Assembly: GCA_964626205.1 (NCBI GenBank)
Contig: CAZVED010000003.1
Span: 70,421 to 134,420 of the forward strand
Length of the DNA: 64,000 nucleotides
DNA from: an uncultured Gammaproteobacteria bacterium
Lineage (GTDB): Bacteria; Patescibacteriota; Patescibacteriia; SG8-24
Direction of reading: 5' to 3'
The notes under the pieces are model-generated. The model was not told the DNA's origin. It was given only the letters and a program-made list of their open reading frames with translations, and ran no database searches. Within the stretch, counting starts at the first letter, position 1; the number at the start of each line of letters is the position of its first letter. The translations under genes were made by a program, and so were the position numbers. This document shows positions 1 through 64,000 of this stretch, piece after piece.

Positions 1-564
1 ATCGGCTGCTCGTTGCTCGCCTGGGATTATTTCAACATCGACACCATCGAGACGCATCACGGACGCACCATCCCGACGATGTGCGGCCTGCAGCGCGCCA
101 ACCCGGCCGCGACAGCCATCGCGTACGTCGGCGATGGTGGTGGCTACGCCATCGGTGGCGGTCACCTTTTGAACGCTGCGATTCGCGACGAGAACATTCT
201 CATTATCGTGGTGAACAACGCGGTGTACGCCATGACCGGCGGACAGGAATCGCCGACTACGCTGCCGGGCATGAAGGTTTCCACGGCTCCATGCGGCGCG
301 GACGAGCATTATATGCGCGGGCCGGACCTCATCCGCAAGGTAAATCCGACGGCTTTCGTGGCGCGCGGTATCACATCGCGGCAATTGGAGCTGCGCGCAC
401 TCATCAAGGATGCGTTGGAGCACGTGCGTGCCAACAAGGGCATGGCGTTCTTGGAGGTGTTGTCGCCGTGCACGCTGAATTGGGGGACCATGGACCGCCC
501 GGACAAGACCTTCGAGTTCCTCGAGAAGACGATGGCGGAGAAGTATCCCATCAAGCGGTACTAG
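1..564 (+). CDS. porB: 2-oxoacid (pyruvate/2-oxoglutarate):ferredoxin oxidoreductase beta subunit, TPP-binding. 5' partial, frame continues from window start.
   Basis: Translation contains the TPP-binding GDGG motif in the context YVGDGGGYAIGGGHLLNAAIRDENILIIVVNNAVYAMTGGQ, typical of PorB/KorB family. Open from position 1, stop TAG at 562-564. Confidence 0.8.
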   Translation: MGCSLLAWDYFNIDTIETHHGRTIPTMCGLQRANPAATAIAYVGDGGGYAIGGGHLLNAAIRDENILIIVVNNAVYAMTGGQESPTTLPGMKVSTAPCGADEHYMRGPDLIRKVNPTAFVARGITSRQLELRALIKDALEHVRANKGMAFLEVLSPCTLNWGTMDRPDKTFEFLEKTMAEKYPIKRY

Positions 565-566
565 GT

Positions 567-1118
567 ATGAGCACCACACACATCATCGTTTGCGGGGAGG
601 GCGGGCAAGGCGCCTTGTCCATCGCGAAGATCATTGGGGAGGCCGCCTGGCTGCAAGGGATTCCAGCCGTCACGGTTCCGTATTTCAGCACCGAGAAACG
701 GGGAGGAACGTCTATGGCGTTCGTCACGGTCAGCGACAAGCCGATTCTCTACCCGAAGTTCCAGAAGGCCGAGTTGTGGGTCGTACTTTCGCAGCGCTCC
801 ATCGATCGCATCTACGACTACCTGCATGAGGATTCCATCGTCATCGTGAACAGCACGCTCGTGAAGGATGTCTCGCGTATCGCGCAGTGGAAGCCGATTG
901 GCGTCCCGGCGACGGAGATTGCCAAGGTGCAGCTCAAGAAGCCACGCACGTTCAATATGGTCATCATGGGTGCGATGCTCCGACATATCCCCGGCTTGGA
1001 CCGCCAGTCTTTCGACAAGGCGCTCGAGATGACGTTCGGCAAGAAATACGAGAAGGACGCGAGCCTGCGTGAACTGAACAAGCAAGCGTTCGACATCGGT
1101 CATGAACTCGCGCAGTAA
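567..1118 (+). CDS. porG: 2-oxoacid:ferredoxin oxidoreductase gamma subunit
   Basis: ATG at 567 lies 2 nt after the porB stop. MSTTHIIVCGEGGQGALSIAKIIGEAAWLQG... matches the POR/KOR gamma-subunit fold. The provided ORF 81..1118 is an out-of-frame upstream extension. Confidence 0.8.
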   Translation: MSTTHIIVCGEGGQGALSIAKIIGEAAWLQGIPAVTVPYFSTEKRGGTSMAFVTVSDKPILYPKFQKAELWVVLSQRSIDRIYDYLHEDSIVIVNSTLVKDVSRIAQWKPIGVPATEIAKVQLKKPRTFNMVIMGAMLRHIPGLDRQSFDKALEMTFGKKYEKDASLRELNKQAFDIGHELAQ

Positions 1119-1614
1119 ACCTATGGACGCAAACAAGAAACCCGCCCTTCGCGACATGACCCGCTTCAAGCCGAAGGCCGTCGAGACCTCCAAGATCCGC
1201 GCCACGCGCTTCACCGACCTCTGCAAGTCGTGCGGTTCGTGCATCATGAAGTGCCCGGTGAACGCCATCTCTTGGCACGAATCCGAGCTTGGCCAGTTGG
1301 GCGAGCCGGCCATCTTTATCGATCTCGACAAGTGCATCGGCTGCGAGACCTGCGAACGTGCGTGCCCGGACCATGCCATCGAGATCACCAACAAGCGCCT
1401 CGAATCCGCGCGGTTCACGACGGGCATTCTCGGCATGGTGGTGCGCTCCAACGCCTGGGTCATTGAACGCGCGGTGACGACGTTCCGCGCTGGCGAGGAG
1501 CGGCTCAAGCAAATTGGAAAGTCCGATGACAAGACGCTTATTTGTCGGCTCATGCGCTTCTTCCTTCGTTATACCAAAGAACCGATTCGCGACGTGGATT
1601 TCACTCGTGAGTAA
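1102..1614 (+). CDS. porD: 2-oxoacid:ferredoxin oxidoreductase delta subunit (2x[4Fe-4S] ferredoxin) with a ~70-aa C-terminal extension. Start may be 1102 or 1123.
   Basis: Two CxxCxxCxxxCP clusters (CKSCGSCIMKCP and CIGCETCERACP). Overlaps the gamma stop. Alternative start MDANKKP at 1123. Confidence 0.7.
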   Translation: MNSRSKPMDANKKPALRDMTRFKPKAVETSKIRATRFTDLCKSCGSCIMKCPVNAISWHESELGQLGEPAIFIDLDKCIGCETCERACPDHAIEITNKRLESARFTTGILGMVVRSNAWVIERAVTTFRAGEERLKQIGKSDDKTLICRLMRFFLRYTKEPIRDVDFTRE

Positions 1615-1617
1615 CCA

Positions 1618-2256
1618 TTGCTGACTATGCAATTCCCCAACGACGCCATGCTGCCAGTGGAAGTGTCTGCACGGCACATTCACCTTTCCCAGGAACACCA
1701 GGACATCCTTTTCGGCGTTGGCTACCAGATGACGATCAAGAAAGAACTTTCCCAGACAGGGCAGTGGGCCGCAGAAGAGCGTGTTACCGTGAAAGGTCCG
1801 AAGGGCGAGGTGAAGTGCACCGTGCTCGGTCCATGCCGGCCGAAGACGCAGGTTGAGTTCGCCTGGAGCGACGGTTTCGCGACGGGCATCACGGTGCCGG
1901 TGCGTGAATCTGGGCACCATGAAGGTACGCCGGGCTGCACGGTCGTAGGTCCGGCAGGAACGTTGGAACTGACGCAAGGCGTCATCAACCCGCAACGGCA
2001 TTTGCACATCGGCGACACGGAGGCTGCCACATGGGGGCTGCAGAAGAACGACGTCATCTCCATCCGAGTCGACGGCGGGCAATCTGTCACGTTCCATGAT
2101 GCCATTGTGCGCGTGCATCCGACCTTCCGCGCGAATATCCATCTCGATACCGACGAGGGCAACGCCTGTGCGTTGCCGATGAAAGGCATGAAAGCAAAGC
2201 TCGTGAAGGTCACGCGGAACGGCGAGGTCATTCATCAAGATAACGACGCAGTATGA
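1618..2256 (+). CDS. pduL: PduL-type phosphate acyltransferase (phosphotransacetylase/propanoyltransferase)
   Basis: Two PduL/EutD-type repeats with conserved motifs SARHIHLSQEHQDILFG and QRHLHIGDTEAA. ~212 aa as for PduL. Stop overlaps the ackA start (ATGA). Confidence 0.75.
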   Translation: MLTMQFPNDAMLPVEVSARHIHLSQEHQDILFGVGYQMTIKKELSQTGQWAAEERVTVKGPKGEVKCTVLGPCRPKTQVEFAWSDGFATGITVPVRESGHHEGTPGCTVVGPAGTLELTQGVINPQRHLHIGDTEAATWGLQKNDVISIRVDGGQSVTFHDAIVRVHPTFRANIHLDTDEGNACALPMKGMKAKLVKVTRNGEVIHQDNDAV

Positions 2257-3407
2257 TTCTCGTCATCAACTCTGGAAGCTCCAGCCTCAAATTTAAGCTC
2301 TACGCGAAGGATTTCCGCATCCTGCTTTCGGGCATCGTGGAACGCATCGGTCTCAAACAGCCGTTCCTTCGCTACGCGTTCGAGGGCGGCAATGAGCGCG
2401 ATGAATCGTTCACGTCGGTGCCGGACCATGTCGCAGCATTGCGACATGTCTTCGATGTCGTTGAGCAGGGTGGTTTCGACAAGGCCGATATCAGTGTCGT
2501 CGGTCATCGCGTAGTGCACGGCGGCGAGGAGTTCACGGAGCCGACCATCATCACTTCGAAGAATATCGCAAAACTGGAGGCGTACTCCAAGCTCGCGCCG
2601 TTGCACAATCCGTCGAACCTTGCGGGTATCCGTTCATGTATGAAGCTGTTGCCGCTTGCGAAGAACGTCGCGGTGTTCGATACGGCTTTCTACAAGACAA
2701 TCCCGGCTTACGCGTATCTCTACTCGCTGCCGTGGGACTATTACAAGAAGCACAAGATCCGGAAGTACGGCTTCCATGGCATCTCGCATCGGTACGTTTC
2801 TGAGCAGGCGGCGAAGCAGCTTAAGAAACCGCTCTCAACGTTGAGGCTCGTTACCTGCCATCTCGGCAGCGGCGCTTCGGTGACGGCTGTGCAGCACGGC
2901 AAGGCGATCGATACGAGTATGGGGTTCACGCCGCTCGAAGGGCTCACGATGTCCACGCGCTGCGGCGATATTGATGCCGCTATCCCGCTCTATCTCATTC
3001 GCGAGCTTGGCATGACAGCGGATGAAGTCGATGTTGAGCTCAATACTAAGTCCGGCCTCCTCGGCATCAGCGGCTACAAGGACTTGCGCGACGTCATGGC
3101 TGCCGCCGGCATCCGTATCCCGGGCTACCAGCTGAAGGGGAAGGTCTCGGCGGAAGCACGTAAGCGCGCCGGCCTTGCCATCGATATTTTCGCCTACGAC
3201 GTCGCGCGGTACATCGCGCAGTTCGCCGGGCTCATGGGTGGCGTGGATGCGGTCGTCTTCACGGCCGGCATCGGTGAGCGGAGCGAGTTCATCCGGAAAG
3301 CCGTCATGGCCATGGTTCCGCTGCCACCGAAGGTGAAGGTCCTCGTAGTACCGACCGACGAAGAGGGGATGATCGCGCGGGACACGGTATCCGTAACCAA
3401 GAAATGA
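2253..3407 (+). CDS. ackA: acetate kinase
   Basis: MILVINSGSSSLKFKLY N-terminal signature. 384 aa with acetate/propionate kinase family motifs throughout. Confidence 0.9.
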   Translation: MILVINSGSSSLKFKLYAKDFRILLSGIVERIGLKQPFLRYAFEGGNERDESFTSVPDHVAALRHVFDVVEQGGFDKADISVVGHRVVHGGEEFTEPTIITSKNIAKLEAYSKLAPLHNPSNLAGIRSCMKLLPLAKNVAVFDTAFYKTIPAYAYLYSLPWDYYKKHKIRKYGFHGISHRYVSEQAAKQLKKPLSTLRLVTCHLGSGASVTAVQHGKAIDTSMGFTPLEGLTMSTRCGDIDAAIPLYLIRELGMTADEVDVELNTKSGLLGISGYKDLRDVMAAAGIRIPGYQLKGKVSAEARKRAGLAIDIFAYDVARYIAQFAGLMGGVDAVVFTAGIGERSEFIRKAVMAMVPLPPKVKVLVVPTDEEGMIARDTVSVTKK

Positions 3408-3412
3408 ACGAC

Positions 3413-3443
3413 GAAGCCCGTTGACAGACGGGCTTTTTCGTGG
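3413..3443 (+). terminator. Rho-independent terminator after ackA
   Basis: aagcccgttgacagacgggcttttt: GC stem (GCCCGT/ACGGGC) followed by a T-run. Confidence 0.6.
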
Positions 3444-3477
3444 TTGGATAGCGCGGCTCAGAGAAGGAGGTTCCGTA

Positions 3478-3978
3478 ATGTTCAAACTCGAGACGGTGGC
3501 GACGAAGGCTAAGGACTTCATCCTTGCGGCGGTCCGCGCGATGTCGGATGACGAACGGCGGCAGCTCGCACTGAAGATCATCGACAAGGGCTACGGATGG
3601 GTCGTGGCGCACAACCTGACGCTGTTCAAGGGTCTCGGCTTGGGGGTCGCGAGCGCGCTCATCGCCGAACGCAAGAATCATGCCGGGCAGGTGCTCCGAG
3701 GTCTCGCCGCGTTCGGCCTCTCAGAGGACGAGAAGCGATGGCTCATGTACTACTGCGTCGAGCAGGGCCAGGCATGGGCGGTGCAGGAAGCGGTGCGTGA
3801 GCTCCCGCTCGACTCCGGCTTCGCGCGGCACCTCATCGCCAACGGTTGTGAGCGCTTCGTCGGTGAGCACCTCGCTCTGTTCAAGGGCTACACGGAGACC
3901 CAGTTCCACGAGGATCGGTTCGCGTGGCAAGCAAGCTTCGACTTGCGGCGCGCGCCGGGACATCGGTACAAGGCTTGA
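3478..3978 (+). CDS. hypothetical protein (all-alpha, no recognisable family)
   Basis: ATG preceded by AGGAGG (gagaaggaggttccgtaATG). ORF bounded by intrinsic terminators on both sides. Confidence 0.55.
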   Translation: MFKLETVATKAKDFILAAVRAMSDDERRQLALKIIDKGYGWVVAHNLTLFKGLGLGVASALIAERKNHAGQVLRGLAAFGLSEDEKRWLMYYCVEQGQAWAVQEAVRELPLDSGFARHLIANGCERFVGEHLALFKGYTETQFHEDRFAWQASFDLRRAPGHRYKA

Positions 3979-4010
3979 GTGGAGACCCTGCATCATGCAG
4001 GGTCTTTTTT
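3979..4010 (+). terminator. Rho-independent terminator
   Basis: gagaccctgcatcatgcagggtctttttt: perfect stem ACCCTGCAT/ATGCAGGGT plus T6. Confidence 0.65.
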
Positions 4011-4093
4011 CGTCCATTTTCCCTTGCCTCTTCCTCTTATTTGAGGTAGGCTCCATCCGTTCCGGTCGCTTCGACCGGCCTCTTCATATCCTC

Positions 4094-5734
4094 ATGCTCA
4101 AGCGGTTCTGGGACATGACGAAGACCTCCGTCGGCGGCGCGGCCGTGCTCTTGGGTATCGCATCCCTCATGAGTCGCCTTGCTGGCATTCTCCGCGACCG
4201 ACTCCTATCTTCGACGTTCGGCGCCGGTGCAGAGCTCGACGTGTACTATGCAGCGTTCCGCATCCCGGATCTTGTCTACGGCATGGTCATCGGCGGTATC
4301 GTCACGGCAGGATTCATCCCGGTCTTCACGCGGTATCTGGGAGAGCATGCGAATCCGGAGACGGGCGTGGGCGAAGGAGCCTCGCGTCTCGCTGACGCGC
4401 TGCTGTCGATTCTCGGCGTTGTGCTCGTCGTCGGCGCACTGATCGGTGTCGTCGCAGCACCATGGTTCGTGCCAATCATCACGCCAGGGTTCGACCCTGA
4501 ACAGATGGAGCTGGCAGTCGCTCTCACGCGCGTGATGCTTCTCAATCCGATTTTTCTCGGACTTTCCAACGTTTACGGTGGTATCTTGCAGACCAAACGT
4601 CGATTCCTCATCTTCGCGTTCGCGCCGGTGCTCTACAACCTTGGCGCCATACTCGGTACCGCATTCCTCGCCCCGTCCATCGGCGCTCTCGGATCCGTCA
4701 TCGGTGTTACCTCTGGTGCATTTCTCCACCTTGTCGCGCAGGTTCTCGAATGTCGCGCTGGCGGGTATCGATTCCGTTTCATCTGGGACCCGATGCATGA
4801 AGGTATCCGGCAGATCGCCCGTCTCTCCTTGCCACGTTTCGCAAGCCTCGGGGCCGCGCAGATGAATCACCTTGTCATCACGGGCATCGCCTCAACGCTC
4901 GGGGCGGGCAGCATCGCGGTCTTCACGCTTGCGACGAACCTCCAGCTGTTCCCGATCGGTATTGTCGGCGTCTCCTTTGCGGTCGCTGCGTTCCCGCTCA
5001 TTTCCGAGCTTGCTGCGAAAGGGAAGACAGCAGAGTTCGTTGCTGCAATCGCGCGAACGACAAAGCACATCCTGTTCCTCATTATCCCGGCCACGGTGCT
5101 CATGTTGCTCCTACGCGCGCAAATCGTGCGTATCGTGCTCGGTGCCGGTCGGTTCGGTTGGGCGGACACCATCGCGACGGCCGACGCGCTCGCATTCTTC
5201 TCGCTCTCCCTTTTCTCGCAGGCGCTCTGGCCGCTCATCGCACGCGCATGCTTCGCGGTAGAGGATGCGCTCGGACCATTGTACGCAGTACTTGCCGGTA
5301 TCGCCGTTGAGCGTACAGTTGCGTGGATGCTCGTAGTGAAAGGAATGGGAACACCCGGTCTCGCGCTCGCCTCATCCATTGGCAGCATCGTGACCATTGC
5401 CTGGCTCTGGTTCGCGCTGCGGAGTCGCGTTGGCTCGCTAGAGGAGTCATCCATCCTGAAGTCGGTTGCTATTACGACTGGTGCCGCGCTCGTCATGGCC
5501 GTTGTCGTACAGCTCACGAAGGGCGCCATTGGCGACGCACTCGGCACGACGACGTTCCTCCGCATTTTCGCGCAAGGCATCGGTGCTGGTCTTGCAGGGA
5601 CGCTCGCATTCTTTGCGACCGCGTATGCGCTGGGAAGCGGCGAAGTCCGCAGCATCATGGCCATGTATACACGACGTTTTGCGACCGTACCGACACCGGG
5701 TATCCGGCAGGAGGACGGCCATATCGCACCCTGA
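4094..5734 (+). CDS. murJ: lipid II flippase MurJ (MviN)
   Basis: MLKRFWDMTKTSVGGAAVLLGIASLMSRLAGILRDRLLSSTFGAGAELDVYYAAFRIPDL... is the canonical MurJ N-terminus. ~546 aa polytopic. The ORF-track start 3680 is an upstream in-frame artefact overlapping the previous gene. Confidence 0.85.
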   Translation: MLKRFWDMTKTSVGGAAVLLGIASLMSRLAGILRDRLLSSTFGAGAELDVYYAAFRIPDLVYGMVIGGIVTAGFIPVFTRYLGEHANPETGVGEGASRLADALLSILGVVLVVGALIGVVAAPWFVPIITPGFDPEQMELAVALTRVMLLNPIFLGLSNVYGGILQTKRRFLIFAFAPVLYNLGAILGTAFLAPSIGALGSVIGVTSGAFLHLVAQVLECRAGGYRFRFIWDPMHEGIRQIARLSLPRFASLGAAQMNHLVITGIASTLGAGSIAVFTLATNLQLFPIGIVGVSFAVAAFPLISELAAKGKTAEFVAAIARTTKHILFLIIPATVLMLLLRAQIVRIVLGAGRFGWADTIATADALAFFSLSLFSQALWPLIARACFAVEDALGPLYAVLAGIAVERTVAWMLVVKGMGTPGLALASSIGSIVTIAWLWFALRSRVGSLEESSILKSVAITTGAALVMAVVVQLTKGAIGDALGTTTFLRIFAQGIGAGLAGTLAFFATAYALGSGEVRSIMAMYTRRFATVPTPGIRQEDGHIAP

Positions 5735-5742
5735 CACCTCTA

Positions 5743-7559
5743 TGGAGCTCAAGAATATCCGTAATTTCTGCATCATCGCGCATATCGACCACGGCAAGTC
5801 CACACTGGCCGATCGTCTTTTGGAGCATACGGGAACGGTTACGAAGCGCGAAATGAAGGATCAGCTGCTCGATCAGATGGACTTGGAGCGCGAGCGTGGC
5901 ATCACCATCAAACTGACGCCGGTACGCATGCGGCACACGGCGAAGGACGGTGCGTCGTACATGCTGAATCTCATCGACACACCGGGGCACATCGACTTCA
6001 CCTACGAAGTGTCGCGCTCGCTTGCGGCCGTCGAAGGCGCCATCCTGCTTGTTGACGCCACGCAAGGCGTCCAGGCACAGACCATCGGCAACCTCTACCT
6101 CGCGATGGATCAGGACATCACCATCATTCCGGTGGTGAATAAGATCGACATGCCGGCTGCAGAGCCGGAGAAGGTCCGCGACGAGATTGTGCATCTCTTA
6201 GGCTGCGCGCCGGAGGATGTGCTGTACGTCTCTGGAAAGACCGGCCAAGGCGTCGATGCGCTGTTGGAAGCCGTCATTGCGCGCATTGCGCCGCCGGAAG
6301 GAAACCCTGAAGGTTCGCTTCGCGCACTCGTTTTCGATTCCATGTACGACACGTATAAAGGCGTCGTCGCGTACGTGCGTGTCATCGACGGGCATATCGA
6401 GAAGGGTAAAGACGTCCGGCTCGCCAGCGGCGGTGTCGAGTCCGAAACGCTCGACGTCGGATTTTTCTCGCCGAAGTACGTGGGGTCGCCGGATCTCAAA
6501 GCCGGCGAGATCGGCTACATCGTCACGGGGCTCAAGGACATCGAGTCCTGCCGTGTTGGCGACACCATCACCGTGCCGGATTTTCAGGCGCGCGGCGTCG
6601 TGCCACTCGATGGCTACAAGGAAATCACGCCGATGGTCTTCGCGGGTATCTACCCGCAGGAAGGCGACGAGTACGACAAGCTCCGCGAGGCGATGCTGAA
6701 GATGAAGCTGTCGGACGCGGCACTGACATTCGATCCGGAACATCAGGTCGCGCTCGGATTCGGATTCCGTTGCGGCCTTCTCGGATTGCTGCACCTTGAG
6801 ATTCTCCAAGAGCGCCTGCGCCGCGAGCATAACATCGAGGTCATCGTCACGGCGCCTTCTGTGGCGTATCAGGTCGAGAAGACCGACGGTTCGAAACTTA
6901 TCGTGAAGTCCGCGCTCAACTTGCCCGACCCCACGCATATCGAGGAAGTCACCGAACCGTGGGTGAAGCTCGACATCATCACGCCGAAGCAGCATATCGG
7001 CGCGGTCATGGCGTTCGTGCAGGACCGCCGTGGCGTGTACCAGACCACGGAGTATCTCACGGCAGACACCGAAGGGGCAGCGCGTGCCATTCTGCACTAC
7101 GAGATCGCTCTCGCACCTATCCTCGTGGACTTCTATGACAAGCTGAAGAGTGTCACGTCCGGCTACGCGTCGATGAATTACGAGATCATCGGGTATCGGC
7201 CGGCGAATGTCGTACGCATGGACATCCTTGTCGCCGACGACGCAGTGGACGCGCTTTCCTCCATCGTCTATCGTGAGGATGCAGAGCGTGAAGGTCGCAA
7301 GATCTGCAAGACGCTCATCGAGTCGCTTCCGCGGCAGCAGTTCGCGGTGAAGGTGCAAGCCATGGTCGGCGGTACCATCGTCGCTTCCGAGCGCCTCTCT
7401 GCGTTCCGTAAAGATGTCACCGGCGGCCTCTACGGCGGCGACTGGACACGTAAGATGAAGCTCCTCGAGAAACAGAAGAAGGGAAAGAAACGCATGGCGA
7501 AGACCGGTAAGGTCGAGATTCCGCCCGATGCGTTCATGGCCGTGCTCAAGAAAAAATAA
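5743..7559 (+). CDS. lepA: elongation factor 4 (LepA)
   Basis: MELKNIRNFCIIAHIDHGKSTLADRLLEHTG and DTPGHIDFTYEVSRSL GTPase motifs. 605 aa. The track start 5466 is an artefactual extension. Confidence 0.95.
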
Positions 7560-7572
7560 CCACTGTCTCGCT

Positions 7573-7722
7573 ATGCCGAAACTCTTCGGATCCTCCACTC
7601 GCTTCCGTCGTCGCCAGGTCCGCAAGGTCGTTTGGATTGTCATCTCCGGATTCGCGACACTCGCGCTCGTCGCGACGACCATTGCGCCGAATCTCGTCGT
7701 GATGGGCGGACCGCAGGCCTAA
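7573..7722 (+). CDS. putative small membrane protein (49 aa)
   Basis: MPKLFGSSTRFRRRQVRKVVWIVISGFATLALVATTIAPNLVVMGGPQA: basic N-terminus plus one TM helix. No clear SD. Followed by a terminator. Confidence 0.3.
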   Translation: MPKLFGSSTRFRRRQVRKVVWIVISGFATLALVATTIAPNLVVMGGPQA

Positions 7723-7727
7723 GCGAA

Positions 7728-7756
7728 AAAACAGCCGGGCAATGAGCCCGGTTTTC
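7728..7756 (+). terminator. Rho-independent terminator
   Basis: acagccgggcaatgagcccggtttt: stem CCGGGC/GCCCGG plus T-run. Confidence 0.55.
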
Positions 7757-7836
7757 GTTATCCCCATTCCGTATTTGCCCGAATCGCCGTACACTGGCAC
7801 CACTACCGTCTCGGTTTCCTATCACCCCGCCATCCC

Positions 7837-9621
7837 ATGCCTGACTCCACGAACGCCATCAAAGAAAAACCAGCCGTCATCGAGCGCGTCGAGACGCGTT
7901 GGGATGTTTTTCCGGAAGCGACTGCTGAACAACGCGCGGCGTTTCCTGAACTGCATCCGCTCGTCGTGCAGCTTTTGGTGAACCGTGGCATCACGGACCA
8001 AGATGCCGTCGATCGGTTCCTAACGCCGGATTTCGGCCAGGATATCCATGACCCGTTCTTGTTGCGCAACATGCGTGCGGCATGTGAGCGGTTGTGGGAG
8101 GCCATGGGGAACGGAGAAAAGATCGTCATCCATGGCGATTACGATGCCGACGGTGTCTGCGGCTCCGCGCTGCTCATGACGACGTTCCGCGAGGCGCTGC
8201 GGATGCGCGGACTCGATACCTCGACGTTGTCGTCCTATTTGCCGCACCGCGAGAACGAGGGGTACGGCATTCGCATCGCGACCGTGGAGAAGCTTGCCGC
8301 GCAGGGGGCGACGCTCATGATTACGGTCGATTGCGGCATCGGGTGCGCGGTGGAGATAGCGCGCGCCAAGGAGCTCGGCATGGATACTATCGTCGTTGAC
8401 CATCACCAGATTCCCGAGCGCATCCCCGAGGACTGCATCATCCTGCATCCGCTCGTGGCAGGGGAGACGTACCCGTATAAGTCGCTCGCTGCCGTCGGCG
8501 TAGCGTACAAGTTTGCCTGCGCGTTCATCACCGTCGCGGGGGAGAAGGGTGTGCGGTTCGAACCGGGGTACGAGAAGTGGCTGCTCGATCTTGTTTCTAT
8601 CGCAACGGTGACCGACGTCATGCCGCTCGTCGGTGAGAATCGCACGCTCGAGAAGTATGGCCTCCTGGTGCTGAACAAGACCAAGCGTCCGGGCCTCCGT
8701 GCCATGATCGAGGTCGCAGGCCTGCAGCTTGGCAAGCTCGACACCACGTCCGTCGGCTTCTCTCTCGGTCCGCGCATCAACGCGGCCGGGCGCATGGACC
8801 ACGCGCGCGCCGCGTTCGAGACGTTGGTCGCGGAAGATGAAGCGACGGCGAAAGAGCGTGCAGAGAACCTCAATCAGCTCAACCGCGACCGTCAGCAGCT
8901 CACTGAACGCGTCGTGCGCGAGGCGCGCGCTATGGTGAAGGAAGCTGGGCCACGCCGCGTGCAAGTCATCGCTGGCGACGGCTGGCCGGCGGGTATCGTC
9001 GGCCTCATCGCCGGACGTCTCGTGAACGATCTTGGTGTGCCGACGTTCGTCTTCGGCCGCGAAGGCGACCATATGGTCGGCTCCGGCAGGAGTGTGCCCG
9101 GATTTAATCTTGTCGCGGCCATGGATACGGCGGCGGAGCATCTTGTCCGGTACGGCGGTCATCCTCAGGCATGCGGCCTTACCATCAGCGGAAATGCGAA
9201 TCTCGAGGCATTTCGGGAGCGCGTGGAACAGTATGCCGACGAGCAGCTCAAGGATCGTGACCTGCGTCCGTTCGTTCGTGTTGATGCGGAACTGCGCACC
9301 AGCCAAATTACCTGGGAGCTCATAGAGAGCATCCTTTCGCTTGAACCGCACGGCGAGGGGAATGCGCGCCCGATATTCCTTTTGCGTGACGTCCTTGTGT
9401 CATCGGTCACGCCGGTCGGTAAGGATGGCAAGCATGTGCGCATTGGTGTTCGTGGCGATACGCCGAAGGAATGGAAGGTCATCGCGTTCGGCAAGGCCGA
9501 GAAGGCGCGTGAGTTCACGCCCGGTTGTCGGGCGGATGTCCTCGTTGAGCTCGGCGTCAACGAATGGAATGGTACGCGCGAGATCCAGTTGCGCGCGGTC
9601 GATTTCCGGTTCGCCACCTGA
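7837..9621 (+). CDS. recJ: single-stranded-DNA-specific exonuclease RecJ
   Basis: DHH motif region (IVIHGDYDADGVCGSALL), DHH-associated DHHA1 region, 594 aa. Confidence 0.9.
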   Translation: MPDSTNAIKEKPAVIERVETRWDVFPEATAEQRAAFPELHPLVVQLLVNRGITDQDAVDRFLTPDFGQDIHDPFLLRNMRAACERLWEAMGNGEKIVIHGDYDADGVCGSALLMTTFREALRMRGLDTSTLSSYLPHRENEGYGIRIATVEKLAAQGATLMITVDCGIGCAVEIARAKELGMDTIVVDHHQIPERIPEDCIILHPLVAGETYPYKSLAAVGVAYKFACAFITVAGEKGVRFEPGYEKWLLDLVSIATVTDVMPLVGENRTLEKYGLLVLNKTKRPGLRAMIEVAGLQLGKLDTTSVGFSLGPRINAAGRMDHARAAFETLVAEDEATAKERAENLNQLNRDRQQLTERVVREARAMVKEAGPRRVQVIAGDGWPAGIVGLIAGRLVNDLGVPTFVFGREGDHMVGSGRSVPGFNLVAAMDTAAEHLVRYGGHPQACGLTISGNANLEAFRERVEQYADEQLKDRDLRPFVRVDAELRTSQITWELIESILSLEPHGEGNARPIFLLRDVLVSSVTPVGKDGKHVRIGVRGDTPKEWKVIAFGKAEKAREFTPGCRADVLVELGVNEWNGTREIQLRAVDFRFAT

Positions 9622-9641
9622 CGCGGTATAGTTCGGAAATT

Positions 9642-19167: not shown

Positions 19168-20916
19168 ATGTCATTAGGAAACACCTCGACGCAGGTCCTG
19201 ACGGTGCTTCTTGAGTCAGGTCGCATCACGGAGGAACAATATAAGGAAGTCGAGCGCTTAAGCGCGGAATCCGGGACGCCGGCCGAGGATATTGTCGTGC
19301 AGCGAAAGTTTGCCGATGACGATCTTGTGGCGAAGGCGAAGGGTATGGTTCTTGGTGTTCCGTACATAGATCTCGTTGGCAAGGATATTCCATCCGATGT
19401 TCTCAACCTTATCAGCAAGGAGGCATCGGAAAACGCGCAGTCCGTCGCGTTTGCGCGAGAAGGTCGTTCCGTGAGCATCGGAATGATCGACCCTCGCGAC
19501 CCCGCTGCACGACAGGCGCTGGACTTTCTTGCGCAGACGGCGGGGTTCACTCCGAGCTATCACATCATCACCAAAGCGTCGTTCGCGTATGCGGCGAAGC
19601 GGTACGGGGTCATCGGTAAGGAGGTTGAGACTGCGCTTGAAGCTGCAGAAGAGAAGTACGCCGTGCCGGAGAAGACGGCAGATGGGCAAGAAGGGAAACT
19701 GGAGGAGGTCATCAAAGGAGCACCTGTCTCGCGCATCGTGAGCGTCATTCTCCGTCATGCGGTCGAAGGCGGTGCGTCAGACATTCATATCGAACCGCTT
19801 GCGGAAGAAACCCGTGTTCGGTATCGCGTGGATGGCGTTCTTCGCGCGGCCCTGACCTTGCCGAAATACATCCACTCATCGCTCATTTCGCGCATCAAGG
19901 TGCTTGCGAACCTCAAGCTCGACGAGACGCGTATTCCGCAGGACGGTCGCATCCGCGAGACGTTCGGAGACAAGGCTATCGATTTCCGCGTATCCACGCT
20001 TCCGTTGCAGGACAGTGAGAAGGTCGTGATGCGTATTCTCGACACGACGCGCGGTGTTCCGACGCTTGAGCAGCTTGGATTCCGCAAGCAGTACATCGAC
20101 ATCATTGCCGAAGAAATCAAGAAGCCGCACGGAATGTTCCTTATCACGGGGCCAACCGGTTCCGGAAAGTCCACGACATTGTTCACTGTCCTCAATATGC
20201 GCAACGAGGACGGCATCAACATCTCCACCCTGGAGGATCCAGTCGAGTACACCATCAAGGGCGTCAACCAAGCGCAGGTGCGTCCGGAGGTTGGATTCGG
20301 GTTCGCCGAAGGGCTTCGCGCGCTGCTCCGCCAGGACCCGAACGTCATCATGGTCGGTGAAATCCGTGACGGTGAAACCGGCGAACTTGCCATTCACGCG
20401 GCGCTTACCGGCCACTTGGTCTTTTCCACGTTGCATACCAACGATGCCTACGGTATCGTGCCGCGTCTGACGGATATGCGCCTCGAGCCGTTCCTCATCG
20501 CCGCGACGATGAATCTCGGCATCGCGCAGCGTCTCGCTCGAAAGATCTGCGAACGGTGCCGAGCGGAAACCGATGTCCCAGCGGAGGTCGAGGCTTCCAT
20601 CGTGCGCTTGCTCGAACCGATACCGCAGGAGTACAAGGCGCACCTGACATTCAAATCGGACGGAAGGCCACAGTTCTACAAAGGACGCGGCTGCCTGCGC
20701 TGCAACGACACCGGCTATGTCGGCCGTGTCGCCATCGCGGAAGTACTGCGATTCGACGATGCCATGCGGCAAATCGTCGCCGAAGGGTTCACTACGGAGA
20801 AGGCGGACCCGGTGGCGCGAAAGAGCGGATTCCTGACGATGCAGCAGGATGGGGTCTTGAAGGCATTGGAAGGTTTGACTACAATTGAGGAGGTGATGAG
20901 GGTTACCTCCGAATGA
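19168..20916 (+). CDS. pilB: type IV pilus assembly ATPase PilB (GspE family)
   Basis: N-terminal GSPII_E_N-type domain. Walker A LITGPTGSGKSTTLFTVL, Asp box, His box. Tetracysteine CERCRAE...CLRCNDTGY. 582 aa. Confidence 0.9.
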   Translation: MSLGNTSTQVLTVLLESGRITEEQYKEVERLSAESGTPAEDIVVQRKFADDDLVAKAKGMVLGVPYIDLVGKDIPSDVLNLISKEASENAQSVAFAREGRSVSIGMIDPRDPAARQALDFLAQTAGFTPSYHIITKASFAYAAKRYGVIGKEVETALEAAEEKYAVPEKTADGQEGKLEEVIKGAPVSRIVSVILRHAVEGGASDIHIEPLAEETRVRYRVDGVLRAALTLPKYIHSSLISRIKVLANLKLDETRIPQDGRIRETFGDKAIDFRVSTLPLQDSEKVVMRILDTTRGVPTLEQLGFRKQYIDIIAEEIKKPHGMFLITGPTGSGKSTTLFTVLNMRNEDGINISTLEDPVEYTIKGVNQAQVRPEVGFGFAEGLRALLRQDPNVIMVGEIRDGETGELAIHAALTGHLVFSTLHTNDAYGIVPRLTDMRLEPFLIAATMNLGIAQRLARKICERCRAETDVPAEVEASIVRLLEPIPQEYKAHLTFKSDGRPQFYKGRGCLRCNDTGYVGRVAIAEVLRFDDAMRQIVAEGFTTEKADPVARKSGFLTMQQDGVLKALEGLTTIEEVMRVTSE

Positions 20917-21317
20917 TCAACGATACGCCTATGGCCGACACAACGAAAAAGAACGTGCTCATCATCGACGACGACTCTTTCCTTTCAGGTATTTACGCGA
21001 CGAAACTGGACATCGAAGGGTTCGGCGTCGTGACGGCGAAGGACGGCGAGGAAGGCCTCAAGATGCTGGAGAAAGAACTTCCAGACCTCATCCTGCTTGA
21101 CGTGCTCATGCCGAAGCTCGACGGATTCGAGACGCTCAAGCGTATCAAGGCCATCCCTGGCGCCGCAGATATCCCGGTCATCATGCTTACGAATCTCGGA
21201 CAAAAAGAGGATATCGAGAAAGGGCTGGAACAGGGCGCAGTCGACTACCTCATCAAGGCGCATTTCGTCCCGGCTGAGGCCGTGGACAAGATCAAGAAGG
21301 TCCTGAAGATGGCCTGA
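20913..21317 (+). CDS. stand-alone CheY-like response regulator receiver (PilH-like)
   Basis: VLIIDDDSF...DLILLDVLMPKLDGFE...VIMLTN...K: receiver domain with phosphoacceptor Asp. No output domain. 4-nt overlap with the pilB stop. Confidence 0.8.
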   Translation: MINDTPMADTTKKNVLIIDDDSFLSGIYATKLDIEGFGVVTAKDGEEGLKMLEKELPDLILLDVLMPKLDGFETLKRIKAIPGAADIPVIMLTNLGQKEDIEKGLEQGAVDYLIKAHFVPAEAVDKIKKVLKMA

Positions 21318-21322
21318 GTCAC

Positions 21323-22531
21323 ATGGCACGCTACGATTACGAGGCACGTGAACAGGATGGCGCGCCGGTAAGCGGCGTGGTCGAATCCCCGACGGAAGAC
21401 ATCGCGCGAGAGACCCTTCGAGATAGGGGTCTTTTCGTCGTTTCGCTTGCCAAGCAGGGCAGGCAAGGGCTTCTCGCGTTCGAAATCCCGTTCTTCAACA
21501 AGATTCCCATCAAGGATATCGTGATCTTTTCCCGTCAGTTTGCGGTGCTCATGGGTTCGAAAGTGCCGGTTGTGCGCGGACTCAAAACCGTCGCGGCTCA
21601 GACGCGGAACGAGCGGTTCCGGAACATTCTCATCGATATGTCGTCGGACGTGGAGTCGGGAACAGCGCTTTCGGTCGCCATGGCCGCGTATCCGCAGGCG
21701 TTCTCCTCGTTTTTCATGAATATGATCCGCTCCGGCGAGACGACGGGCAAGCTCGAGGAAACGATGAATTACCTCGCGGACCAGATGGAACGCGACTATG
21801 ACCTTGAAGCGAAGATTAAAGGCGCGATGATCTACCCGTTGTTCGTCATCTTCGGCCTTGTTGTCGTGGGCTTCATCATGATGGCATTCGTCGTGCCAAA
21901 GCTGACGGGCGTACTTGCCGAGTCGGGTGTCGATTTGCCGATCACGACGAAGATGCTTATCGCGACATCTTCGTTCTTCGCGGACTACGCGATCGGTATC
22001 ATCATTGCCACGGTCCTTGCGGCGTTTGCGTTCCGGTTTTGGACATCTCGTGCGGGCGGACGTGCCATTTGGGATCGCGCCAAGCTGTATATCCCGGTAT
22101 TCGGTCCGCTCTTGCGGAACATCTATCTCATCCGGTTCACGCGTAGTTTCTCTACGCTTCTGCGTGGCGGCGTGGACGTCCCGCAGAGCCTCGCCATCTG
22201 TGCGGACATCGTTGGGAACGCGCATTACGAAAGCATGGTCCGCGCGACCATCAAGGAAGTGAACGATGGAAACTCGCTCACCACCATCATGGCAGAAGAC
22301 CGGCTTATCCCGCAGATGATCCCGCAGATGATCTCGGTCGGTGAAGAGACGGGCCGGCTTTTCGAGGTTCTGGAAAAGCTGACTGAATTTTACGGGCGCG
22401 AGCTCGAGAACAGCGTTGCGAACCTGGTATCCGCAATCGAGCCGCTTATCATGCTGGTCATGGGCGGTGCCGTCGGCGTCATGGTTTCAGCCATCATCCT
22501 TCCGATGTATCGGTTAGCGACAGCTTTCTGA
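21323..22531 (+). CDS. pilC: type IV pilus platform protein PilC (GspF family)
   Basis: Two GspF repeats. Motifs such as FSRQFAVLMGSKVPVVRGL and MIRSGETTGKLEE are typical. 402 aa polytopic. Confidence 0.9.
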   Translation: MARYDYEAREQDGAPVSGVVESPTEDIARETLRDRGLFVVSLAKQGRQGLLAFEIPFFNKIPIKDIVIFSRQFAVLMGSKVPVVRGLKTVAAQTRNERFRNILIDMSSDVESGTALSVAMAAYPQAFSSFFMNMIRSGETTGKLEETMNYLADQMERDYDLEAKIKGAMIYPLFVIFGLVVVGFIMMAFVVPKLTGVLAESGVDLPITTKMLIATSSFFADYAIGIIIATVLAAFAFRFWTSRAGGRAIWDRAKLYIPVFGPLLRNIYLIRFTRSFSTLLRGGVDVPQSLAICADIVGNAHYESMVRATIKEVNDGNSLTTIMAEDRLIPQMIPQMISVGEETGRLFEVLEKLTEFYGRELENSVANLVSAIEPLIMLVMGGAVGVMVSAIILPMYRLATAF

Positions 22532-22554
22532 GTTGTGGAAAAGAGAAGAGTCTG

Positions 22555-22583
22555 TTGTCCTTGCGGTCATTTTTTGCTATACT
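22555..22583 (+). promoter_or_regulatory. sigma70-like promoter TTGTCC-N17-TATACT upstream of the pilin gene
   Basis: TTGTCC (22555-22560), 17-nt spacer, TATACT (22578-22583) with upstream TGC (extended -10-like TGCTATACT). A second overlapping copy TGCTATAC follows immediately. Confidence 0.5.
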
Positions 22584-22657
22584 GCTATACAAGGTCCTCT
22601 TGTGGACAATTTATTCATCTTTCGTCATTCAACCCCGTTTAGGGGAGTAACGCACGT

Positions 22658-23152
<495 letters not shown>

Positions 23153-23176
23153 GTCATCGGTCGCACGAATCCACGA

Positions 23177-23204
23177 AAACCCCCGCACATGTGCGGGGGT
23201 TTTC
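23177..23204 (+). terminator. Rho-independent terminator between the two pilin genes
   Basis: aaaacccccgcacatgtgcgggggtttt: perfect 8-bp GC stem plus T4, immediately followed by TGCTATACT (23205-23213). Confidence 0.65.
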
Positions 23205-23245
23205 TGCTATACTTCAGGGACGACATCCCCATAATCGTAGCCCAC

Positions 23246-23719
23246 ATGGAAAATCGCACAAAAGGCTTTACGCTCATCGAGCTGCTTCTCGTCATAGCGG
23301 TCATCGGACTCATTGGCGCGCTCGCCATGGCCATGATTGATACCGCGCGAAGGAAGCCGCGCGATGCGAAACGTGTTTCGGACATCAAGGCCATACAGAC
23401 CGCATTGGACCTGTACATGGCGAGTTCGTCGACCGGATATCCGGCGACGCCGGTCGTTGCACTGGGGGAGCCTGGGGCCGATCGTCTTTGTGACACGGGT
23501 TGGCAATCACGGGCGTCTGCGTGCGCCGGCAAGGTGTATCTTGAGCTCGTTCCCAAAGCGCCTCCGGTCGCGGACGGTGCTTGCACGCCAGCGGAGAACG
23601 CCTATACGTATCAGCAGACCGGCACCGGCACCGGGTATATCATCGATTTCTGTCTCGGTGGCGAAGTGTCCGGGTACCCGGCGGGCCCGGTGACGGCGAC
23701 GGAGGACGGTATCTTGTAA
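23246..23719 (+). CDS. type IV pilin paralog (pilin candidate 2)
   Basis: MENRTKGFTLIELLLVIAVIGLI prepilin motif. Shares KRV(A/S)D(V/I)K(Q/A)IQTAL(E/D)LY, LVP(S/K)AP, CT(E/P)AENAY(S/T)Y and FC(I/L)GG blocks with the upstream pilin. The track start 23189 is an upstream extension. Confidence 0.8.
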   Translation: MENRTKGFTLIELLLVIAVIGLIGALAMAMIDTARRKPRDAKRVSDIKAIQTALDLYMASSSTGYPATPVVALGEPGADRLCDTGWQSRASACAGKVYLELVPKAPPVADGACTPAENAYTYQQTGTGTGYIIDFCLGGEVSGYPAGPVTATEDGIL

Positions 23720-23722
23720 TCT

Positions 23723-24508
23723 ATGTCGCTTCTTGCCCTCATCTCCACGTTCGTCTTCGGTACGGTCATCGGCAGTTTTTTGAACGCTGTGCTTTGGCGG
23801 CTTCGGACGGGTGAGTCGGTGGCGCATGGCCGTTCGTATTGCACGACCTGTCGTCACACGCTTGCTGCCGCGGACCTCGTGCCGCTGCTGAGTTACCTTC
23901 TGCTGCGCGGCAAGTGCCGGTATTGCGCCGCACCCATCGGCTCCCAGTACCCCATGGTCGAACTGGCGACCGGTTTCCTGTACGTCGCTTCGGCGGCAAC
24001 GGTTTTCTTCGCGCATGGGAACGTGCTTGGTGCCGACGCCCTTACGACGCTGCTGCTCTATTGGTATCTGATGAGCGTCCTCGTCATCGTCTTTGTCTAC
24101 GATTGGCGATACATGCTCATTCTTCGCGCGGTCACGTTGCCGGCAACGGGTATTGCTGCGGTAGCCAATCTCGCGCTCGGGGTACCATGGATATCGTTGG
24201 TGCTCGGCATGCTCATTGGTTGGGGGTTTTTCCGCCTGCAAATCATCGTATCCAGAGGTCGTTGGGTTGGCGGAGGTGATGCCTGGCTCGGGCTCCTCAT
24301 GGGAGCCGCGCTCGGATGGCCGATGGTCGTCGTGGCGTTATTCATCGCGTATCTTACGGGTGCAGCCGTCGGTTCGTTCATGCTCCTGACGCGGCGCGCG
24401 AGCATGCAGTCGCAGATCCCGTTCGGGACGTTCCTTGCCGCGGCGACAGTCATCACGCTTCTTGCTGGTGACGGTATCCTCACCTGGTACCTTAATCTGT
24501 TGTCATGA
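23723..24508 (+). CDS. pilD: prepilin peptidase PilD (A24 family)
   Basis: N-terminal tetracysteine zinc motif CTTCRH...CRYC. Polytopic. Catalytic-Asp-containing DWRY and GGGD motifs. Confidence 0.85.
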   Translation: MSLLALISTFVFGTVIGSFLNAVLWRLRTGESVAHGRSYCTTCRHTLAAADLVPLLSYLLLRGKCRYCAAPIGSQYPMVELATGFLYVASAATVFFAHGNVLGADALTTLLLYWYLMSVLVIVFVYDWRYMLILRAVTLPATGIAAVANLALGVPWISLVLGMLIGWGFFRLQIIVSRGRWVGGGDAWLGLLMGAALGWPMVVVALFIAYLTGAAVGSFMLLTRRASMQSQIPFGTFLAAATVITLLAGDGILTWYLNLLS

Positions 24509-25113
24509 CCGATCAGCGCGGCTTTACCTTGATCGAGATGCTGGTCTCCATGAGCATCTTTGCCGTCATCACGGGGTTCGTGATGGCGAATTATCGCGTT
24601 GGCCAACAAGGTGATGAATTGCGCATCTCGGCGCAGCTCGTAGGGAGCATGGTTCGCCGTGCGCAGACCTCAGCCGTTGCTGGCGGAGAGATTTTCGCAT
24701 GCGCTGGCGGCCTCTCCGTCGGCACGGTATGTACTCCGGGTGATGCCGCCGTATGCGGGGAGGGGACATGCGTCCGCGATATCCCACGTGGGTACGGCGT
24801 CCGGTTCTCGACGACGAGCGGCGAAGAACGACGGATGACGTATTTCGCGGACACGGATGGGAACCGCAGGTTCGGCGCAGGCGAGACGGTCCGGACAGAT
24901 ACCGTGAGCTCCGGAAGGTTCGTCGACGTGGTTGCCGTGTCGCCAGCCGACAACGGTGCTCTTGAGATCGTCTTTGTGCCGCCGCGGGCGGCGGCGTTCT
25001 ATAACGCCGCGACGGACGTGATTGAGGCGGTCATCACGCTCCGGCATCGTACGACGGGACAAGAGCGCGATGTCCGCATCAACCGTATTTCCGGACAAGT
25101 CAGCATCGACTGA
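24505..25113 (+). CDS. minor pilin / pseudopilin (GspH/FimT-like)
   Basis: MTDQRGFTLIEMLVSMSIFAVI prepilin N-terminus. Confidence 0.7.
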   Translation: MTDQRGFTLIEMLVSMSIFAVITGFVMANYRVGQQGDELRISAQLVGSMVRRAQTSAVAGGEIFACAGGLSVGTVCTPGDAAVCGEGTCVRDIPRGYGVRFSTTSGEERRMTYFADTDGNRRFGAGETVRTDTVSSGRFVDVVAVSPADNGALEIVFVPPRAAAFYNAATDVIEAVITLRHRTTGQERDVRINRISGQVSID

Positions 25114-25114
25114 T

Positions 25115-25735
25115 ATGCCAAAAGCATACGCGCAACGAGGACAAAGCATGCTGGAGGCGATTGTCGCCATTGGCATCATCACGACCGCGGTGTCGAGCGC
25201 GTTGACGTTGACGCAAGGTTCCATCAAGGCGGAGTCCGAAGCGCAAGCAGCGATTGTCGCGGCGAATCTTGGGAGGGAGGCTGCCGAAGTCGTTCGTGCG
25301 CTCCGTGACTCGAACTGGCTCGCGGGAAGGGAATTTGATGACGGGCTTGAAGGACCGGGATTCGATTACACTGGTGTACCTGTTTTTGATGTGGAGACAG
25401 GAGTATGGGCCATGGATTTTTCCGCGGATGCCATCGATGACGAAGAGGCGGTCGTCTATCGGCAAGTTGAGGAGGACGGTACGGCAACAGTCGGGCTGCA
25501 TCGTCAGGCGACAGGGCAGCCGGATGGATCGATTCCTACGGCATTTCGCCGGCTGGTCACGCTGGATGCCCTCTGCGATGACGGTGCAGGCGGAATAACG
25601 ATCGCGGAGAACGGATCCGGATGTGGGGTGGGGGAAGGCAAGATCGGCATGCGAGTCCAGATTGACATGGCCTGGCGGATTCCCGGTCGCATCCGGAGTC
25701 ATACTATCGAGTACCATTTGTATGATTGGAGATAA
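25115..25735 (+). CDS. minor pilin (PilV-like)
   Basis: MPKAYAQRGQSMLEAIVAIGIITTAV: prepilin-type cleavage motif G/QSMLE. The track start 25022 overlaps the previous gene. Confidence 0.6.
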   Translation: MPKAYAQRGQSMLEAIVAIGIITTAVSSALTLTQGSIKAESEAQAAIVAANLGREAAEVVRALRDSNWLAGREFDDGLEGPGFDYTGVPVFDVETGVWAMDFSADAIDDEEAVVYRQVEEDGTATVGLHRQATGQPDGSIPTAFRRLVTLDALCDDGAGGITIAENGSGCGVGEGKIGMRVQIDMAWRIPGRIRSHTIEYHLYDWR

Positions 25736-26345
25736 GCCGCAGCAGGAAGAAGAGCAGGACTCCCGAGGGTTCACCTTGATGGAGTTGGTTGTCGTGCTCG
25801 GCATCTTTACGACCGTTGTCGTTGCGGCGAGCGATATCTTCCTTCTCGCAAGCAAGTCCCAACGGAGGATTTTCAGTTTTGAGCGTACGCAAGCGGACGC
25901 ACGGTTCACTATGGAGACGTTCGCGCGCGAAATCCGCTCCGGCGCCATCGACTACGCGTATTATGCCGATCGCAGCGAACCGATCGGCATACCGGAGCGC
26001 GAACTCGCGATTGTTGATGGTGACGATGCGCGTATCCGTTTCTTCCGGAGCGAGGACGTCGCAGACTGTGTCGATGCCAACAGCACACCGTGCCTTTTGG
26101 TCGCGGTGGATGGGGGTACACCTGCTGTCATCACCCCGAAGGATGTCGCCGTGCGGAACATCGCGTTCTATGTCACACCAGCAGCGGACCCGCAGGAATT
26201 CGAACCAGACGGCGGCACGTATGCCGCTGATGTCCAGCCGCATGTGACCATCGTGCTGATGCTCGAAAGCACTCGTGGCCGTGACGGCGAGCGCGCGCTC
26301 GTTTCCTTCCAGACAACGGTCGCCATGCGGACCTATAGCCGATAG
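25722..26345 (+). CDS. minor pilin / pseudopilin (PilW/GspJ-like)
   Basis: SRGFTLMELVVVLGIFTTVVVA prepilin motif 10 residues after the ATG at 25722. Confidence 0.65.
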   Translation: MIGDKPQQEEEQDSRGFTLMELVVVLGIFTTVVVAASDIFLLASKSQRRIFSFERTQADARFTMETFAREIRSGAIDYAYYADRSEPIGIPERELAIVDGDDARIRFFRSEDVADCVDANSTPCLLVAVDGGTPAVITPKDVAVRNIAFYVTPAADPQEFEPDGGTYAADVQPHVTIVLMLESTRGRDGERALVSFQTTVAMRTYSR

Positions 26346-26348
26346 CCT

Positions 26349-29151
<2,803 letters not shown>

Positions 29152-29163
29152 AAAAGAACGCTT

Positions 29164-29460
29164 ATGGAGCTCAAAAAGGAAGACGTTGTCCACATCGCCA
29201 AGCTTGCTAGGCTCGCCATCACGGAAGAGGAGACTTCGACGTTCCAGGGACAACTGTCGTCCATCTTGGGATACATCGAGACGCTGCAGTCCGTTGATAC
29301 GGCAGGCATCGAGCCGATGGAGCACAGCATCGAGACCCACAACGTCATGCGTGAGGATGTCGATGTCCCAGCAACGGACGCGACACGCGATGCGTTGCTC
29401 GCAGCGTTCCCAGAGAAAGCTGCCGACGGCTCACTCAAGGTGAAAGCGGTATTCTCATGA
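29164..29460 (+). CDS. gatC: Asp-tRNA(Asn)/Glu-tRNA(Gln) amidotransferase subunit C
   Basis: 98 aa. VHIAKLARLAITEEE N-terminus typical of GatC. Overlaps gatA (ATGA). Confidence 0.8.
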   Translation: MELKKEDVVHIAKLARLAITEEETSTFQGQLSSILGYIETLQSVDTAGIEPMEHSIETHNVMREDVDVPATDATRDALLAAFPEKAADGSLKVKAVFS

Positions 29461-30929
29461 ACAAGGATCTCCGGACACTCACTGCCACGGAAGCCGTTGC
29501 AGGTTTCAAGGATGGTTCGCTGACCTCCCGTGGCCTTACGGAAGCCGTGCTTGCTGCTGCCAAGGAGGCACAAGGTCGCACGGCGGCATATGTCGGCCTG
29601 TGCGAAGACGCGGCGCTCGCGAGTGCGGATGCTGCAGACGCTCGGTATGCGAAAGGCGCTCCGCTGTCTGAAATCGACGGAGTCCCTGTTGGCGTGAAGG
29701 ACAACATTCTCGTGCAAGGGTTCCGTGCTACCGCAGGGTCTGCCATCCTCAAGGACTATGTCGCGCCGTACGACGCGACCGTGACCAAGCGGATCAAGGA
29801 AGCGGGTGCGGTCATTGTGGGGAAGACAAACATGGATGAGTTCGCCATGGGGTCCAGTACGGAAAGCTCCGTGCATGGTCCGACGAAGAATCCGTGGGAT
29901 GTTGCTTGCGTTCCAGGCGGGTCGAGCGGTGGTTCCGCAGCTGCGGTCGCCGAAGGGTCTGCCGTCCTCGCGCTCGGTACCGACACCGGAGGCTCCATTC
30001 GCCAACCGGCGTCGCTCACTGGCGTCGTCGGCATGAAACCGACGTATGGTCGCGTGTCTCGCTATGGCGCGATTGCCATGGCATCGAGTCTCGACCAGAT
30101 CGGTCCATTCGCCCGGTCGGTAGAGGACGCCGCGGCATTGCTTCGCGTTATTGAAGGTAAGGATCCAAAGGATGCCACAAGCGTTCCGCACCAGGATGCT
30201 TGGAAGATTCCTACCGCGCTTGATGGGGACATCAAGGGGCTTCGTGTCGGCTTACCGAAGGAATGCTTCGGTCCGGGGAACGACCCTGAGGTAGAGCGGT
30301 CCGTCCGTGCCGCGGTCAGTGCGCTCGAATCACGAGGTGCAGAGGTTCGTGAAATCTCCCTGCCGCACAACGAACATGCGTTGGCGGTGTATTACGTGCT
30401 CATGCCGTGCGAAGTGAGCGCAAACCTTGCACGTTTCGATGGTGTCCGGTACGGCAAGCGTGTCACGGCGGAAACGCTAGAAGAAACCTATCGCCAGACC
30501 CGACATGAAGGTCTCGGAGCGGAGGTGCGGCGCCGCATCATGCTCGGCACCTACGCGCTCTCGTCGGGGTACTATGACGCGTACTACCTTAAGGCGCAGC
30601 GAGTGCGGCGCATCATCGCGAACGACTACGCCGCGGCCTTCCAAGACGTAGACGTCATCATCACTCCGACCTCGCCGTCTGTCGCGTGGAAGCTCGGCGA
30701 GAAGGTCGCAGACCCGCTTGCCATGTACCTCATGGACATCTTCACGGTGTCCGTGAACGTGGCGGGGCTTCCCGGTATCTCTTTGCCGTGCGGTACGGCG
30801 CAGGGCTTGCCGGTGGGTATCCAGGTCATCGGTAAGCACTTCGACGACGCGACCGTGCTCCGCACGGCGAAAGCGGTCGAGGGAGCCGTTGGGTGGCTCG
30901 CAGGCGGAAACGTTCCGAAGAACGCATAA
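29457..30929 (+). CDS. gatA: Asp-tRNA(Asn)/Glu-tRNA(Gln) amidotransferase subunit A
   Basis: Amidase signature GGSSGGSAAAVA, catalytic Ser-cisSer-Lys context. 490 aa. Confidence 0.9.
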   Translation: MNKDLRTLTATEAVAGFKDGSLTSRGLTEAVLAAAKEAQGRTAAYVGLCEDAALASADAADARYAKGAPLSEIDGVPVGVKDNILVQGFRATAGSAILKDYVAPYDATVTKRIKEAGAVIVGKTNMDEFAMGSSTESSVHGPTKNPWDVACVPGGSSGGSAAAVAEGSAVLALGTDTGGSIRQPASLTGVVGMKPTYGRVSRYGAIAMASSLDQIGPFARSVEDAAALLRVIEGKDPKDATSVPHQDAWKIPTALDGDIKGLRVGLPKECFGPGNDPEVERSVRAAVSALESRGAEVREISLPHNEHALAVYYVLMPCEVSANLARFDGVRYGKRVTAETLEETYRQTRHEGLGAEVRRRIMLGTYALSSGYYDAYYLKAQRVRRIIANDYAAAFQDVDVIITPTSPSVAWKLGEKVADPLAMYLMDIFTVSVNVAGLPGISLPCGTAQGLPVGIQVIGKHFDDATVLRTAKAVEGAVGWLAGGNVPKNA

Positions 30930-30945
30930 TTTTTCATACGAACAT

Positions 30946-31395
30946 ATGGCATCTCCGAACAGCAGCAAGCGCGTCATCCGGAAGGGTCAGAACAAGGTCG
31001 CGGTATCCCCGCGCTCCAAAGCATCACGTACGGCATCGTCCGGGAAGCTCCGAATGAAAGGGATGGCGCTACCGCCGAAGGATGCTAAAGGCGTGCTCGA
31101 CACGAAGCGCAACATTTTCGGAGGCGAACTCATCATCTCTGGCGAGATGGACGGCAGGCTTCGCGCGGAAATCATGGCGACCGTAAAGAATGTCGTGAGC
31201 GGCAAGGTCGGACGCACTGCGAAGCAGGCCGCAGTCGCGATGGAAAAGGATCGTATCGTCGTGCGGACCGCTGAGCCGCAGCCGGCGATTGCGCTGGGAA
31301 AGAAGCTGCATCAGGCGCATAAGGGCGGACGCCTCAAGATCGTCTGGGCGGATGACACCGCGCCAGTGCGCGTGCATTGGACGACCGGGAAATAA
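30946..31395 (+). CDS. hypothetical basic protein (no gatB at this position)
   Basis: MASPNSSKRVIRKGQNKVAVSPRSK...: Lys/Arg-rich N-terminus, 150 aa. No family recognised. Confidence 0.45.
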   Translation: MASPNSSKRVIRKGQNKVAVSPRSKASRTASSGKLRMKGMALPPKDAKGVLDTKRNIFGGELIISGEMDGRLRAEIMATVKNVVSGKVGRTAKQAAVAMEKDRIVVRTAEPQPAIALGKKLHQAHKGGRLKIVWADDTAPVRVHWTTGK

Positions 31396-31398
31396 GCT

Positions 31399-31857
31399 AT
31401 GACCGTGACTGTCGACATCGGCTCGCTCGTCCAAGGTCTCGGCATGGCCATCTTGGCGGTGGTCGCGGTCTTGGTCGTGGTGCTGCTGTGGCAGAAGGTC
31501 CGTCGGTTCTTTGCTGGACGTAAGTACGATCCATCCGATCGCGCTGGTCTGCAGCGGCGATGGGCGGAGATCGAAGACATGGTCAAGGCGCCCGGCGAGA
31601 TGTCTGCGAAGCTCGCGGTCATCGAGGCGGACAAGTTGTTGGACCATGCGCTCAAGGCGCTTGCGTTCCCGGGCATGACGCTTGGCGAGCGTCTACGGTT
31701 CGCACAGTACAAGTATCCGGACTTGCGGAAGGTCTGGTGGGCGCACAAGGTCCGAAACCAGCTTGCGCACGAGGCGAGTTATCATCTTGACCGCGGTATG
31801 GCGAAGCGCGCCGTTGCCGAATTCCGTCGCGCCCTCATCCGGCTGGGCGCGATATGA
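31399..31857 (+). CDS. hypothetical membrane-anchored protein
   Basis: One TM (GMAILAVVAVLVVVLLW) then a soluble helical domain. Overlaps lgt by ATGA. Confidence 0.45.
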   Translation: MTVTVDIGSLVQGLGMAILAVVAVLVVVLLWQKVRRFFAGRKYDPSDRAGLQRRWAEIEDMVKAPGEMSAKLAVIEADKLLDHALKALAFPGMTLGERLRFAQYKYPDLRKVWWAHKVRNQLAHEASYHLDRGMAKRAVAEFRRALIRLGAI

Positions 31858-32642
31858 TTCCCTATATCGAATGGCGCATAATCGCCCTTGGGCCAGTACA
31901 TATCCAGGTCTGGGGGCTTTTTGTCGCGGCGGGCATCCTTGCCGCCGTCGCGCTCGGCAGGCGTGAGGCACGTCGTCTCGGGCTCGACCGTGATCGGTTC
32001 GTGGATCTTGCAGGCATGACGCTTGTCGCCGCGTTTATCGGAGCGCGGGTGTTCCACGTACTGCTCTACGAACCGCAGGCGTATCTTGCGGACCCTATGA
32101 GCATCCTCCGCGTCTGGGAAGGCGGTATGTCCATGATGGGCGGCATCGTCGGCGGCGCGGTCGGCGCATGGTATGCCGCTATGCGTGCTCGAGTAGACGT
32201 GTGGGCGTACGCCAACCTCATGGCTTTTATTTTGCCCCTAGGGTGCGGTATCGGGCGCATCGGTTGTTTTTTCATCCACGATCATCCGGGTACGCTGCGG
32301 AGCGGGGGATTTCTCACGGTGAAGTATCCGGACGGTGACCGCTACGATCATGGTCTGTTGCTATCCATCGTCGGCTTCGCGACGTTCGCAGTGTTCCTTG
32401 CCGTGCGTGCTCGGTCAGGTGCGCGCGTGCCGCGATTCCTGCCACTGTTCCTTGTGGCAGAAGGCGTAAGTCGTTTTACCCTCGATTTCCTCCGCGCCAC
32501 GGACCTTGCGGTCTCAGATACGCGATATGCCGGTCTGACACCGGCGCAGCTCATCGGTATCGCTCTCGTCGCGGTCGGCAGCAGGATGCTGTATACTGGA
32601 GGCCTATGGGACTCTTCATCAAGCGCAACGAAGACCTCCTGA
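31854..32642 (+). CDS. lgt: prolipoprotein diacylglyceryl transferase
   Basis: Polytopic. Lgt signature G-x-GRIGCF (LPLGCGIGRIGCFFIHDHPG) and conserved H/Y residues. Confidence 0.75.
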   Translation: MIPYIEWRIIALGPVHIQVWGLFVAAGILAAVALGRREARRLGLDRDRFVDLAGMTLVAAFIGARVFHVLLYEPQAYLADPMSILRVWEGGMSMMGGIVGGAVGAWYAAMRARVDVWAYANLMAFILPLGCGIGRIGCFFIHDHPGTLRSGGFLTVKYPDGDRYDHGLLLSIVGFATFAVFLAVRARSGARVPRFLPLFLVAEGVSRFTLDFLRATDLAVSDTRYAGLTPAQLIGIALVAVGSRMLYTGGLWDSSSSATKTS

Positions 32643-33073
32643 TCACCGTTCTCCGCTTCGCTGGTGGCAGCGTATTTTTGTGGTTCGGTATCGATAAGAT
32701 CATCCATACTCGTGCGTGGTTCGACTGGGTGCCGACGTGGGTCTGGCCGTACATCCCGATTCCGGCTGACGCGTTCATGTTCCTGCAAGGCGGCATCGAT
32801 TTCGCGATCGGTCTCGCTCTCGTCCTTGGTCGTTTTACACGTGTCGCGACGGCGCTCGCCATGGCGCTCCTTACGATGTTGTTCGTCCTGTTCGGTGCGA
32901 ACGAACTCATGATCCGGGATCTCGCGCTGCTCGGTATCTATCTCGCGCTGTTCATCAACGCGAATCGGACGGCGACGCGGTACCAGGTTCCTCGTCAGTG
33001 GCTTGCAGGCGCGGTGAGCGCGTATCTCATCCTTTTATTCGTCTCCGGCATCCTTTACCTTCGTACACCATGA
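32606..33073 (+). CDS. DoxX-family membrane protein
   Basis: 4 TM, 155 aa, DoxX-like topology. 37-nt overlap with the lgt 3' end makes the exact start uncertain. Confidence 0.5.
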   Translation: MGLFIKRNEDLLITVLRFAGGSVFLWFGIDKIIHTRAWFDWVPTWVWPYIPIPADAFMFLQGGIDFAIGLALVLGRFTRVATALAMALLTMLFVLFGANELMIRDLALLGIYLALFINANRTATRYQVPRQWLAGAVSAYLILLFVSGILYLRTP

Positions 33074-34596
33074 CCGACGCAAAGATTCTTCGCTACGGTG
33101 TCATGGCGGTCGCTATCGGCGGCGGCGTCATGGCCATCGAAATGACCGCCTCCCGGATGCTGGCGCCGTACTTCGGCACATCCATGATGGTCTGGACGAG
33201 TCTTATTTTGAGCGTGCTGACCGCACTGTCATTCGGATATTGGATCGGCGGGAACGCTGCTGCGCGCGGCGTCTCGGAAGGAACGGTCGGGTCGCTTCTT
33301 GCGGCGTCTGCCGCGACGGTCATCGCAGGAACGTGGGTCATTCGCGCTTTCGCGACATCGCTCATGGACGTGCTACAAGGATTTTCCGGCGCGACAGCAG
33401 GTCTCTTCGTCGGTTCGCTCGCCGTGTCGCTCTTCGTCTTCGCGCTACCGGTCTTTTTTCTTGCCATTGCTTCGCCCATGGTCGTGAAGCTTTGGACGTC
33501 GGCGGATCACGATGCTGGTCGCGCGGCAGGTCGGTACTTCGCGGTTTCGACCATTGGGAGCATGGCCGGAACGGTCGCTCCATCAATCGTGCTTGTGCCG
33601 CTCCTCGGCTCCCGCGGGACCATGCTCGCGACGGCAATTTTCCTGGCACTTGCCGCCATGCTTGCCATGCGTGGACGTCGGCGGATTACCGTCGGCGCGG
33701 GCATCTTTTTGTTGCTCTGGGTGACCATGGCGATTCCTGCCCGTGCGGAACAGGACGGGGTCTTGGCGACCGTGGAATCGTCGCATCAGCTCATCCGGGT
33801 CATGGAAGAGCCGGACGGGGGACGGAGCATCATCTTCAACGAGGGGCTCGGCGTACAGTCGGTGACGATTCCGGAGTCCGGCGTTACCGGGTATTACTAC
33901 GACCATTTTGCTGCGCTGCCAGCGCTTCTTGGTGCGCGTGCTAACGACCACGACGCCCTGCTTCTCGGTCTTGCTGCTGGGACCGGGGCTCGGCAGTACT
34001 TTGCTTTGCGCACGCCAGACCATCGCATTCGTTTCACCGGCGTGGAAATCGATGGAAAGGTCATCGAGGTCGCTCGAGCGTGGTTCGGGCTCGATGAGCT
34101 TCCTATCAATGTCGTAGAGCAGGATGCTCGTACGTTCTTGCGCGGGACGGATGAAATGTATGACGCCATCATGATTGACGCGTACGCCGTGCAGCTCTAC
34201 ATCCCGTCGCACCTCGTGACGGAAGAGTTCTTCCGTCTCGTCCGTGAACGCTTGCGCGAGGGCGGGTTCGTCGCGATGAACGTCAATGCGTCCTCCAGCG
34301 AGGCGCCACTCCTTGTCGGCATCACGAACACCCTCGCCGGCATTTTTCCGCACGTCACCGTCATCGACGTGAAGCCGGGATGGTGGAACCACATGGTCAT
34401 TGCGAGCGATCGGGAGCTTTCATTCGATGACGTGGCGTCAGCATTGCAGGACCCGTTCGGCGAGGTGCGAACCGCCTGGCTCGAACGCCGCACCACGGCC
34501 CCGCCGCACGACCCCTTTGGTATCGTCCTGACTGATGACACGGCCTCGGTCGAGTTCATGACCGAGAACATGATTCTGAGCTCCCTCTACCGTTGA
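33070..34596 (+). CDS. membrane-bound spermidine/spermine-synthase-like protein (polytopic N-domain plus C-terminal aminopropyl/methyltransferase fold)
   Basis: N-terminal ~7 TM, then LLLGLAAGTGARQYF...VEIDGKVIEVARAWF...YDAIMIDAY, typical of the spermidine-synthase-like Rossmann domain. ATG at 33070 overlaps the upstream TGA (ATGA). The track start 32998 is rejected. Confidence 0.65.
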   Translation: MTDAKILRYGVMAVAIGGGVMAIEMTASRMLAPYFGTSMMVWTSLILSVLTALSFGYWIGGNAAARGVSEGTVGSLLAASAATVIAGTWVIRAFATSLMDVLQGFSGATAGLFVGSLAVSLFVFALPVFFLAIASPMVVKLWTSADHDAGRAAGRYFAVSTIGSMAGTVAPSIVLVPLLGSRGTMLATAIFLALAAMLAMRGRRRITVGAGIFLLLWVTMAIPARAEQDGVLATVESSHQLIRVMEEPDGGRSIIFNEGLGVQSVTIPESGVTGYYYDHFAALPALLGARANDHDALLLGLAAGTGARQYFALRTPDHRIRFTGVEIDGKVIEVARAWFGLDELPINVVEQDARTFLRGTDEMYDAIMIDAYAVQLYIPSHLVTEEFFRLVRERLREGGFVAMNVNASSSEAPLLVGITNTLAGIFPHVTVIDVKPGWWNHMVIASDRELSFDDVASALQDPFGEVRTAWLERRTTAPPHDPFGIVLTDDTASVEFMTENMILSSLYR

Positions 34597-34630
34597 CGGA
34601 TAGGGGATTTTCCGCTGAGATGCCACCACT

Positions 34631-35767
34631 ATGATCCGCTTCGATATCCTCAAACGGTCCAAGAAGAGCCGTGCACGGCTCGGTGTCCTCACAACCTCGC
34701 ATGGCGAGGTGGAGACACCAGCACTCGTCACGGTCGCCACGCAGGCGACGGTGAAGACGTTGACGGTCGAACAGGCGAAAGCGGCCGGTTCCCGCATGCT
34801 CATTTGCAATACCTTCCATTTGCACCTCAAGCCGGGCGAGAAGGTCGTGAAAGACGCTGGTGGTCTCCACGAGTTCATGCAGTGGAAAGGTCCGCTCATG
34901 ACCGATTCAGGCGGGTACCAGGTATTCAGCCTCGGGTTCGGTCGCGACTACGGTGTAGGAAAGATCCAGCATGAGCGCACGAAGGAGCGTGTCGCGAAAG
35001 GTCACCAACCGAAGCTCCTCAAAATCACCGAGGAGGGCGTGACGTTCACCTCCTACCTCGACGGACGCAAGATCTTCATGGGACCGGAAGAGTCGATGAA
35101 AATCCAGTCGGCATTGGGTGCGGACATCATCTTCGCGTTCGATGAATGTCCGCCGACCATGGCCGATCGGGCCTACTCCGAGGAATCGCTCGCTCGTACG
35201 CATCGTTGGGCGAAACGCTCGCTTGATGCTCACGACCCCAAGCAGGCACTGTTCGGCGTCGTGCAGGGCGGCAAGTACAAGGACCTTCGTGCGTTGAGCG
35301 CTAGGACGCTCGCGGCGATGCCGTTTGACGGCTTCGGTATCGGCGGCGAGTTCGGCTACGACAAGAAGACCATGACGGCCATGCTCAAGACCGTCATGAA
35401 GGAATTGCCGGACGAAAAGCCACGCCACTTGCTCGGTATCGGGCACCCGCAGGACATCGTCCGTATCATCAAGGAGGGCGTCGATACGTTCGATTGCACC
35501 GTCCCCACACAGTACGCAAGGCATGGCACGGCGTTTACCTCGCGTGGCAGGCTGGAGATCGGCCGCTCGGTCTTCCTTAAGGATAAGAAGCCGTTGGATC
35601 CGAAGTGCTCCTGCGAGACCTGTACGAACTACACGCGCGCCTATCTCTGCCACCTTTACCGCGCCAAGGAATCGCTTGCAGGGACCTTGCTCACGTACCA
35701 CAACCTCGCGTTCTTCAATGAGATGGTCCGCAAGGTGCGCGTGGATATCAAGAAGGGGAAGATCTGA
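34631..35767 (+). CDS. tgt: queuine tRNA-ribosyltransferase
   Basis: TPALVTVATQATVK...DSGGYQVFSL...zinc site CSCETC..Y..HL. 378 aa. Confidence 0.9.
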   Translation: MIRFDILKRSKKSRARLGVLTTSHGEVETPALVTVATQATVKTLTVEQAKAAGSRMLICNTFHLHLKPGEKVVKDAGGLHEFMQWKGPLMTDSGGYQVFSLGFGRDYGVGKIQHERTKERVAKGHQPKLLKITEEGVTFTSYLDGRKIFMGPEESMKIQSALGADIIFAFDECPPTMADRAYSEESLARTHRWAKRSLDAHDPKQALFGVVQGGKYKDLRALSARTLAAMPFDGFGIGGEFGYDKKTMTAMLKTVMKELPDEKPRHLLGIGHPQDIVRIIKEGVDTFDCTVPTQYARHGTAFTSRGRLEIGRSVFLKDKKPLDPKCSCETCTNYTRAYLCHLYRAKESLAGTLLTYHNLAFFNEMVRKVRVDIKKGKI

Positions 35768-35898
35768 CCGTTATTCCGACCCGCACGGGTCCTACCGCTG
35801 CGTTTCTCCACTGCTCCGCGCGCAAGGCGCGCGGCTTGTGGAGGCCTCTCGCAGCGTCACCCGTGCGGACCAAGACGTGGACCTCCTTACAGCTTCCT

Positions 35899-36960
35899 AT
35901 GTCGTATGCGTTCGAAAAACTCCTCGCTCAGTACGACTACGCCTTTCCGGAGAGCGCGGTGGCTTTAGAGCCTTCCGTGCCACGCGATGCCGCGAAGCTC
36001 GTCGTGCTCGGTCCGAAGGGCAAGGCGCGCTACGCCACGTTTCGCGAACTCATGGAGCACCTTCCGCCACAATCGGTCCTCGTCATGAACCAGACGAAGG
36101 TCATCCCGGCGCGCATTGAGGCGGAGAAGCCGACCGGCGGCAAGGTGCGCATCCTCTATGTGGCAGCAGCCGGGAAGAAGCGCTTTCACGGACTTGCTGA
36201 CCGAAAAGTCGAGCCGGGAATGGTGCTGAAGGTCGGAAAGACTGCTGTAACCGTTGTTTCACGCGAAACAGGGGACTACGTTTTTGAGGTCGCAGGAACG
36301 GCACCGCTCGCGCTTTTTAAGAAATATGGCACGACACCGATTCCTCCGTACCTGAAGCATACGAAGCTTGGCGAAAAGGCGTTGCGTGAGAAGTATCAGA
36401 CCGTCTTTGCCAAGACTGAAGGTTCCGTTGCCGCACCGACCGCATCGCTGCACTTCACAAAAAGCCTTTTACAACGTTTGAAAAAGGCCGGTCACGACAT
36501 CGTCTATGTCACGTTGCATGTAAATCTCGGCACGTTTGCGCCACTCACGGAGCGCGCGGTCGCGGAAGGGCGCTTGCATGAGGAGCCGTACGAGATTGAT
36601 GCCAAGACTGCAACGCTTCTTGCGAAGGCGAAACAGGAAGGCCGTTTCATCGTTCCAGTCGGGACAACGGCATTGCGTACGTTGGAATCCGCTGCGGATG
36701 CACATGGGAAGCTTCGGCGACTGCATGGCAACACCAGGCTCTTCATTCGTCCCGGGTATCGGTTTCGATTCGTGAGCGGACTCATCACGAACTTCCATGT
36801 CCCCAAATCCAGCCTGCTCATGCTCGTGGCAGCCATGGTCGGACGGGAACGGCTCCTCAAGCTCTACGAGGAAGCCATCGGTAAGGGGTTCCGCATCTTC
36901 TCGTTCGGTGATGGAATGCTCATCCTGCCGGCGTCAGGCAAGAGCCAGCGACTCAGATAA
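35899..36960 (+). CDS. queA: S-adenosylmethionine:tRNA ribosyltransferase-isomerase
   Basis: YDYAFPESAVALEP...TTALRTLES...NFHVPKSSLLMLV motifs of QueA. The track start 35836 is an extension. Confidence 0.9.
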   Translation: MSYAFEKLLAQYDYAFPESAVALEPSVPRDAAKLVVLGPKGKARYATFRELMEHLPPQSVLVMNQTKVIPARIEAEKPTGGKVRILYVAAAGKKRFHGLADRKVEPGMVLKVGKTAVTVVSRETGDYVFEVAGTAPLALFKKYGTTPIPPYLKHTKLGEKALREKYQTVFAKTEGSVAAPTASLHFTKSLLQRLKKAGHDIVYVTLHVNLGTFAPLTERAVAEGRLHEEPYEIDAKTATLLAKAKQEGRFIVPVGTTALRTLESAADAHGKLRRLHGNTRLFIRPGYRFRFVSGLITNFHVPKSSLLMLVAAMVGRERLLKLYEEAIGKGFRIFSFGDGMLILPASGKSQRLR

Positions 36961-37681
36961 TAGCGACGTCTTTCGTGGCAAGTACCTCCTTTGATTCTCC
37001 GGCGTACAGGATGGCACGCGATGCGTACATGAACGGAATACCGACGAGGCCAACGATCCATTTGATGACGATATCGCCTTCGATGATCGGCAGGATCGGC
37101 ATGACGCCGAGGAAGGCGAGTGCGGTGAAGAGCGTGCTGTCGAGCGCCATGGACGGCATGGAGCTGAAGACGTTGCGGATCCAGAGGTAGCGACCCTTCG
37201 TACGGCGCTTGAGCGCATGGAACAGGTAGGCATCGACGTTTTCGCTGACCCAGAACGCGGCGAGACTCGCGATGATGATGCGTGCGGTATTGCCGAAGAC
37301 CGCCTCAAATGCAGCCTGGTGCTCGAAGAATGGCGCGCCATTCGCGTGGAGTACTAATTGTGCGAGCGCGATGACGCCGACTTGGCAGGCGACGGCGGTC
37401 GCAATCATGCGCTGCGTCTCGCGGCGACCGAATCGTTCGTTCACGATATCGGTGACAAGGAAGGTGACCCCAAAGACAAGGACGGTCGCCGGGGCATAGA
37501 AGACGGTGAAGCCGAGGTCGAACGCGATGATCTTGTTGACCGCGAGGTTGGCAAAGGTCACGAGAATCACGTAGAGCGCGACAAGGCCGTCCGGGTGGTG
37601 GTGGGCGCGCGCGTACCAGGCGCCGAGCACGGTGAAGGCGGAAATGATGGCAATCCAGAGGAGGATGAGCGGAAGCGTCAT
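36953..37681 (-). CDS. yhhQ: queuosine-precursor transporter (YhhQ/VUT family)
   Basis: 242 aa, ~6 TM. YhhQ-like motifs (FDLGFTVFYAPATVLVFGVTFLVTDIVNERFG). Convergent with queA, 8-nt 3' overlap. Confidence 0.7.
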   Translation of the reverse strand: MTLPLILLWIAIISAFTVLGAWYARAHHHPDGLVALYVILVTFANLAVNKIIAFDLGFTVFYAPATVLVFGVTFLVTDIVNERFGRRETQRMIATAVACQVGVIALAQLVLHANGAPFFEHQAAFEAVFGNTARIIIASLAAFWVSENVDAYLFHALKRRTKGRYLWIRNVFSSMPSMALDSTLFTALAFLGVMPILPIIEGDIVIKWIVGLVGIPFMYASRAILYAGESKEVLATKDVAII

Positions 37682-37794
37682 AGCCGTTTCTCTTCAAGAA
37701 TATGCGGAAGTATGGCATTCCTCGCCGCTGGTGTCGAATCCCTTGAAGGATTCCGCAGAAACGGGTACGCTGATGCCTGACCTGGAAAGACCTT

Positions 37795-37882
37795 GGAGAG
37801 GTCGCATAGTGGTCGAGTGCGCTCGCTTGGAAAGCGAGTATACCGCAAGGTATCGAGGGTTCGAATCCCTCCCTCTCCGCCA
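37795..37882 (+). tRNA. tRNA-Ser (anticodon GGA)
   Basis: Acceptor GGAGAGG/CCTCTCC. Anticodon stem CTCGC/GCGAG with loop TTGGAAA. Long variable arm (type II). T-arm GAGGG-TTCGAAT-CCCTC. Encoded CCA. Confidence 0.85.
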
Positions 37883-38201
37883 GCCGTTTGGAGCCCATCG
37901 TGTATGGGCGGCAGACGGCTGACTAACCTCAAACGTTCGTATGCCACATTTCATCTGCGAAGGAGGCTGTAAGGGTGTCTCGGATGTCGCTGGCACCTGC
38001 CAAGACGAGACCTGTCCGGACTACGGCAAGCCACTCGTTGACTGTGATTGCGAAGACGGCGTTCATCACAAGACGAGCGAGGATGCCGAGAGCGAAGAAG
38101 AGGCTGCTGAATAAGGCAAAAAAGGCCGAATCCATGAAGGGTTCGGCCTTTGCTTTACGCCCGTCGATACGGTAGGCTAGATACAGAATAAGCTTAAAAA
38201 C

Positions 38202-39008
38202 ATGCGTACACTCGTCACGCACAATCAGCCCCACCTCGACGACATCTGTGCCATGTGGCTTCTGGCACGGTACCTGCCGGAATATCAGGAGGCTGCGTTT
38301 CGTTTCATTCCCACGAACTTACCGAAGGAGCAGGTGCAAGACACCGACGAGGTCACGCATATCGGTGTCGGACGCGGACAGTTCGACGAGCACAAGGGTG
38401 ACATGGATGATTGCGCCACGACGCTGGTGTACAAGCACGTGCTTGCAAGCGTGGAGATTCCGGAGATGGAACGTCGTGCACTCGACAAGCTTGTCGCCTG
38501 GGCGAAAGACGAAGACATGGGTCGACTCCTTGCCGAACCGCGTCGCGAGTTCAGCATCCCTGCCGTGTTGCAGATCGCGTTCTTCTCCGAAGGACGCGAG
38601 TCCGAACCGGTGCGCTCGCTCGGCTTCTCCTTGCTCGACGCGATCATGGTCGGGCTCCGTAACCACGTCATCATCGACATGGATTGGCCGGATCGTATCG
38701 AGTATCAATCGCGGTTCGGCAAGGCTATCGCCATTCGCACGGACGGGCAGGAGTTTCCGTCGTTCGCCTACGCTAAAGGGTTCGATCTCGTCGTGCTTGT
38801 TGGCAAGGACACCAAGTATGCGACCATCCGTGCTGCAGCGACCGCGGATGTGGACCTGACGCCAGTCCGCGACGCTATTGTGGCTGCGGAGGATGCGACA
38901 TGGTTCTTCCACCACTCCAAGCGCATGCTCATCTGCGGAGGCCAGAAGACCGACGGCACCTGTGCGAGTACGCTCACGCTTGAACAGCTCGTCGAGATGA
39001 CGAAGTGA
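38202..39008 (+). CDS. putative metal-dependent hydrolase (MYG1/UPF0160-like N-terminal motif)
   Basis: N-terminus LVTHNQPHLDDICAMWLL resembles the THNG-FH-DE-LAC-LL motif of MYG1/UPF0160. Family assignment is tentative. Confidence 0.4.
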   Translation: MRTLVTHNQPHLDDICAMWLLARYLPEYQEAAFRFIPTNLPKEQVQDTDEVTHIGVGRGQFDEHKGDMDDCATTLVYKHVLASVEIPEMERRALDKLVAWAKDEDMGRLLAEPRREFSIPAVLQIAFFSEGRESEPVRSLGFSLLDAIMVGLRNHVIIDMDWPDRIEYQSRFGKAIAIRTDGQEFPSFAYAKGFDLVVLVGKDTKYATIRAAATADVDLTPVRDAIVAAEDATWFFHHSKRMLICGGQKTDGTCASTLTLEQLVEMTK

Positions 39009-40861
39009 CCAACGCACCCATGGCGCACGATCCCGTCGTCGAGGAAATCAAATCCAAACTGGATATCGTCCAGGTTGTTTCGGAGTACGTCCAGCTCAAG
39101 AAGGCCGGCACACGCATGTCGGGCCTTTGCCCGTTCCATAGCGAGCGGACACCGTCATTTTCCGTCTCGCCAGACATGCAGTTCTGGTATTGTTTCGGCT
39201 GCAATGAAGGCGGGGACGCCATCAATTTCGTCATGCGCATGGAAGGGTTCGACTTTCCGGAGGCACTCAAGGTGCTCGCCAAGCGCACAGGCATCCAGCT
39301 CAAAGCCGAAGATCCGCAGAAATCCGGACGCCGCCAGCGGCTCATCGATGTCAATGCGGCGGCTGCGCGGTTCTTTCACGAGGTGCTTATGAAGCATCCC
39401 TCCGCCGAGACGGCACGGAAGTACGCTGCAGAGAAGCGCGCGCTCAAACCGGAAACCATCGAGGACCTGCTCATCGGGTATGCGCCGGATTCCTGGGATG
39501 CCACGTCCGCCGCGCTCAAGAAGAAAGGCTTCACGGAAGAGGAAATCGTTGCGGCAGGTATCGCTACAAAGCGTGACAAGGGTGGTGGTACGTTCGACCG
39601 CTTCCGTGCGCGTCTTATGTTCCCAATCCGCGACGTGCACGGCAACATCGTCGGTTTCACTGGCCGCATCCTTCCGGGTTCGCCGGATGCGGACAAGGAG
39701 GAAGCGAAGTACGTGAACACGCAGCAGACCGATGTCTACAATAAGTCCTCCGTGCTGTTCGGGCTAGATCGCGCCAAGCGCGCCATCCGTAAGGTGGAGT
39801 ACGCCGTCGTGGTGGAGGGAAACATGGACGTCGTGGCATCACACCAGGCCGGTGTCACGAATGTTGTGGCGAGTTCCGGCACGGCGCTGACAGAACAACA
39901 GCTCGACTTGTTGAGTCGTTACACGGACAAGCTCGTGCTCTCCTTCGATAACGATGCTGCCGGAGAGCGCGCTGCCCGTCGCGGTATCGAGCTCGCACTG
40001 CAGAAGGGGTTCACTGTGCGCGTGCTGCGCCTGCCGCCGGAAGCGGGAAAGGATCCGGACGACGCCATCCGCAAGGACGTGAAGCTCTGGCAACAGGCTA
40101 TCACGGACTCCGCACCATTCATGCAGTGGAACATCGAGCTCGTCCGTGAGCGGACGGATATGACTGATCCGGAGGCGAAGAAGGCAGCGTCGGCAGAGCT
40201 CATTGCGGAGGTCGCGAAACTTCCGTCGGCGGTGGAGCGAGCGCATTGGATCAAGGAGCTCGGCATGTTGTTCACCACGCCAGAATCCCTTTTGTTCGAA
40301 GAGGTCGAGAAAGCCCGTGGAAATGCCAAGTTCCGACCGGAGGATGCAAAGCGGAAGGTTGCTGGCATTGTCCCAGCCTCTCCTGGGGCTCGGAAGGCAC
40401 CTGGACGGGCGACACTGCTCTCCGAGACCGTGGTAGGCATGCTTTTGGCCTGGCCACGGCTTACCGAGCTCTCCGCACAGATTCTGCCGGATTTAGGCAT
40501 CCTGGAGGGAGGATTCGGCGAACTTTACAGGGATTTCCTGGCGTTCTATACTGATGAGCGATCCAAAGACGGGGCACCAGAGGAAGTCGCTATTCGCACG
40601 TATGTCCAGCGGCTCGATGAAAACGCCGCAACAATTGCCGCATCAGCCCGACTCCGTGCAGAGCACGAGTTCGAGAAGCTGAGCGACGACGGACGCCGCG
40701 ACGCACTTACCTCGCTTATCGGAGAGCTCAAGCATCTCCACGCAAGCCGTCGTCAGCAGGAGCTCACCTATGCCATGGCCCAAGCGGAAAAGGACGGGGA
40801 CATGGCCACAATCCAGCACATCCAAGAACAGTTACAAAAGCTCATGCGCGGTGACGCGTAG
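39005..40861 (+). CDS. dnaG: DNA primase DnaG
   Basis: Zinc-binding CPFHSERTPSFSVSPDMQFWYCFGC, TOPRIM domain (VVVEGNMDVV...DNDAAG). GTG at 39005 overlaps the upstream stop. An alternative ATG lies at 39020. Confidence 0.9.
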   Translation: MTNAPMAHDPVVEEIKSKLDIVQVVSEYVQLKKAGTRMSGLCPFHSERTPSFSVSPDMQFWYCFGCNEGGDAINFVMRMEGFDFPEALKVLAKRTGIQLKAEDPQKSGRRQRLIDVNAAAARFFHEVLMKHPSAETARKYAAEKRALKPETIEDLLIGYAPDSWDATSAALKKKGFTEEEIVAAGIATKRDKGGGTFDRFRARLMFPIRDVHGNIVGFTGRILPGSPDADKEEAKYVNTQQTDVYNKSSVLFGLDRAKRAIRKVEYAVVVEGNMDVVASHQAGVTNVVASSGTALTEQQLDLLSRYTDKLVLSFDNDAAGERAARRGIELALQKGFTVRVLRLPPEAGKDPDDAIRKDVKLWQQAITDSAPFMQWNIELVRERTDMTDPEAKKAASAELIAEVAKLPSAVERAHWIKELGMLFTTPESLLFEEVEKARGNAKFRPEDAKRKVAGIVPASPGARKAPGRATLLSETVVGMLLAWPRLTELSAQILPDLGILEGGFGELYRDFLAFYTDERSKDGAPEEVAIRTYVQRLDENAATIAASARLRAEHEFEKLSDDGRRDALTSLIGELKHLHASRRQQELTYAMAQAEKDGDMATIQHIQEQLQKLMRGDA

Positions 40862-40903
40862 GAGCGCCGTTTCCGCGGCAATCGCGGGACGCTAGACATC
40901 GTT

Positions 40904-42172
40904 GTGCCTATGGCGAGCGCGAAGAAGACGACGAAGAAACCGGTAGCCAAGAAGGCTCCGGCGAAGAAGGTTGCTCCGAAGAAACCGGTAGCCAAGAAGG
41001 CTCCGGCGAAGAAGGTTGCTCCGAAGAAACCGGTAGCAACACAGAAGGAAGAGGTGAAGAAGTTCATCGCACCGGAGAAATCCGTGCCGCCGAACGACGA
41101 GCAGATTGCGCGGCTTCTGCAGAAAGGGCAGATGCGCGGATTCGTCACAGAGAATGAGGTGCTCTACTTGTTTTCGAACCTTGAAGAATACGTTCCGTTG
41201 CTCGAAGAGCTGCTCGACAAGGCCGAAGGCATGGGACTTCAGATTGTCGAGATGAAGGAAGGTATCCTTGGACGTTCCGGCGAACGCCAGGGACAGCTTG
41301 ACGACATCCGCAAATCCAAGGAAACGAAGCGGTTTGATCTCACCGACATCTCGGCGGACTCCATCCAGATGTACTTGCGCGAAATCGGTAAGATTCCGTT
41401 GCTGACCGGTGAAGAAGAAGTCGCGCTCGCGAAGCGCAAGGAGCGCAACGACCGCGAGGCCGAACGCCGTCTTATCGAGGCGAACTTGCGTCTCGTGGTG
41501 TCTATCGCCAAGCGGTTCGTGGGCAAGTCGCTCTCGCTTCTTGATCTCATCCAGGAAGGAAACATCGGTTTGTTCCGCGCGGTGAAGAAGTTCGAGTACC
41601 GCAAGGGCTTCAAGTTCTCGACCTACGCCACGTGGTGGATCCGTCAGGCCATCACGCGCGCATTGGCCGACCAGTCCCGCACCATCCGCATCCCAGTGCA
41701 CATGGTCGAGACTATTAACCGCTTCCAGCAGATCGAACGCCAGCTCATCCAGGACCTCGGTCGCGAGCCGCTGCCAGAGGAAATCGCCGCAGAAATGGAC
41801 GAAGACATCGACCGCGTCCGTCACATCATGCAGATCTCGCAGGACACCGTTTCGCTCGAGACCTCTGTCGGTGAGGATGACGAAGACTCCACACTCGTGG
41901 ACTTCGTGGAAGACGTGAAGAACGTTGCCCCTGATCGTTCCGCTGCGCTCCAGTTGCTCCGCGACTACGTCCGGAGCGTCATCGCAGACCTCTCTCCGCG
42001 CGAGCAGAAGATCCTCGAAATGCGTTTCGGTCTTTTGGATGGCGTGAGCCACACGCTCGAGGAAGTCGGCCAAGAGTTCGACGTCACGCGCGAGCGCATC
42101 CGCCAAATCGAGGCCAAGGCGCTCGAGAAGATCCAGTTGCACGAAGGTATCACGAAACTGCGCGACTATTAA
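40904..42172 (+). CDS. rpoD: primary RNA polymerase sigma factor (sigma-70, RpoD) with Lys/Ala/Pro-rich N-terminal tail
   Basis: Regions 1.2, 2 ([37 protein letters not shown]), 3 and 4 ([23 protein letters not shown]) all present. Immediately downstream of dnaG, as in the classic dnaG-rpoD linkage. N-terminus [17 protein letters not shown] repeated. Confidence 0.9.
40933..41037 (+). repeat. perfect 45-bp direct tandem repeat (2.3 copies) inside the rpoD 5' coding region
   Basis: gaagaaaccggtagccaagaaggctccggcgaagaaggttgctcc at 40933-40977 and 40978-41022, plus a 15-nt partial third copy. Encodes [15 protein letters not shown]. Confidence 0.9.
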
Positions 42173-42249
42173 GGCGAGATTGACCGTTCCCGAGAAAGGA
42201 CGCTACGCTTCACGGTGGCGTCCTTTTTCGTTGCGCCAGGGAGGTCCGC

Positions 42250-42795
42250 GTGAAACCACGTAACATCGGTCTCGCGGAAGCCGTGAACAACATCTTCGCC
42301 ACGTACGGCAAGAGCGTCCTCTGGGCGCTCGTGGCAGTCGGCATCATCGGTATCGTCGTCCGGTCCGGCGCGTCCGCAGAACTCTTCGGGACGCTCTCGG
42401 TAACGCCGTACTGGTTCGAGCGGGGACTCTCGCTCCTACGGGACTGGCACCCCGGCCTCTACGCGACGCTCTCCCAGAGCGCGCTCCTCATGCTCTTCAT
42501 GAAGCTCATCTTCGCGCCGGTCATGGAAGAGGCGGCATTCCGCTACTTCCCGCTGACGCTCGCGAAGAACATGGAGTACGGGCAGATCCGAGCGATTATC
42601 TTCGTCGTCGGCGGTATCGTATTCGGTGTCCTGCACGGGCATGCGCTCAACATCTTCATCCAGGGCGTCGTCGGAGTCTTCCTCGGCTACCTCTACCTGA
42701 AGAATCATCGTTCGGACCTCATGTCCTACCTGTCCTGCGTGGCGGTACACATGCTCTACAACTTCACGGTCATCATGGCTCAGGTGCTATCCTGA
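42250..42795 (+). CDS. CPBP-family intramembrane metalloprotease (CAAX protease/Abi)
   Basis: Motifs EEAAFRYF (EExxxR), FGVLH (FxxxH) and HMLYN (HxxxN/D). 181 aa. GTG start. Confidence 0.7.
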   Translation: MKPRNIGLAEAVNNIFATYGKSVLWALVAVGIIGIVVRSGASAELFGTLSVTPYWFERGLSLLRDWHPGLYATLSQSALLMLFMKLIFAPVMEEAAFRYFPLTLAKNMEYGQIRAIIFVVGGIVFGVLHGHALNIFIQGVVGVFLGYLYLKNHRSDLMSYLSCVAVHMLYNFTVIMAQVLS

Positions 42796-42854
42796 GCCCC
42801 ACCCACCCCGCCCTCGTATGAGGAGCGGGGCTTTTTTGTGCATAAGAGGGGATA

Positions 42855-42882
42855 TTGCAAAAAAACCGCCTTGTGGTACTCT
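42855..42882 (+). promoter_or_regulatory. promoter-like TTGCAA-N16-TACTCT upstream of tRNA-Asn
   Basis: TTGCAA 42855-42860. TACTCT 42877-42882 preceded by TGG. tRNA starts 20 nt downstream. Confidence 0.45.
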
Positions 42883-42901
42883 ATTCAGGCTTAATGCACG
42901 T

Positions 42902-42976
42902 TCCGGGGTAGCTCAGTGGTAGAGCAGAGGACTGTTAATCCTTTGGTCGTGGGTTCGAATCCCACCCCCGGAGCCA
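42902..42976 (+). tRNA. tRNA-Asn (anticodon GTT)
   Basis: Acceptor TCCGGGG/CCCCGGA. D-arm GCTC-AGTGGTA-GAGC. Anticodon stem-loop GAGGA-CTGTTAA-TCCTT. T-arm GTGGG-TTCGAAT-CCCAC. Discriminator G plus encoded CCA. Confidence 0.9.
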
Positions 42977-42978
42977 TG

Positions 42979-43050
42979 ACCGGACGCGTGTGGAATACCC
43001 ACGCGTCCGGTCAAAAACCCGTCCCGAAAGGGGCGGGTTTTTGATTGGAA
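42979..43050 (+). terminator. double hairpin terminator after tRNA-Asn
   Basis: ccggacgcgtgtggaatacccacgcgtccgg hairpin, then GGTCAAAAACC-cgtcccgaaaggggcggg-TTTTT. Confidence 0.6.
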
Positions 43051-43082
43051 TTATGATGGCTGGTTACGATTGACGACTTTTT

Positions 43083-44354
43083 ATGAAGGTGGTAGTATTT
43101 CGTCAGGAGGTCTTCATCGAAGCTATCAATATGTACAGTTACATCATCCTCCAGCTGCTCTCTGGCATCATCGGCGTCGTTGCGGCTGTGCTGATCCTTA
43201 AGGGCTTGTTCCTCATCAGGAAGAGGTCCGATAGGGCCGCAAGGATCACCATTGACATCGGTGTCGGAGCCTTGTCGCTCGCCGCGATGCTTTTTGTCGT
43301 CACCGGGATCCCGTACCCGCTCCATTTCGCCATGCCGCCGACGATGCAAGCGATGACGCACGATAAGAAGCCCGCGTCCCTGCCGATACTCGCGATGCTC
43401 GAGTTCCTCTCCAAGAGGGATCGGTTCGAGAAGGTCGCGGATATTGGCCGAGATCCCAATGATGTTCCACCGGCCGTGGGCGCCCGCGAACCCGGTATCG
43501 TAAAAATTTCCGTCCGGACCAAGGAAGTGATTTCCGAGGTCGCTCCGGGCGTCTTCTTCAACTATTGGACGTACGATGGCCAAGTGCCCGGACCGATGTA
43601 CCGGGTGAGGGTCGGTGACACGGTGGAGCTCACCATCACGAACGACCCCACGAGCATCCATCCGCACAACATCGACCTACATGCGGTCACGGGTCCTGGC
43701 GGGGGAGCGGCGGTCACGTTGGTTCAGCCAGGTGAGACGAGGACGTTCCGGTGGCTCGCCAAGCACCCCGGGCTCTACGAGTACCATTGCGCGACCGCGA
43801 ACGTCAGTACGCACAACTCGCACGGACAGTACGGCCTGATCCTGGTCGAACCCGAGGGAGGGCTGTCGGCGGTCGACAAGGAGTTCTATCTTATGCAGGG
43901 CGAGCTCTATACGCTGGGCGGCATCGGCAAGAAGGGCCTCATGGCCTTCGATACGCAGGGTCTTATCGACGGTACTCCGACGTACGTCACTTTCAACGGA
44001 AAGATCGAACAGGCGCCGCGCATGAATGCGAAGGTCGGTGACCGCATACGCATGTACGTGGGAGGTGGTGGAGTCAACCTCATTTCGTCCTTTCATGTCA
44101 TCGGCGAAATATTCGATACGGTGTATCCTGAAGGCGCGATGGGTGAAGGCTCGACGGTGCTCAAGAACGTCCAGACGACGGCGGTGCTGCCCGGCGGTTC
44201 GACCATCGTCGAGTTCACTGTCGATGTCCCGGGGGAATTCCTTGTCGTCGATCACGCGCTTGCGAGGATGAACAAAGGGGCGTGGGCGGTCCTTAAAGTG
44301 ACAGGCGACCCGCGCCCGGATATCTACTCGGAAATCACTCCTAAAAAACCTTGA
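43083..44354 (+). CDS. nirK: copper-containing nitrite reductase NirK (two-domain cupredoxin), N-terminally membrane-anchored
   Basis: Type-1/type-2 Cu ligand motifs HPHNIDLHAVTGPGGG (cf. HNxDFHAATG) and YEYHCATANVSTHNSHGQYGLILVEP (cf. YHCAP...H..G M.G). N-terminal TM (IILQLLSGIIGVVAAVLIL). Start 43083 or 43128. Confidence 0.8.
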   Translation: MKVVVFRQEVFIEAINMYSYIILQLLSGIIGVVAAVLILKGLFLIRKRSDRAARITIDIGVGALSLAAMLFVVTGIPYPLHFAMPPTMQAMTHDKKPASLPILAMLEFLSKRDRFEKVADIGRDPNDVPPAVGAREPGIVKISVRTKEVISEVAPGVFFNYWTYDGQVPGPMYRVRVGDTVELTITNDPTSIHPHNIDLHAVTGPGGGAAVTLVQPGETRTFRWLAKHPGLYEYHCATANVSTHNSHGQYGLILVEPEGGLSAVDKEFYLMQGELYTLGGIGKKGLMAFDTQGLIDGTPTYVTFNGKIEQAPRMNAKVGDRIRMYVGGGGVNLISSFHVIGEIFDTVYPEGAMGEGSTVLKNVQTTAVLPGGSTIVEFTVDVPGEFLVVDHALARMNKGAWAVLKVTGDPRPDIYSEITPKKP

Positions 44355-44392
44355 GACCCAAGTGCGTCAGTCGTCCTGAAAACCGACCACGG

Positions 44393-44427
44393 AAAGCCCT
44401 CAACGGCCTCGAAGTTGGGGGTACTCT
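44393..44427 (+). promoter_or_regulatory. conserved 18-nt motif AAAGCCCTCAACGGCCTC followed at 11 nt by a TACTCT -10-like box, upstream of the multicopper oxidase gene
   Basis: Motif at 44393-44410, TACTCT at 44422-44427. GGTACTCTATCCAG resembles the tRNA-Asn promoter GGTACTCTATTCAG. A near-identical motif recurs at 48411-48428. Confidence 0.45.
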
Positions 44428-44484
44428 ATCCAGCTGTTGAGCCATGAATACGCATGTGGGGCGACCCACGTGCGTGGTCAAAAA

Positions 44485-44509
44485 CCAGCCATGAAAGTGG
44501 CTGGTTTTT
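44485..44509 (+). terminator. hairpin plus T-run (GGTCAAAAACC-hairpin-TTTTTG), same architecture as the terminator after tRNA-Asn
   Basis: ggtcaaaaaccagccatgaaagtggctggtttttg. Confidence 0.5.
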
Positions 44510-44634
44510 GTGTTCGCGAGACGCAGACCAATAAGGAGTGGCTTACCCAGAGGCGTATGCCCGCAGTGTGGTACAATGTGTACGAATAATCTCAATGTGC
44601 GACAAGTGTTTGCTGCGGTAACAATATTTACCAA

Positions 44635-46179
44635 GTGAGCGGCCATATGCGGAAACATCATCTTCGGTACGTCCTTCTCTGCCTCGGCGTTGTCTTCGTC
44701 GCCATCATCCTCGTCGGGCAATGGCCTCGGGGAACGCCAATTGCTTCCGTATCGGATCAAGCCTTACGGCCGTCCGTTCTAGAAACGGGGATCGTCAAGG
44801 AATACGAATTGAGAGCGGAAAAGACCATGATTGAACTCCGACCCGGGTTGATGACCGAGGCTTTTGCGTATAACGCCCAAGTACCTGGCCCAGAAATCCG
44901 TCTGAAGCTCGGCGATCGCGTGAAAGTGACGCTCAAGAACAATCTGGATGAACCGACGACCATCCATTGGCACGGCATCCGCGTGCCTGCGGCGATGGAC
45001 GGTGTGCCAATGGTCAGCCAGGAACCGGTGCCTCCCGGCGGAACGTTCGTATACGAATTCGTTCCACCCGATGCCGGGACGTACTTTTATCATTCGCATG
45101 TGGCTGTCGATGATCAGGTCGATCGCGGCCTCTACGGAGCGTTCATCGTCGAGCCGTCCGATGCGCTGGATATGCGGGACGGAGTCTTCGCGCTTGATGA
45201 CTGGCTTCTCGATGCCAATGGTGTACGGTTACCGACCTCGGCTTCCGAACCGGAACTTGACATCGACAATTCCCTTGATGTCGTGAGCGAAGCGACGCTC
45301 GGACCGGTGGCGGCAAACGGCGGCCACATGATGATGGATGGTGGCATGATGATGGGGGATATGGGTGGCAGCGGCATGATGGACCACTCGCTACCCGATG
45401 CAATCAATGGCCGGTTCGGCAACGTGATGACTGTGAACGGCAAGGCGGGTACCGCCGTTGCGCCCATACGGGTCGCACGCGGCGAACGGTTCCTCGCGAG
45501 GTTCCTGAACGCCTCGAACGCCATGACGCACGAGCTGCGGGCATCCGACGGGCGATCACTTTCCATTGTGGCGGTCGATGGGATTCTTCTGACGCGGCCG
45601 TTCGTGACCGACCGGCTCATCTTTCCGCCAGCCAAACGATTCGATGTCGTCATCGAAGCCAAGGATGACGTCGACTGGGCGCTTGAGGGAGGCACGGGCG
45701 TTCGTGCCATTCGCATCCCGGTGGAAGTCGAAGGAGAGACGACGAAGGTCACGGCGCTTCCGACGGGTATATTGGCGACCATGCCGGATCTTGGTGCTGC
45801 CAAGCCCGACGCCACGTTTACTGTGTCGACCGACCGGATGATGAACGCGACTACCTGGCTTCTAAACGGTCGCCCCTTCGATATGGAGGGCGAGAACCCG
45901 ACAGTCGCGACGTTCCCGCGAGGTAAGTGGGTGAAGTTGCGGTTCGTTAATATGAGTCCCATGGCGCATACGATGCATGTGCACGGGCACTTCATGCATG
46001 TCATCGCCAGGAATGGCCAGCGAATCACCGCCGCGACGAGCGAGGACACCGTCGTCGTCCGTGCGATGGAAACGGTCGAGGTCGTCATGCTCGCCGACAA
46101 CCCCGGCGATTGGGTCGTGCATTGCCACAATCTCGAGCACGAAGAGCACGGATTGATGGCGAAGTTCAATGTCGAATAA
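44635..46179 (+). CDS. multicopper oxidase (CueO/PcoA/CopA-type) with Met-rich segment
   Basis: Cu-binding motifs HWHG, HSH, MHVHGHFMHV and HCHNLEHEEHGLM. Met-rich loop GGHMMMDGGMMMGDMGGSGMMDH typical of copper-resistance MCOs. N-terminal TM/signal. Confidence 0.85.
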   Translation: MSGHMRKHHLRYVLLCLGVVFVAIILVGQWPRGTPIASVSDQALRPSVLETGIVKEYELRAEKTMIELRPGLMTEAFAYNAQVPGPEIRLKLGDRVKVTLKNNLDEPTTIHWHGIRVPAAMDGVPMVSQEPVPPGGTFVYEFVPPDAGTYFYHSHVAVDDQVDRGLYGAFIVEPSDALDMRDGVFALDDWLLDANGVRLPTSASEPELDIDNSLDVVSEATLGPVAANGGHMMMDGGMMMGDMGGSGMMDHSLPDAINGRFGNVMTVNGKAGTAVAPIRVARGERFLARFLNASNAMTHELRASDGRSLSIVAVDGILLTRPFVTDRLIFPPAKRFDVVIEAKDDVDWALEGGTGVRAIRIPVEVEGETTKVTALPTGILATMPDLGAAKPDATFTVSTDRMMNATTWLLNGRPFDMEGENPTVATFPRGKWVKLRFVNMSPMAHTMHVHGHFMHVIARNGQRITAATSEDTVVVRAMETVEVVMLADNPGDWVVHCHNLEHEEHGLMAKFNVE

Positions 46180-46184
46180 CTGAT

Positions 46185-48296
46185 ATGTCTGATCTTCTGG
46201 AGTACGTCTGTCCGATGCATCCGGAAGTACGTCGTGACGGTCCCGGACGCTGTCCGGAATGCGGCATGGCGCTTTTGCCGGAAAAGGAAGTAGTACGGGG
46301 GCACGGAATGCACGGATCGTCGCCGCAAAAAGGAAAAGAGCCGTCGTCCAGTAAGCACGAGGGTCATTCCCTCGCGATGTTCGCGCGTAAATTCTGGACT
46401 TCATTAGCGCTGACGATTCCGGTCGTCCTGATCCAATGGGAAGCAATTCCGACGTTCACGGGTTCTTCTTTAGTAGTGGCGCTCCTCGGCTCAGTGGTCT
46501 TCTTTTATGGCGGCTTAGTCTTTCTCCAGGGTGCTGTGCGGGAAGTCCGGGCGAAACTGCCGGGCATGATGACGCTCATCTCGATTGCGATCCTCACCGC
46601 GTACCTCTGGAGCGTCTGGGCGGTGTTCATCGGTGGTGAGGCGCTGTTCTGGGAACTGACCACCCTTATCACGGTCATGCTGCTCGGCCATTGGCTCGAG
46701 ATGCGGGCAGTGCAAAGCACACAGGGTGCGCTCAAAGAGCTTTCCAAGCTCATGCCGGACCGCGTTGAAGTCGTCCGGAACGGTGACACGACGTTGATTC
46801 CACTTACCGAACTTAAAGAGAACGACCTTTTCATCGTGCGTCCGGGGGGCAAGATTGCCGCGGATGGCGTCGTGGACTCAGGTGAATCCGATATCGACGA
46901 GTCCTCTGTGACCGGCGAATCCCGTCCCGTCTCCAAACAGCCGGGCGCGGAAGTCGTCGCTGGCACAGTGAACGGCGACGGTGCGATTACCGTCCGTGCG
47001 ACGAAGATTGGCGAGAAGACGTTTCTTGCGGGCGTCATGCGACTCGTCACTGAGGCGCAGGCGTCGAAATCGCGACTACAGATGCTTTCTGACCGCGCAG
47101 CACGGATGCTTACGGCGGCAGCAATCGGCTCCGGCGCGATCACGCTCGTCGCCTGGCTCTTTTATGCCGAACCTGCCTACGCTGTCGAACGGATGGTAGC
47201 GGTGCTGGTCATCGCCTGTCCGCATGCGCTCGGCTTGGCCGTACCGCTTGTCGCCTCCATCTCCACCATGCTCGCCGCCAGGAACGGCTTTCTGGTAAAG
47301 CAGCGTCTAGCGCTTGAAGCTGCCAAGGACATCGACGTTGTTCTCTTCGACAAGACAGGAACGCTCACAAAGGGCGCGTACGGCGTCGATCACGTATGGA
47401 ACTTCGCAGGCGGAGAGACTCGTGACGTGCTGCGCCTGGCCGCCGCCGTCGATGCGCCCTCTGAGCACGTCATCGCGAAAGCGGTCATGGAGAAAGCGCG
47501 AGAGGACGGCATCGATATTCCCGCCGTTTCCGGATTTTCGCGGATTCCCGGCAAGGGCGTGAAAGGCACCCTCGGCGGAGAAGAAGTGTCCGCAGGCGGA
47601 AAATCGCTGCTCGAACACTATCAGGGCGCCATCGCGGAGCAATACGCGAAAGAGATTGATGCCGAAAATAAAAAAGGGAAGTCCATCATCTATGTGCTGA
47701 AGAGTGGCCAGCCTATCGGGGCGATTGCCCTGGCTGATATCATTCGCGAGGAATCGCGGGAAGCAATTGGGACGCTCAAGGAGATGGGACTCAAGGTCGG
47801 CATAATCACGGGCGACTCCGAGGACGTCGCTGCTTGGGTCGCAGCGGAGCTCGGCATCGATGAGGTCTTTGCCCGTGTCTTGCCGCAGGATAAGGCGGCG
47901 AAAGTGAAGCTCCTCCAGGAAAAGGGGTTGCGGACGGCAATGGTCGGCGACGGAATCAATGATGCACCAGCGCTCACACAGGCCGATCTCGGTATCGCTA
48001 TCGGCGCTGGCACTAACGTGGCTATCGAATCCGCTGGCATCATCCTCGTCAGGAACGACCCTCGCGACATTCCGAAGATCATCACGCTGTCGCGCCTGAC
48101 CTATGCGAAGATGATCCAGAATCTCTGGTGGGCATCGGGCTATAACATCGTCGCTCTGCCTCTCGCGGCCGGTGCCTTGGCCTTCAAGGGTATCGTCATG
48201 CAGCCTGCATGGGCGGCGGTTTTCATGTCACTTTCAACCGTCATTGTCGCTATCAATGCAATGACCTTACGAAAGGCGAAATTGGGACGGGGTTGA
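46185..48296 (+). CDS. copB: copper-translocating P1B-type ATPase (CPH-type, CopB-like)
   Basis: N-terminal CPMHPEV...CPECGMAL metal-binding ribbon and His-rich linker. TM-site CPH ([13 protein letters not shown]). DKTGTLT phosphorylation site. GDGINDAP hinge. The track start 46110 overlaps the oxidase, so the ATG at 46185 is used. Confidence 0.9.
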
Positions 48297-48410
48297 TCGG
48301 TAGTATTTAGCGACTCTTGAGACACTTTTCGATTCGCCTATTTTCGTCCAGGGGTGTCTCATTTTGCCTGACCGGAACATTTTCTTAAAGGGAGCAGAAG
48401 GCCGCCCCAT

Positions 48411-48446
48411 AAAGCCATCAACGGCCTCAACCGTGATCGGACTATC
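48411..48446 (+). promoter_or_regulatory. second copy of the AAAGCC-N-TCAACGGCCTC motif with a downstream ACTATC -10-like box, upstream of the DUF1428 gene
   Basis: AAAGCCATCAACGGCCTC at 48411-48428. ACTATC at 48441-48446. 17/18 nt identical to the motif at 44393-44410. Confidence 0.45.
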
Positions 48447-48548
48447 GAGCCTTAGGGTTTTCTGTTGCTGCTCACCTTACGGAGCCAAAACCTGCCGCGA
48501 GTGGCGAGTTTTTGCTATCATTGATGCATGATTCACTAACACTCCTGT

Positions 48549-48929
48549 ATGTCTTACGTCGACGGTTTCGTGCTCTCCGTTCCCAAGAAGAATATCAAGG
48601 CATACCGCAAGATGGCTGCAGAGGGTGCCAAGATGTGGATGAAGGCCGGCGCGCTGCAGTATTTCGAATGCGTTGGGGATGACCTCAACATCAAGCCCAT
48701 GGGCGGAATGAAGACCATGAACTTCCTCCAGATGGCAAAGGCAAAGAAAAACGAGACGGTTTTCTTTTCATTCATTATCTTCAAGTCGCGCGCCCATCGC
48801 GATGCAGTCAACAAGAAGGTGATGGCAGGAATGGAAGAGCACTACAGCAAGCACAAGGATGTTCCTGTCATGCCGTTTGATATGAAGCGGATGGCCTACG
48901 GGGGGTTCAAGGCAGTCGTCGAGGCCTGA
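48549..48929 (+). CDS. DUF1428-family protein (YbaA-like)
   Basis: MSYVDGFVLSVPKKNIKAYRKMA...ALQYFECVGDD matches the conserved DUF1428 N-terminus. 126 aa. Confidence 0.6.
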   Translation: MSYVDGFVLSVPKKNIKAYRKMAAEGAKMWMKAGALQYFECVGDDLNIKPMGGMKTMNFLQMAKAKKNETVFFSFIIFKSRAHRDAVNKKVMAGMEEHYSKHKDVPVMPFDMKRMAYGGFKAVVEA

Positions 48930-48945
48930 TAGGAAGAGTATCTTC

Positions 48946-49440
48946 ATGAAACGAACATGCATTCTTCTCGCAGGCATCCTGTTTGTCGGTGTTGGCTGCG
49001 GCACATCTCCGCAAAGCACGACAGCGCCGACAGCTGTTCCGTTGAGCTATGTCGGCAATGTTATCGAGGTTACGCGCGAGAACACGAATTTTCGTGAGGT
49101 GCTGTTTACCGGACCGAAAAGCCAGCTGGTGGTGATGAGCATTCCGCCGGGGGGCGAGGTGGGGGAAGAGACGCATTACTACACGGAGCAGACCCTGTTC
49201 TTCCTTTCCGGAACCGGCGAAGCGATGCTTGATGACGAAATATTCCCAATCAGCTCAGGCGACGCCGTCGTGGTGACTGCAGGTACAAAGCATAATTTCA
49301 AGAACACGGGTACCGAAGACCTTAAGCTCTATACGGTCTACGCTCCTCCGAATCATATCGACGGTCGCGTTCACAAGACCAAGGAAGATGCCGATGCCGA
49401 CGTAGCGGATGAGGCAATTGGCGCAACAGCGCCGCGATAA
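48946..49440 (+). CDS. cupin-domain lipoprotein
   Basis: Lipobox LFVGVGC. Cupin_2 core (G-x5-HxH-like ETHYY...G...G..H.F.N). C-terminal block EDLKLYTVYAPPNHIDGRVHKTKEDA is paralogous to the C-terminus of ORF 55924-56886. Confidence 0.65.
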   Translation: MKRTCILLAGILFVGVGCGTSPQSTTAPTAVPLSYVGNVIEVTRENTNFREVLFTGPKSQLVVMSIPPGGEVGEETHYYTEQTLFFLSGTGEAMLDDEIFPISSGDAVVVTAGTKHNFKNTGTEDLKLYTVYAPPNHIDGRVHKTKEDADADVADEAIGATAPR

Positions 49441-49461
49441 CGTTTCCTTGCTTGCTCTAGA

Positions 49462-49495
49462 AAAACACCCCGCGACAGCAGGGTGTTTTTCGTAC
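49462..49495 (+). terminator. Rho-independent terminator
   Basis: aaaaacaccccgcgacagcagggtgttttt. Confidence 0.5.
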
Positions 49496-49532
49496 CACAG
49501 GGGTTGGGGCAGAACCGACGGTGGAGTTTTCC

Positions 49533-49778
49533 TTAGCGTCGCACAGCCCTCATGACCGCAATCAGCACGCACGCACCTAAAAGGGCAACGAGGAAGCTGT
49601 AGAGATCAAAACTTCCTACACCGCTCTTTCCAAAAAAACTCATGATGAGACCACCGATGACCGCACCCACCATGCCGATCACGATATCTCCCAACAGACC
49701 ACCTCTGTCGGAGCCCATCAGCCATGATGCGACTCCACCGACCAGCGCGCCGAACAGTATCCAGATGAGGATGCCCAT
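49533..49778 (-). CDS. GlsB/YeaQ/YmgE-family stress membrane protein (transglycosylase-associated protein)
   Basis: 81 aa. Gly-zipper TM pattern LFGALVGGVASWLMG...IGMVGAVIGGLI characteristic of the family. Confidence 0.7.
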   Translation of the reverse strand: MGILIWILFGALVGGVASWLMGSDRGGLLGDIVIGMVGAVIGGLIMSFFGKSGVGSFDLYSFLVALLGACVLIAVMRAVRR

Positions 49779-49791
49779 AGAGGTGGTGCAG

Positions 49792-50151
49792 TTATTTCTG
49801 TTCTTGCTCGTTGAGCTTCGCGGCGGCTTCCGGGGTTGAAACCGACTTTCCGATCAGCAGCAATTTAATGATTCCGACGGCAAGTGCCCAATACACGAAC
49901 ATTGCCAGCAGTGTCGTCCATTCAAAGATGCTGCCAGCGACCTGTGTTACGCGGAACACGCGAAGAAACGGGGCCGCGAAAATATACGTCGCACCGTAGA
50001 TGAATGCCGTGAAGCCGGCTTCAGCATTCGCGCCGAGGAACTTCAAGATGAATCGGAATGCGAGGAGGGCTTCGATGACTCCGAGCAGATACCATACGAC
50101 CTGTGTGCCTCTGTAGAGAGGCTTGGTGCTGGCAGCGCTAGATGAATCCAT
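49792..50151 (-). CDS. YggT-like small membrane protein (tentative)
   Basis: 119 aa, 2-3 TM. VVWYLLGVIEALLAFRFILKF resembles the YggT repeat. Confidence 0.4.
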   Translation of the reverse strand: MDSSSAASTKPLYRGTQVVWYLLGVIEALLAFRFILKFLGANAEAGFTAFIYGATYIFAAPFLRVFRVTQVAGSIFEWTTLLAMFVYWALAVGIIKLLLIGKSVSTPEAAAKLNEQEQK

Positions 50152-50308
50152 AGGTATCGTGCATTATGCGTGACATAGAATCTGACGTAAGCATACTCCG
50201 CATGTAAGGAACGCGCCATGCGGCATAACGACGCTTGCATGGTCACAGAGCGTGGCTTCCGATAGAATGAATGAGTTGCGCGCATAAAGCCTGCGCGACA
50301 CGAATCCT

Positions 50309-51529
50309 ATGCATGAACTTTCCTCATTCTTCCTCATCGTTTTCATCGGCGTCTTTTTCTCGATGGTCCGACGACGGTTGCATCTCCCGTGGGTGGTCGC
50401 TTTGATTCTTGGTGGTGTGCTTGTTGGTCCTTTCGGGTTGGGTCTGTTGGAGGTGACTCCGGTGACGAGCTTCCTTGCTGATATCGGCTTCATCTTCCTC
50501 ATGTTCATGGCGGGCTTGGAGACTCACACGTCCGCCTTTGAGGGATTCAAGGGAAAGCTTTTACTCCTCTCATTCGTGAACGGCATCATCCCGTTCGTAG
50601 TGGGTGTCAGCATCGGTGTCTTCTTCGGCTACGGCTGGCTGACCTCGCTCCTCGTGGGGGTTATTTTCATCGCGTCATCAATCGCAGTCGTCATTCCATC
50701 GCTTGAGGTGCGTAATCTGCTGCACACGCGACTTGGGCAATCTGTCGTGATGACGAGTGTCATCCAAGATATCACGAGTCTCGGACTCCTGTCGGTGTTG
50801 TTGCAAAGTTATAGCCCGGTCACGTCGCTTCCGCTCGTGGTGTTTTATCCGGTCGTTATTGCGACCATTATCGGCTTCCGGTACGCGCTACCGCGGGTCA
50901 TGGTGCTCATTAGCGGCATGACGAAGGATACGAGGGATGTCTTCCAGCAGGAATTCCGCTCGATGTTCCTCGTGCTGCTCGGCACGGTGGTCGTGTTCGA
51001 ACTTCTCGGCCTGCACCCCATCATCGGCGGGTTCTTCGCAGGGTTCGTCCTTGCTGGCACGGTTACGGATGCGGCATTGAAGGAGAAGCTCCGCACTATC
51101 AGCTACGGCATCTTTATCCCGATGTCGTTTGTGATCGTGGGGCTGCGGACGGATTTGTCGGTATTCACGAGTGATGCGCATGGATGGCCTATCATCGTGG
51201 CAGTCATCGCGGGTTCCATGCTTTCAAAGCTCGGGAGCGGCTATCTTGGTGCGCGCATGGTCGGGTTCCCGCCAGATCAGTCTCTGCTGTTCAGCATCTC
51301 TTCGATCGCGTCGCTTTCCACGACGTTGGCGGTGACCTTTGCCGCATTCACGCTCGGCATACTCGACCAGACCCTTGTGACGGCAATGGTTACGTTGAGC
51401 GTCGTTTCCGTGCTCGTGAGCCCGACGTTGATGGATATCTTCGGCAAGCGCATCAAGAGCTCGCTCTCGCTCACTGAGCGCATTCGGGCCAGTGCAGATT
51501 TCCCACCGGTTGAATCTTTGAAAAATTGA
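50309..51529 (+). CDS. cation:proton antiporter (CPA2/Kef-type Na+/H+ exchanger family)
   Basis: ~12 TM. N-terminal LPWVVALILGGVLVGPFGLGLL and GLE motifs typical of the Na_H_Exchanger family. 406 aa. Confidence 0.8.
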   Translation: MHELSSFFLIVFIGVFFSMVRRRLHLPWVVALILGGVLVGPFGLGLLEVTPVTSFLADIGFIFLMFMAGLETHTSAFEGFKGKLLLLSFVNGIIPFVVGVSIGVFFGYGWLTSLLVGVIFIASSIAVVIPSLEVRNLLHTRLGQSVVMTSVIQDITSLGLLSVLLQSYSPVTSLPLVVFYPVVIATIIGFRYALPRVMVLISGMTKDTRDVFQQEFRSMFLVLLGTVVVFELLGLHPIIGGFFAGFVLAGTVTDAALKEKLRTISYGIFIPMSFVIVGLRTDLSVFTSDAHGWPIIVAVIAGSMLSKLGSGYLGARMVGFPPDQSLLFSISSIASLSTTLAVTFAAFTLGILDQTLVTAMVTLSVVSVLVSPTLMDIFGKRIKSSLSLTERIRASADFPPVESLKN

Positions 51530-51601
51530 AATGTTGCATTCTTGACGAATCGCGGTGATGGCAGTACCGTATCGTTCGGTCTTTGTCACAGAGGAGGCAC
51601 C

Positions 51602-51955
51602 ATGAGCTTTCAGCGTGTGTTTACCGAAGCAAGGTGTGATGGCGTCGTCGCGCTCATCGAGTACCTGCGTTCGCCATGCGGTGCAGACATCATCAGTCTC
51701 GGGTCGAGCACTATCGGCCTTTTGGAGCTCATCCGTTCGGTCGAGGCCGGCGGCAATGTCGACACGGCACGGCTCCGGAGTCTGCATATCGGAAGCAATG
51801 ACGGGTCGGTGACTCCGCTTGCCTGGCTGGAGCAGCTCGCTGCGGAGTTTACGAATCTGCCGCCCTCTACGCAACAGGCATTCGATGCATTTTGCCGCGA
51901 CCTTGTGGCAATGATGACGGCGCCGAGCGTGGAGATCGATCCTGCTACGCTGTGA
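51602..51955 (+). CDS. hypothetical protein
   Basis: ATG preceded by GAGGAGG. 117 aa. The track start 51542 is an extension. Confidence 0.4.
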   Translation: MSFQRVFTEARCDGVVALIEYLRSPCGADIISLGSSTIGLLELIRSVEAGGNVDTARLRSLHIGSNDGSVTPLAWLEQLAAEFTNLPPSTQQAFDAFCRDLVAMMTAPSVEIDPATL

Positions 51956-52007
51956 GAACGTGACAGCCTTCGATGGAGCAGACGTCCTTTTGGAGTAGAG
52001 GTGAAAC

Positions 52008-52331
52008 ATGCCTACGCGACAACGGAAGAAGGGTACGACACTGACACTACTCGCGTTCTGCGAGCGATACGACATCCCCGACACGTTCAATGTGGACAGG
52101 ATTCCGGTCAAGCATCCTGAGACTGGCGGAAAGATCTATCTCATCGGCGCCATGATGGCGGAGGTCTGGTACAGGAAGAAGCCTGGACAAGCGGGGAAAG
52201 AGGGTCGGATGTGGCCCCTTGCTCAAGGCCCCGGCTTCAATCCGGGAAACCTCGAAGTACATCCGGATATTCGGAAAGAGCTCGACAGCGTCGGCTCTTT
52301 CACGAAACGTTCATCTTTGCGTTCGCGGTGA
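52008..52331 (+). CDS. hypothetical basic protein
   Basis: 107 aa. Followed by terminator gagccgacctctttgtggggtcggttttttt. Confidence 0.4.
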   Translation: MPTRQRKKGTTLTLLAFCERYDIPDTFNVDRIPVKHPETGGKIYLIGAMMAEVWYRKKPGQAGKEGRMWPLAQGPGFNPGNLEVHPDIRKELDSVGSFTKRSSLRSR

Positions 52332-52451
52332 GCGGACCTTGAGCCGACCTCTTTGTGGGGTCGGTTTTTTTGTAGCGCATTTCACTTTTTTCGACATGCG
52401 TTGCTCATCACGGCGGTGGTTGGTTTTTGATTGCACTGGTATCGTTCATGC

Positions 52452-52790
52452 ATGAATGAGAAACAGACAAGGTATCTCCGATACCTTAAACACAATCCCG
52501 AACGCTACTGGTTTAAACGGAAGCTGTACGGCTGGGGATGGGTTCCGGTGACTTGGCAGGCGTGGCTGGTCGTCGCGGGGTTTGTCGCATGGATCATCTT
52601 TGTGGCATCGCGCTTCCTGGTAGAAGGTAGGGTGGTCGAGTACGCGCTTTCCTTATTTGGCGCTTCCGTCGCCACTATCGCGATAGGATATTGGAAGGGT
52701 GAGAAACCGCGATGGCAGTGGGGTCTGCCGAAAGAGGACGACGTTACGGCTTCCGAAAAACGTTCCGTGCCCGCTCGGCCAGCGAAGTGA
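52452..52790 (+). CDS. hypothetical small membrane protein
   Basis: MNEKQTRYLRYLKHNP...: 2 TM with Trp-rich flanks. Confidence 0.35.
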   Translation: MNEKQTRYLRYLKHNPERYWFKRKLYGWGWVPVTWQAWLVVAGFVAWIIFVASRFLVEGRVVEYALSLFGASVATIAIGYWKGEKPRWQWGLPKEDDVTASEKRSVPARPAK

Positions 52791-53652
52791 ATTGGTAGGA
52801 TCCACGAGGTGTGACATGTCGCCCCGCGTGGCGCATGTAGGCTCGTGTGGCGTCCATGCCTACGAAGATGAGGAGGCCTAAGAGATAGGACCAGACGAGG
52901 ATGACGAGGAAGCCTGCTACGACGCCGTAGAGCGAGATTTTTGGCACCATGCGGACATAGAGACCGAGAAGGTAGTTTCCAAGAATGAGGAGCGTCGTTG
53001 CCATAAGCGCTCCCGGAAACGCGTCCCTGGCACGGATATCGACGTCGGGAACCATGGTGTAGAGCATGAGGAACATGAGGAGCACCACGAGGAATACCGA
53101 GATGAAGTTTCCGGCGAGAAGCAGACCATGCGGAAGACCGAAGAGATCGCCGAGGAGCGGACCGAACGTGAAGAGGAGTGTCGAGGCGGCGAGGAGTGCG
53201 GCGAAGAAAAACCCGACAGCAAAGGTCAGCACGAACCCCGCCGAGCGTTCACGGAGCGCTTCCCGTGCGGAAGGTGTCCCTGTATCCGTTATTCTCCACA
53301 TCGCGTCGAAGGAGCGGCGCAAATGCGTGTGCATTTGTGAGCCGACGATGAGAAGGATGAGAAGCGCGGTGACAAGCGAGGTCACGGACAGGCCTGTCGA
53401 GGCGAAAGCGGTAAAATGTGGTAGGAGCGCAAGAGCGGTTTCCTCGCCGGCAACCAAGGAGAGCTGCTCAACGAAGACGTCTGGGGTCATGATGTCGCGA
53501 AGGAAGAGTCCGAGAATGGAAAGGATAAGCACGAAGAACGGCGGCATGATGAAGATCGCGTGATAGGCGAAGGTCATCGCGCGTTGGGAAATATCGTCGC
53601 GCTGCATCGCCTGGACGAACATGCGGAGGAACATCATCGGGTGCCTGTGCAT
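52744..53652 (-). CDS. YihY/BrkB-family membrane protein
   Basis: N-terminal AMTFAYHAIFIMPPFFVLIL matches the YihY/virulence factor BrkB signature. 6 TM. 302 aa. Confidence 0.75.
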   Translation of the reverse strand: MHRHPMMFLRMFVQAMQRDDISQRAMTFAYHAIFIMPPFFVLILSILGLFLRDIMTPDVFVEQLSLVAGEETALALLPHFTAFASTGLSVTSLVTALLILLIVGSQMHTHLRRSFDAMWRITDTGTPSAREALRERSAGFVLTFAVGFFFAALLAASTLLFTFGPLLGDLFGLPHGLLLAGNFISVFLVVLLMFLMLYTMVPDVDIRARDAFPGALMATTLLILGNYLLGLYVRMVPKISLYGVVAGFLVILVWSYLLGLLIFVGMDATRAYMRHAGRHVTPRGSYQFTSLAERARNVFRKP

Positions 53653-53728
53653 AGGAGAGTCAGTGTCAGAATATGCTGGAAGTTTCCCATGCTACGGAAG
53701 GTGTGTCCATTGGGTGGTGGAGCGTGGT

Positions 53729-54448
53729 ATGATGGATTCCATGCAGGTACGCGCTATATTCACCCATGGGGGATTTCGTACGGCAGCAGCGATGTGTATC
53801 GCGGTTGCGGTGTTTGTCGTGCCATCCATAGGCGCGGCGCAGACTATTCCGGTGAATGCCGGAGTGGAAGCCGCCGTCCGCGAGGCGTTCGCGGACGCGC
53901 CGATAATGATTGACGTCGCCCGATGTGAGTCCCGGTTTCGTCAATTCGCGGAAGACGGATCTGCATTGCGCGGCGGCTCAGGAAAGGCCTACATTGGTAC
54001 GTTTCAGATTGGTGAGCGCCTTCACAAAGCTCCTGCCGCCGCGATGGGGTACGATATCGAGACGCTTGAGGGGAATATCGCCTACGCGCGATACTTGTAC
54101 GGACAAAGCGGCGCGGTTCCGTGGCGCGAGTGCATCCCGGCAGGAGCCGTCACGACCGCACCTGCTGCCGCGCAGGCGTTGTCTGCGAATCTCGTTCTCG
54201 GCGCGCGTGGGGTACAGGTGCTTGCCCTGCAACGGATGCTCAATGCGCGCGGATTCGCGATCGCGGCGTCCGGCCCTGGATCACAGGGCAACGAGACGAC
54301 GTTTTTCGGAGCTCTGACGCGCGAGGCGTTACGCAGGTTTCAGTGCGCAAAAGGTATCGTCTGCAACGGAGCTGAGGCAACGACGGGGTACGGACGCCTG
54401 GGGCCGCGGACCCGCGCGGCGCTCAATGCTGTCTCGGGAGCAGAGTAA
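53729..54448 (+). CDS. secreted peptidoglycan-binding protein with transglycosylase-like (Rpf-like) N-domain
   Basis: Signal peptide. CES...GSGKAYIGTFQIGE resembles the Rpf/lysozyme-like transglycosylase motif (CESGG...GYYGGLQFS). C-terminal PG_binding_1-like repeat (VLALQRMLNARGF...FGALTREALRRFQ). Confidence 0.55.
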   Translation: MMDSMQVRAIFTHGGFRTAAAMCIAVAVFVVPSIGAAQTIPVNAGVEAAVREAFADAPIMIDVARCESRFRQFAEDGSALRGGSGKAYIGTFQIGERLHKAPAAAMGYDIETLEGNIAYARYLYGQSGAVPWRECIPAGAVTTAPAAAQALSANLVLGARGVQVLALQRMLNARGFAIAASGPGSQGNETTFFGALTREALRRFQCAKGIVCNGAEATTGYGRLGPRTRAALNAVSGAE

Positions 54449-54523
54449 CGTAAGGCTTGACGGACTGTGGCCGATAGGGTGAGATGACCCGTCGGTCTTT
54501 TTATAGGAAGAGGGAGGTATCCC

Positions 54524-55639
54524 ATGCTCGTCGGTATCCTGAAGGAGATCAAGTCCGCGGAGAACCGTGTTGCCATGACCCCTGCCGGGGTAGAGATGTT
54601 CCGGCAGCGCGGTCATACCGTGCTCGTCGAGACTGGGGCCGGGAACGGCAGCGGATTCGATGATGCCGCCTATCGTGCGGTAGGAGCGGACATTGCCGCT
54701 ACGGCTGAGGAGGCCTATCGGCAGGCGGACATGGTCATGCACGTCAAAGAGCCGCAACCATCAGAGTTCGGGCTCATACGCACCGATCAGATTGTCTTCA
54801 CCTACCTGCATCTTGCGGCGGACAAACGCCTCACAGAGGCGATGATCGCGAGCGGATGCGTCGGTATCGCGTACGAGACCATCCAGAAGGCAGACGGCTC
54901 GCTGCCGCTCCTGACGCCGATGAGCGAGGTCGCAGGGCGCATGGCCGTGCAGGAAGCGGCGAAGTATCTCGAGATGACCCAAGGTGGCCGCGGCATTCTG
55001 TTGGGCGGCGTACCTGGCGTGGATCCGGCGACCGTCGTCGTGCTCGGTGGCGGCGTGGTCGGTACCAATGCCGCAAAGATGGCCTGCGGGTTGGGTGCCA
55101 AGGTCGTCGTGCTCGACACGAACCTTGAACGTCTGCGGTACCTGAGCGACGTCATGCCACGCAACTGCTTCACGGTGATGAGTACTCCGGCGAATATCCG
55201 GAAGTTCATCGCGGAGGCGGATGCTGTCATTGGCGCGGTACTCGTCGCCGGAGCGAAGGCGCCACGTCTGCTCACGCGCGAAATGCTCAAGCTCATGAAG
55301 CCCGGTGCGGTCGTCGTGGACGTGGCCATCGACCAAGGTGGATGCTTCGAGACCTCTCGGGTCACGACGCACGCGGATCCGGTCTATACGGTGGACGGTA
55401 TCGTCCACTACTGCGTCGGGAACATGCCCGGCGCGGTCGCGAAGACCTCCACGCTCGCCTTGACCAATGCCACGCTGCCGTATGCGCTCCGTATCGCCGA
55501 CAGGGGATGGCGGAAAGCGGTCGAGGAAGATCGCGAGATCAGGCTCGGCGTGAACGTCTTGCGAGGGACCTTGGTCCACCGGAAGATTGCCGACGACCAC
55601 GGTCTGCCTCACGTCGACATCGCCGCGCTCCTCGTCTGA
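54524..55639 (+). CDS. ald: alanine dehydrogenase
   Basis: MLVGILKEIKSAENRVAMTPAGV N-terminus. NAD-binding VVVLGGGVVGTNAAKMACGLGAKVVVLD. 371 aa. Confidence 0.9.
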   Translation: MLVGILKEIKSAENRVAMTPAGVEMFRQRGHTVLVETGAGNGSGFDDAAYRAVGADIAATAEEAYRQADMVMHVKEPQPSEFGLIRTDQIVFTYLHLAADKRLTEAMIASGCVGIAYETIQKADGSLPLLTPMSEVAGRMAVQEAAKYLEMTQGGRGILLGGVPGVDPATVVVLGGGVVGTNAAKMACGLGAKVVVLDTNLERLRYLSDVMPRNCFTVMSTPANIRKFIAEADAVIGAVLVAGAKAPRLLTREMLKLMKPGAVVVDVAIDQGGCFETSRVTTHADPVYTVDGIVHYCVGNMPGAVAKTSTLALTNATLPYALRIADRGWRKAVEEDREIRLGVNVLRGTLVHRKIADDHGLPHVDIAALLV

Positions 55640-55718
55640 TTGACACGTGCCACGAAGCTGGACGATATCGTCCGGCTTTTCTGTTTCATGAAACAACGAT
55701 TTTTGCTAAACTACGTAC

Positions 55719-55910
55719 ATGCCACGCTTCCGACCGTTCACTCCGCCGCCGCAACAACGCGCCGTCTGTCCGGTAAGCGGCAAACGGATGTTCGAGACCG
55801 AACGGGAGGCAGCGGAAGAAGCCGCTTGGATTCGCTCCAAAGAAGGCATGGAACTCGGCGTCTATCACTGCATGTCTTGCGACCGATGGCATTTCACGTC
55901 ATCCCGCTAA
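55719..55910 (+). CDS. small zinc-ribbon protein (CxxG...CxxC)
   Basis: 63 aa. CPVSGK...YHCMSCDRWHFTS four-ligand arrangement. Confidence 0.4.
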   Translation: MPRFRPFTPPPQQRAVCPVSGKRMFETEREAAEEAAWIRSKEGMELGVYHCMSCDRWHFTSSR

Positions 55911-55923
55911 CACGACACCTCGT

Positions 55924-56886
55924 ATGAACGTCTTCTCTTTCGCGCAGCAACGTATCGCCGTCGCCGAGCACCCGTTTTCCCGCAGGCTCTTTTCCGAAGT
56001 CGGTCCCGTGAGCGGTTTCGTTTGGACCGCCATCCGTGTCATGATCGGCTGGTCATGGTTGTCGTCAGGGTGGGGGAAGGTCACTGGCGACGGATGGGGC
56101 CCATCCGTTTTGCGTGCATATTGGGAACGTGCAGTCGCAGTTCCGGAGCAGGGGCGGCCACCTATCACGTACGGATGGTACCGTGATTTCCTTACCATGC
56201 TGCTCGATACGCAAGCGGAGTCATGGATGGCTGGCGCCATCGCGGCCGGTGAAGTTCTCGTGGGCATCGCCCTCATCCTCGGAGCGCTCGTGGGCATCGC
56301 CGCGTTCTTTGGAGCCTTTATGAACATGAATTTCATGCTCGCAGGGACGGCGTCCACCAATCCTGTGCTACTCATCGGTGCGGTCACGCTCATGCTCGCT
56401 TGGAAGACCGCCGGATGGTGGGGTTTGGACCGCTGGCTCCTGCCGTCACTCGGCACGCCATGGTCGCCAGTTTCTCTCGCAGAGCCGCTCATCGGCGCAC
56501 GGAAAGGGTACGTCGGCGACATCGAGCGTCAGACGCTCGAGAATACGTTGTATCGCAAAGTGCTCTACACCGCGCAGCACAGCCAGCTTGTCCTCATGAG
56601 CATCCGACCAGGAGACGAGATCGGGGAAGAGATTCATCACCTCGATCAGTTCATTCGGTTCGAGGCAGGGTCGGCCGATGTTCTCCTCGATGGCGTCCGA
56701 CACGACGTTGGTGCGGACTCCGCCGTGGTCATTCCGGCAGGCATGCGGCATAACGTCATCAACGTCGGAAAGGAGGACTTGAAACTCTACACCGTGTATT
56801 CTCCGCCCGAGCACAAAGATGGTACTGTCCATGCCACGAAAGCGGACGAAAAAGAGGAGCACTTCGACGGCATCACGACGGAATAA
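55924..56886 (+). CDS. DoxX-like membrane domain fused to a C-terminal cupin domain
   Basis: N-terminal 4-TM DoxX-type segment (VWTAIRVMIGWSWLSSGW...). C-terminal 110 aa cupin paralogous to the lipoprotein at 48946 (EDLKLYTVYSPPEHKDGTVHATKADE). Confidence 0.65.
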   Translation: MNVFSFAQQRIAVAEHPFSRRLFSEVGPVSGFVWTAIRVMIGWSWLSSGWGKVTGDGWGPSVLRAYWERAVAVPEQGRPPITYGWYRDFLTMLLDTQAESWMAGAIAAGEVLVGIALILGALVGIAAFFGAFMNMNFMLAGTASTNPVLLIGAVTLMLAWKTAGWWGLDRWLLPSLGTPWSPVSLAEPLIGARKGYVGDIERQTLENTLYRKVLYTAQHSQLVLMSIRPGDEIGEEIHHLDQFIRFEAGSADVLLDGVRHDVGADSAVVIPAGMRHNVINVGKEDLKLYTVYSPPEHKDGTVHATKADEKEEHFDGITTE

Positions 56887-56892
56887 TCATCG

Positions 56893-56927
56893 GAACGAAG
56901 AAGGACGCCTGCATAGGCGTCCTTCTT
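56893..56927 (+). terminator. Rho-independent terminator
   Basis: gaagaaggacgcctgcataggcgtccttcttttt: 12-bp stem plus T5. Confidence 0.65.
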
Positions 56928-56928
56928 T

Positions 56929-57255
56929 TTATCCTCGCGCACTATCCAAGCAGCTCGTGAGTTCTGATGTTTCCGTCCAACCGCAGTCGCCGTCGGCCTG
57001 GCGTTCGCAAGTCGCGGTGGCATAGCAGGAGTATTCTTCACGGTACTCGCAGGTCGTCATGATGTCCTCGTCGGCGCAGACCTGTCCGCTACAGCCGGTC
57101 GGTTTGCACCCGTTGGCTGGAGGAGACTCGACGAGAGGAGGGGAGAGAGGGTCTACGGGCGACGACGGCACGGATGATGGCATGCGATTGACGCATCCGG
57201 CGCCGAGGAGCAACAGCGGAATGATAGCGAGAGCGAATGATGGTACTTTTTGCAT
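56929..57255 (-). CDS. Cys-rich lipoprotein (hypothetical)
   Basis: Lipobox LLLGAGC. Pro-rich linker. 10 Cys in 60 aa (CKPTGCSGQVCADEDIMTTCEYREEYSCYATATCERQADGDC). Confidence 0.5.
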   Translation of the reverse strand: MQKVPSFALAIIPLLLLGAGCVNRMPSSVPSSPVDPLSPPLVESPPANGCKPTGCSGQVCADEDIMTTCEYREEYSCYATATCERQADGDCGWTETSELTSCLDSARG

Positions 57256-57265
57256 AGTCGCGAGG

Positions 57266-57841
57266 TTATTTTGCGGATACCGCGGGAATGAGGATGTCCT
57301 TCAGTGCGACGGCGATTCCTATCGCGACGGCGGCAATAAGTGCGTAGCCGAACATGATCTGAGCGTAGGACCATGGGAGTCCGCGTAAGGTGCCGAGGAC
57401 GATTGTTGATGACCAGGAGACCATGGAGAGGGCGCCGCTTGCGAGGAGCCATGGGCGCCGGCGCAGGAACGTGGGGGCATCGGAGAAGGGAATCCCGATA
57501 TGTTGGTGGATGATGGGAAAGTGCAGGAAGTGGAACGCGAGCCCGTTCACCGCGATGATACCCACGATGGTCGCCTTCGCCAAGAATTTTGTTGATGCGA
57601 GGTACTGCGCGGGATCAGTACTCACGAGGCCGACGCCGGAGGCGACAAGAATGGCAAGGCCGCCCCAGACCATGATGCTGCCGAGGCGGAGGAAACGGAC
57701 TTCCGTCGAAGAGAGGCGTCCGCCCTTAGCGCTGGTCATGAACATGGCATCGCTCATGAAGGCGCCTCCGGCGCCTATCGCGACGCCAAACAGATGGACG
57801 ATGAGAAAAGAAGTTTTTGAGTCAATCCATTCCATATGCAT
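57266..57841 (-). CDS. hypothetical polytopic membrane protein
   Basis: ~5 TM. Start at Met 57841 or 57835 (MHMEWIDSK). Co-directional with, and 10 nt upstream of, the lipoprotein gene. Confidence 0.5.
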   Translation of the reverse strand: MHMEWIDSKTSFLIVHLFGVAIGAGGAFMSDAMFMTSAKGGRLSSTEVRFLRLGSIMVWGGLAILVASGVGLVSTDPAQYLASTKFLAKATIVGIIAVNGLAFHFLHFPIIHQHIGIPFSDAPTFLRRRPWLLASGALSMVSWSSTIVLGTLRGLPWSYAQIMFGYALIAAVAIGIAVALKDILIPAVSAK

Positions 57842-57900
57842 ACAGCATAGCATATGGCCGCGATAGCGCACCCCCGCCAAGTACGCTATGCTGCACGTAT

Positions 57901-58980
57901 ATGGACATCAAGGATATACGGTCACGCGTCTCGATGGGAGCCGTCCTTACGGCAATCATGCTTGCGGCAACGGGTTTCGCGGTCGTCGTTTCGCGGAACG
58001 GTGATGGCGTAGGAAGCAAGCAAGGGGACATAATAGAGACGACTCCAGCGAAACCAGAAATCGACAAGGCGGCATATGACCGCAAGCTCCTTCAGCTTGC
58101 GCATGTTGACCCAGACGCCCCTCATGTGCCGATAGAAGACGGAACGGTGCCAGAGCCGCGGTTGTGGCCCGTACAGGCGGCGTATCCAGAGGTCGGTGCC
58201 ATCCTTCCCTTCAAGCGCATCCTTGCCTACTACGGAAACTTCTATTCCCGCGGCATGGGTGTACTCGGAGAATATTCGGAGGACGTCGTACTCGATATGC
58301 TGCGGAAGGAAATTGTGGCATGGGAAGCGGCGGATCAGGAGACGCCGGTCATGCCGGCCATCGACTATATCGCGGTGACTGCGCAGCTGAGTCCAGGCAA
58401 AGACGGCATGTACCGGCTTCGCATGCCGGACTCCCAGATCGACAAAGCCATCGCGCTCGCAGAAAAAATCGACGGCATCGTCATTCTCGAAGTGCAGCCA
58501 GGGCTTGCCGATCTTATGGACGAGGTCCAGGCACTCGACCATTACCTGGTGCTGCCACAAGTACACCTTGCAATCGATCCAGAGTTCTCGATGAAGACCA
58601 AGGCGCGGCCAGGAACGGTCGTCGGTACCGTTGATGCCGTAGATGTGAATGCGGTCGCAGAACACCTCGCCGCGCTCGTCCGCGAAAACGATCTCCCGCC
58701 GAAAGTGCTTGTCGTGCATCGGTATACCCGTGCCATGGTGACGAACGCTGCTGGCATCGTTCCGTTGCCGGAGGTACAAATCGTGATGGACATGGACGGA
58801 TGGGGGTCGCCTGCGAGCAAGTTCGCTACCTACAACGCGTATATCGCTCCGGAGCCGGTACAGTTTACGGGGTTCAAGGTGTTCTACAAGAACGACGTGC
58901 GACATGCTGGTTCACGTCTCCTGACGCCTGCGGAAATTCTCTCGCTTACGCCGCAGCCCTCGTTCATCCAGTATCAATGA
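57901..58980 (+). CDS. hypothetical membrane-anchored extracellular protein
   Basis: MDIKDIRSRVSMGAVLTAIMLAATGFAVVV signal anchor. 359 aa. No family recognised. The track start 57817 overlaps the divergent gene. Confidence 0.55.
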   Translation: MDIKDIRSRVSMGAVLTAIMLAATGFAVVVSRNGDGVGSKQGDIIETTPAKPEIDKAAYDRKLLQLAHVDPDAPHVPIEDGTVPEPRLWPVQAAYPEVGAILPFKRILAYYGNFYSRGMGVLGEYSEDVVLDMLRKEIVAWEAADQETPVMPAIDYIAVTAQLSPGKDGMYRLRMPDSQIDKAIALAEKIDGIVILEVQPGLADLMDEVQALDHYLVLPQVHLAIDPEFSMKTKARPGTVVGTVDAVDVNAVAEHLAALVRENDLPPKVLVVHRYTRAMVTNAAGIVPLPEVQIVMDMDGWGSPASKFATYNAYIAPEPVQFTGFKVFYKNDVRHAGSRLLTPAEILSLTPQPSFIQYQ

Positions 58981-58983
58981 AGA

Positions 58984-59013
58984 AACGGCCTTGCCCATCC
59001 GGCGAGGCCGTTT
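58984..59013 (+). terminator. Rho-independent terminator
   Basis: aacggccttgcccatccggcgaggccgttttt. Confidence 0.6.
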
Positions 59014-59031
59014 TTCGTTTGTTGCGTAAAA

Positions 59032-59079
59032 ACACAACGTATTGTGGTCATTTGGTCCTTTATCCACAATATCTAGTGG
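59032..59079 (+). promoter_or_regulatory. tandem NrdR-box-like 16-bp palindromes upstream of nrdB
   Basis: Box1 ACACAACGTATTGTGG (59032-59047). Box2 CCACAATATCTAGTGG (59064-59079). Centres 32 bp apart. Both fit acaCwAtATaTwGtgt. Confidence 0.55.
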
Positions 59080-59133
59080 TAGAGCGCTATCGTCGCTTTC
59101 CGTTCGGTGGTAGACTTCCCGTAACGAACCACT

Positions 59134-60111
59134 ATGTCCACACCGAGCCCCATCCTCACACCACGGAACGTCTATCGACCTTTCGAGTACCCGCACTTCT
59201 TCGAGTACTTCCGCCAGCAGAACCAAGCGCATTGGCTCCCGACCGAAGTTCCGATGGAGTCCGACATCTCCGATTACCGCTACCGCCTGTCACCGGAAGA
59301 GAAGAATCTCGTCATCCAGATCCTGCGCTTCTTCACCCAGAGCGACATCGAGGTCAACAACAACTACAACACGCGCCTCATCCCGACGTTCCCAAAGCCG
59401 GAGATCAAAATGATGCTCTCATCCTTCGCAGCGATGGAGAGCATCCACGTGTGGGCATATTCGTACCTCAACGACTCACTCGGCCTTCCGGAAGAAGAGT
59501 ATTCCGCCTTCCTCGGCTACCAGGCGATGCGCGAGAAGTACGATTACTTTCAGCGATTCCCGACGGATTCCACTGAAGACCTGCTCATCAACCTCGCGGT
59601 GTTCGGCGGGTTCATCGAGGGTGTCAGCCTGTTCTCCTCGTTCGCCATCCTCATGAATTTCCCGCGTCTCGGCAAGATGAAAGGCGTCGGGCAAATCGTC
59701 ACCTGGTCCATCCGCGATGAGACGCTGCACTCCACCGGTGTCTGTCGACTCTTCCGCGACCTGGTCAACGAGAACCCGCACCTTTGGACCACGTCCATGC
59801 ACGAGCGCATCTACGCCGCCTGTCGCGAGATGGTCGCGCTCGAAGACGCGTTCATCGACGCGTGCTTCTCCATGGGTCCGGTGCCGGGACTCACTGCGGA
59901 CGAGGTCAAGCAGTACGTACGGTTCACCGCAGACAAGAAACTCATCGACCTACGTCTCGACAAGATCTACCACGCCACCAATCCGCTCACGTGGCTCGAC
60001 GTGATGGTCAACGCCAAAGAGCACACCAACTTCTTCGAGAATCGCGCGACGGAATACGCCAAGGGGGCTGTCGTCACGGACTGGGATACTATCAGCTCGA
60101 GCATCACCTAA
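59134..60111 (+). CDS. nrdB: ribonucleotide reductase class I small (beta, R2) subunit
   Basis: Di-iron/tyrosyl radical motifs (ESIHVWAYSY...E..H). 325 aa. Confidence 0.9.
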   Translation: MSTPSPILTPRNVYRPFEYPHFFEYFRQQNQAHWLPTEVPMESDISDYRYRLSPEEKNLVIQILRFFTQSDIEVNNNYNTRLIPTFPKPEIKMMLSSFAAMESIHVWAYSYLNDSLGLPEEEYSAFLGYQAMREKYDYFQRFPTDSTEDLLINLAVFGGFIEGVSLFSSFAILMNFPRLGKMKGVGQIVTWSIRDETLHSTGVCRLFRDLVNENPHLWTTSMHERIYAACREMVALEDAFIDACFSMGPVPGLTADEVKQYVRFTADKKLIDLRLDKIYHATNPLTWLDVMVNAKEHTNFFENRATEYAKGAVVTDWDTISSSIT

Positions 60112-60141
60112 ACCAAAAGTACTTACTCCGCACGAACGCCT

Positions 60142-62070
60142 ATGCCATCCGCAGCCCTCATCGACGCCTTGTCCAAGAACGACCTCGCTGCTGCCCGCGA
60201 TATTATGCTCGGTGAGATTACCGAAGAGACGCATGGCAGAAATAGCTGGGATTCCGAGCACTATACTGCAGACCGTGCGGTACAGGAGTCGATTATCATC
60301 AATAAGGAGGCGGATAAGCGCATGACGTACTTCGGTCTGGAGAATCTCCGGGACCGGTACTTCCTGCGCAACGAGGCAGGGGACATCTGTGAGGACGTGC
60401 AGACGTTCTACGCGCGCGTGGCGACCGGCATGGCGCGTGGCGACCGTGCTTTCGCGCAACAGCTGTACGACTACATGAGCAAGGGGTGGTTCCTCCCAGC
60501 AACCCCAGTGCTCATGAACATCGGTACCAAGAAAGGCTTGTGCATCTCGTGCTTCCTCAACATGGTGCCGGACACGCTCGAAGGCATCTTCGACATCTAC
60601 CGCGAGAACGCCTTCCTCGCCAAGTACGGCGGTGGCATCGGCACGGATTGGTCGGCGCTTCGTGGCGCAAACGCTCCACTCAAGTCGAGTGGCCTGCGCT
60701 CGTCCGGCGTCATTCCGTTCCTTAAGATCATGGACTCGGAGACGCTGGCCATCTCACGCAACAGCCATCGCCGCGGTGCCGCTGCCGCGTATCTTCGCAT
60801 CGACCATCCGGATATCGAAGATTTTTTGGAGATTCGTAAGCCGACCGGCGGCGACCAGGACCGCAAATGCCTTAACATCAATCATGGCGTGACCGTGACG
60901 GACGCCTTCATGGAGGCAGTCGAGGCCCGCAAGCCGTACGAACTCGTCGATCCGCACTATGGCCCGACCGGGAAGACGCTCGACGCGTTCACCATCTGGC
61001 GGAAGATTCTCACCATGCGCGCAGAGACGGGTGAACCGTACGTGCTCTTCATCGACACGGTGAACAAGGCGCTTCCGGCACACCACCAGGCACTCGGTCT
61101 CAAGGTCCGGCAGAGCAATCTCTGCACGGAAATCGTCCTTCCGACCACAGAGGAGCGCACGGCCGTCTGCTGCCTGGGCAACCTCAACCTCGAGCTCTTC
61201 GATGAATGGGAGAGCGAGGCGGAGGCGCTTATCGATGCCTGTGTGAAGGCGCTCGATAACAACCTCGATACCTTCTGCGAAATGGCGGACCCGAAGGAGT
61301 ATCGCAAGGCGATCAATTCCGTGAAGCACGAGCGTTCCATCGGCCTCGGCGTGATGGGCTACCACGGCTACCTCATGTCCAAGAACGTTCCGTTCGAGTC
61401 CGTCGTGGCGCGCGGTATCAACAAGAAGATCTTCACCATGTTCGGAACGCTGGCTCGTGCGGCGTCTACGAAGCTCGCTCAAGAGCGCGGTGTCCCGCTC
61501 GACGGCGGTACGCAGCGTAACAGCTACGTCACGTCCATCCAGCCGACCGCGAGCACGAGCTTCATTTGCGGCGAAGCGACGCCGTGCGTGGAACCGATTG
61601 CTGGCAATGCCTACCTCCAGAAGACGCTCTCCGGCAGCTTCCTCGTGAAGAACCGCTACCTTGAACGCGTCCTCGACGCGAAGGGGATGAATGTCCCGGA
61701 AGTCTGGAAGGAGATCGTCGCGGCAAAAGGCAGCGTCCAACACCTCTCGTTCCTTACGGACGCAGAGAAAGCAGTGTTCCGTACAGGCTACGAGATGAAC
61801 ATGCGGGAAATCGTCGATCAGGCCGCCGACCGTCAGCCATGGATCGATCAGGCGCAGTCCATCAACCTCTTCCACACGACACCGATCAGCGGCAAGTACC
61901 TCCACGACGTGCACATGCTCGCCTGGAAGCGCGGAATGAAGTCCCTCTACTATCTGCGCTCATCCTCGCCGATCGAGGCTGCGCGCATCGATGAGGCGTC
62001 CGCCTCCATGGTCAATGCCGATGTGAAACAGCGCGACTTCGCCAACGAGGAATGCGCCGTCTGCCAATAA
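60142..62070 (+). CDS. nrdA: ribonucleoside-diphosphate reductase class I large (alpha, R1) subunit
   Basis: Catalytic NLCTEIVLP (Cys-Glu), GLCISCFL, C-terminal CxxC (ECAVCQ) tail. 642 aa. Confidence 0.9.
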   Translation: MPSAALIDALSKNDLAAARDIMLGEITEETHGRNSWDSEHYTADRAVQESIIINKEADKRMTYFGLENLRDRYFLRNEAGDICEDVQTFYARVATGMARGDRAFAQQLYDYMSKGWFLPATPVLMNIGTKKGLCISCFLNMVPDTLEGIFDIYRENAFLAKYGGGIGTDWSALRGANAPLKSSGLRSSGVIPFLKIMDSETLAISRNSHRRGAAAAYLRIDHPDIEDFLEIRKPTGGDQDRKCLNINHGVTVTDAFMEAVEARKPYELVDPHYGPTGKTLDAFTIWRKILTMRAETGEPYVLFIDTVNKALPAHHQALGLKVRQSNLCTEIVLPTTEERTAVCCLGNLNLELFDEWESEAEALIDACVKALDNNLDTFCEMADPKEYRKAINSVKHERSIGLGVMGYHGYLMSKNVPFESVVARGINKKIFTMFGTLARAASTKLAQERGVPLDGGTQRNSYVTSIQPTASTSFICGEATPCVEPIAGNAYLQKTLSGSFLVKNRYLERVLDAKGMNVPEVWKEIVAAKGSVQHLSFLTDAEKAVFRTGYEMNMREIVDQAADRQPWIDQAQSINLFHTTPISGKYLHDVHMLAWKRGMKSLYYLRSSSPIEAARIDEASASMVNADVKQRDFANEECAVCQ

Positions 62071-62188
62071 GATGCCTGCCGGGCCCGCAAGGGCTCGGCT
62101 TTTCGGTACGGTGGTTTTACGGGCGAGTGGCGGGTATACTTGGGACTTGATTTGACCGCTCGTCCGACCACTGCTAGATACGCTATCT

Positions 62189-63721
62189 ATGACTCAAGAC
62201 CAGGCTTTCGCTATCCTCGCAACCGGCGTCAACGTCTTCCTTACGGGAGAGCCGGGCGCTGGTAAGACCCACACCATCAACAGGTACGTGGCCTATCTTC
62301 GCGAGCACGGCATCGAGCCTGCGCTCGTGGCGTCCACCGGCATCGCTGCGACACATATCGGCGGCATGACCGTACACTCATGGGCAGGCATCGGCATCGC
62401 GGAAATGCTGACCTCATGGGATCTGGACCGCATCGCGAGTACTGAACGCGTCGTGAAGCGCATCAGTAAGGCGAAGGTGCTCATCATCGATGAGGTATCC
62501 ATGTTGGGTGCGAACGTCCTCGGTATGGTGGATGCCGTTTGTCGCGCCGTCCGACGAAACGATGCGCCCTTCGGAGGGCTTCAAACCGTGCTGGTAGGGG
62601 ATTTCTTCCAGCTCCCGCCGGTCGTGAAGAACGGTGGTACCGTGCAGTACGCTTTCCGCTCCAACGCATGGATGAAGCTCGACCCCACGGTCTGCTACTT
62701 AGATGAACAGCACCGCCAAGATGACCCGTCATTCCTTTCGCTGCTTTCCGCGGTCCGTGCGGATGCTGTCGATGAGGACCATTACGAAACGCTTGTCTCC
62801 CGTATGTCCAAGTCGGACGATGCTCCGAGCGGGGCTGTGAAGCTGTTTTCGCACAATGTCGACGTGGACCGCATCAACACCGCGGAGCTTACGAAACTCC
62901 CTGGCAAGCCAAAGAGTTATGCCATGATGACGAGCGGCCCGGACCATCTTGTAGCCTCACTCGTACGCAGCTGCCTTTCTCCGGAGAAGCTCGAGCTGAA
63001 ACCAGGAGCGTCCGTGATGTTCACGCGCAATAGTCCGCTCGGACGCTTTGCCAATGGCACGACCGGAACCGTCATGGGATTCGATAAAGACATGGGTCTT
63101 CCCATCGTGGAGACGCGCGAAGGTACCATGCTTACCGTGGAACCGATGGCCTGGGTCATCGAAGATCAAGGTAAGCAGCTCGCCTCGGTTTCGCAGATTC
63201 CCTTGCGCCTCGCTTGGGCGATGACCATCCACAAGTCCCAAGGCATGAGCCTCGATTGCGCGCTTATGGACCTCGGCGCCACGTTCGAGTTCGGTCAGGG
63301 TTATGTCGCGCTTTCGCGTCTCCGTCGCCTATCCGGCCTGTACTTGCTTGGATGCAATCAGAAAGCGCTTCGTGTGCATCCGGAAATCCTCGCGCAAGAT
63401 AAGGATTTCCGTGATATCTCGCTGAAGGCCGAGACGGAGGTGTCGACCATGCCTGAGGAGATGTTGGCAGAGGCTCAACAACGGTTCATCACGCTGTGTG
63501 GCGGCACATTCGGGAAAAAGGAACCCGTGAAAGAAGAAAACGGTTTCGCCGCCATTCGTGAGGAGCACCCGAAGGCCTACATGAAGTGGACTGAAGAGGA
63601 GGAGATGCAGCTCATCACCGCATTCAATGCAGGCATGAAACCCAAAGCCATTGCTGAACAACTGGGACGAAAGCGGGGCGGCATCACCTCGCGGCTGAAG
63701 AAGCTCGGCCTCGTAGAATGA
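62189..63721 (+). CDS. PIF1/RecD-family ATP-dependent DNA helicase with C-terminal HTH-like tail
   Basis: Walker A LTGEPGAGKTHTI. Walker B LIIDEVSM. PIF1-type motifs (FGGLQTVLVGDFFQLPPV, HKSQGMSLD). C-terminal KPKAIAEQLGRKRGGITSRLKKLGL. Confidence 0.8.
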   Translation: MTQDQAFAILATGVNVFLTGEPGAGKTHTINRYVAYLREHGIEPALVASTGIAATHIGGMTVHSWAGIGIAEMLTSWDLDRIASTERVVKRISKAKVLIIDEVSMLGANVLGMVDAVCRAVRRNDAPFGGLQTVLVGDFFQLPPVVKNGGTVQYAFRSNAWMKLDPTVCYLDEQHRQDDPSFLSLLSAVRADAVDEDHYETLVSRMSKSDDAPSGAVKLFSHNVDVDRINTAELTKLPGKPKSYAMMTSGPDHLVASLVRSCLSPEKLELKPGASVMFTRNSPLGRFANGTTGTVMGFDKDMGLPIVETREGTMLTVEPMAWVIEDQGKQLASVSQIPLRLAWAMTIHKSQGMSLDCALMDLGATFEFGQGYVALSRLRRLSGLYLLGCNQKALRVHPEILAQDKDFRDISLKAETEVSTMPEEMLAEAQQRFITLCGGTFGKKEPVKEENGFAAIREEHPKAYMKWTEEEEMQLITAFNAGMKPKAIAEQLGRKRGGITSRLKKLGLVE

Positions 63722-63778
63722 TGGAAAGAACAAGCCCTTGACGGATTCGTAGATTCCTGCTAGATTCAGCGAAATCTA

Positions 63779-64000
63779 TGAAAAACAATTACAAGGGCAA
63801 GAAAGCTGGTGGGCGAGGCGATTTCCATAAGGGAGGCTATAAACAGGGTGGCTTCCGTACCGGGTTCAAACCGCGCTTCGGTGGTGACCGTGAGCGTGCA
63901 GACCTGCATGATGCGACCTGCAGCAAATGCGGCGACGCGTGCCAAGTCCCGTTTAAGCCGAATGGCAGTAAGCCAATTTTCTGTAAAAAGTGCTTCAACA
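63779..64000 (+). CDS. Gly/Arg/Lys-rich zinc-ribbon protein, 3' partial (runs off the window)
   Basis: MKNNYKGKKAGGRGDFHKGGYKQGGFRTGFKPRFGGDR...CSKCGDACQVPFKPNGSKPIFCKKCF: RGG-like tail plus CxxC-N17-CxxC. Confidence 0.4.

What the first reader, a model, noticed from the sequence alone, without database searches (positions are those of the whole stretch)
1..3407. Compact por(beta-gamma-delta)-pduL-ackA operon: a PduL-type phosphotransacylase replaces Pta in an acetyl-CoA to ATP module
Five consecutive genes with 2-4 nt gaps or overlaps encode POR subunits, a PduL-family phosphotransacylase (SARHIHLS and QRHLHIGD repeats) and acetate kinase. The operon ends in a clean terminator. The subunit order beta-gamma-delta, with alpha presumably upstream, differs from the common gamma-delta-alpha-beta order. 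The delta subunit carries a ~70-aa C-terminal extension. Using PduL and not classical Pta for substrate-level phosphorylation is a noteworthy wiring of central fermentation.
Basis: partly seen in the sequence, partly recalled or inferred. Interest (0 to 1): 0.55.

Follow-up and report, generated by a model that had tools for sequence, protein, structure and literature searches.

The report
Pyruvate-to-acetate ATP operon, Patescibacteria
This is a real, tightly packed operon from a candidate-phyla-radiation (Patescibacteria) bacterium that most likely turns pyruvate into acetate and makes ATP. It uses a PduL-type enzyme where most bacteria use Pta, a substitution already known from acetogens and phytoplasmas, so it is tidy but ordinary.

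Summary
Window 1-3407 carries five co-directional genes: a 2-oxoacid:ferredoxin oxidoreductase (OFOR) beta subunit cut by the window edge, then gamma, a 2x[4Fe-4S] delta, PduL and acetate kinase. They are separated by 2-12 nt or overlap by 4 nt, and a strong hairpin with a T-run follows.

Relatives with 83-93% identical PduL show the missing alpha subunit directly upstream. The full set alpha-beta-gamma-delta-pduL-ackA recurs in at least 10 further Patescibacteria-type contigs.

PduL keeps all six metal ligands and has no encapsulation peptide. No shell genes and no Pta homologue lie in the 64-kb window. AckA has the acetate-type pocket.

The oxidoreductase is not a canonical PorCDAB enzyme. 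It belongs to the Kor/Oor/archaeal OFOR clade, where alpha-beta-gamma order is normal. The site where 2-oxoglutarate enzymes carry Arg/Lys is Leu here, which fits pyruvate or another neutral 2-oxoacid.

PduL serving as the housekeeping phosphotransacetylase is already established in Moorella and proposed for phytoplasmas. I therefore rate this a new member of a known kind, of modest interest. Whether the genome lacks pta could not be tested.

The parts
1..564 (+). OFOR beta subunit (TPP-binding), 3' 187 codons; the 5' end is cut by the window edge
   Evidence: PF02775 E 4e-20. 94% identical to the C-terminal 187 aa of the 238-aa beta of L001. Codon 16-18 encodes Leu at the StOFOR1 Lys49b / OGOR Arg site.
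567..1118 (+). OFOR gamma subunit (183 aa)
   Evidence: PF01558 E 3e-35. 86-87% identical to the L001 and L002 gamma, which carry an extra non-conserved 26-aa tail.
1123..1614 (+). OFOR delta: 2x[4Fe-4S] ferredoxin core (residues about 32-90) plus a conserved 73-aa C-terminal extension
   Evidence: Fer4 families. Best NCBIfam hit is OorD, below its cut-off. About 115 homologue clusters cover at least 85% of its length. The AF2 model has pLDDT 84 and the extension is helical. Only the ferredoxin core finds fold matches.
1627..2256 (+). PduL-type phosphotransacylase (209 aa from ATG 1627; 212 aa if TTG 1618 is used)
   Evidence: PF06130 E 4e-66 and NF011652 above its cut-off. 5CUO match E 4e-45 with all metal ligands conserved and no N-terminal encapsulation peptide.
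2253..3407 (+). Acetate kinase AckA (384 aa)
   Evidence: PF00871 E 2e-125; TIGR00016 414 bits against cut-off 293. Aligns to T. maritima and M. thermophila AckA at E 1e-98 to 1e-102. Val is present at the acetate-pocket V93 site.
3413..3438 (+). Intrinsic-terminator-like hairpin (stem 3415-3422 / 3427-3434, loop GACA) followed by TTTTT
   Evidence: Fold energy -21.3 kcal/mol, z -4.9, with 0 of 200 shuffles as stable. Not called by the simple pattern scan.

Best explanation
The region is the 3' five-sixths of a six-gene operon, oforA-oforB-oforG-oforD-pduL-ackA, from a Patescibacteria (CPR) bacterium. It encodes a complete oxidative branch from a 2-oxoacid to ATP.

Proposed steps:
1. A four-subunit, Oor/Kor-architecture 2-oxoacid:ferredoxin oxidoreductase decarboxylates pyruvate, and possibly also 2-oxobutyrate, to acyl-CoA. 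Electrons pass through the beta [4Fe-4S] cluster and the two clusters of delta to an external acceptor.
2. A cytosolic, non-encapsulated PduL-type phosphotransacylase converts acetyl-CoA plus phosphate to acetyl-phosphate and frees CoA.
3. AckA transfers the phosphoryl group to ADP, giving acetate and ATP.

Translational coupling (2-12 nt gaps and an ATGA overlap) and a single terminator after ackA keep the three activities co-expressed.

Shown here: the gene identities, the operon architecture, its conservation, intact catalytic residues, absence of an encapsulation peptide and of shell genes, and absence of the basic residue that 2-oxoglutarate-using relatives carry.

Inferred: the substrate (pyruvate), the direction (oxidative, ATP-yielding), and that PduL is the organism's only phosphotransacetylase.
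For: Operon conservation:
- Alpha (373-377 aa; POR_N, PFOR_II) lies directly upstream of beta in L001 and L002.
- The complete a-b-g-d set with PduL and AckA, all on one strand, is in L001, L002, L006, L007, L009, L010, L011, L012, L013 and L023; the L010 alpha is cut by the contig end.
- L014 and L091 have a-b-g-PduL-AckA without delta. The PduL proteins of the L006-L023 group are only 52-61% identical to the window protein.

PduL against the 5CUO structure:
- The Zn ligands His48, His50, Glu109, His157, His159 and His204 correspond to H17, H19, E77, H125, H127 and H172.
- Phosphate-binding Arg103 corresponds to R71, and Asn211 to N179.
- Only 8 residues precede the aligned core, against about 39 in the BMC enzyme (residue roles from PMC4784909).

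AckA: the acetate-pocket residues V93, L122, F179 and P232 of M. thermophila AckA are all retained. E. coli propionate kinase TdcD has Ala at the V93 site.

OFOR:
- The YPITP motif is present in the alpha subunit of L001, L002 and 9 other related loci (the window does not contain alpha).
- The beta position equal to StOFOR1 Lys49b is Leu in the window and in all 11 relatives examined. It is Arg in the OGORs 8YS5_C and 6N2N_B.
- The K49bI mutant of StOFOR1 loses 2-oxoglutarate activity but keeps pyruvate activity (PMC5020499).

Context:
- No tblastn hit (E<1e-5) to E. coli Pta, EutD, EutM, EutN, EutL or EutK in the window or in any of the 85 related loci searched.
- An alanine dehydrogenase gene at 54524-55639 could supply pyruvate.
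- Precedents for PduL+AckA as the acetate/ATP branch: Moorella and phytoplasmas.
Against: - The substrate is not established. Every NCBIfam hit for alpha, beta, gamma and delta is below its curated cut-off, so no equivalog assignment is possible.
- JGI pipelines name the delta homologues '2-oxoglutarate ferredoxin oxidoreductase subunit delta'.
- A VorB-type model scores nearly as well as the generic alpha model.
- One relative (L002) has a class I/II aminotransferase directly upstream of alpha, hinting at amino-acid-derived 2-oxoacids.
- Salmonella PduL prefers propionyl-CoA (PMC4784909).
- CoA-contacting Arg97 of rpPduL is Thr in the window protein and its two closest relatives.
- All three reactions are reversible, so direction cannot be read from sequence.
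- Relatives L003-L005, L018, L089 and L090 keep PduL-AckA in the same neighbourhood but have no OFOR genes there. The linkage is therefore not obligatory.
- The rest of the genome is unseen.
Confidence: 0.75

Rival explanations
1. The same enzymes run in the assimilatory direction. Acetate taken from a host or the environment is activated by AckA and PduL to acetyl-CoA. The OFOR then reductively carboxylates it to pyruvate (pyruvate synthase), which feeds alanine and gluconeogenesis.
For: All three reactions are reversible; the reverse use of Pta-Ack is noted in PMC4784909. The closest solved alpha/beta relatives include the CO2-fixing Magnetococcus OGOR 6N2N. An alanine dehydrogenase is encoded in the window.
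Against: No source of low-potential reduced ferredoxin (hydrogenase, Rnf, CODH) was found among the roughly 35 window proteins scanned. CPR bacteria are generally described as fermenters (PMC7304191). This route costs ATP in an organism with few ATP sources.
Confidence: 0.1
2. The module mainly ferments amino-acid-derived 2-oxoacids other than pyruvate (2-oxobutyrate, branched-chain 2-oxoacids). The acyl-CoAs are passed by an acyl-tolerant PduL to the kinase, yielding propionate or other short acids plus ATP.
For: The alpha subunit scores almost as well on a VorB subfamily model as on the generic OFOR alpha model. An aminotransferase gene lies directly upstream of alpha in L002. Salmonella PduL prefers propionyl-CoA (PMC4784909). 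The related StOFORs have broad specificity (PMC5020499).
Against: The AckA pocket is acetate-type, with Val at V93 where propionate kinase has Ala, and with L122, F179 and P232 retained. The aminotransferase neighbour is seen in only one of about 14 loci. No Ptb/Buk-type genes are present.
Confidence: 0.12
3. The oxidoreductase is a 2-oxoglutarate:ferredoxin oxidoreductase (korABCD), as automated annotation states, and its adjacency to pduL-ackA has no metabolic meaning.
For: JGI names the delta homologues korD. OGOR models and structures are among the best hits.
Against: The Arg/Lys that OGORs and StOFOR carry at the Lys49b site is Leu in the window and all 11 homologues. Loss of that charge abolishes 2-oxoglutarate activity in StOFOR1. 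Tight coupling to pduL-ackA is conserved across proteins only 52-61% identical. All scores are below the equivalog cut-offs.
Confidence: 0.03
4. PduL here is a microcompartment (metabolosome) core enzyme and the shell genes lie elsewhere in the genome.
For: The PF06130 family was first characterised in Pdu microcompartments.
Against: There is no N-terminal extension that could form an encapsulation peptide. No shell or aldehyde-dehydrogenase homologues occur in the 64-kb window or within 10 kb in the Patescibacteria-type loci.
Confidence: 0.01

Closest known systems
Moorella thermoacetica PduL1/PduL2 plus AckA (acetogen acetate branch); phytoplasma PduL-like plus AckA
   Same: A PduL-family enzyme outside any microcompartment serves as the phosphotransacetylase that feeds acetate kinase for substrate-level phosphorylation.
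   Different: Here pduL and ackA overlap translationally and are fused into one operon with the acetyl-CoA-producing OFOR. The lineage is Patescibacteria, and no biochemical data exist for it. In my searches no paper in the held library mentioned PduL together with CPR.
Rhodopseudomonas palustris PduL (PDB 5CUO/5CUP) and Salmonella Pdu PduL
   Same: Same fold family. Both RHxH motifs, all six Zn ligands and the phosphate-binding Arg are conserved.
   Different: There is no N-terminal encapsulation peptide and no BMC locus. CoA-contacting Arg97 is Thr in the window protein.
Helicobacter pylori OorDABC (PDB 8YS5), the four-subunit 2-oxoglutarate:acceptor oxidoreductase
   Same: Four separate subunits of similar size for alpha and gamma. 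Alpha-beta-gamma gene order. It gives the best solved-structure hit for beta, and a delta hit.
   Different: Delta is encoded last rather than first and carries a 73-aa helical C-terminal extension. Beta is about 35 aa shorter at its C-terminus. Leu replaces the Arg at the distal-carboxylate site, so 2-oxoglutarate is unlikely to be the substrate.
Sulfolobus tokodaii StOFOR1/2 (PDB 5B46-5B48), broad-specificity (ab)2 OFOR
   Same: Same clade. The YPITP motif and the Cys ligands of the beta cluster are conserved.
   Different: StOFOR fuses gamma to alpha and lacks delta. It has Lys49b where the CPR enzyme has Leu.
Canonical PorCDAB/PorGDAB pyruvate:ferredoxin oxidoreductase (for example Methanosarcina PFOR, PDB 9BT4)
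   Same: Four-subunit OFOR with a dicluster delta; probably the same physiological reaction.
   Different: Different gene order. Sequence similarity is much weaker: alpha scores E 1e-14 against 9BT4_B versus 3e-44 against 1YD7, and the PorA/PorB NCBIfam scores are 3-4 times lower than those of the Kor/OFOR models.

Membership tests
PduL / PTAC phosphotransacylase (PF06130) | Family HMM score above the curated threshold | tested here: met
   PF06130 scores 222 bits against cut-off 25. NCBIfam NF011652 scores 221.5 bits against cut-off 209.
PduL / PTAC phosphotransacylase (PF06130) | Dimetal active site (rpPduL His48, His50, Glu109, His157, His159, His204) and phosphate-binding Arg103 | tested here: met
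   All are aligned and identical: H17, H19, E77, H125, H127, H172 and R71. They are invariant or nearly so across 23 homologues.
PduL / PTAC phosphotransacylase (PF06130) | Acyl-CoA:phosphate acyltransferase activity and acyl preference | not testable with these tools
   Needs an enzyme assay with acetyl-CoA versus propionyl-CoA.
BMC-associated (metabolosome) PduL | N-terminal amphipathic encapsulation peptide | tested here: not met
   Only 8 residues precede the conserved core, against about 39 in rpPduL (numbering from PMC4784909).
BMC-associated (metabolosome) PduL | Shell protein genes (BMC-H, BMC-P) and an aldehyde dehydrogenase in the locus | tested here: not met
   No tblastn hit (E<1e-5) to EutM, EutN, EutL, EutK or EutE in the 64-kb window or in the Patescibacteria-type loci. 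The rest of the genome is unseen.
Acetate/propionate kinase family (TIGR00016, PF00871) | Family HMM score above the curated threshold and conserved catalytic core | tested here: met
   TIGR00016 scores 414 bits against cut-off 293.4. The motifs GHRVVHGG, PLHNP, FHG, TPLEG and PTDEE all align to AckA structures.
Acetate/propionate kinase family (TIGR00016, PF00871) | Acetate-type substrate pocket (M. thermophila V93, L122, F179, P232) | tested here: met
   All four are retained. E. coli TdcD has Ala at the V93 site. The roles of these residues are from my own recall of the literature, not checked in a paper here.
Four-subunit 2-oxoacid:ferredoxin oxidoreductase (OFOR superfamily) | Alpha (POR_N, PFOR_II), beta (TPP_enzyme_C with Cys cluster ligands), gamma (POR domain), delta (2x[4Fe-4S]), and the YPITP motif | tested here: met
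   Alpha was tested in relatives L001 and L002 only, because it is not in the window.
Canonical pyruvate:ferredoxin oxidoreductase PorABCD | Equivalog-level similarity to PorA/B/C/D and por-type gene order (gamma-delta-alpha-beta) | tested here: not met
   PorA scores 89 bits against cut-off 550. PorB scores 56 bits against cut-off 405. PorC scores 62 bits against cut-off 270. The gene order is alpha-beta-gamma-delta.
2-oxoglutarate:ferredoxin oxidoreductase (Kor/Oor) | Basic residue (Arg, or Lys in StOFOR) after the GCS cluster motif of beta, needed for 2-oxoglutarate activity | tested here: not met
   Leu in the window (codon 16-18) and in all 11 homologues. Arg in 8YS5_C and 6N2N_B; Lys49 in 5B48_B. 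Mutant data are in PMC5020499.
Classical Pta (PF01515 PTA_PTB) | Absent from the genome, so that PduL 'replaces' it | tested here: inconclusive
   No tblastn hit to the E. coli Pta C-terminal domain or EutD in the 64-kb window or related loci. The rest of the genome is not available. One CPR survey reports phosphate acetyltransferase as a small family conserved in a few deep CPR clades (PMC7304191).

The most novel reading that the evidence does not exclude
The Patescibacteria enzyme set may be a distinct OFOR subfamily. Its features are a beta subunit lacking the usual C-terminal region, delta encoded last, and a conserved 73-aa helical tail on delta with no structural match. That tail might dock PduL, or the alpha/beta core, so that acetyl-CoA and CoA are recycled within a shell-less complex. 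This would be a minimal 'metabolosome core without a compartment' that supplies much of the ATP of these reduced cells.
Probability: 0.07. Interest if true: 0.6.

Novelty: new member of a known kind. Interest (0 to 1): 0.27.

Why it matters
CPR/Patescibacteria have few recognised routes to ATP. Metabolic surveys that count only classical Pta report phosphate acetyltransferase as a small family conserved in a few CPR clades (PMC7304191).

A conserved OFOR-PduL-AckA operon shows that a group of Patescibacteria-type contigs, including ones labelled Paceibacter and Uhrbacteria, has a complete branch from pyruvate to acetate and ATP. It also shows that PF06130 should be counted as the phosphotransacetylase step in these reconstructions.

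The result also corrects a likely mis-annotation: korABCD, '2-oxoglutarate', for an enzyme that lacks the residue needed for 2-oxoglutarate.

It does not change any general principle. PduL as a housekeeping Pta is already established elsewhere.

Tried and rejected
- Exact-sequence look-up of the window AckA found no record.
- A single-sequence scan of genome contigs with PduL found nothing. An alignment-based scan was needed. Its closest species-representative genome is only 61% identical, so the organism itself is not in that collection.
- The simple promoter/terminator scan found no sigma-70-like promoter in 1-6000 and did not call the post-ackA hairpin.
- An Rfam scan of the whole window found only two tRNAs, with no riboswitch or leader near the operon.
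- I tested whether the delta tail compensates for the short beta. Beta length stays at about 238-247 aa whether delta is long (about 160 aa), short (98-122 aa in L013 and L023) or absent (L014, L091). There is no support for compensation.
- A Foldseek search of the delta model against the PDB matched only the ferredoxin core, so the tail remains unassigned.
- Genes inserted within the operon in some relatives are not pathway-related: MgtE in L011, L012, L014 and L091, and a metallo-beta-lactamase-fold protein between pduL and ackA in L008 (a similar gap in L009 was not scanned).
- A literature search for PduL together with CPR returned no paper.


Full report
**1. What is in the sequence**

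Window 1-3407 holds five same-strand genes.
- Frame 1 is open from base 1 to a stop at 562-564. It encodes the C-terminal 187 residues of an OFOR beta subunit (PF02775, E 4e-20).
- 567-1118 encodes a 183-aa gamma subunit (PF01558, E 3e-35).
- 1123-1614 encodes a 163-aa protein with two CxxCxxCxxxCP motifs (Fer4 families).
- 1627-2256 (or from TTG 1618) encodes PduL (PF06130, E 4e-66; NF011652 221.5 bits against cut-off 209).
- 2253-3407 encodes acetate kinase (PF00871, E 2e-125; TIGR00016 414 bits against cut-off 293).

The junctions are a 2-nt gap, a 4-nt gap, a 3- or 12-nt gap, and a 4-nt ATGA overlap. Eight bases after the ackA stop there is an 8-bp G+C-rich hairpin (3415-3434) followed by TTTTT. 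A 51-nt stretch containing it folds at -21.3 kcal/mol, z = -4.9. The crude terminator scan missed it.

**2. The missing 5' end and the lineage**

The exact AckA sequence is not in the contig index. PduL homologues at 93% and 83% identity sit on contigs L001 and L002. There a 373-377-aa alpha subunit (POR_N, PFOR_II) directly precedes a 238-240-aa beta that is 92-94% identical to the window fragment. Gamma, delta, PduL and AckA follow. The operon is therefore alpha-beta-gamma-delta-pduL-ackA, and the window starts 51 codons into beta.

The named homologues are from Patescibacteria, Parcubacteria, Uhrbacteria and Paceibacter. The rest of the window fits that assignment: a type IV pilus cluster, very large proteins with no Pfam domain, and housekeeping genes.

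**3. Conservation**

An alignment-based scan of species-representative genomes returned 80 loci. I searched them by tblastn with the window and L001 proteins.
- All four OFOR genes plus PduL plus AckA lie on one strand in L006, L007, L009, L010, L011, L012, L013 and L023. PduL in these loci is only 55-61% identical to the window protein.
- L008 is cut off upstream by its contig end.
- L014 and L091 have alpha-beta-gamma but no delta.
- L011, L012, L014 and L091 carry an MgtE gene between the OFOR genes and pduL.
- L003-L005, L018, L089 and L090 keep the same neighbourhood (glycosyltransferase, Rieske protein, pduL, ackA, murJ, lepA, recJ) but have no OFOR genes there.

The invariant core is therefore pduL-ackA. 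The OFOR block is usually attached to it, but not always.

**4. PduL**

Against the R. palustris PduL structure (5CUO, E 4e-45), every residue that the structure paper assigns to the two zinc sites is conserved. These are His48, His50, Glu109, His157, His159 and His204, together with phosphate-binding Arg103 and Asn211 (PMC4784909).
- Only eight residues precede the aligned core, against about 39 in the BMC enzyme. There is no room for the amphipathic encapsulation peptide that the same paper finds only in BMC-associated homologues.
- One CoA-contacting residue, Arg97, is Thr in the window protein and its two closest relatives.
- tblastn with E. coli EutM, EutN, EutL, EutK, EutE, EutD and the Pta catalytic domain gave no hit in the window. 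It gave no shell or Pta hit in any related locus.

**5. AckA**

AckA aligns end to end with T. maritima and M. thermophila acetate kinases (E 1e-98 to 1e-102).
- It retains GHRVVHGG, PLHNP, FHG, TPLEG and PTDEE.
- The position of M. thermophila Val93 is Val here, as in E. coli AckA. It is Ala in E. coli propionate kinase TdcD. This supports acetate as the product. The role of these pocket residues is from my own recall of the literature.
- The Patescibacteria AckAs share a 24-residue deletion just before the C-terminal PTxEE motif. Most also share an insertion of about 14 residues.

**6. The oxidoreductase is not a canonical POR**

- Alpha and beta hit P. furiosus 2-keto-acid OFOR (1YD7), Magnetococcus OGOR (6N2N), H. 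pylori OorDABC (8YS5) and S. tokodaii OFOR (5B46, 5B48). These hits are far better than those to Methanosarcina PFOR (9BT4).
- NCBIfam ranks generic OFOR, VorB and OGOR models well above the PorA and PorB equivalogs, and nothing reaches a curated cut-off.
- In this clade alpha-beta-gamma order is normal (OorDABC). The unusual point is only that delta comes last.
- On substrate, the beta residue equivalent to StOFOR1 Lys49b is Arg in both OGOR structures. It is Leu in the window (codon 16-18) and in all 11 homologues.
- In StOFOR1 the K49I mutant loses 2-oxoglutarate activity but keeps pyruvate activity, and pyruvate-specific DaPFOR has Ile at that site (PMC5020499).
- Together with the conserved coupling to PduL and AckA, this favours pyruvate or another uncharged 2-oxoacid. 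It argues against the 'korD / 2-oxoglutarate' labels given by automated annotation.

**7. The delta extension**

The 73 residues after the second cluster motif are conserved in about 115 homologue clusters. In an AlphaFold2 model (pLDDT 84, pTM 0.77) they form three helices and a short strand. Foldseek against the PDB matched only the ferredoxin core. Some relatives have short deltas (98-122 aa) or none, with no change in beta length. The function of the tail is unknown. A subunit-clamping role is the simplest guess.

**8. Mechanism and rivals**

The best reading (confidence about 0.75) has four steps:
1. Pyruvate plus CoA gives acetyl-CoA, CO2 and reduced ferredoxin.
2. PduL makes acetyl-phosphate.
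3. AckA makes ATP and acetate.
4. All genes are co-transcribed and translationally coupled.

The rivals are:
- Reverse, assimilatory operation (0.10).
- Mainly other amino-acid-derived 2-oxoacids (0.12). This is supported by a near-equal VorB-model score and by an aminotransferase upstream of alpha in one relative. The acetate-type kinase pocket argues against it.
- A true OGOR with coincidental adjacency (0.03).
- A BMC enzyme (0.01).

**9. Novelty**

PduL acting as the housekeeping phosphotransacetylase is established for Moorella thermoacetica. PduL1 and PduL2 have Km values for acetyl-CoA of 0.49 and 0.04 mM, and deleting pduL2 shifted product formation away from acetate (PMC8065083). It is proposed, with expression data, for phytoplasmas (PMC3984173). 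Non-BMC PduLs were already noted in the structure paper. JGI already names these proteins 'putative phosphotransacetylase'.

I found no paper linking PduL to CPR. One CPR survey tracks 'phosphate acetyltransferase' only as a small family. The conserved OFOR-PduL-AckA operon in Patescibacteria is therefore a useful annotation point, but it is a new member of a known kind.

Whether the genome truly lacks pta remains untested.

Noticed in passing
window 2253-3407 (insertion about 3108-3161; deletion site about 3320): The AckA of this lineage lacks about 24 residues, a surface segment just before the C-terminal PTxEE motif that is present in E. coli, T. maritima and M. thermophila AckA. It also carries an insertion of about 14 residues (AGIRIPGYQLKGKVSAE). 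Both features are shared by relatives L001, L003 and L012. L006 has the deletion but not the insertion.
   Followed up: partly
L003-L005, L018, L089, L090 versus window 1-1614: Relatives with 49-70% identical PduL keep pduL-ackA directly followed by murJ. L003, L089 and L090 also show the wider glycosyltransferase / Rieske / lepA / recJ synteny. All of them have no OFOR genes there. The OFOR block has therefore been lost, moved or gained within this group.
   Followed up: partly
L014 and L091; L011 and L012: Some relatives lack the delta ferredoxin gene altogether. Several carry an MgtE magnesium transporter gene inserted between the OFOR genes and pduL. L008 has a metallo-beta-lactamase-fold gene between pduL and ackA; L009 shows a similar gap that was not scanned.
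   Followed up: partly
L009 4941-6872: A 643-aa ORF starts with a near copy of the first roughly 25 residues of the OFOR alpha subunit. It then continues as a beta-helix/NosD/TSP3-repeat protein. It lies just upstream of the real alpha gene and may reflect a local duplication or an assembly artefact.
   Followed up: no
L010, L012, L018 (labelled Gammaproteobacteria) and L011 (labelled Binatia): These contigs are labelled as non-CPR taxa. They nevertheless carry the same pduL-ackA-murJ arrangement (L010-L012 with the OFOR genes) and 55-78% identical proteins as contigs labelled Patescibacteria. The bin labels look wrong.
   Followed up: no
window 54524-55639: An alanine dehydrogenase gene (AlaDh_PNT_N/C, E 4e-87) is present. 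It is a possible link between alanine and the pyruvate pool used by the operon.
   Followed up: no
window 43083-48296: Two multicopper-oxidase-family genes (423 and 514 aa) are followed by a heavy-metal P-type ATPase. This is a copper-handling or possibly nitrite-reductase-like cluster in a putatively fermentative CPR genome.
   Followed up: no
window 10108-16307: Two adjacent large ORFs (525 and 1541 aa) have no Pfam match at E<1e-5. They lie directly upstream of a type IV pilus gene cluster at 16375-25113 (PilM, PilB-like ATPase, PilC, prepilin peptidase, pilin).
   Followed up: no
window 3478-3978: A 166-aa ORF with no Pfam or NCBIfam match lies between the terminator and murJ. An ORF of the same size (167 aa) occupies the same position in L002.
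   Followed up: no
L001 3075-3410 and the equivalent genes in L002, L003, L089: A small (111-124 aa) Rieske [2Fe-2S] protein gene is conserved a few genes or less upstream of the operon in these four relatives. It is also present in the relatives that lack the OFOR genes. Its role is unknown.
   Followed up: no

Follow-up and report, generated by a model that had tools for sequence, protein, structure and literature searches.

A predicted disordered, lysine-rich tail in front of region 1.1 in a primary sigma factor of Patescibacteria

The gene analyzed here encodes the housekeeping sigma factor of a tiny-celled bacterium of the CPR/Patescibacteria. Structural modeling indicates that the protein is a complete Firmicutes-like SigA, including an acidic region 1.1 (sigma-1.1), with a basic tail as an add-on in front of it. 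The explanation that we favor, and that we regard as probable, is that this polylysine tail is disordered and inherited, and that it would provide the sigma factor with non-specific affinity for DNA. The gene lies in a stretch of 64 kb (64,000 nucleotides), called the window below, that comes from a metagenome-assembled contig. The features relevant to the analysis are all on the plus strand:

39005 to 40861, plus strand: dnaG primase gene (Pfam Zn_ribbon_DnaG, DNAG_N, Toprim, and DnaB_bind), in the same frame as the sigma gene.
40524 to 40552, plus strand: promoter-like site TTTACA-17-TATACT, found by a consensus scan (10 of 12 matches; a pattern match only).
40904, plus strand: alternative in-frame start GTG, two codons upstream of the ATG at 40910.
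40910 to 42172, plus strand: primary (group 1) sigma-70 gene, 420 aa from the ATG at 40910 to the stop at 42172, with Pfam regions 1.2, 2, 3, and 4.
40910 to 41083, plus strand: polycationic, predicted disordered N-terminal tail, residues 1-58, delimited by composition, AF2, and homologs.
40932 to 41037, plus strand: perfect 45-bp tandem array of 2.36 copies, found by TRF and by exact self-match.
41054 to 41056, plus strand: internal in-frame GTG (ATG in the sister contig L001), preceded at 4 nt by a weak AGGA.
41090 to 41248, plus strand: acidic sigma-1.1 domain, residues ~61-113, from AF2, Foldseek, a Pfam match near the cut-off, and NF006666.
41357 to 42169, plus strand: conserved sigma regions 1.2, 2, 3, and 4 (Pfam).

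An earlier note on this DNA had recognized the ORF as a primary sigma factor, and the domain searches agree with it. The four conserved regions score above their Pfam cut-offs (Sigma70_r1_2 55.0 bits, r2 83.3, r3 68.0, and r4 59.9), and the best NCBIfam matches are RpoD models. The protein does not reach the strict cut-offs of these models (442.8 vs 555 for NF004208, 429.2 vs 572 for NF006666, and 340.9 vs 354 for TIGR02393), which we read as the result of phylum-level divergence and not as the sign of a different function. The NCBI call for the gene (P0001) is 100% identical to the window sigma and uses the same ATG. Core identity to the 120 best homologs ranges from 70 to 94%, and those that are named belong to Patescibacteria, Parcubacteria, or Uhrbacteria. 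The sigma gene follows dnaG after a gap of 48 nt, and the order dnaG-rpoD is also present in the sister contig (L001), in two contigs of a related lineage (L002 and L003), and in a locus of Candidatus Uhrbacteria (L005). The identification of a housekeeping sigma factor, and its attribution to the CPR, are based on the Pfam regions, the matches to RpoD models, the adjacency to dnaG, and the Patescibacteria homologs taken together.

The promoter-like site falls within the 3'-terminal part of dnaG, with ~360 nt between it and the start of the sigma gene, for which it could be a candidate internal promoter. The complementary strand has an ORF of 416 aa (40892-42142, minus strand) lying wholly within the sigma gene, which we took as a shadow ORF and not as a gene. 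A gene encoding an Rce1-like CAAX protease is found downstream of the sigma gene in the window (42250-42795, plus strand), in L001 (2046-2642), and in L002 (2918-4134); it is doubled in L002 and L003, and the order dnaG-rpoD-Rce1-like is conserved. A tRNA-Asn (42902-42976) comes next in the window, then two ORFs of the multicopper-oxidase family (43083-44354 and 44635-46179) and, after these, a P-type ATPase with a heavy-metal-binding domain (46110-48296). The segment 43083-48296 has the appearance of a cluster for copper handling, possibly of NirK-like type, within a reduced genome of the CPR. Elsewhere in the window, tgt and queA, involved in the queuosine modification of tRNA, are side by side (34631-36960, plus strand), and an ORF of 1541 aa (11682-16307, plus strand) has zero Pfam matches.

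The delimitation of the tail depends on the start codon. The most likely start is the ATG at 40910, and not the GTG at 40904, since MAS..K opens both the NCBI call and the sister sequence. More precisely, P0001 and the 94%-identical sister protein P0002 both start at this ATG (MAS.KK). The sister contig shares the intergenic region and the ATG with the window, and the indels that separate the two tails are all in frame (+3, +3, and -6 nt). The consensus of a 73-sequence alignment begins with MxKK, with a nearly invariant M1, and more than 100 orthologs begin with M-x-K-K. The earlier note had placed the start upstream of the repeat, with the Met near residue 77 as the alternative, and the upstream position stands: we rejected Met77, which lies inside the conserved helix 1 of the confidently modeled sigma-1.1. 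There is no Shine-Dalgarno motif before the ATG at 40910. This is uninformative, since 21 of the 24 plausible gene starts on the plus strand of the window lack such a motif within 3-13 nt, which suggests that translation initiation in the source genome is mostly SD-independent. The internal GTG at 41054 is not conserved in homologs outside the pair formed by the window and L001; one may speculate that it is a candidate minor internal start leading to a tail-less isoform. Given its conservation, we infer that the lysine-rich tail is translated.

Public annotations do not always include the tail. The entry P0053 (353 aa) seems tail-less, and this is explained by a miscalled start: the ORF extends upstream to an ATG, giving MPKKVTSKK... 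and a sequence identical to P0023. In L005 (1198-2562; GCA_001791745.1, Candidatus Uhrbacteria RIFOXYC2_FULL_47_19), the public call starts at an internal Met (353 aa) and drops the whole tail. The entries P0050, P0057, P0058, and P0061 are similar to this miscall, the upstream extension having been verified for L005 alone. There looks to be a recurring miscall of the start codon in the Patescibacteria family of tailed sigma factors, whereby gene callers sometimes cut off the tail (in P0053 and probably in the similar entries).

The tail precedes a domain that the earlier note implied to be lost or replaced, namely the acidic region 1.1. This implication proved incorrect, since an acidic sigma-1.1 is kept at residues ~61-113. 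The net charge over residues 59-118 is -7, for a median of -6 in the sigma-1.1 of the homologs. AF2 models residues 61-113 as a compact domain with pLDDT of 89-96 (helices at 63-76, 81-87, and 91/95-107, strands at 78-80 and 111-113). When the N-terminal model was searched with Foldseek against 350,542 PDB chains, the top two matches were SigA of B. subtilis (9a58_A) and then the sigma-1.1 structure 5mww (TM of 0.63 on the target, and 59 columns with an rmsd of 2.9 A). These matches have weak E-values (0.03-0.37), the domain being so small. The Pfam profile Sigma70_r1_1 gives 20.1 bits, slightly below its cut-off of 22.5, and a sequence-only search of the PDB with residues ~54-157 finds region 1.1 (residues 26-120) of the RpoD 7ye1_F as a weak match (E 0.14). 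Positions 12-368 of the Firmicutes-type RpoD model NF006666 (370 positions) align with residues 62-420 of the window sigma. This alignment starts at residue 62, and the first ~61 residues are therefore extra.

These extra residues are strongly basic, as the earlier note had described in calling them a Lys/Ala/Pro tail. Residues 1-58 include 20 Lys, no Arg, and 3 Glu, for a net charge of +17, while the core is at -14 and the whole protein at +3. In the AF2 model, computed with the 73-sequence alignment, residues 1-46 have pLDDT below 50 and no secondary structure, and the disordered part (residues 1-50) lies ahead of the confident helical domain at 61-113. No other ORF of the 64-kb window has a Lys-rich tail, except for a short C-terminal patch, mixed and K-rich, at 7437-7511.

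The tail is very frequent among the relatives of the window sigma. Region 1.2 served as the anchor for 117 homologs, of which 109 have a Lys-rich N-terminal tail by the criterion of at least 20 aa. These tails are 28-153 aa long (median 61), with a median net charge of +21 (from +12 to +46) and a median Lys fraction of 0.33. The comparison of rpoD N-termini in relatives, which the earlier note had called for, hence shows that the basic tail is real and that it predates the repeat. We also made a taxon-labeled comparison, using a taxonomically mixed set of genome loci. Among the matches listed, the K-rich extension is present in loci labeled Falkowbacteria, Moraniibacteriota, Paceibacterota, Kaiserbacteria, and in most Saccharibacteria, and it is absent from the labeled loci of Bacillota and other phyla, which have short and acidic N-termini. 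A search with the core only, among representatives at 50% identity, gave many unlabeled primary-sigma-like proteins with K/R-rich N-terminal stretches, often of mixed charge. These comparisons of homologous sequences show a tail that is inherited and widespread in Patescibacteria; its charge and Lys content are kept, and its sequence and length are not. Two loci, L054 and L060 (Saccharibacteria and Patescibacteria), have no basic tail, and the N-terminus of L054 is acidic. They may correspond to paralogous sigma factors or to lineages that lost the tail.

The composition of the tail was compared with the GC content of 19 Patescibacteria loci spanning 30-61% GC. The K+R fraction of the tails (0.32-0.53) is uncorrelated with the GC of the locus (rho -0.35, p 0.14), whereas the A+P+G content of the spacers rises with it (rho 0.74, p 3e-4), with A, P, and G taking the place of I, N, T, S, L, and V. 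The window has ~59% GC, and its tail has no Arg despite this value. Because the K+R content is independent of GC while the spacers track it, and because Arg is missing at ~59% GC, the composition of the tail argues for selection on the positive charge borne by Lys, against mutational bias.

Half of the window tail is encoded by the tandem array. TRF reports, at 40932-41037, a 45-bp unit in 2.4 copies with 100% matches, no indels, and a score of 212. Direct self-comparison gives a perfect run of 61 bases at offset 45, hence an array of 106 bp (2.36 copies). The array described in the earlier note is thus confirmed, with a start at 40932 instead of 40933 and 2.36 copies; the position 41110, where the note ended its feature, has no special meaning. 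The array is in frame and encodes a unit of 15 residues twice, then KKPVA. The 64-kb window has no other strong tandem repeat, its longest perfect tandem run elsewhere being 15 bases, and the array is therefore not due to chance. As previously argued, the array is perfect and hence recent.

The sister contig L001 provides a relative date for the array. Its tail agrees with that of the window in length and in the layout of two units and a bit, with units that are 58% identical to each other, and 73% and 60% identical to the unit of the window. The DNA identity between the window and L001 is 67% in the tail and 76-77% in the flanks. Since the units of L001 have diverged, the perfect array of the window arose after the split from the sister. 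It is more likely to result from homogenization, by intragenic conversion or by contraction and then re-duplication, than from net expansion, because the total length of the tail is unchanged relative to the sister. The recent expansion proposed earlier is less parsimonious in this respect. Hence, the repeat did not create the tail, and the perfect array is its latest reshuffling, a minor recent event.

Changes in the number of units are observed in a related lineage, in line with the earlier suggestion that copy number could vary between strains. The contigs L002 (JGI 3300032401) and L003 (ENA ERZ27247851), which come from different samples, have identical aligned flanks. The length difference between them is exactly 84 bp: L002 has 4.0 copies of a perfect 42-bp unit and L003 has 2.0, in what is an assembly-level comparison of metagenome contigs. 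Two pairs of proteins, P0033/P0029 and P0023/P0030, are 100% identical apart from indels of 12 and 30 aa that correspond to repeat units. Exact tandem units of 7-15 aa were found in 9 of the 109 tails. As far as metagenome assemblies can be trusted, these data show that the tail evolves by in-frame duplication and deletion of units of 36-90 bp. Such differences in repeat number could serve as strain markers.

What would such a tail do? By analogy with other lysine-rich sequences, we infer that it functions as a disordered polycation with non-specific affinity for DNA. A disordered tail rich in Lys would give the sigma factor, and the holoenzyme, a non-specific electrostatic affinity for DNA, and would offset the net negative charge of the core. 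In E. coli sigma-70, sigma-1.1 sits in the downstream DNA channel and leaves it on promoter opening. A tail placed on sigma-1.1 might prevent the enzyme from leaving the nucleoid while it searches for promoters and while sigma is recycled. It might also grip the flanking duplex DNA, which would favor or stabilize the open complex. Nucleoid tethering, grip of flanking DNA, or both would be the most likely roles because the tail is attached to sigma-1.1. Changes in repeat number could then tune the affinity for DNA.

Several other explanations must be weighed against this one, and some of them concern the origin of the tail. The earlier note had presented the tail as generated by the 45-bp repeat, and one could think that repeat expansion newly made a basic N-terminus in place of the acidic, auto-inhibitory region 1.1. 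The N-terminus is indeed strongly basic, and a perfect repeat encodes half of the tail. Yet, 109 of 117 homologs and several lineages of Patescibacteria have the tail, that of the sister is equally long although its repeat is not perfect, and the acidic sigma-1.1 is kept. These comparative data largely refute such an origin, which we consider quite unlikely, and point to an ancestral and widespread tail. The tail could also be a neutral low-complexity sequence, driven by slippage at a permissive N-terminus and devoid of selected function. This would agree with the very poor conservation of its sequence and length (28-153 aa), with its lower DNA identity to the sister (67%, against 76-77% in the flanks), and with the frequent repeat indels. 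However, the tail is kept across deep lineages of Patescibacteria, always with at least 28 aa and a charge of at least +12, its Lys fraction hardly changes between 30% and 61% GC, a range over which the spacers drift, and it has almost no acidic residues and no substitution by Arg at high GC. Considering this, we find neutrality even less probable than a tail made by the repeat. The least probable of all is that the perfect repeat is an assembly artifact, with a mis-assembled copy number. The window does come from a metagenome-assembled contig, and no second copy of the strain was found (P0001 has no contig record, its 90% cluster has one member, and scans of metagenome DNA gave no match, one of them being uninformative because the collection lacks even the sister L001). 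Nevertheless, the 106 bp of the array are presumably shorter than common read lengths and large assembly k-mers, the array keeps the reading frame, and the tail matches in length that of L001, which was assembled independently. A collapsed or duplicated unit would have shifted this length by 15 aa.

The remaining alternatives concern function. The tail might be functional without tethering the enzyme to DNA: it might be an intramolecular partner of sigma-1.1, in an electrostatic switch of auto-inhibition; its ligand might instead be RNA, polyphosphate, or an acidic protein; or it might promote condensates. Lysine acetylation might regulate such a tail. A tail at +17 adjoins a sigma-1.1 at -7 in a protein that is nearly neutral as a whole, and the exclusive use of Lys, without Arg, would fit control by acetylation. 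There is also the precedent of the disordered N-terminus of Mtb sigma-A, which alters the Vmax and the response to CarD/RbpA with an EC50 that is not significantly different. On the other hand, the closest Lys-repeat tails that were studied experimentally bind DNA, and no specific partner or modification enzyme was identified for the window tail. We give this alternative a low but appreciable probability, and an intramolecular interaction between the tail and sigma-1.1 is a serious alternative. A more elaborate scenario seems doubtful to us: the tail would be an ancestral adaptation of Patescibacteria, at once an electrostatic partner of sigma-1.1 and a nucleoid tether, possibly offsetting the loss of accessory transcription factors from their reduced genomes, and its length would be a mutable "tuning knob", set by slippage, so that strains would differ in their global initiation kinetics. 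We thus retain as the best explanation a Firmicutes-like SigA with an inherited disordered tail that would bind DNA non-specifically.

How does this protein compare with known systems? Its core resembles SigA of B. subtilis, since residues 62-420 can be aligned over their whole length with the RpoD model of the Firmicutes type and the fold of its sigma-1.1 matches 5mww. It differs from the SigA of Bacillota in its N-terminus, which is short, acidic, and without basic extension in the latter. The tail itself is similar to the lysine repeats of HrdB, the primary sigma factor of Streptomyces: K or KK motifs alternate with 2-5 small neutral residues (A/P/T/V) within a disordered stretch of a primary sigma factor. 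Yet, the repeats of HrdB lie after an N-terminal domain, whereas the window tail is at the extreme N-terminus, ahead of sigma-1.1, and the tails are not homologous. A Planobispora locus (L052) was tried as a comparator of the HrdB type and discarded, as it encodes a short sigma factor without lysine repeats.

Lysine repeats bind DNA and raise processivity in the TopA of Streptomyces, and they have been noted in HrdB and in the RpoD of Bordetella pertussis (Strzalka et al. 2017, PMC5714199). The criteria of that study are at least 5 repeats of 1-3 K/R with 2-9 neutral residues in between, at least 10% Lys, and at least 27% Ala (PMC5714199). The window tail has 9 such repeats and 20 Lys in 58 residues (33-36% Lys overall), and its Ala content is below the 27% filter (11/45, i.e., 24%, or 12/58, i.e., 21%), with Pro and Val filling the spacers. 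Lysine repeats were suggested to be characteristic of GC-rich genomes (PMC5714199), but the tail of Patescibacteria spans 30-61% GC, which shows that sigma factors have such repeats outside GC-rich genomes as well.

The earlier note had called the tail histone-H1-like. The resemblance to the C-terminal domain of histone H1 and to the chlamydial Hc2 (PF07382) holds for composition, as all are rich in Lys, Ala, and Pro, disordered, and polycationic. It does not extend to a Pfam assignment: the HC2 profile gives 22.9 bits on residues 5-53 (E 1e-4), for a cut-off of 40 bits, although precomputed HC2 matches exist on the longest-tailed homologs. Unlike Hc2, the window tail is fused to a sigma factor and is not a nucleoid protein. 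The resemblance is one of composition and does not speak for common descent. The H1-like Lys-repeat domain of DdbA binds DNA (PMC3643593).

The mycobacterial sigma-A is another group 1 sigma factor with a clade-specific, disordered N-terminal extension (PMC11888270, PMC10011835, PMC5511352). In Mtb, deletion of the disordered N-terminus lowers the Vmax ~100-fold (PMC11888270), and an N-terminal truncation fails to complement (PMC10011835). The EC50 of the full-length and truncated proteins are not significantly different (PMC11888270), and for this reason the disordered region may not act via DNA affinity. According to the authors, the mycobacterial extension has no sequence or structural relationship to region 1.1 of E. 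coli (PMC11888270, PMC5511352). The two extensions are non-homologous and differ in composition, and the window sigma keeps a canonical acidic sigma-1.1 behind its tail. It therefore falls outside the mycobacterial class, where the extension replaces sigma-1.1: its tail is disordered, but the folded sigma-1.1 is kept.

In summary, lineage-specific N-terminal extensions and lysine repeats are already known in primary sigma factors. Distinct here are the position of the tail before a retained canonical sigma-1.1, its presence across Patescibacteria irrespective of GC, and the change in repeat number in a related lineage. Our search of open-access papers and preprints found no description of such a sigma tail in Patescibacteria/CPR. 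The Patescibacteria, a very large bacterial branch with reduced genomes, are for the most part uncultured, and we know of essentially no study of their transcription apparatus. If all housekeeping sigma factors across much of the group have a disordered polycationic tail before an intact, auto-inhibitory sigma-1.1, promoter search, auto-inhibition, or open-complex formation may differ somewhat in Patescibacteria. The tailed sigma factor would then be a natural and independent counterpart to the N-terminus of the mycobacterial sigma-A.

Follow-up and report, generated by a model that had tools for sequence, protein, structure and literature searches.

The nitrite reductase NirK of Patescibacteria (CPR) bacteria is already known from published work, and the passages of Danczak et al. 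2017 (PMC5581439) and Adv Sci 2025 (PMC12931201) that deal with it describe a widespread enzyme (more than 140 metagenome-assembled genomes and more than 50 lineages) with conserved copper ligands, for which nitrite detoxification, an electron sink and host interaction have been proposed as roles. CPR NirK forms a clade of its own in both papers and was interpreted as not recently transferred (PMC5581439). The NirK described here belongs to the same family; an axial Gln at the type-1 copper, a two-helix anchor and tRNA-linked repeats find no mention in the passages on CPR NirK of these two papers. A His2-Cys-Gln type-1 copper site has been described structurally for a single NirK, TsNirK of Thermus scotoductus (PDB 6hbe; PMC6400189), and the motifs that define the P1B-3 subtype of copper ATPases are available (PMC5552934).

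Copper genes downstream of tRNA-Asn

The window analysed here, that is, the whole stretch of 64,000 nucleotides, carries a tRNA-Asn(GTT) gene followed by nirK, a multicopper oxidase (MCO) gene, the gene of a copper ATPase with a CPH motif, a DUF1428 gene and a cupin gene, all five on the + strand:

42902-42976, + strand, tRNA-Asn(GTT) with encoded CCA (ARAGORN; Rfam RF00005, 76.5 bits)
43070-43098, + strand, promoter-like site of nirK, TTGACG-17-TAGTAT with TG before the -10 hexamer (sequence scan)
43131-44354, + strand, nirK, 407 aa (ORF as called mechanically, 43083-44354)
44569-44577, + strand, TGGTACAAT before the MCO gene, a putative extended -10-like element read from the sequence
44647-46179, + strand, three-domain MCO, 510 aa, with three Cu-oxidase domains (ORF as called, 44635-46179)
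46185-48296, + strand, P1B-3 (CopB-type) copper ATPase, 703 aa (ORF as called, 46110-48296)
48549-48929, + strand, DUF1428 protein (Pfam PF07237, E 1.3e-30)
48946-49440, + strand, Cupin_2 protein with a signal/lipoprotein-like N-terminus ending in Cys18

The first-pass annotation had named these five genes, the MCO as Met-rich and the ATPase as P1B, and had placed them directly after tRNA-Asn(GTT); family matches and motifs confirmed the gene identities, and ARAGORN and Rfam the tRNA. The start of nirK is most likely the ATG at 43131 (MYSYII...), because the promoter-like site falls inside the longer ORF and homologs are about 402 aa long, and the starts of the MCO and ATPase genes were set at 44647 and 46185 because identical database proteins have 510 and 703 aa, respectively.

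NirK scored 290.8 bits against TIGR02376 (cut-off 296.3), and its best solved structure by sequence was AniA (E 6e-92, about 48% identity); in Foldseek, the NirK model reached TM-scores of 0.94 normalised to the target 6the and 0.91 to AniA. The AniA-like core contains the type-1 copper residues H179, C220, H228 and Q233 (the axial Gln), the type-2 copper residues H184, H219 and H375, the catalytic D182 and H322, and I324. The top matches were 59-85% identical, all of them with the axial Gln, and those named were Patescibacteria. This Gln was invariant in all 120 closest NirK homologs. At the N-terminus, two hydrophobic stretches (residues 1-31 and 37-64) and modelled helices at 3-32 and 35-59 bear out the earlier description of NirK as membrane-anchored, by two transmembrane helices. 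Because of the positive-inside rule, the catalytic domain is predicted to lie outside the cell; held in the membrane by these two helices, NirK would reduce nitrite to NO. The roles suggested for it in the first-pass annotation, nitrite detoxification or an electron sink, are the customary conjecture of the literature.

In the MCO, there is a signal-anchor at the N-terminus, along with the copper motifs HWHG, HSH, HTMHVH and HCHNLEHEEHGL (with an axial Leu) and a Met-rich stretch, GGHMMMDGGMMMGDMGGSGMMDHS, at 45319-45390. Its homologs formed 30 clusters at 55-88% identity, with the next drop to 37%, and the residue at the axial position of the type-1 copper was Leu in 30/30 close homologs and Met in 90/90 distant ones. 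The ATPase combines an N-terminal Cys-rich HMBD domain (PF19335) and a His-rich stretch with the motifs CPH (CPHAL), YN(x4)P (YNIVALP), MSLST, DKTGT and GDGIND. That it carries CPH instead of CPC had been remarked on earlier; the motif is indeed present, but it is the P1B-3 signature, common to 117 of the 120 ATPase homologs. Among the matches listed, 119 non-identical homologs were 61-78% identical to the ATPase. The MCO and ATPase genes are probably co-transcribed, because the ATPase start lies 6 nt after the MCO stop, and homologs of the two share equal-sized contigs in five further cases. No CueR/CsoR regulator was found adjacent to the block in the window; L100, by contrast, has csoR together with a CsoR box.

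In E. coli, too, an efflux pump (CopA) is paired with a cuprous oxidase that acts externally (CueO). The P1B-3 (CopB-type) ATPase would pump copper out of the cytoplasm and protect the cell, the Met-rich MCO would oxidise Cu(I) outside it, and the ATPase might also supply copper to both external enzymes, NirK and MCO. The block reads as a set of extracytoplasmic copper enzymes in a Patescibacteria (CPR) genome, and NirK, MCO and ATPase all belong to clades typical of these bacteria.

Repeated elements in the window and in relatives

The intergenic regions after the tRNA and after nirK aligned with each other with a local alignment score of 52, compared with 15.9 +/- 2.2 for shuffled sequences, and the duplicated intergenic architecture of the first-pass annotation is therefore real and well beyond chance. 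Its elements, and a degenerate one further downstream, are the following:

42969-43046, + strand, module copy 1: GAGCCA-TGA, hairpin 1, GGTCAAAAACC, hairpin 2 with a T-run (nhmmer E 1.6e-22)
44346-44443, + strand, right arm after nirK: TTGAGACCCAAGTGCGTC ... GAAAGCCCTCAACGGCCTC ... GGTACTCTATCCAG ... TTGAGCCA
44436-44514, + strand, module copy 2: GAGCCA-TGA, hairpin 1, hairpin 2, T-run (nhmmer E 4e-21)
48405-48516, + strand, degenerate third copy: AAAGCCATCAACGGCCTC (arm box), CGAGCCT, CGGAGCCA, AAAACC, hairpin, T-run

The module has about 80 nt and two hairpins, with compensatory changes in 12 of the 28 pairs of its consensus fold. Copy 1 starts with the tRNA-Asn 3' end itself (CGGAGCCA, 42969-42976), followed by hairpin 1 at about 42980-43010 and by hairpin 2 with its T-run at about 43009-43046, which resembles an intrinsic terminator. 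Copies 1 and 2 scored 89.6 and 75.5 bits with the covariance model and are 72-79% identical; the hairpin-2 stem of copy 2, CCAGCCA/TGGCTGG, matches positions 1-33 of L170, upstream of an Arr-MCO pair. The last part of the right arm is a degenerate version of the tRNA 3' end; the arm has homologs at L081 11312-11414 and L084 7452-7547, but despite this conserved sequence no conserved secondary structure was found in it.

In the third copy, hairpin 1 is missing; CGGAGCCA at 48480-48487 equals the tRNA-Asn 3' end in 8/8 letters, and there is a terminator-like hairpin at 48493-48506 (terminator scan) with a T-run. Its local alignment scores were 31 and 25 (shuffle maxima, 30 and 24), and an independent nhmmer profile, an arm-only profile and the covariance model gave E values of 0.007, 3.5 and 0.95, respectively, which points weakly to a relic of the repeat. 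It contains the 8-nt tRNA-Asn match reported before, which exists, although not at 48517, near which it had been placed. The proposed search for a partial direct repeat of the tRNA-Asn 3' end returned repeats much longer than 8 nt. These repeats mark off two segments, one with nirK (42977-44443) and one with MCO-ATPase (44444-48487). The DUF1428 gene, at most a putative member of the block, lies outside them, and so does the Cupin_2 gene. At L129, a cupin gene whose product is 70% identical to that of the window lies near nirK, with msrA and msrB between. Just 6-8 nt of the window repeats derive from the tRNA and the remainder is tRNA trailer; therefore, the copies could stem from local terminator duplication.

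The same elements occur in relatives. In an Uhrbacteria genome (L081), nirK is beside tRNA-Gln and is flanked on either side by the module, the first copy of which is fused to the tRNA-Gln 3' end GAGCCA; the two copies are 94-99% identical, and the whole post-nirK intergenic region is homologous to that of the window (E about 1e-53). In L084, the arm and GAGCCATGA close a 5.5-kb TIR/SLATT/methyltransferase/helicase insert after tRNA-Asn, and a further tRNA-Asn 3' end remnant lies at 7715-7733. In L086, an exact 20-nt duplicate of the tRNA-Asn 3' end, 117 nt past the tRNA, is followed by the module and nirK, this module being 80% identical to window copy 1. Across genomes the modules before nirK are 77-80% identical, compared with 72% between the two window copies. 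The tRNA-Asn of one relative bears a group I intron.

History of the locus

The RpoD scan of the genome collection covered the matches listed, and closer relatives may lie beyond them. In five lineages, tRNA-Asn precedes nirK on the same strand, at distances of 154 nt (window), 235 nt (L086), 1.4 kb (L088/L090), 5.5 kb (L100) and 8 kb (L084). In three of the five (window, L086 and L088/L090), dnaG-rpoD is also upstream, and at L086, L088 and L090 RpoD is 72-73% and NirK 75% identical to the window proteins. Therefore, nirK looks ancestral at this locus. The proposed synteny comparison showed that none of the relatives examined has the MCO-ATPase pair after its nirK. A foreign composition was not found: the tetranucleotide distance of the block had z = +0.75, with 21 of 118 sequence windows deviating more, its GC3 of 0.66-0.75 lay within the range of flanking genes (0.65-0.85), and the codon signature also matched the contig, the compositional outlier being the neighbouring 47.5-53 kb region. 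The 64-kb window yielded no integrase or recombinase, and no viral or plasmid-like carrier was found.

On balance, with a probability of about 0.55, the block was not imported as a unit, nirK having long resided at a hot spot for insertions and the MCO-ATPase pair being a later, lineage-specific addition. The hot spot in this clade would be the tRNA-Asn 3' end, with nirK as its neighbour since before the lineages diverged and now between two copies of the module (GAGCCA and two hairpins). The MCO-ATPase pair would have been added later, in the window lineage, at the second module copy, leaving the degenerate third copy before DUF1428. Either the donor DNA would have come from other CPR bacteria, or the events would lie so far back that composition has equilibrated. 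As the mechanism we infer either a trans-acting integrase or homologous recombination of one module with another. A recent foreign import is disfavoured because the three genes are typical of CPR and nirK has long been at this spot. The horizontally acquired island proposed at first is supported in part, by the direct repeats, the arm and module at another tRNA, the arm at another insert, and the lack of MCO-ATPase in relatives, whereas composition, the conserved nirK locus, the CPR homologs, the missing integrase and the position of DUF1428 and cupin outside the repeats do not agree with it. Several observations count against the preferred reading: the window has no integrase, support for the third copy is weak, the tRNA-derived part of the repeats is short, an empty site, with tRNA-Asn directly followed by DUF1428, was not found in any relative, and the closest NirKs, those of L083 (85%) and L081 (83%), are in other genomic contexts, which may reflect vertical inheritance or intra-CPR transfer.

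It is possible, although clearly less probable, that nothing moved and the block is ancestral, the modules being paralogous terminators or RNA-processing hairpins that arose by local duplication or gene conversion and the differences among relatives ordinary CPR gene loss and rearrangement. The native composition, the conserved tRNA-Asn...nirK order, the absence of an integrase and the structurally conserved, terminator-like double hairpin with its T-run would fit such a history, and the near-identity of the L081 copies suggests gene conversion; yet the arm and module accompany nirK at a different tRNA (tRNA-Gln) and in another context in L081, an unrelated insert of defence genes at the tRNA-Asn of L084 is closed by the arm, and the exact 20-nt duplication in L086 is, like similar ones in other CPR loci, a classic integration scar. 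That the arm is conserved in sequence and not in structure likewise counts against such a history.

Rather doubtful is a cassette system in which hairpin 1 would be the site of a trans-acting recombinase and units of module, cargo and arm (nirK, MCO-ATPase, Arr-MCO, defence genes) would be excised and re-inserted at tRNA 3' ends with GAGCCA. Hairpin 1 has 12-13-bp inverted repeats with a short spacer, resembling lox or dif sites, and motif ACCCACGTGCGTC recurs in both the arm and hairpin 1; the cargo varies between conserved ends, and two different tRNAs with the common GAGCCA end serve as sites. Module variants also co-segregate with the downstream cargo, copy 1 resembling the pre-nirK module of L086 and copy 2 sharing its hairpin-2 stem with L170 upstream of Arr-MCO. 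However, about 1 Mb of CPR loci yielded just a handful of copies, neither a recombinase nor a viral or plasmid-like carrier was found, and compensatory hairpin changes are more typical of an RNA element.

A single, horizontally acquired island that runs from nirK to cupin and came in recently at tRNA-Asn from a donor with a different metabolism is already largely refuted and very improbable, since tRNA adjacency, direct repeats and accessory-type cargo are outweighed by a composition that deviates in the 47.5-53 kb neighbour region instead of the block, repeats that divide the block in two and leave out DUF1428 and cupin, nearest homologs from CPR bacteria for all three cargo genes, the conserved nirK position and the lack of an integrase.

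Comparison with known systems

AniA of Neisseria gonorrhoeae (PDB 1kbv, 5tb7), one of the class II / clade II NirKs, resembles the window NirK in sequence and fold. Common to both are SSFHVIGEIFD, the catalytic Asp and His, the three type-2 copper His, the His-Cys-His ligands of the type-1 copper and a tether to the cell envelope instead of a soluble form; AniA, however, is a lipoprotein with an axial Met, whereas the window NirK has two transmembrane helices and an axial Gln (Q233). TsNirK, a distant match (E 6.6e-31), shares the Gln of the type-1 copper site, but it has three domains, with an extra C-terminal cupredoxin, and Ser and Val for the catalytic Asp and for Ile, whereas CPR NirK has two domains and retains Asp, His and Ile. 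The MCO is like CueO/CopA-type MCOs in its three cupredoxin domains, its Met-rich insert and all four motifs that bind copper, and differs from them in the axial residue of the type-1 copper, which in its clade is Leu instead of Met. The ATPase has the CPH, GYN(x4)P and MSxST motifs and the His-rich N-terminus of the CopB P1B-3 ATPases of A. fulgidus and E. hirae, and differs from them in its N-terminal Cys-rich HMBD.

Compared with tRNA-targeting genomic islands and tandem integrative elements, the window block has no integrase, very small units (1.5 and 4 kb), a native composition and a repeat with just 6-8 tRNA-derived nt and a structured trailer of about 70 nt. It is like them in the insertion at a tRNA 3' end, in direct repeats that hold this end and delimit serial units, and in a cargo that varies at the same tRNA among relatives.

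Gene content and composition of the tRNA-Asn block

A tRNA-Asn(GTT) gene was located by ARAGORN at 42902-42976 on the + strand, where Rfam concurred, and it is followed by five open reading frames in the same orientation:

43083-44354, + strand, NirK, with Cu-oxidase_3/_2 domains (290.8 bits to TIGR02376, whose cut-off is 296.3)
44635-46179, + strand, multicopper oxidase (MCO), with three Cu-oxidase domains
46110-48296, + strand, P-type copper ATPase, with E1-E2 ATPase, HAD and HMBD domains (TIGR01511, 557 bits)
48549-48929, + strand, DUF1428 protein
48946-49440, + strand, Cupin_2 protein

The identities proposed in the first-pass annotation, i.e. tRNA-Asn beside three copper genes that are followed by DUF1428 and cupin genes, were borne out by ARAGORN and Rfam, Pfam, NCBIfam and sequence motifs. 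The nirK gene probably starts at 43131, because a promoter-like site (43070-43098) lies within the longer reading frame and the homologs are of about 402 residues; the MCO and ATPase genes probably start at 44647 and 46185, respectively. A further promoter is predicted at 44569-44577. Upstream of tRNA-Asn the window carries dnaG, rpoD and a CPBP-family protease gene, and elsewhere it encodes metabolic enzymes (acetate kinase, alanine dehydrogenase, class I ribonucleotide reductase), information-processing proteins (LepA, RecJ, LigA, QueA) and envelope functions (a pilus-type gene cluster and Lgt). Because the best RpoD relatives among the matches listed in a scan of genome contigs were Patescibacteria (61-71% identical), the organism was taken to be a GC-rich (~59%) bacterium of the candidate phyla radiation (CPR). 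A second cupin of the neighbourhood, a DoxX-cupin fusion protein of 320 aa, is encoded 6.5 kb downstream (55924-56886).

The block had been proposed to be a horizontally acquired island, but no foreign composition was found: 42977-48487 differed from the remaining window sequence by a tetranucleotide distance of z = +0.75 (21 of the 118 windows compared deviated more), the GC3 values of nirK, MCO and ATPase (0.66-0.75) fell inside the range of the flanking genes (0.65-0.85), and codon usage was ordinary, within the flanking-gene range as well. The NirK matches of 59-85% identity were Patescibacteria wherever the source was named. More than 100 ATPase homologs of 61-78% identity were among the matches listed, those specifically named being CPR bacteria, and the nearest MCO homolog besides an identical one (protein P0122, 88% identity) belongs to a close clade of about 30 clusters (55-88% identity) whose named members are Patescibacteria, the next matches dropping to 37%. 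Judged by their sequences, nirK, MCO and ATPase are not foreign genes, their closest homologs being those of CPR.

The compositional outlier of the window is a different region at 47.5-53 kb (z = 3.0, GC 0.53-0.56 against ~0.59), which lies mostly downstream of the nirK-MCO-ATPase block. This region (47500-53000) contains the DUF1428 and cupin genes, genes for a Transgly_assoc protein, a YGGT-like protein and a Na+/H+ exchanger, and three open reading frames with no family match (51542-52790). No recombinase domain was detected among the window reading frames scanned with Pfam, which were a part of those in the 64-kb window.

Copper sites and predicted roles of the three proteins

The nearest solved structure to NirK by sequence is the copper nitrite reductase AniA of Neisseria gonorrhoeae (E 6e-92). 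An AlphaFold2 model based on an alignment of 45 homologs (mean pLDDT 76) displayed the two-cupredoxin-domain fold of copper nitrite reductases, with target-normalised Foldseek TM-scores of 0.94 to 6the (rmsd 1.9 A) and 0.91 to AniA. The type-2 copper ligands H184, H219 and H375, together with D182, H322 and I324, were invariant across the 45 aligned homologs; the motifs HPHNIDLH, SSFHVI and VDHA were identified, and the alignment with AniA was gap-free around the type-2 copper and the catalytic residues. At the type-1 site, His179, Cys220 and His228 are present, and the axial Met is absent, Gln233 (codon 43827-43829) taking its place in an ungapped alignment of NSHGQYG with IANGMYG of AniA. 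All of the 120 closest homologs (at least 59% identity) share this axial Gln, and more distant ones (47-53%) carry Met. The equivalog cut-off of TIGR02376 was narrowly missed. The N-terminus consists of two hydrophobic helices with the intervening loop RKRSDRAAR, and the positive-inside rule applied to this loop would place the catalytic domain outside the cell.

The only structural precedent of a Gln-coordinated type-1 copper in a NirK is the Thermus scotoductus enzyme (TsNirK, 6hbe; PMC6400189), and by analogy with it the axial Gln appears compatible with an active NirK. TsNirK comprises three domains and uses Ser as a catalytic residue, whereas the window NirK is a two-domain protein with Asp182, and TsNirK therefore represents a different class. 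In the portions of the published work on CPR NirK considered here (PMC5581439; PMC12931201), the protein is described as widespread, forming a clade of its own and free of recent transfer, and its copper ligands are described as conserved. As far as those portions go, the axial Gln of the whole CPR NirK clade, as well as the axial Leu of the CPR MCO clade, seems to have been overlooked by ecological papers that argue function from "conserved ligands".

The MCO matches Pfam PF07732, PF00394 and PF07731, and its copper motifs are complete (HWHG at residue 107, HSH at 149, HTMHVH at 441 and HCHNLEHEEHGL at 492-503). A Met-rich insert of 24 residues (GGHMMMDGGMMMGDMGGSGMMDHS, residues 225-248) lies near the type-1 copper site, whose axial residue is Leu and not Met. 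The axial Leu was found in 30/30 close homologs and Met in 90/90 distant bacterial homologs; axial Leu at type-1 copper is also known from high-potential fungal laccases. Since the protein scores under the CueO and CopA equivalog cut-offs, it was considered a family member rather than an ortholog of either.

The ATPase contains CPHAL (residue 345), DKTGT (389), YNIVALP (653) and MSLST (681), an N-terminal His-rich stretch and an HMBD domain, and it clearly exceeds the TIGR01511 cut-off of 397 bits. Subtype P1B-3 is defined by CPH in TM6, GYN(x4)P in TM7, MSxST in TM8 and a His-rich N-terminal region (PMC5552934), and the motifs of the window protein are, at the level of sequence, the P1B-3/CopB signature. 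The CPH motif in place of CPC, singled out earlier as an oddity, turned out to be normal for this subtype and common to 117 of the 120 ATPase homologs. MCO and ATPase homologs were found on common contigs in five further cases (matched by identical length), and the pair was hence regarded as a conserved unit.

According to these assignments, NirK would reduce nitrite to NO outside the membrane, the CopB-type pump would export copper and the MCO would oxidise Cu(I), and the pump may additionally feed copper to NirK and the MCO. No cupredoxin that could serve as electron donor is encoded in the window. In the loci retrieved for comparison (L numbers), the copper genes beside nirK comprise those for an HMA-DsbD_2-cupredoxin protein and an ATPase in L086, a csoR-copA-cupredoxin cluster in L100, an MCO-like gene in L089 and L093 and an ATPase gene in L128. 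The repair genes msrA or msrB lie beside nirK in L086 (5395-5781), L088 (9132-9578) and L129 (211-1590), a hemerythrin gene does so once (L083, 1131-1811), and a 70%-identical homolog of the window cupin was also found once beside a CPR nirK. This recurrence of copper-handling and stress-repair genes beside nirK favours a protective or nitrosative-stress setting for the predicted enzyme, and the repair genes in particular hint at oxidative or nitrosative stress.

Repeats at the tRNA 3' end and the locus in relatives

The intergenic regions after tRNA-Asn, after nirK and after the ATPase gene are mutually related. The module that they have in common spans ~80 nt and is made up of GAGCCA (with which the tRNA terminates), TGA, hairpin 1 (a stem of 12-14 bp), GGTCAAAAACC, hairpin 2 and a T-run, so that the tRNA-derived part of each repeat amounts to 6-8 nt only. 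The first-pass annotation had pointed to duplicated intergenic architectures and to a short match to the tRNA-Asn 3' end, and repeats bearing this end were strongly supported in two copies and weakly in a third. Copy 1 (42969-43046) and copy 2 (44436-44514) aligned with a score of 52, compared with 15.9 +/- 2.2 for shuffled sequences, and are 72% identical. In the third copy (48405-48516) a TCAACGGCCTC box and a terminator hairpin are present, as is CGGAGCCA without mismatch (48480-48487), and hairpin 1 is missing; its E value was 0.007, 3.5 or 0.95 depending on the search model. Both hairpins are kept in six module copies from four genomes, with compensatory changes in 12 of the 28 pairs. Upstream of copy 2, after nirK, runs an arm of ~95 nt (TTGAGACCCAAGTGCGTC...GAAAGCCCTCAACGGCCTC...GAGCCA) that is conserved in sequence and not in structure.

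Two shorter repeats were also observed. The first, GGTACTCTATYCAG, occurs at 42875-42888, in the -10 part of the putative promoter of tRNA-Asn, and at 44420-44433, in the arm directly before GAGCCA, with ~0.33 chance matches expected at up to 2 mismatches. The second, (G)ACCCACGTGCGTC(TG), directly follows the nirK stop codon and recurs as the 3' half of hairpin 1 (44356-44369 and 44461-44473 in the window; 11324-11339 and 11431-11446 in L081; 7465-7478 in L084), and the pair could represent protein-binding sites or an alternative RNA pairing.

When 91 further loci encoding a NirK or MCO relative were compared with the window, five lineages, that of the window included, had tRNA-Asn upstream of nirK in the same orientation.

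Sequence between tRNA-Asn and nirK in the five lineages
Window: 154 nt; module copy 1 and promoter
L086/L087: 235 nt; an insert of 117 nt, a second copy of the tRNA 3' end, and the module
L088/L090: 1.4 kb; msrA plus one small ORF (group I intron within the tRNA)
L084: 8 kb; defence genes, transporter and rhodanese
L100: 5.5 kb; csoR, DUF305, HMA-type ATPase, HMA-DsbD_2 and cupredoxin genes

The dnaG-rpoD genes are also found upstream in L086, L088 and L090, whose RpoD and NirK are 72-73% and 75% identical, respectively, to those of the window; nirK lies away from tRNA-Asn in L081, L083, L085 and L089. The MCO-ATPase pair is absent after nirK in every other locus examined, a set that holds no same-genus relatives. 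The synteny thus cuts both ways for the proposed acquisition, since the nirK position kept in five lineages speaks against a recent gain of this gene, and the absence of MCO-ATPase beside nirK elsewhere speaks for the addition of the pair.

In L086, 20 nt of the tRNA-Asn 3' end recur unchanged 117 nt past the tRNA, with the module and nirK behind them. A 5.5-kb insert with TIR, SLATT, methyltransferase and helicase genes directly follows the tRNA-Asn trailer in L084 and ends in an arm like that of the window, then GAGCCATGA and a terminator, with a tRNA-Asn 3' remnant 140 nt beyond. The Uhrbacteria locus L081 (GCA_016205965.1) encodes a NirK 83% identical to that of the window among other neighbours, namely FtsEX on the upstream side and NMT1 with a two-component system on the downstream side; nirK has a module on both sides there, the first of which is joined to a tRNA-Gln 3' end that likewise terminates in GAGCCA, and the intergenic region after nirK is homologous over its full length to that of the window. 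Identities among the modules before nirK amount to 77-80% for the window, L086 and L081, compared with 72% for the two window copies; module variants follow the cargo. A covariance model found no new full module copies in ~0.96 Mb of CPR loci, its sole extra match being a partial hairpin 2 at the contig end of L170, where the hairpin-2 stem of copy 2 (before the MCO gene) recurs upstream of an Arr-MCO pair. The module was absent from the tRNA-Asn trailers of the more distant CPR genomes L002, L019 and L100, the arm profile found no copies besides those in the window, L081/L082 and L084, and in the viral contigs searched the arm-GAGCCATGA pattern and relatives of the window NirK were both absent.

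Several further features of tRNA genes were observed in the comparison loci. The last 16 nt of a tRNA are near-exactly duplicated 100-350 nt downstream in many CPR loci (L004, L010, L107, L108, L134, L138, L139 and L156; 2.5 kb in L108), including a tRNA-Ala end duplicated just upstream of nirK in L107 and L108, and these duplicates resemble traces left by integration events at tRNA 3' ends. The tRNA-Asn(GTT) of L088 (8269-8609) and L090 (6298-6638), missed by ARAGORN, contains a group I intron of ~266 nt in its anticodon loop (Rfam RF00028, E 7e-18, 70.6 bits at a gathering threshold of 50). In L001 (12520-12592) and L002 (20844-20916) the contig ends at, or within ~150 nt after, the tRNA-Asn downstream of rpoD, which would fit strain-variable sequence at this tRNA. 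In the low-GC CPR locus L100 (872-7784), tRNA-Asn, copper genes and nirK occur together a second time, independently of the window: downstream of the tRNA lie a promoter containing a CsoR-type palindrome (ATACCCCATGGGGGTAT), a small gene for a putative CsoR assigned by eye, DUF305, HMA-type copper ATPase, HMA-DsbD_2, cupredoxin and hypothetical genes, and nirK.

Origin of the block and comparison with known systems

The arrangement of the locus can be read as accretion at a tRNA hot spot. In this clade, the 3' end of tRNA-Asn would be a favoured site of insertion, nirK would have long resided beside it, bracketed by att-like repeats, and the MCO-ATPase pair would have been added at the second repeat in the window lineage, DUF1428 and cupin lying outside the repeats. 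An integrase supplied in trans and recombination of the Campbell type between the 80-nt modules, mediated by RecA, are candidate mechanisms. The acquired island of the first-pass annotation thus survives in this weaker form, within CPR and not as a recent event for nirK; a recent import from a foreign source is refuted by the native composition, the CPR homologs and the nirK position kept in five lineages.

The main rival explanation holds that nothing ever moved and that the modules are duplicated terminators. The short tRNA-derived part of each repeat is in its favour, as is the finding that no empty site among the relatives and no junction was encountered, but it accounts poorly for a module-flanked nirK beside tRNA-Gln in another context (L081) and for a defence insert closed by the arm (L084), and we regard it as the less likely of the two. 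An element of the IS200/IS605 type with hairpin ends was dropped, for it would leave the duplicated flanks on both sides of hairpin 1 unexplained. Integron cassettes were rejected as well, because the repeats begin with a tRNA 3' end and contain a T-run terminator, and no integrase was present among the scanned reading frames. A further idea, in which the arm is a minihelix resembling tRNA or else a decayed tRNA, was discarded on the weak consensus fold (-8.5 kcal/mol); the window arm can form a 7-bp acceptor-like stem, and those of L081 and the third copy cannot. Rfam reported the tRNA alone in 42700-49600, and an RNAI match across the T-arm of the tRNA and the two hairpins, which at 34 bits stayed below the gathering threshold of 47, was taken as chance.

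Accretion at the tRNA hot spot could be extended to a far bolder and, in our estimation, rather improbable picture, in which CPR possess small cassettes devoid of an integrase and type-1 copper sites retuned for unusual electron donors. Each cassette would combine a double-hairpin module on the left with a cargo under its own promoter and a conserved arm on the right, would target tRNA 3' ends in GAGCCA and would shuffle nirK, MCO-CopB, Arr-MCO and defence genes between genomes, with a lox/dif-like hairpin 1 as recombination site. The changes from Met to Gln in NirK and from Met to Leu in the MCO could, separately, be adaptations to the electron donors of organisms that have no respiratory chain.

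The locus would provide a coordinate-level case of a tiny CPR genome gaining accessory genes at a tRNA hot spot with no obvious integrase, and its conserved repeat and arm can be searched for in complete genomes. As for the genes themselves, NirK has already been documented in CPR, and the MCO and the CopB-type ATPase are typical of these bacteria. Because all three genes are already typical of CPR, the block represents one more example of them rather than a new system.
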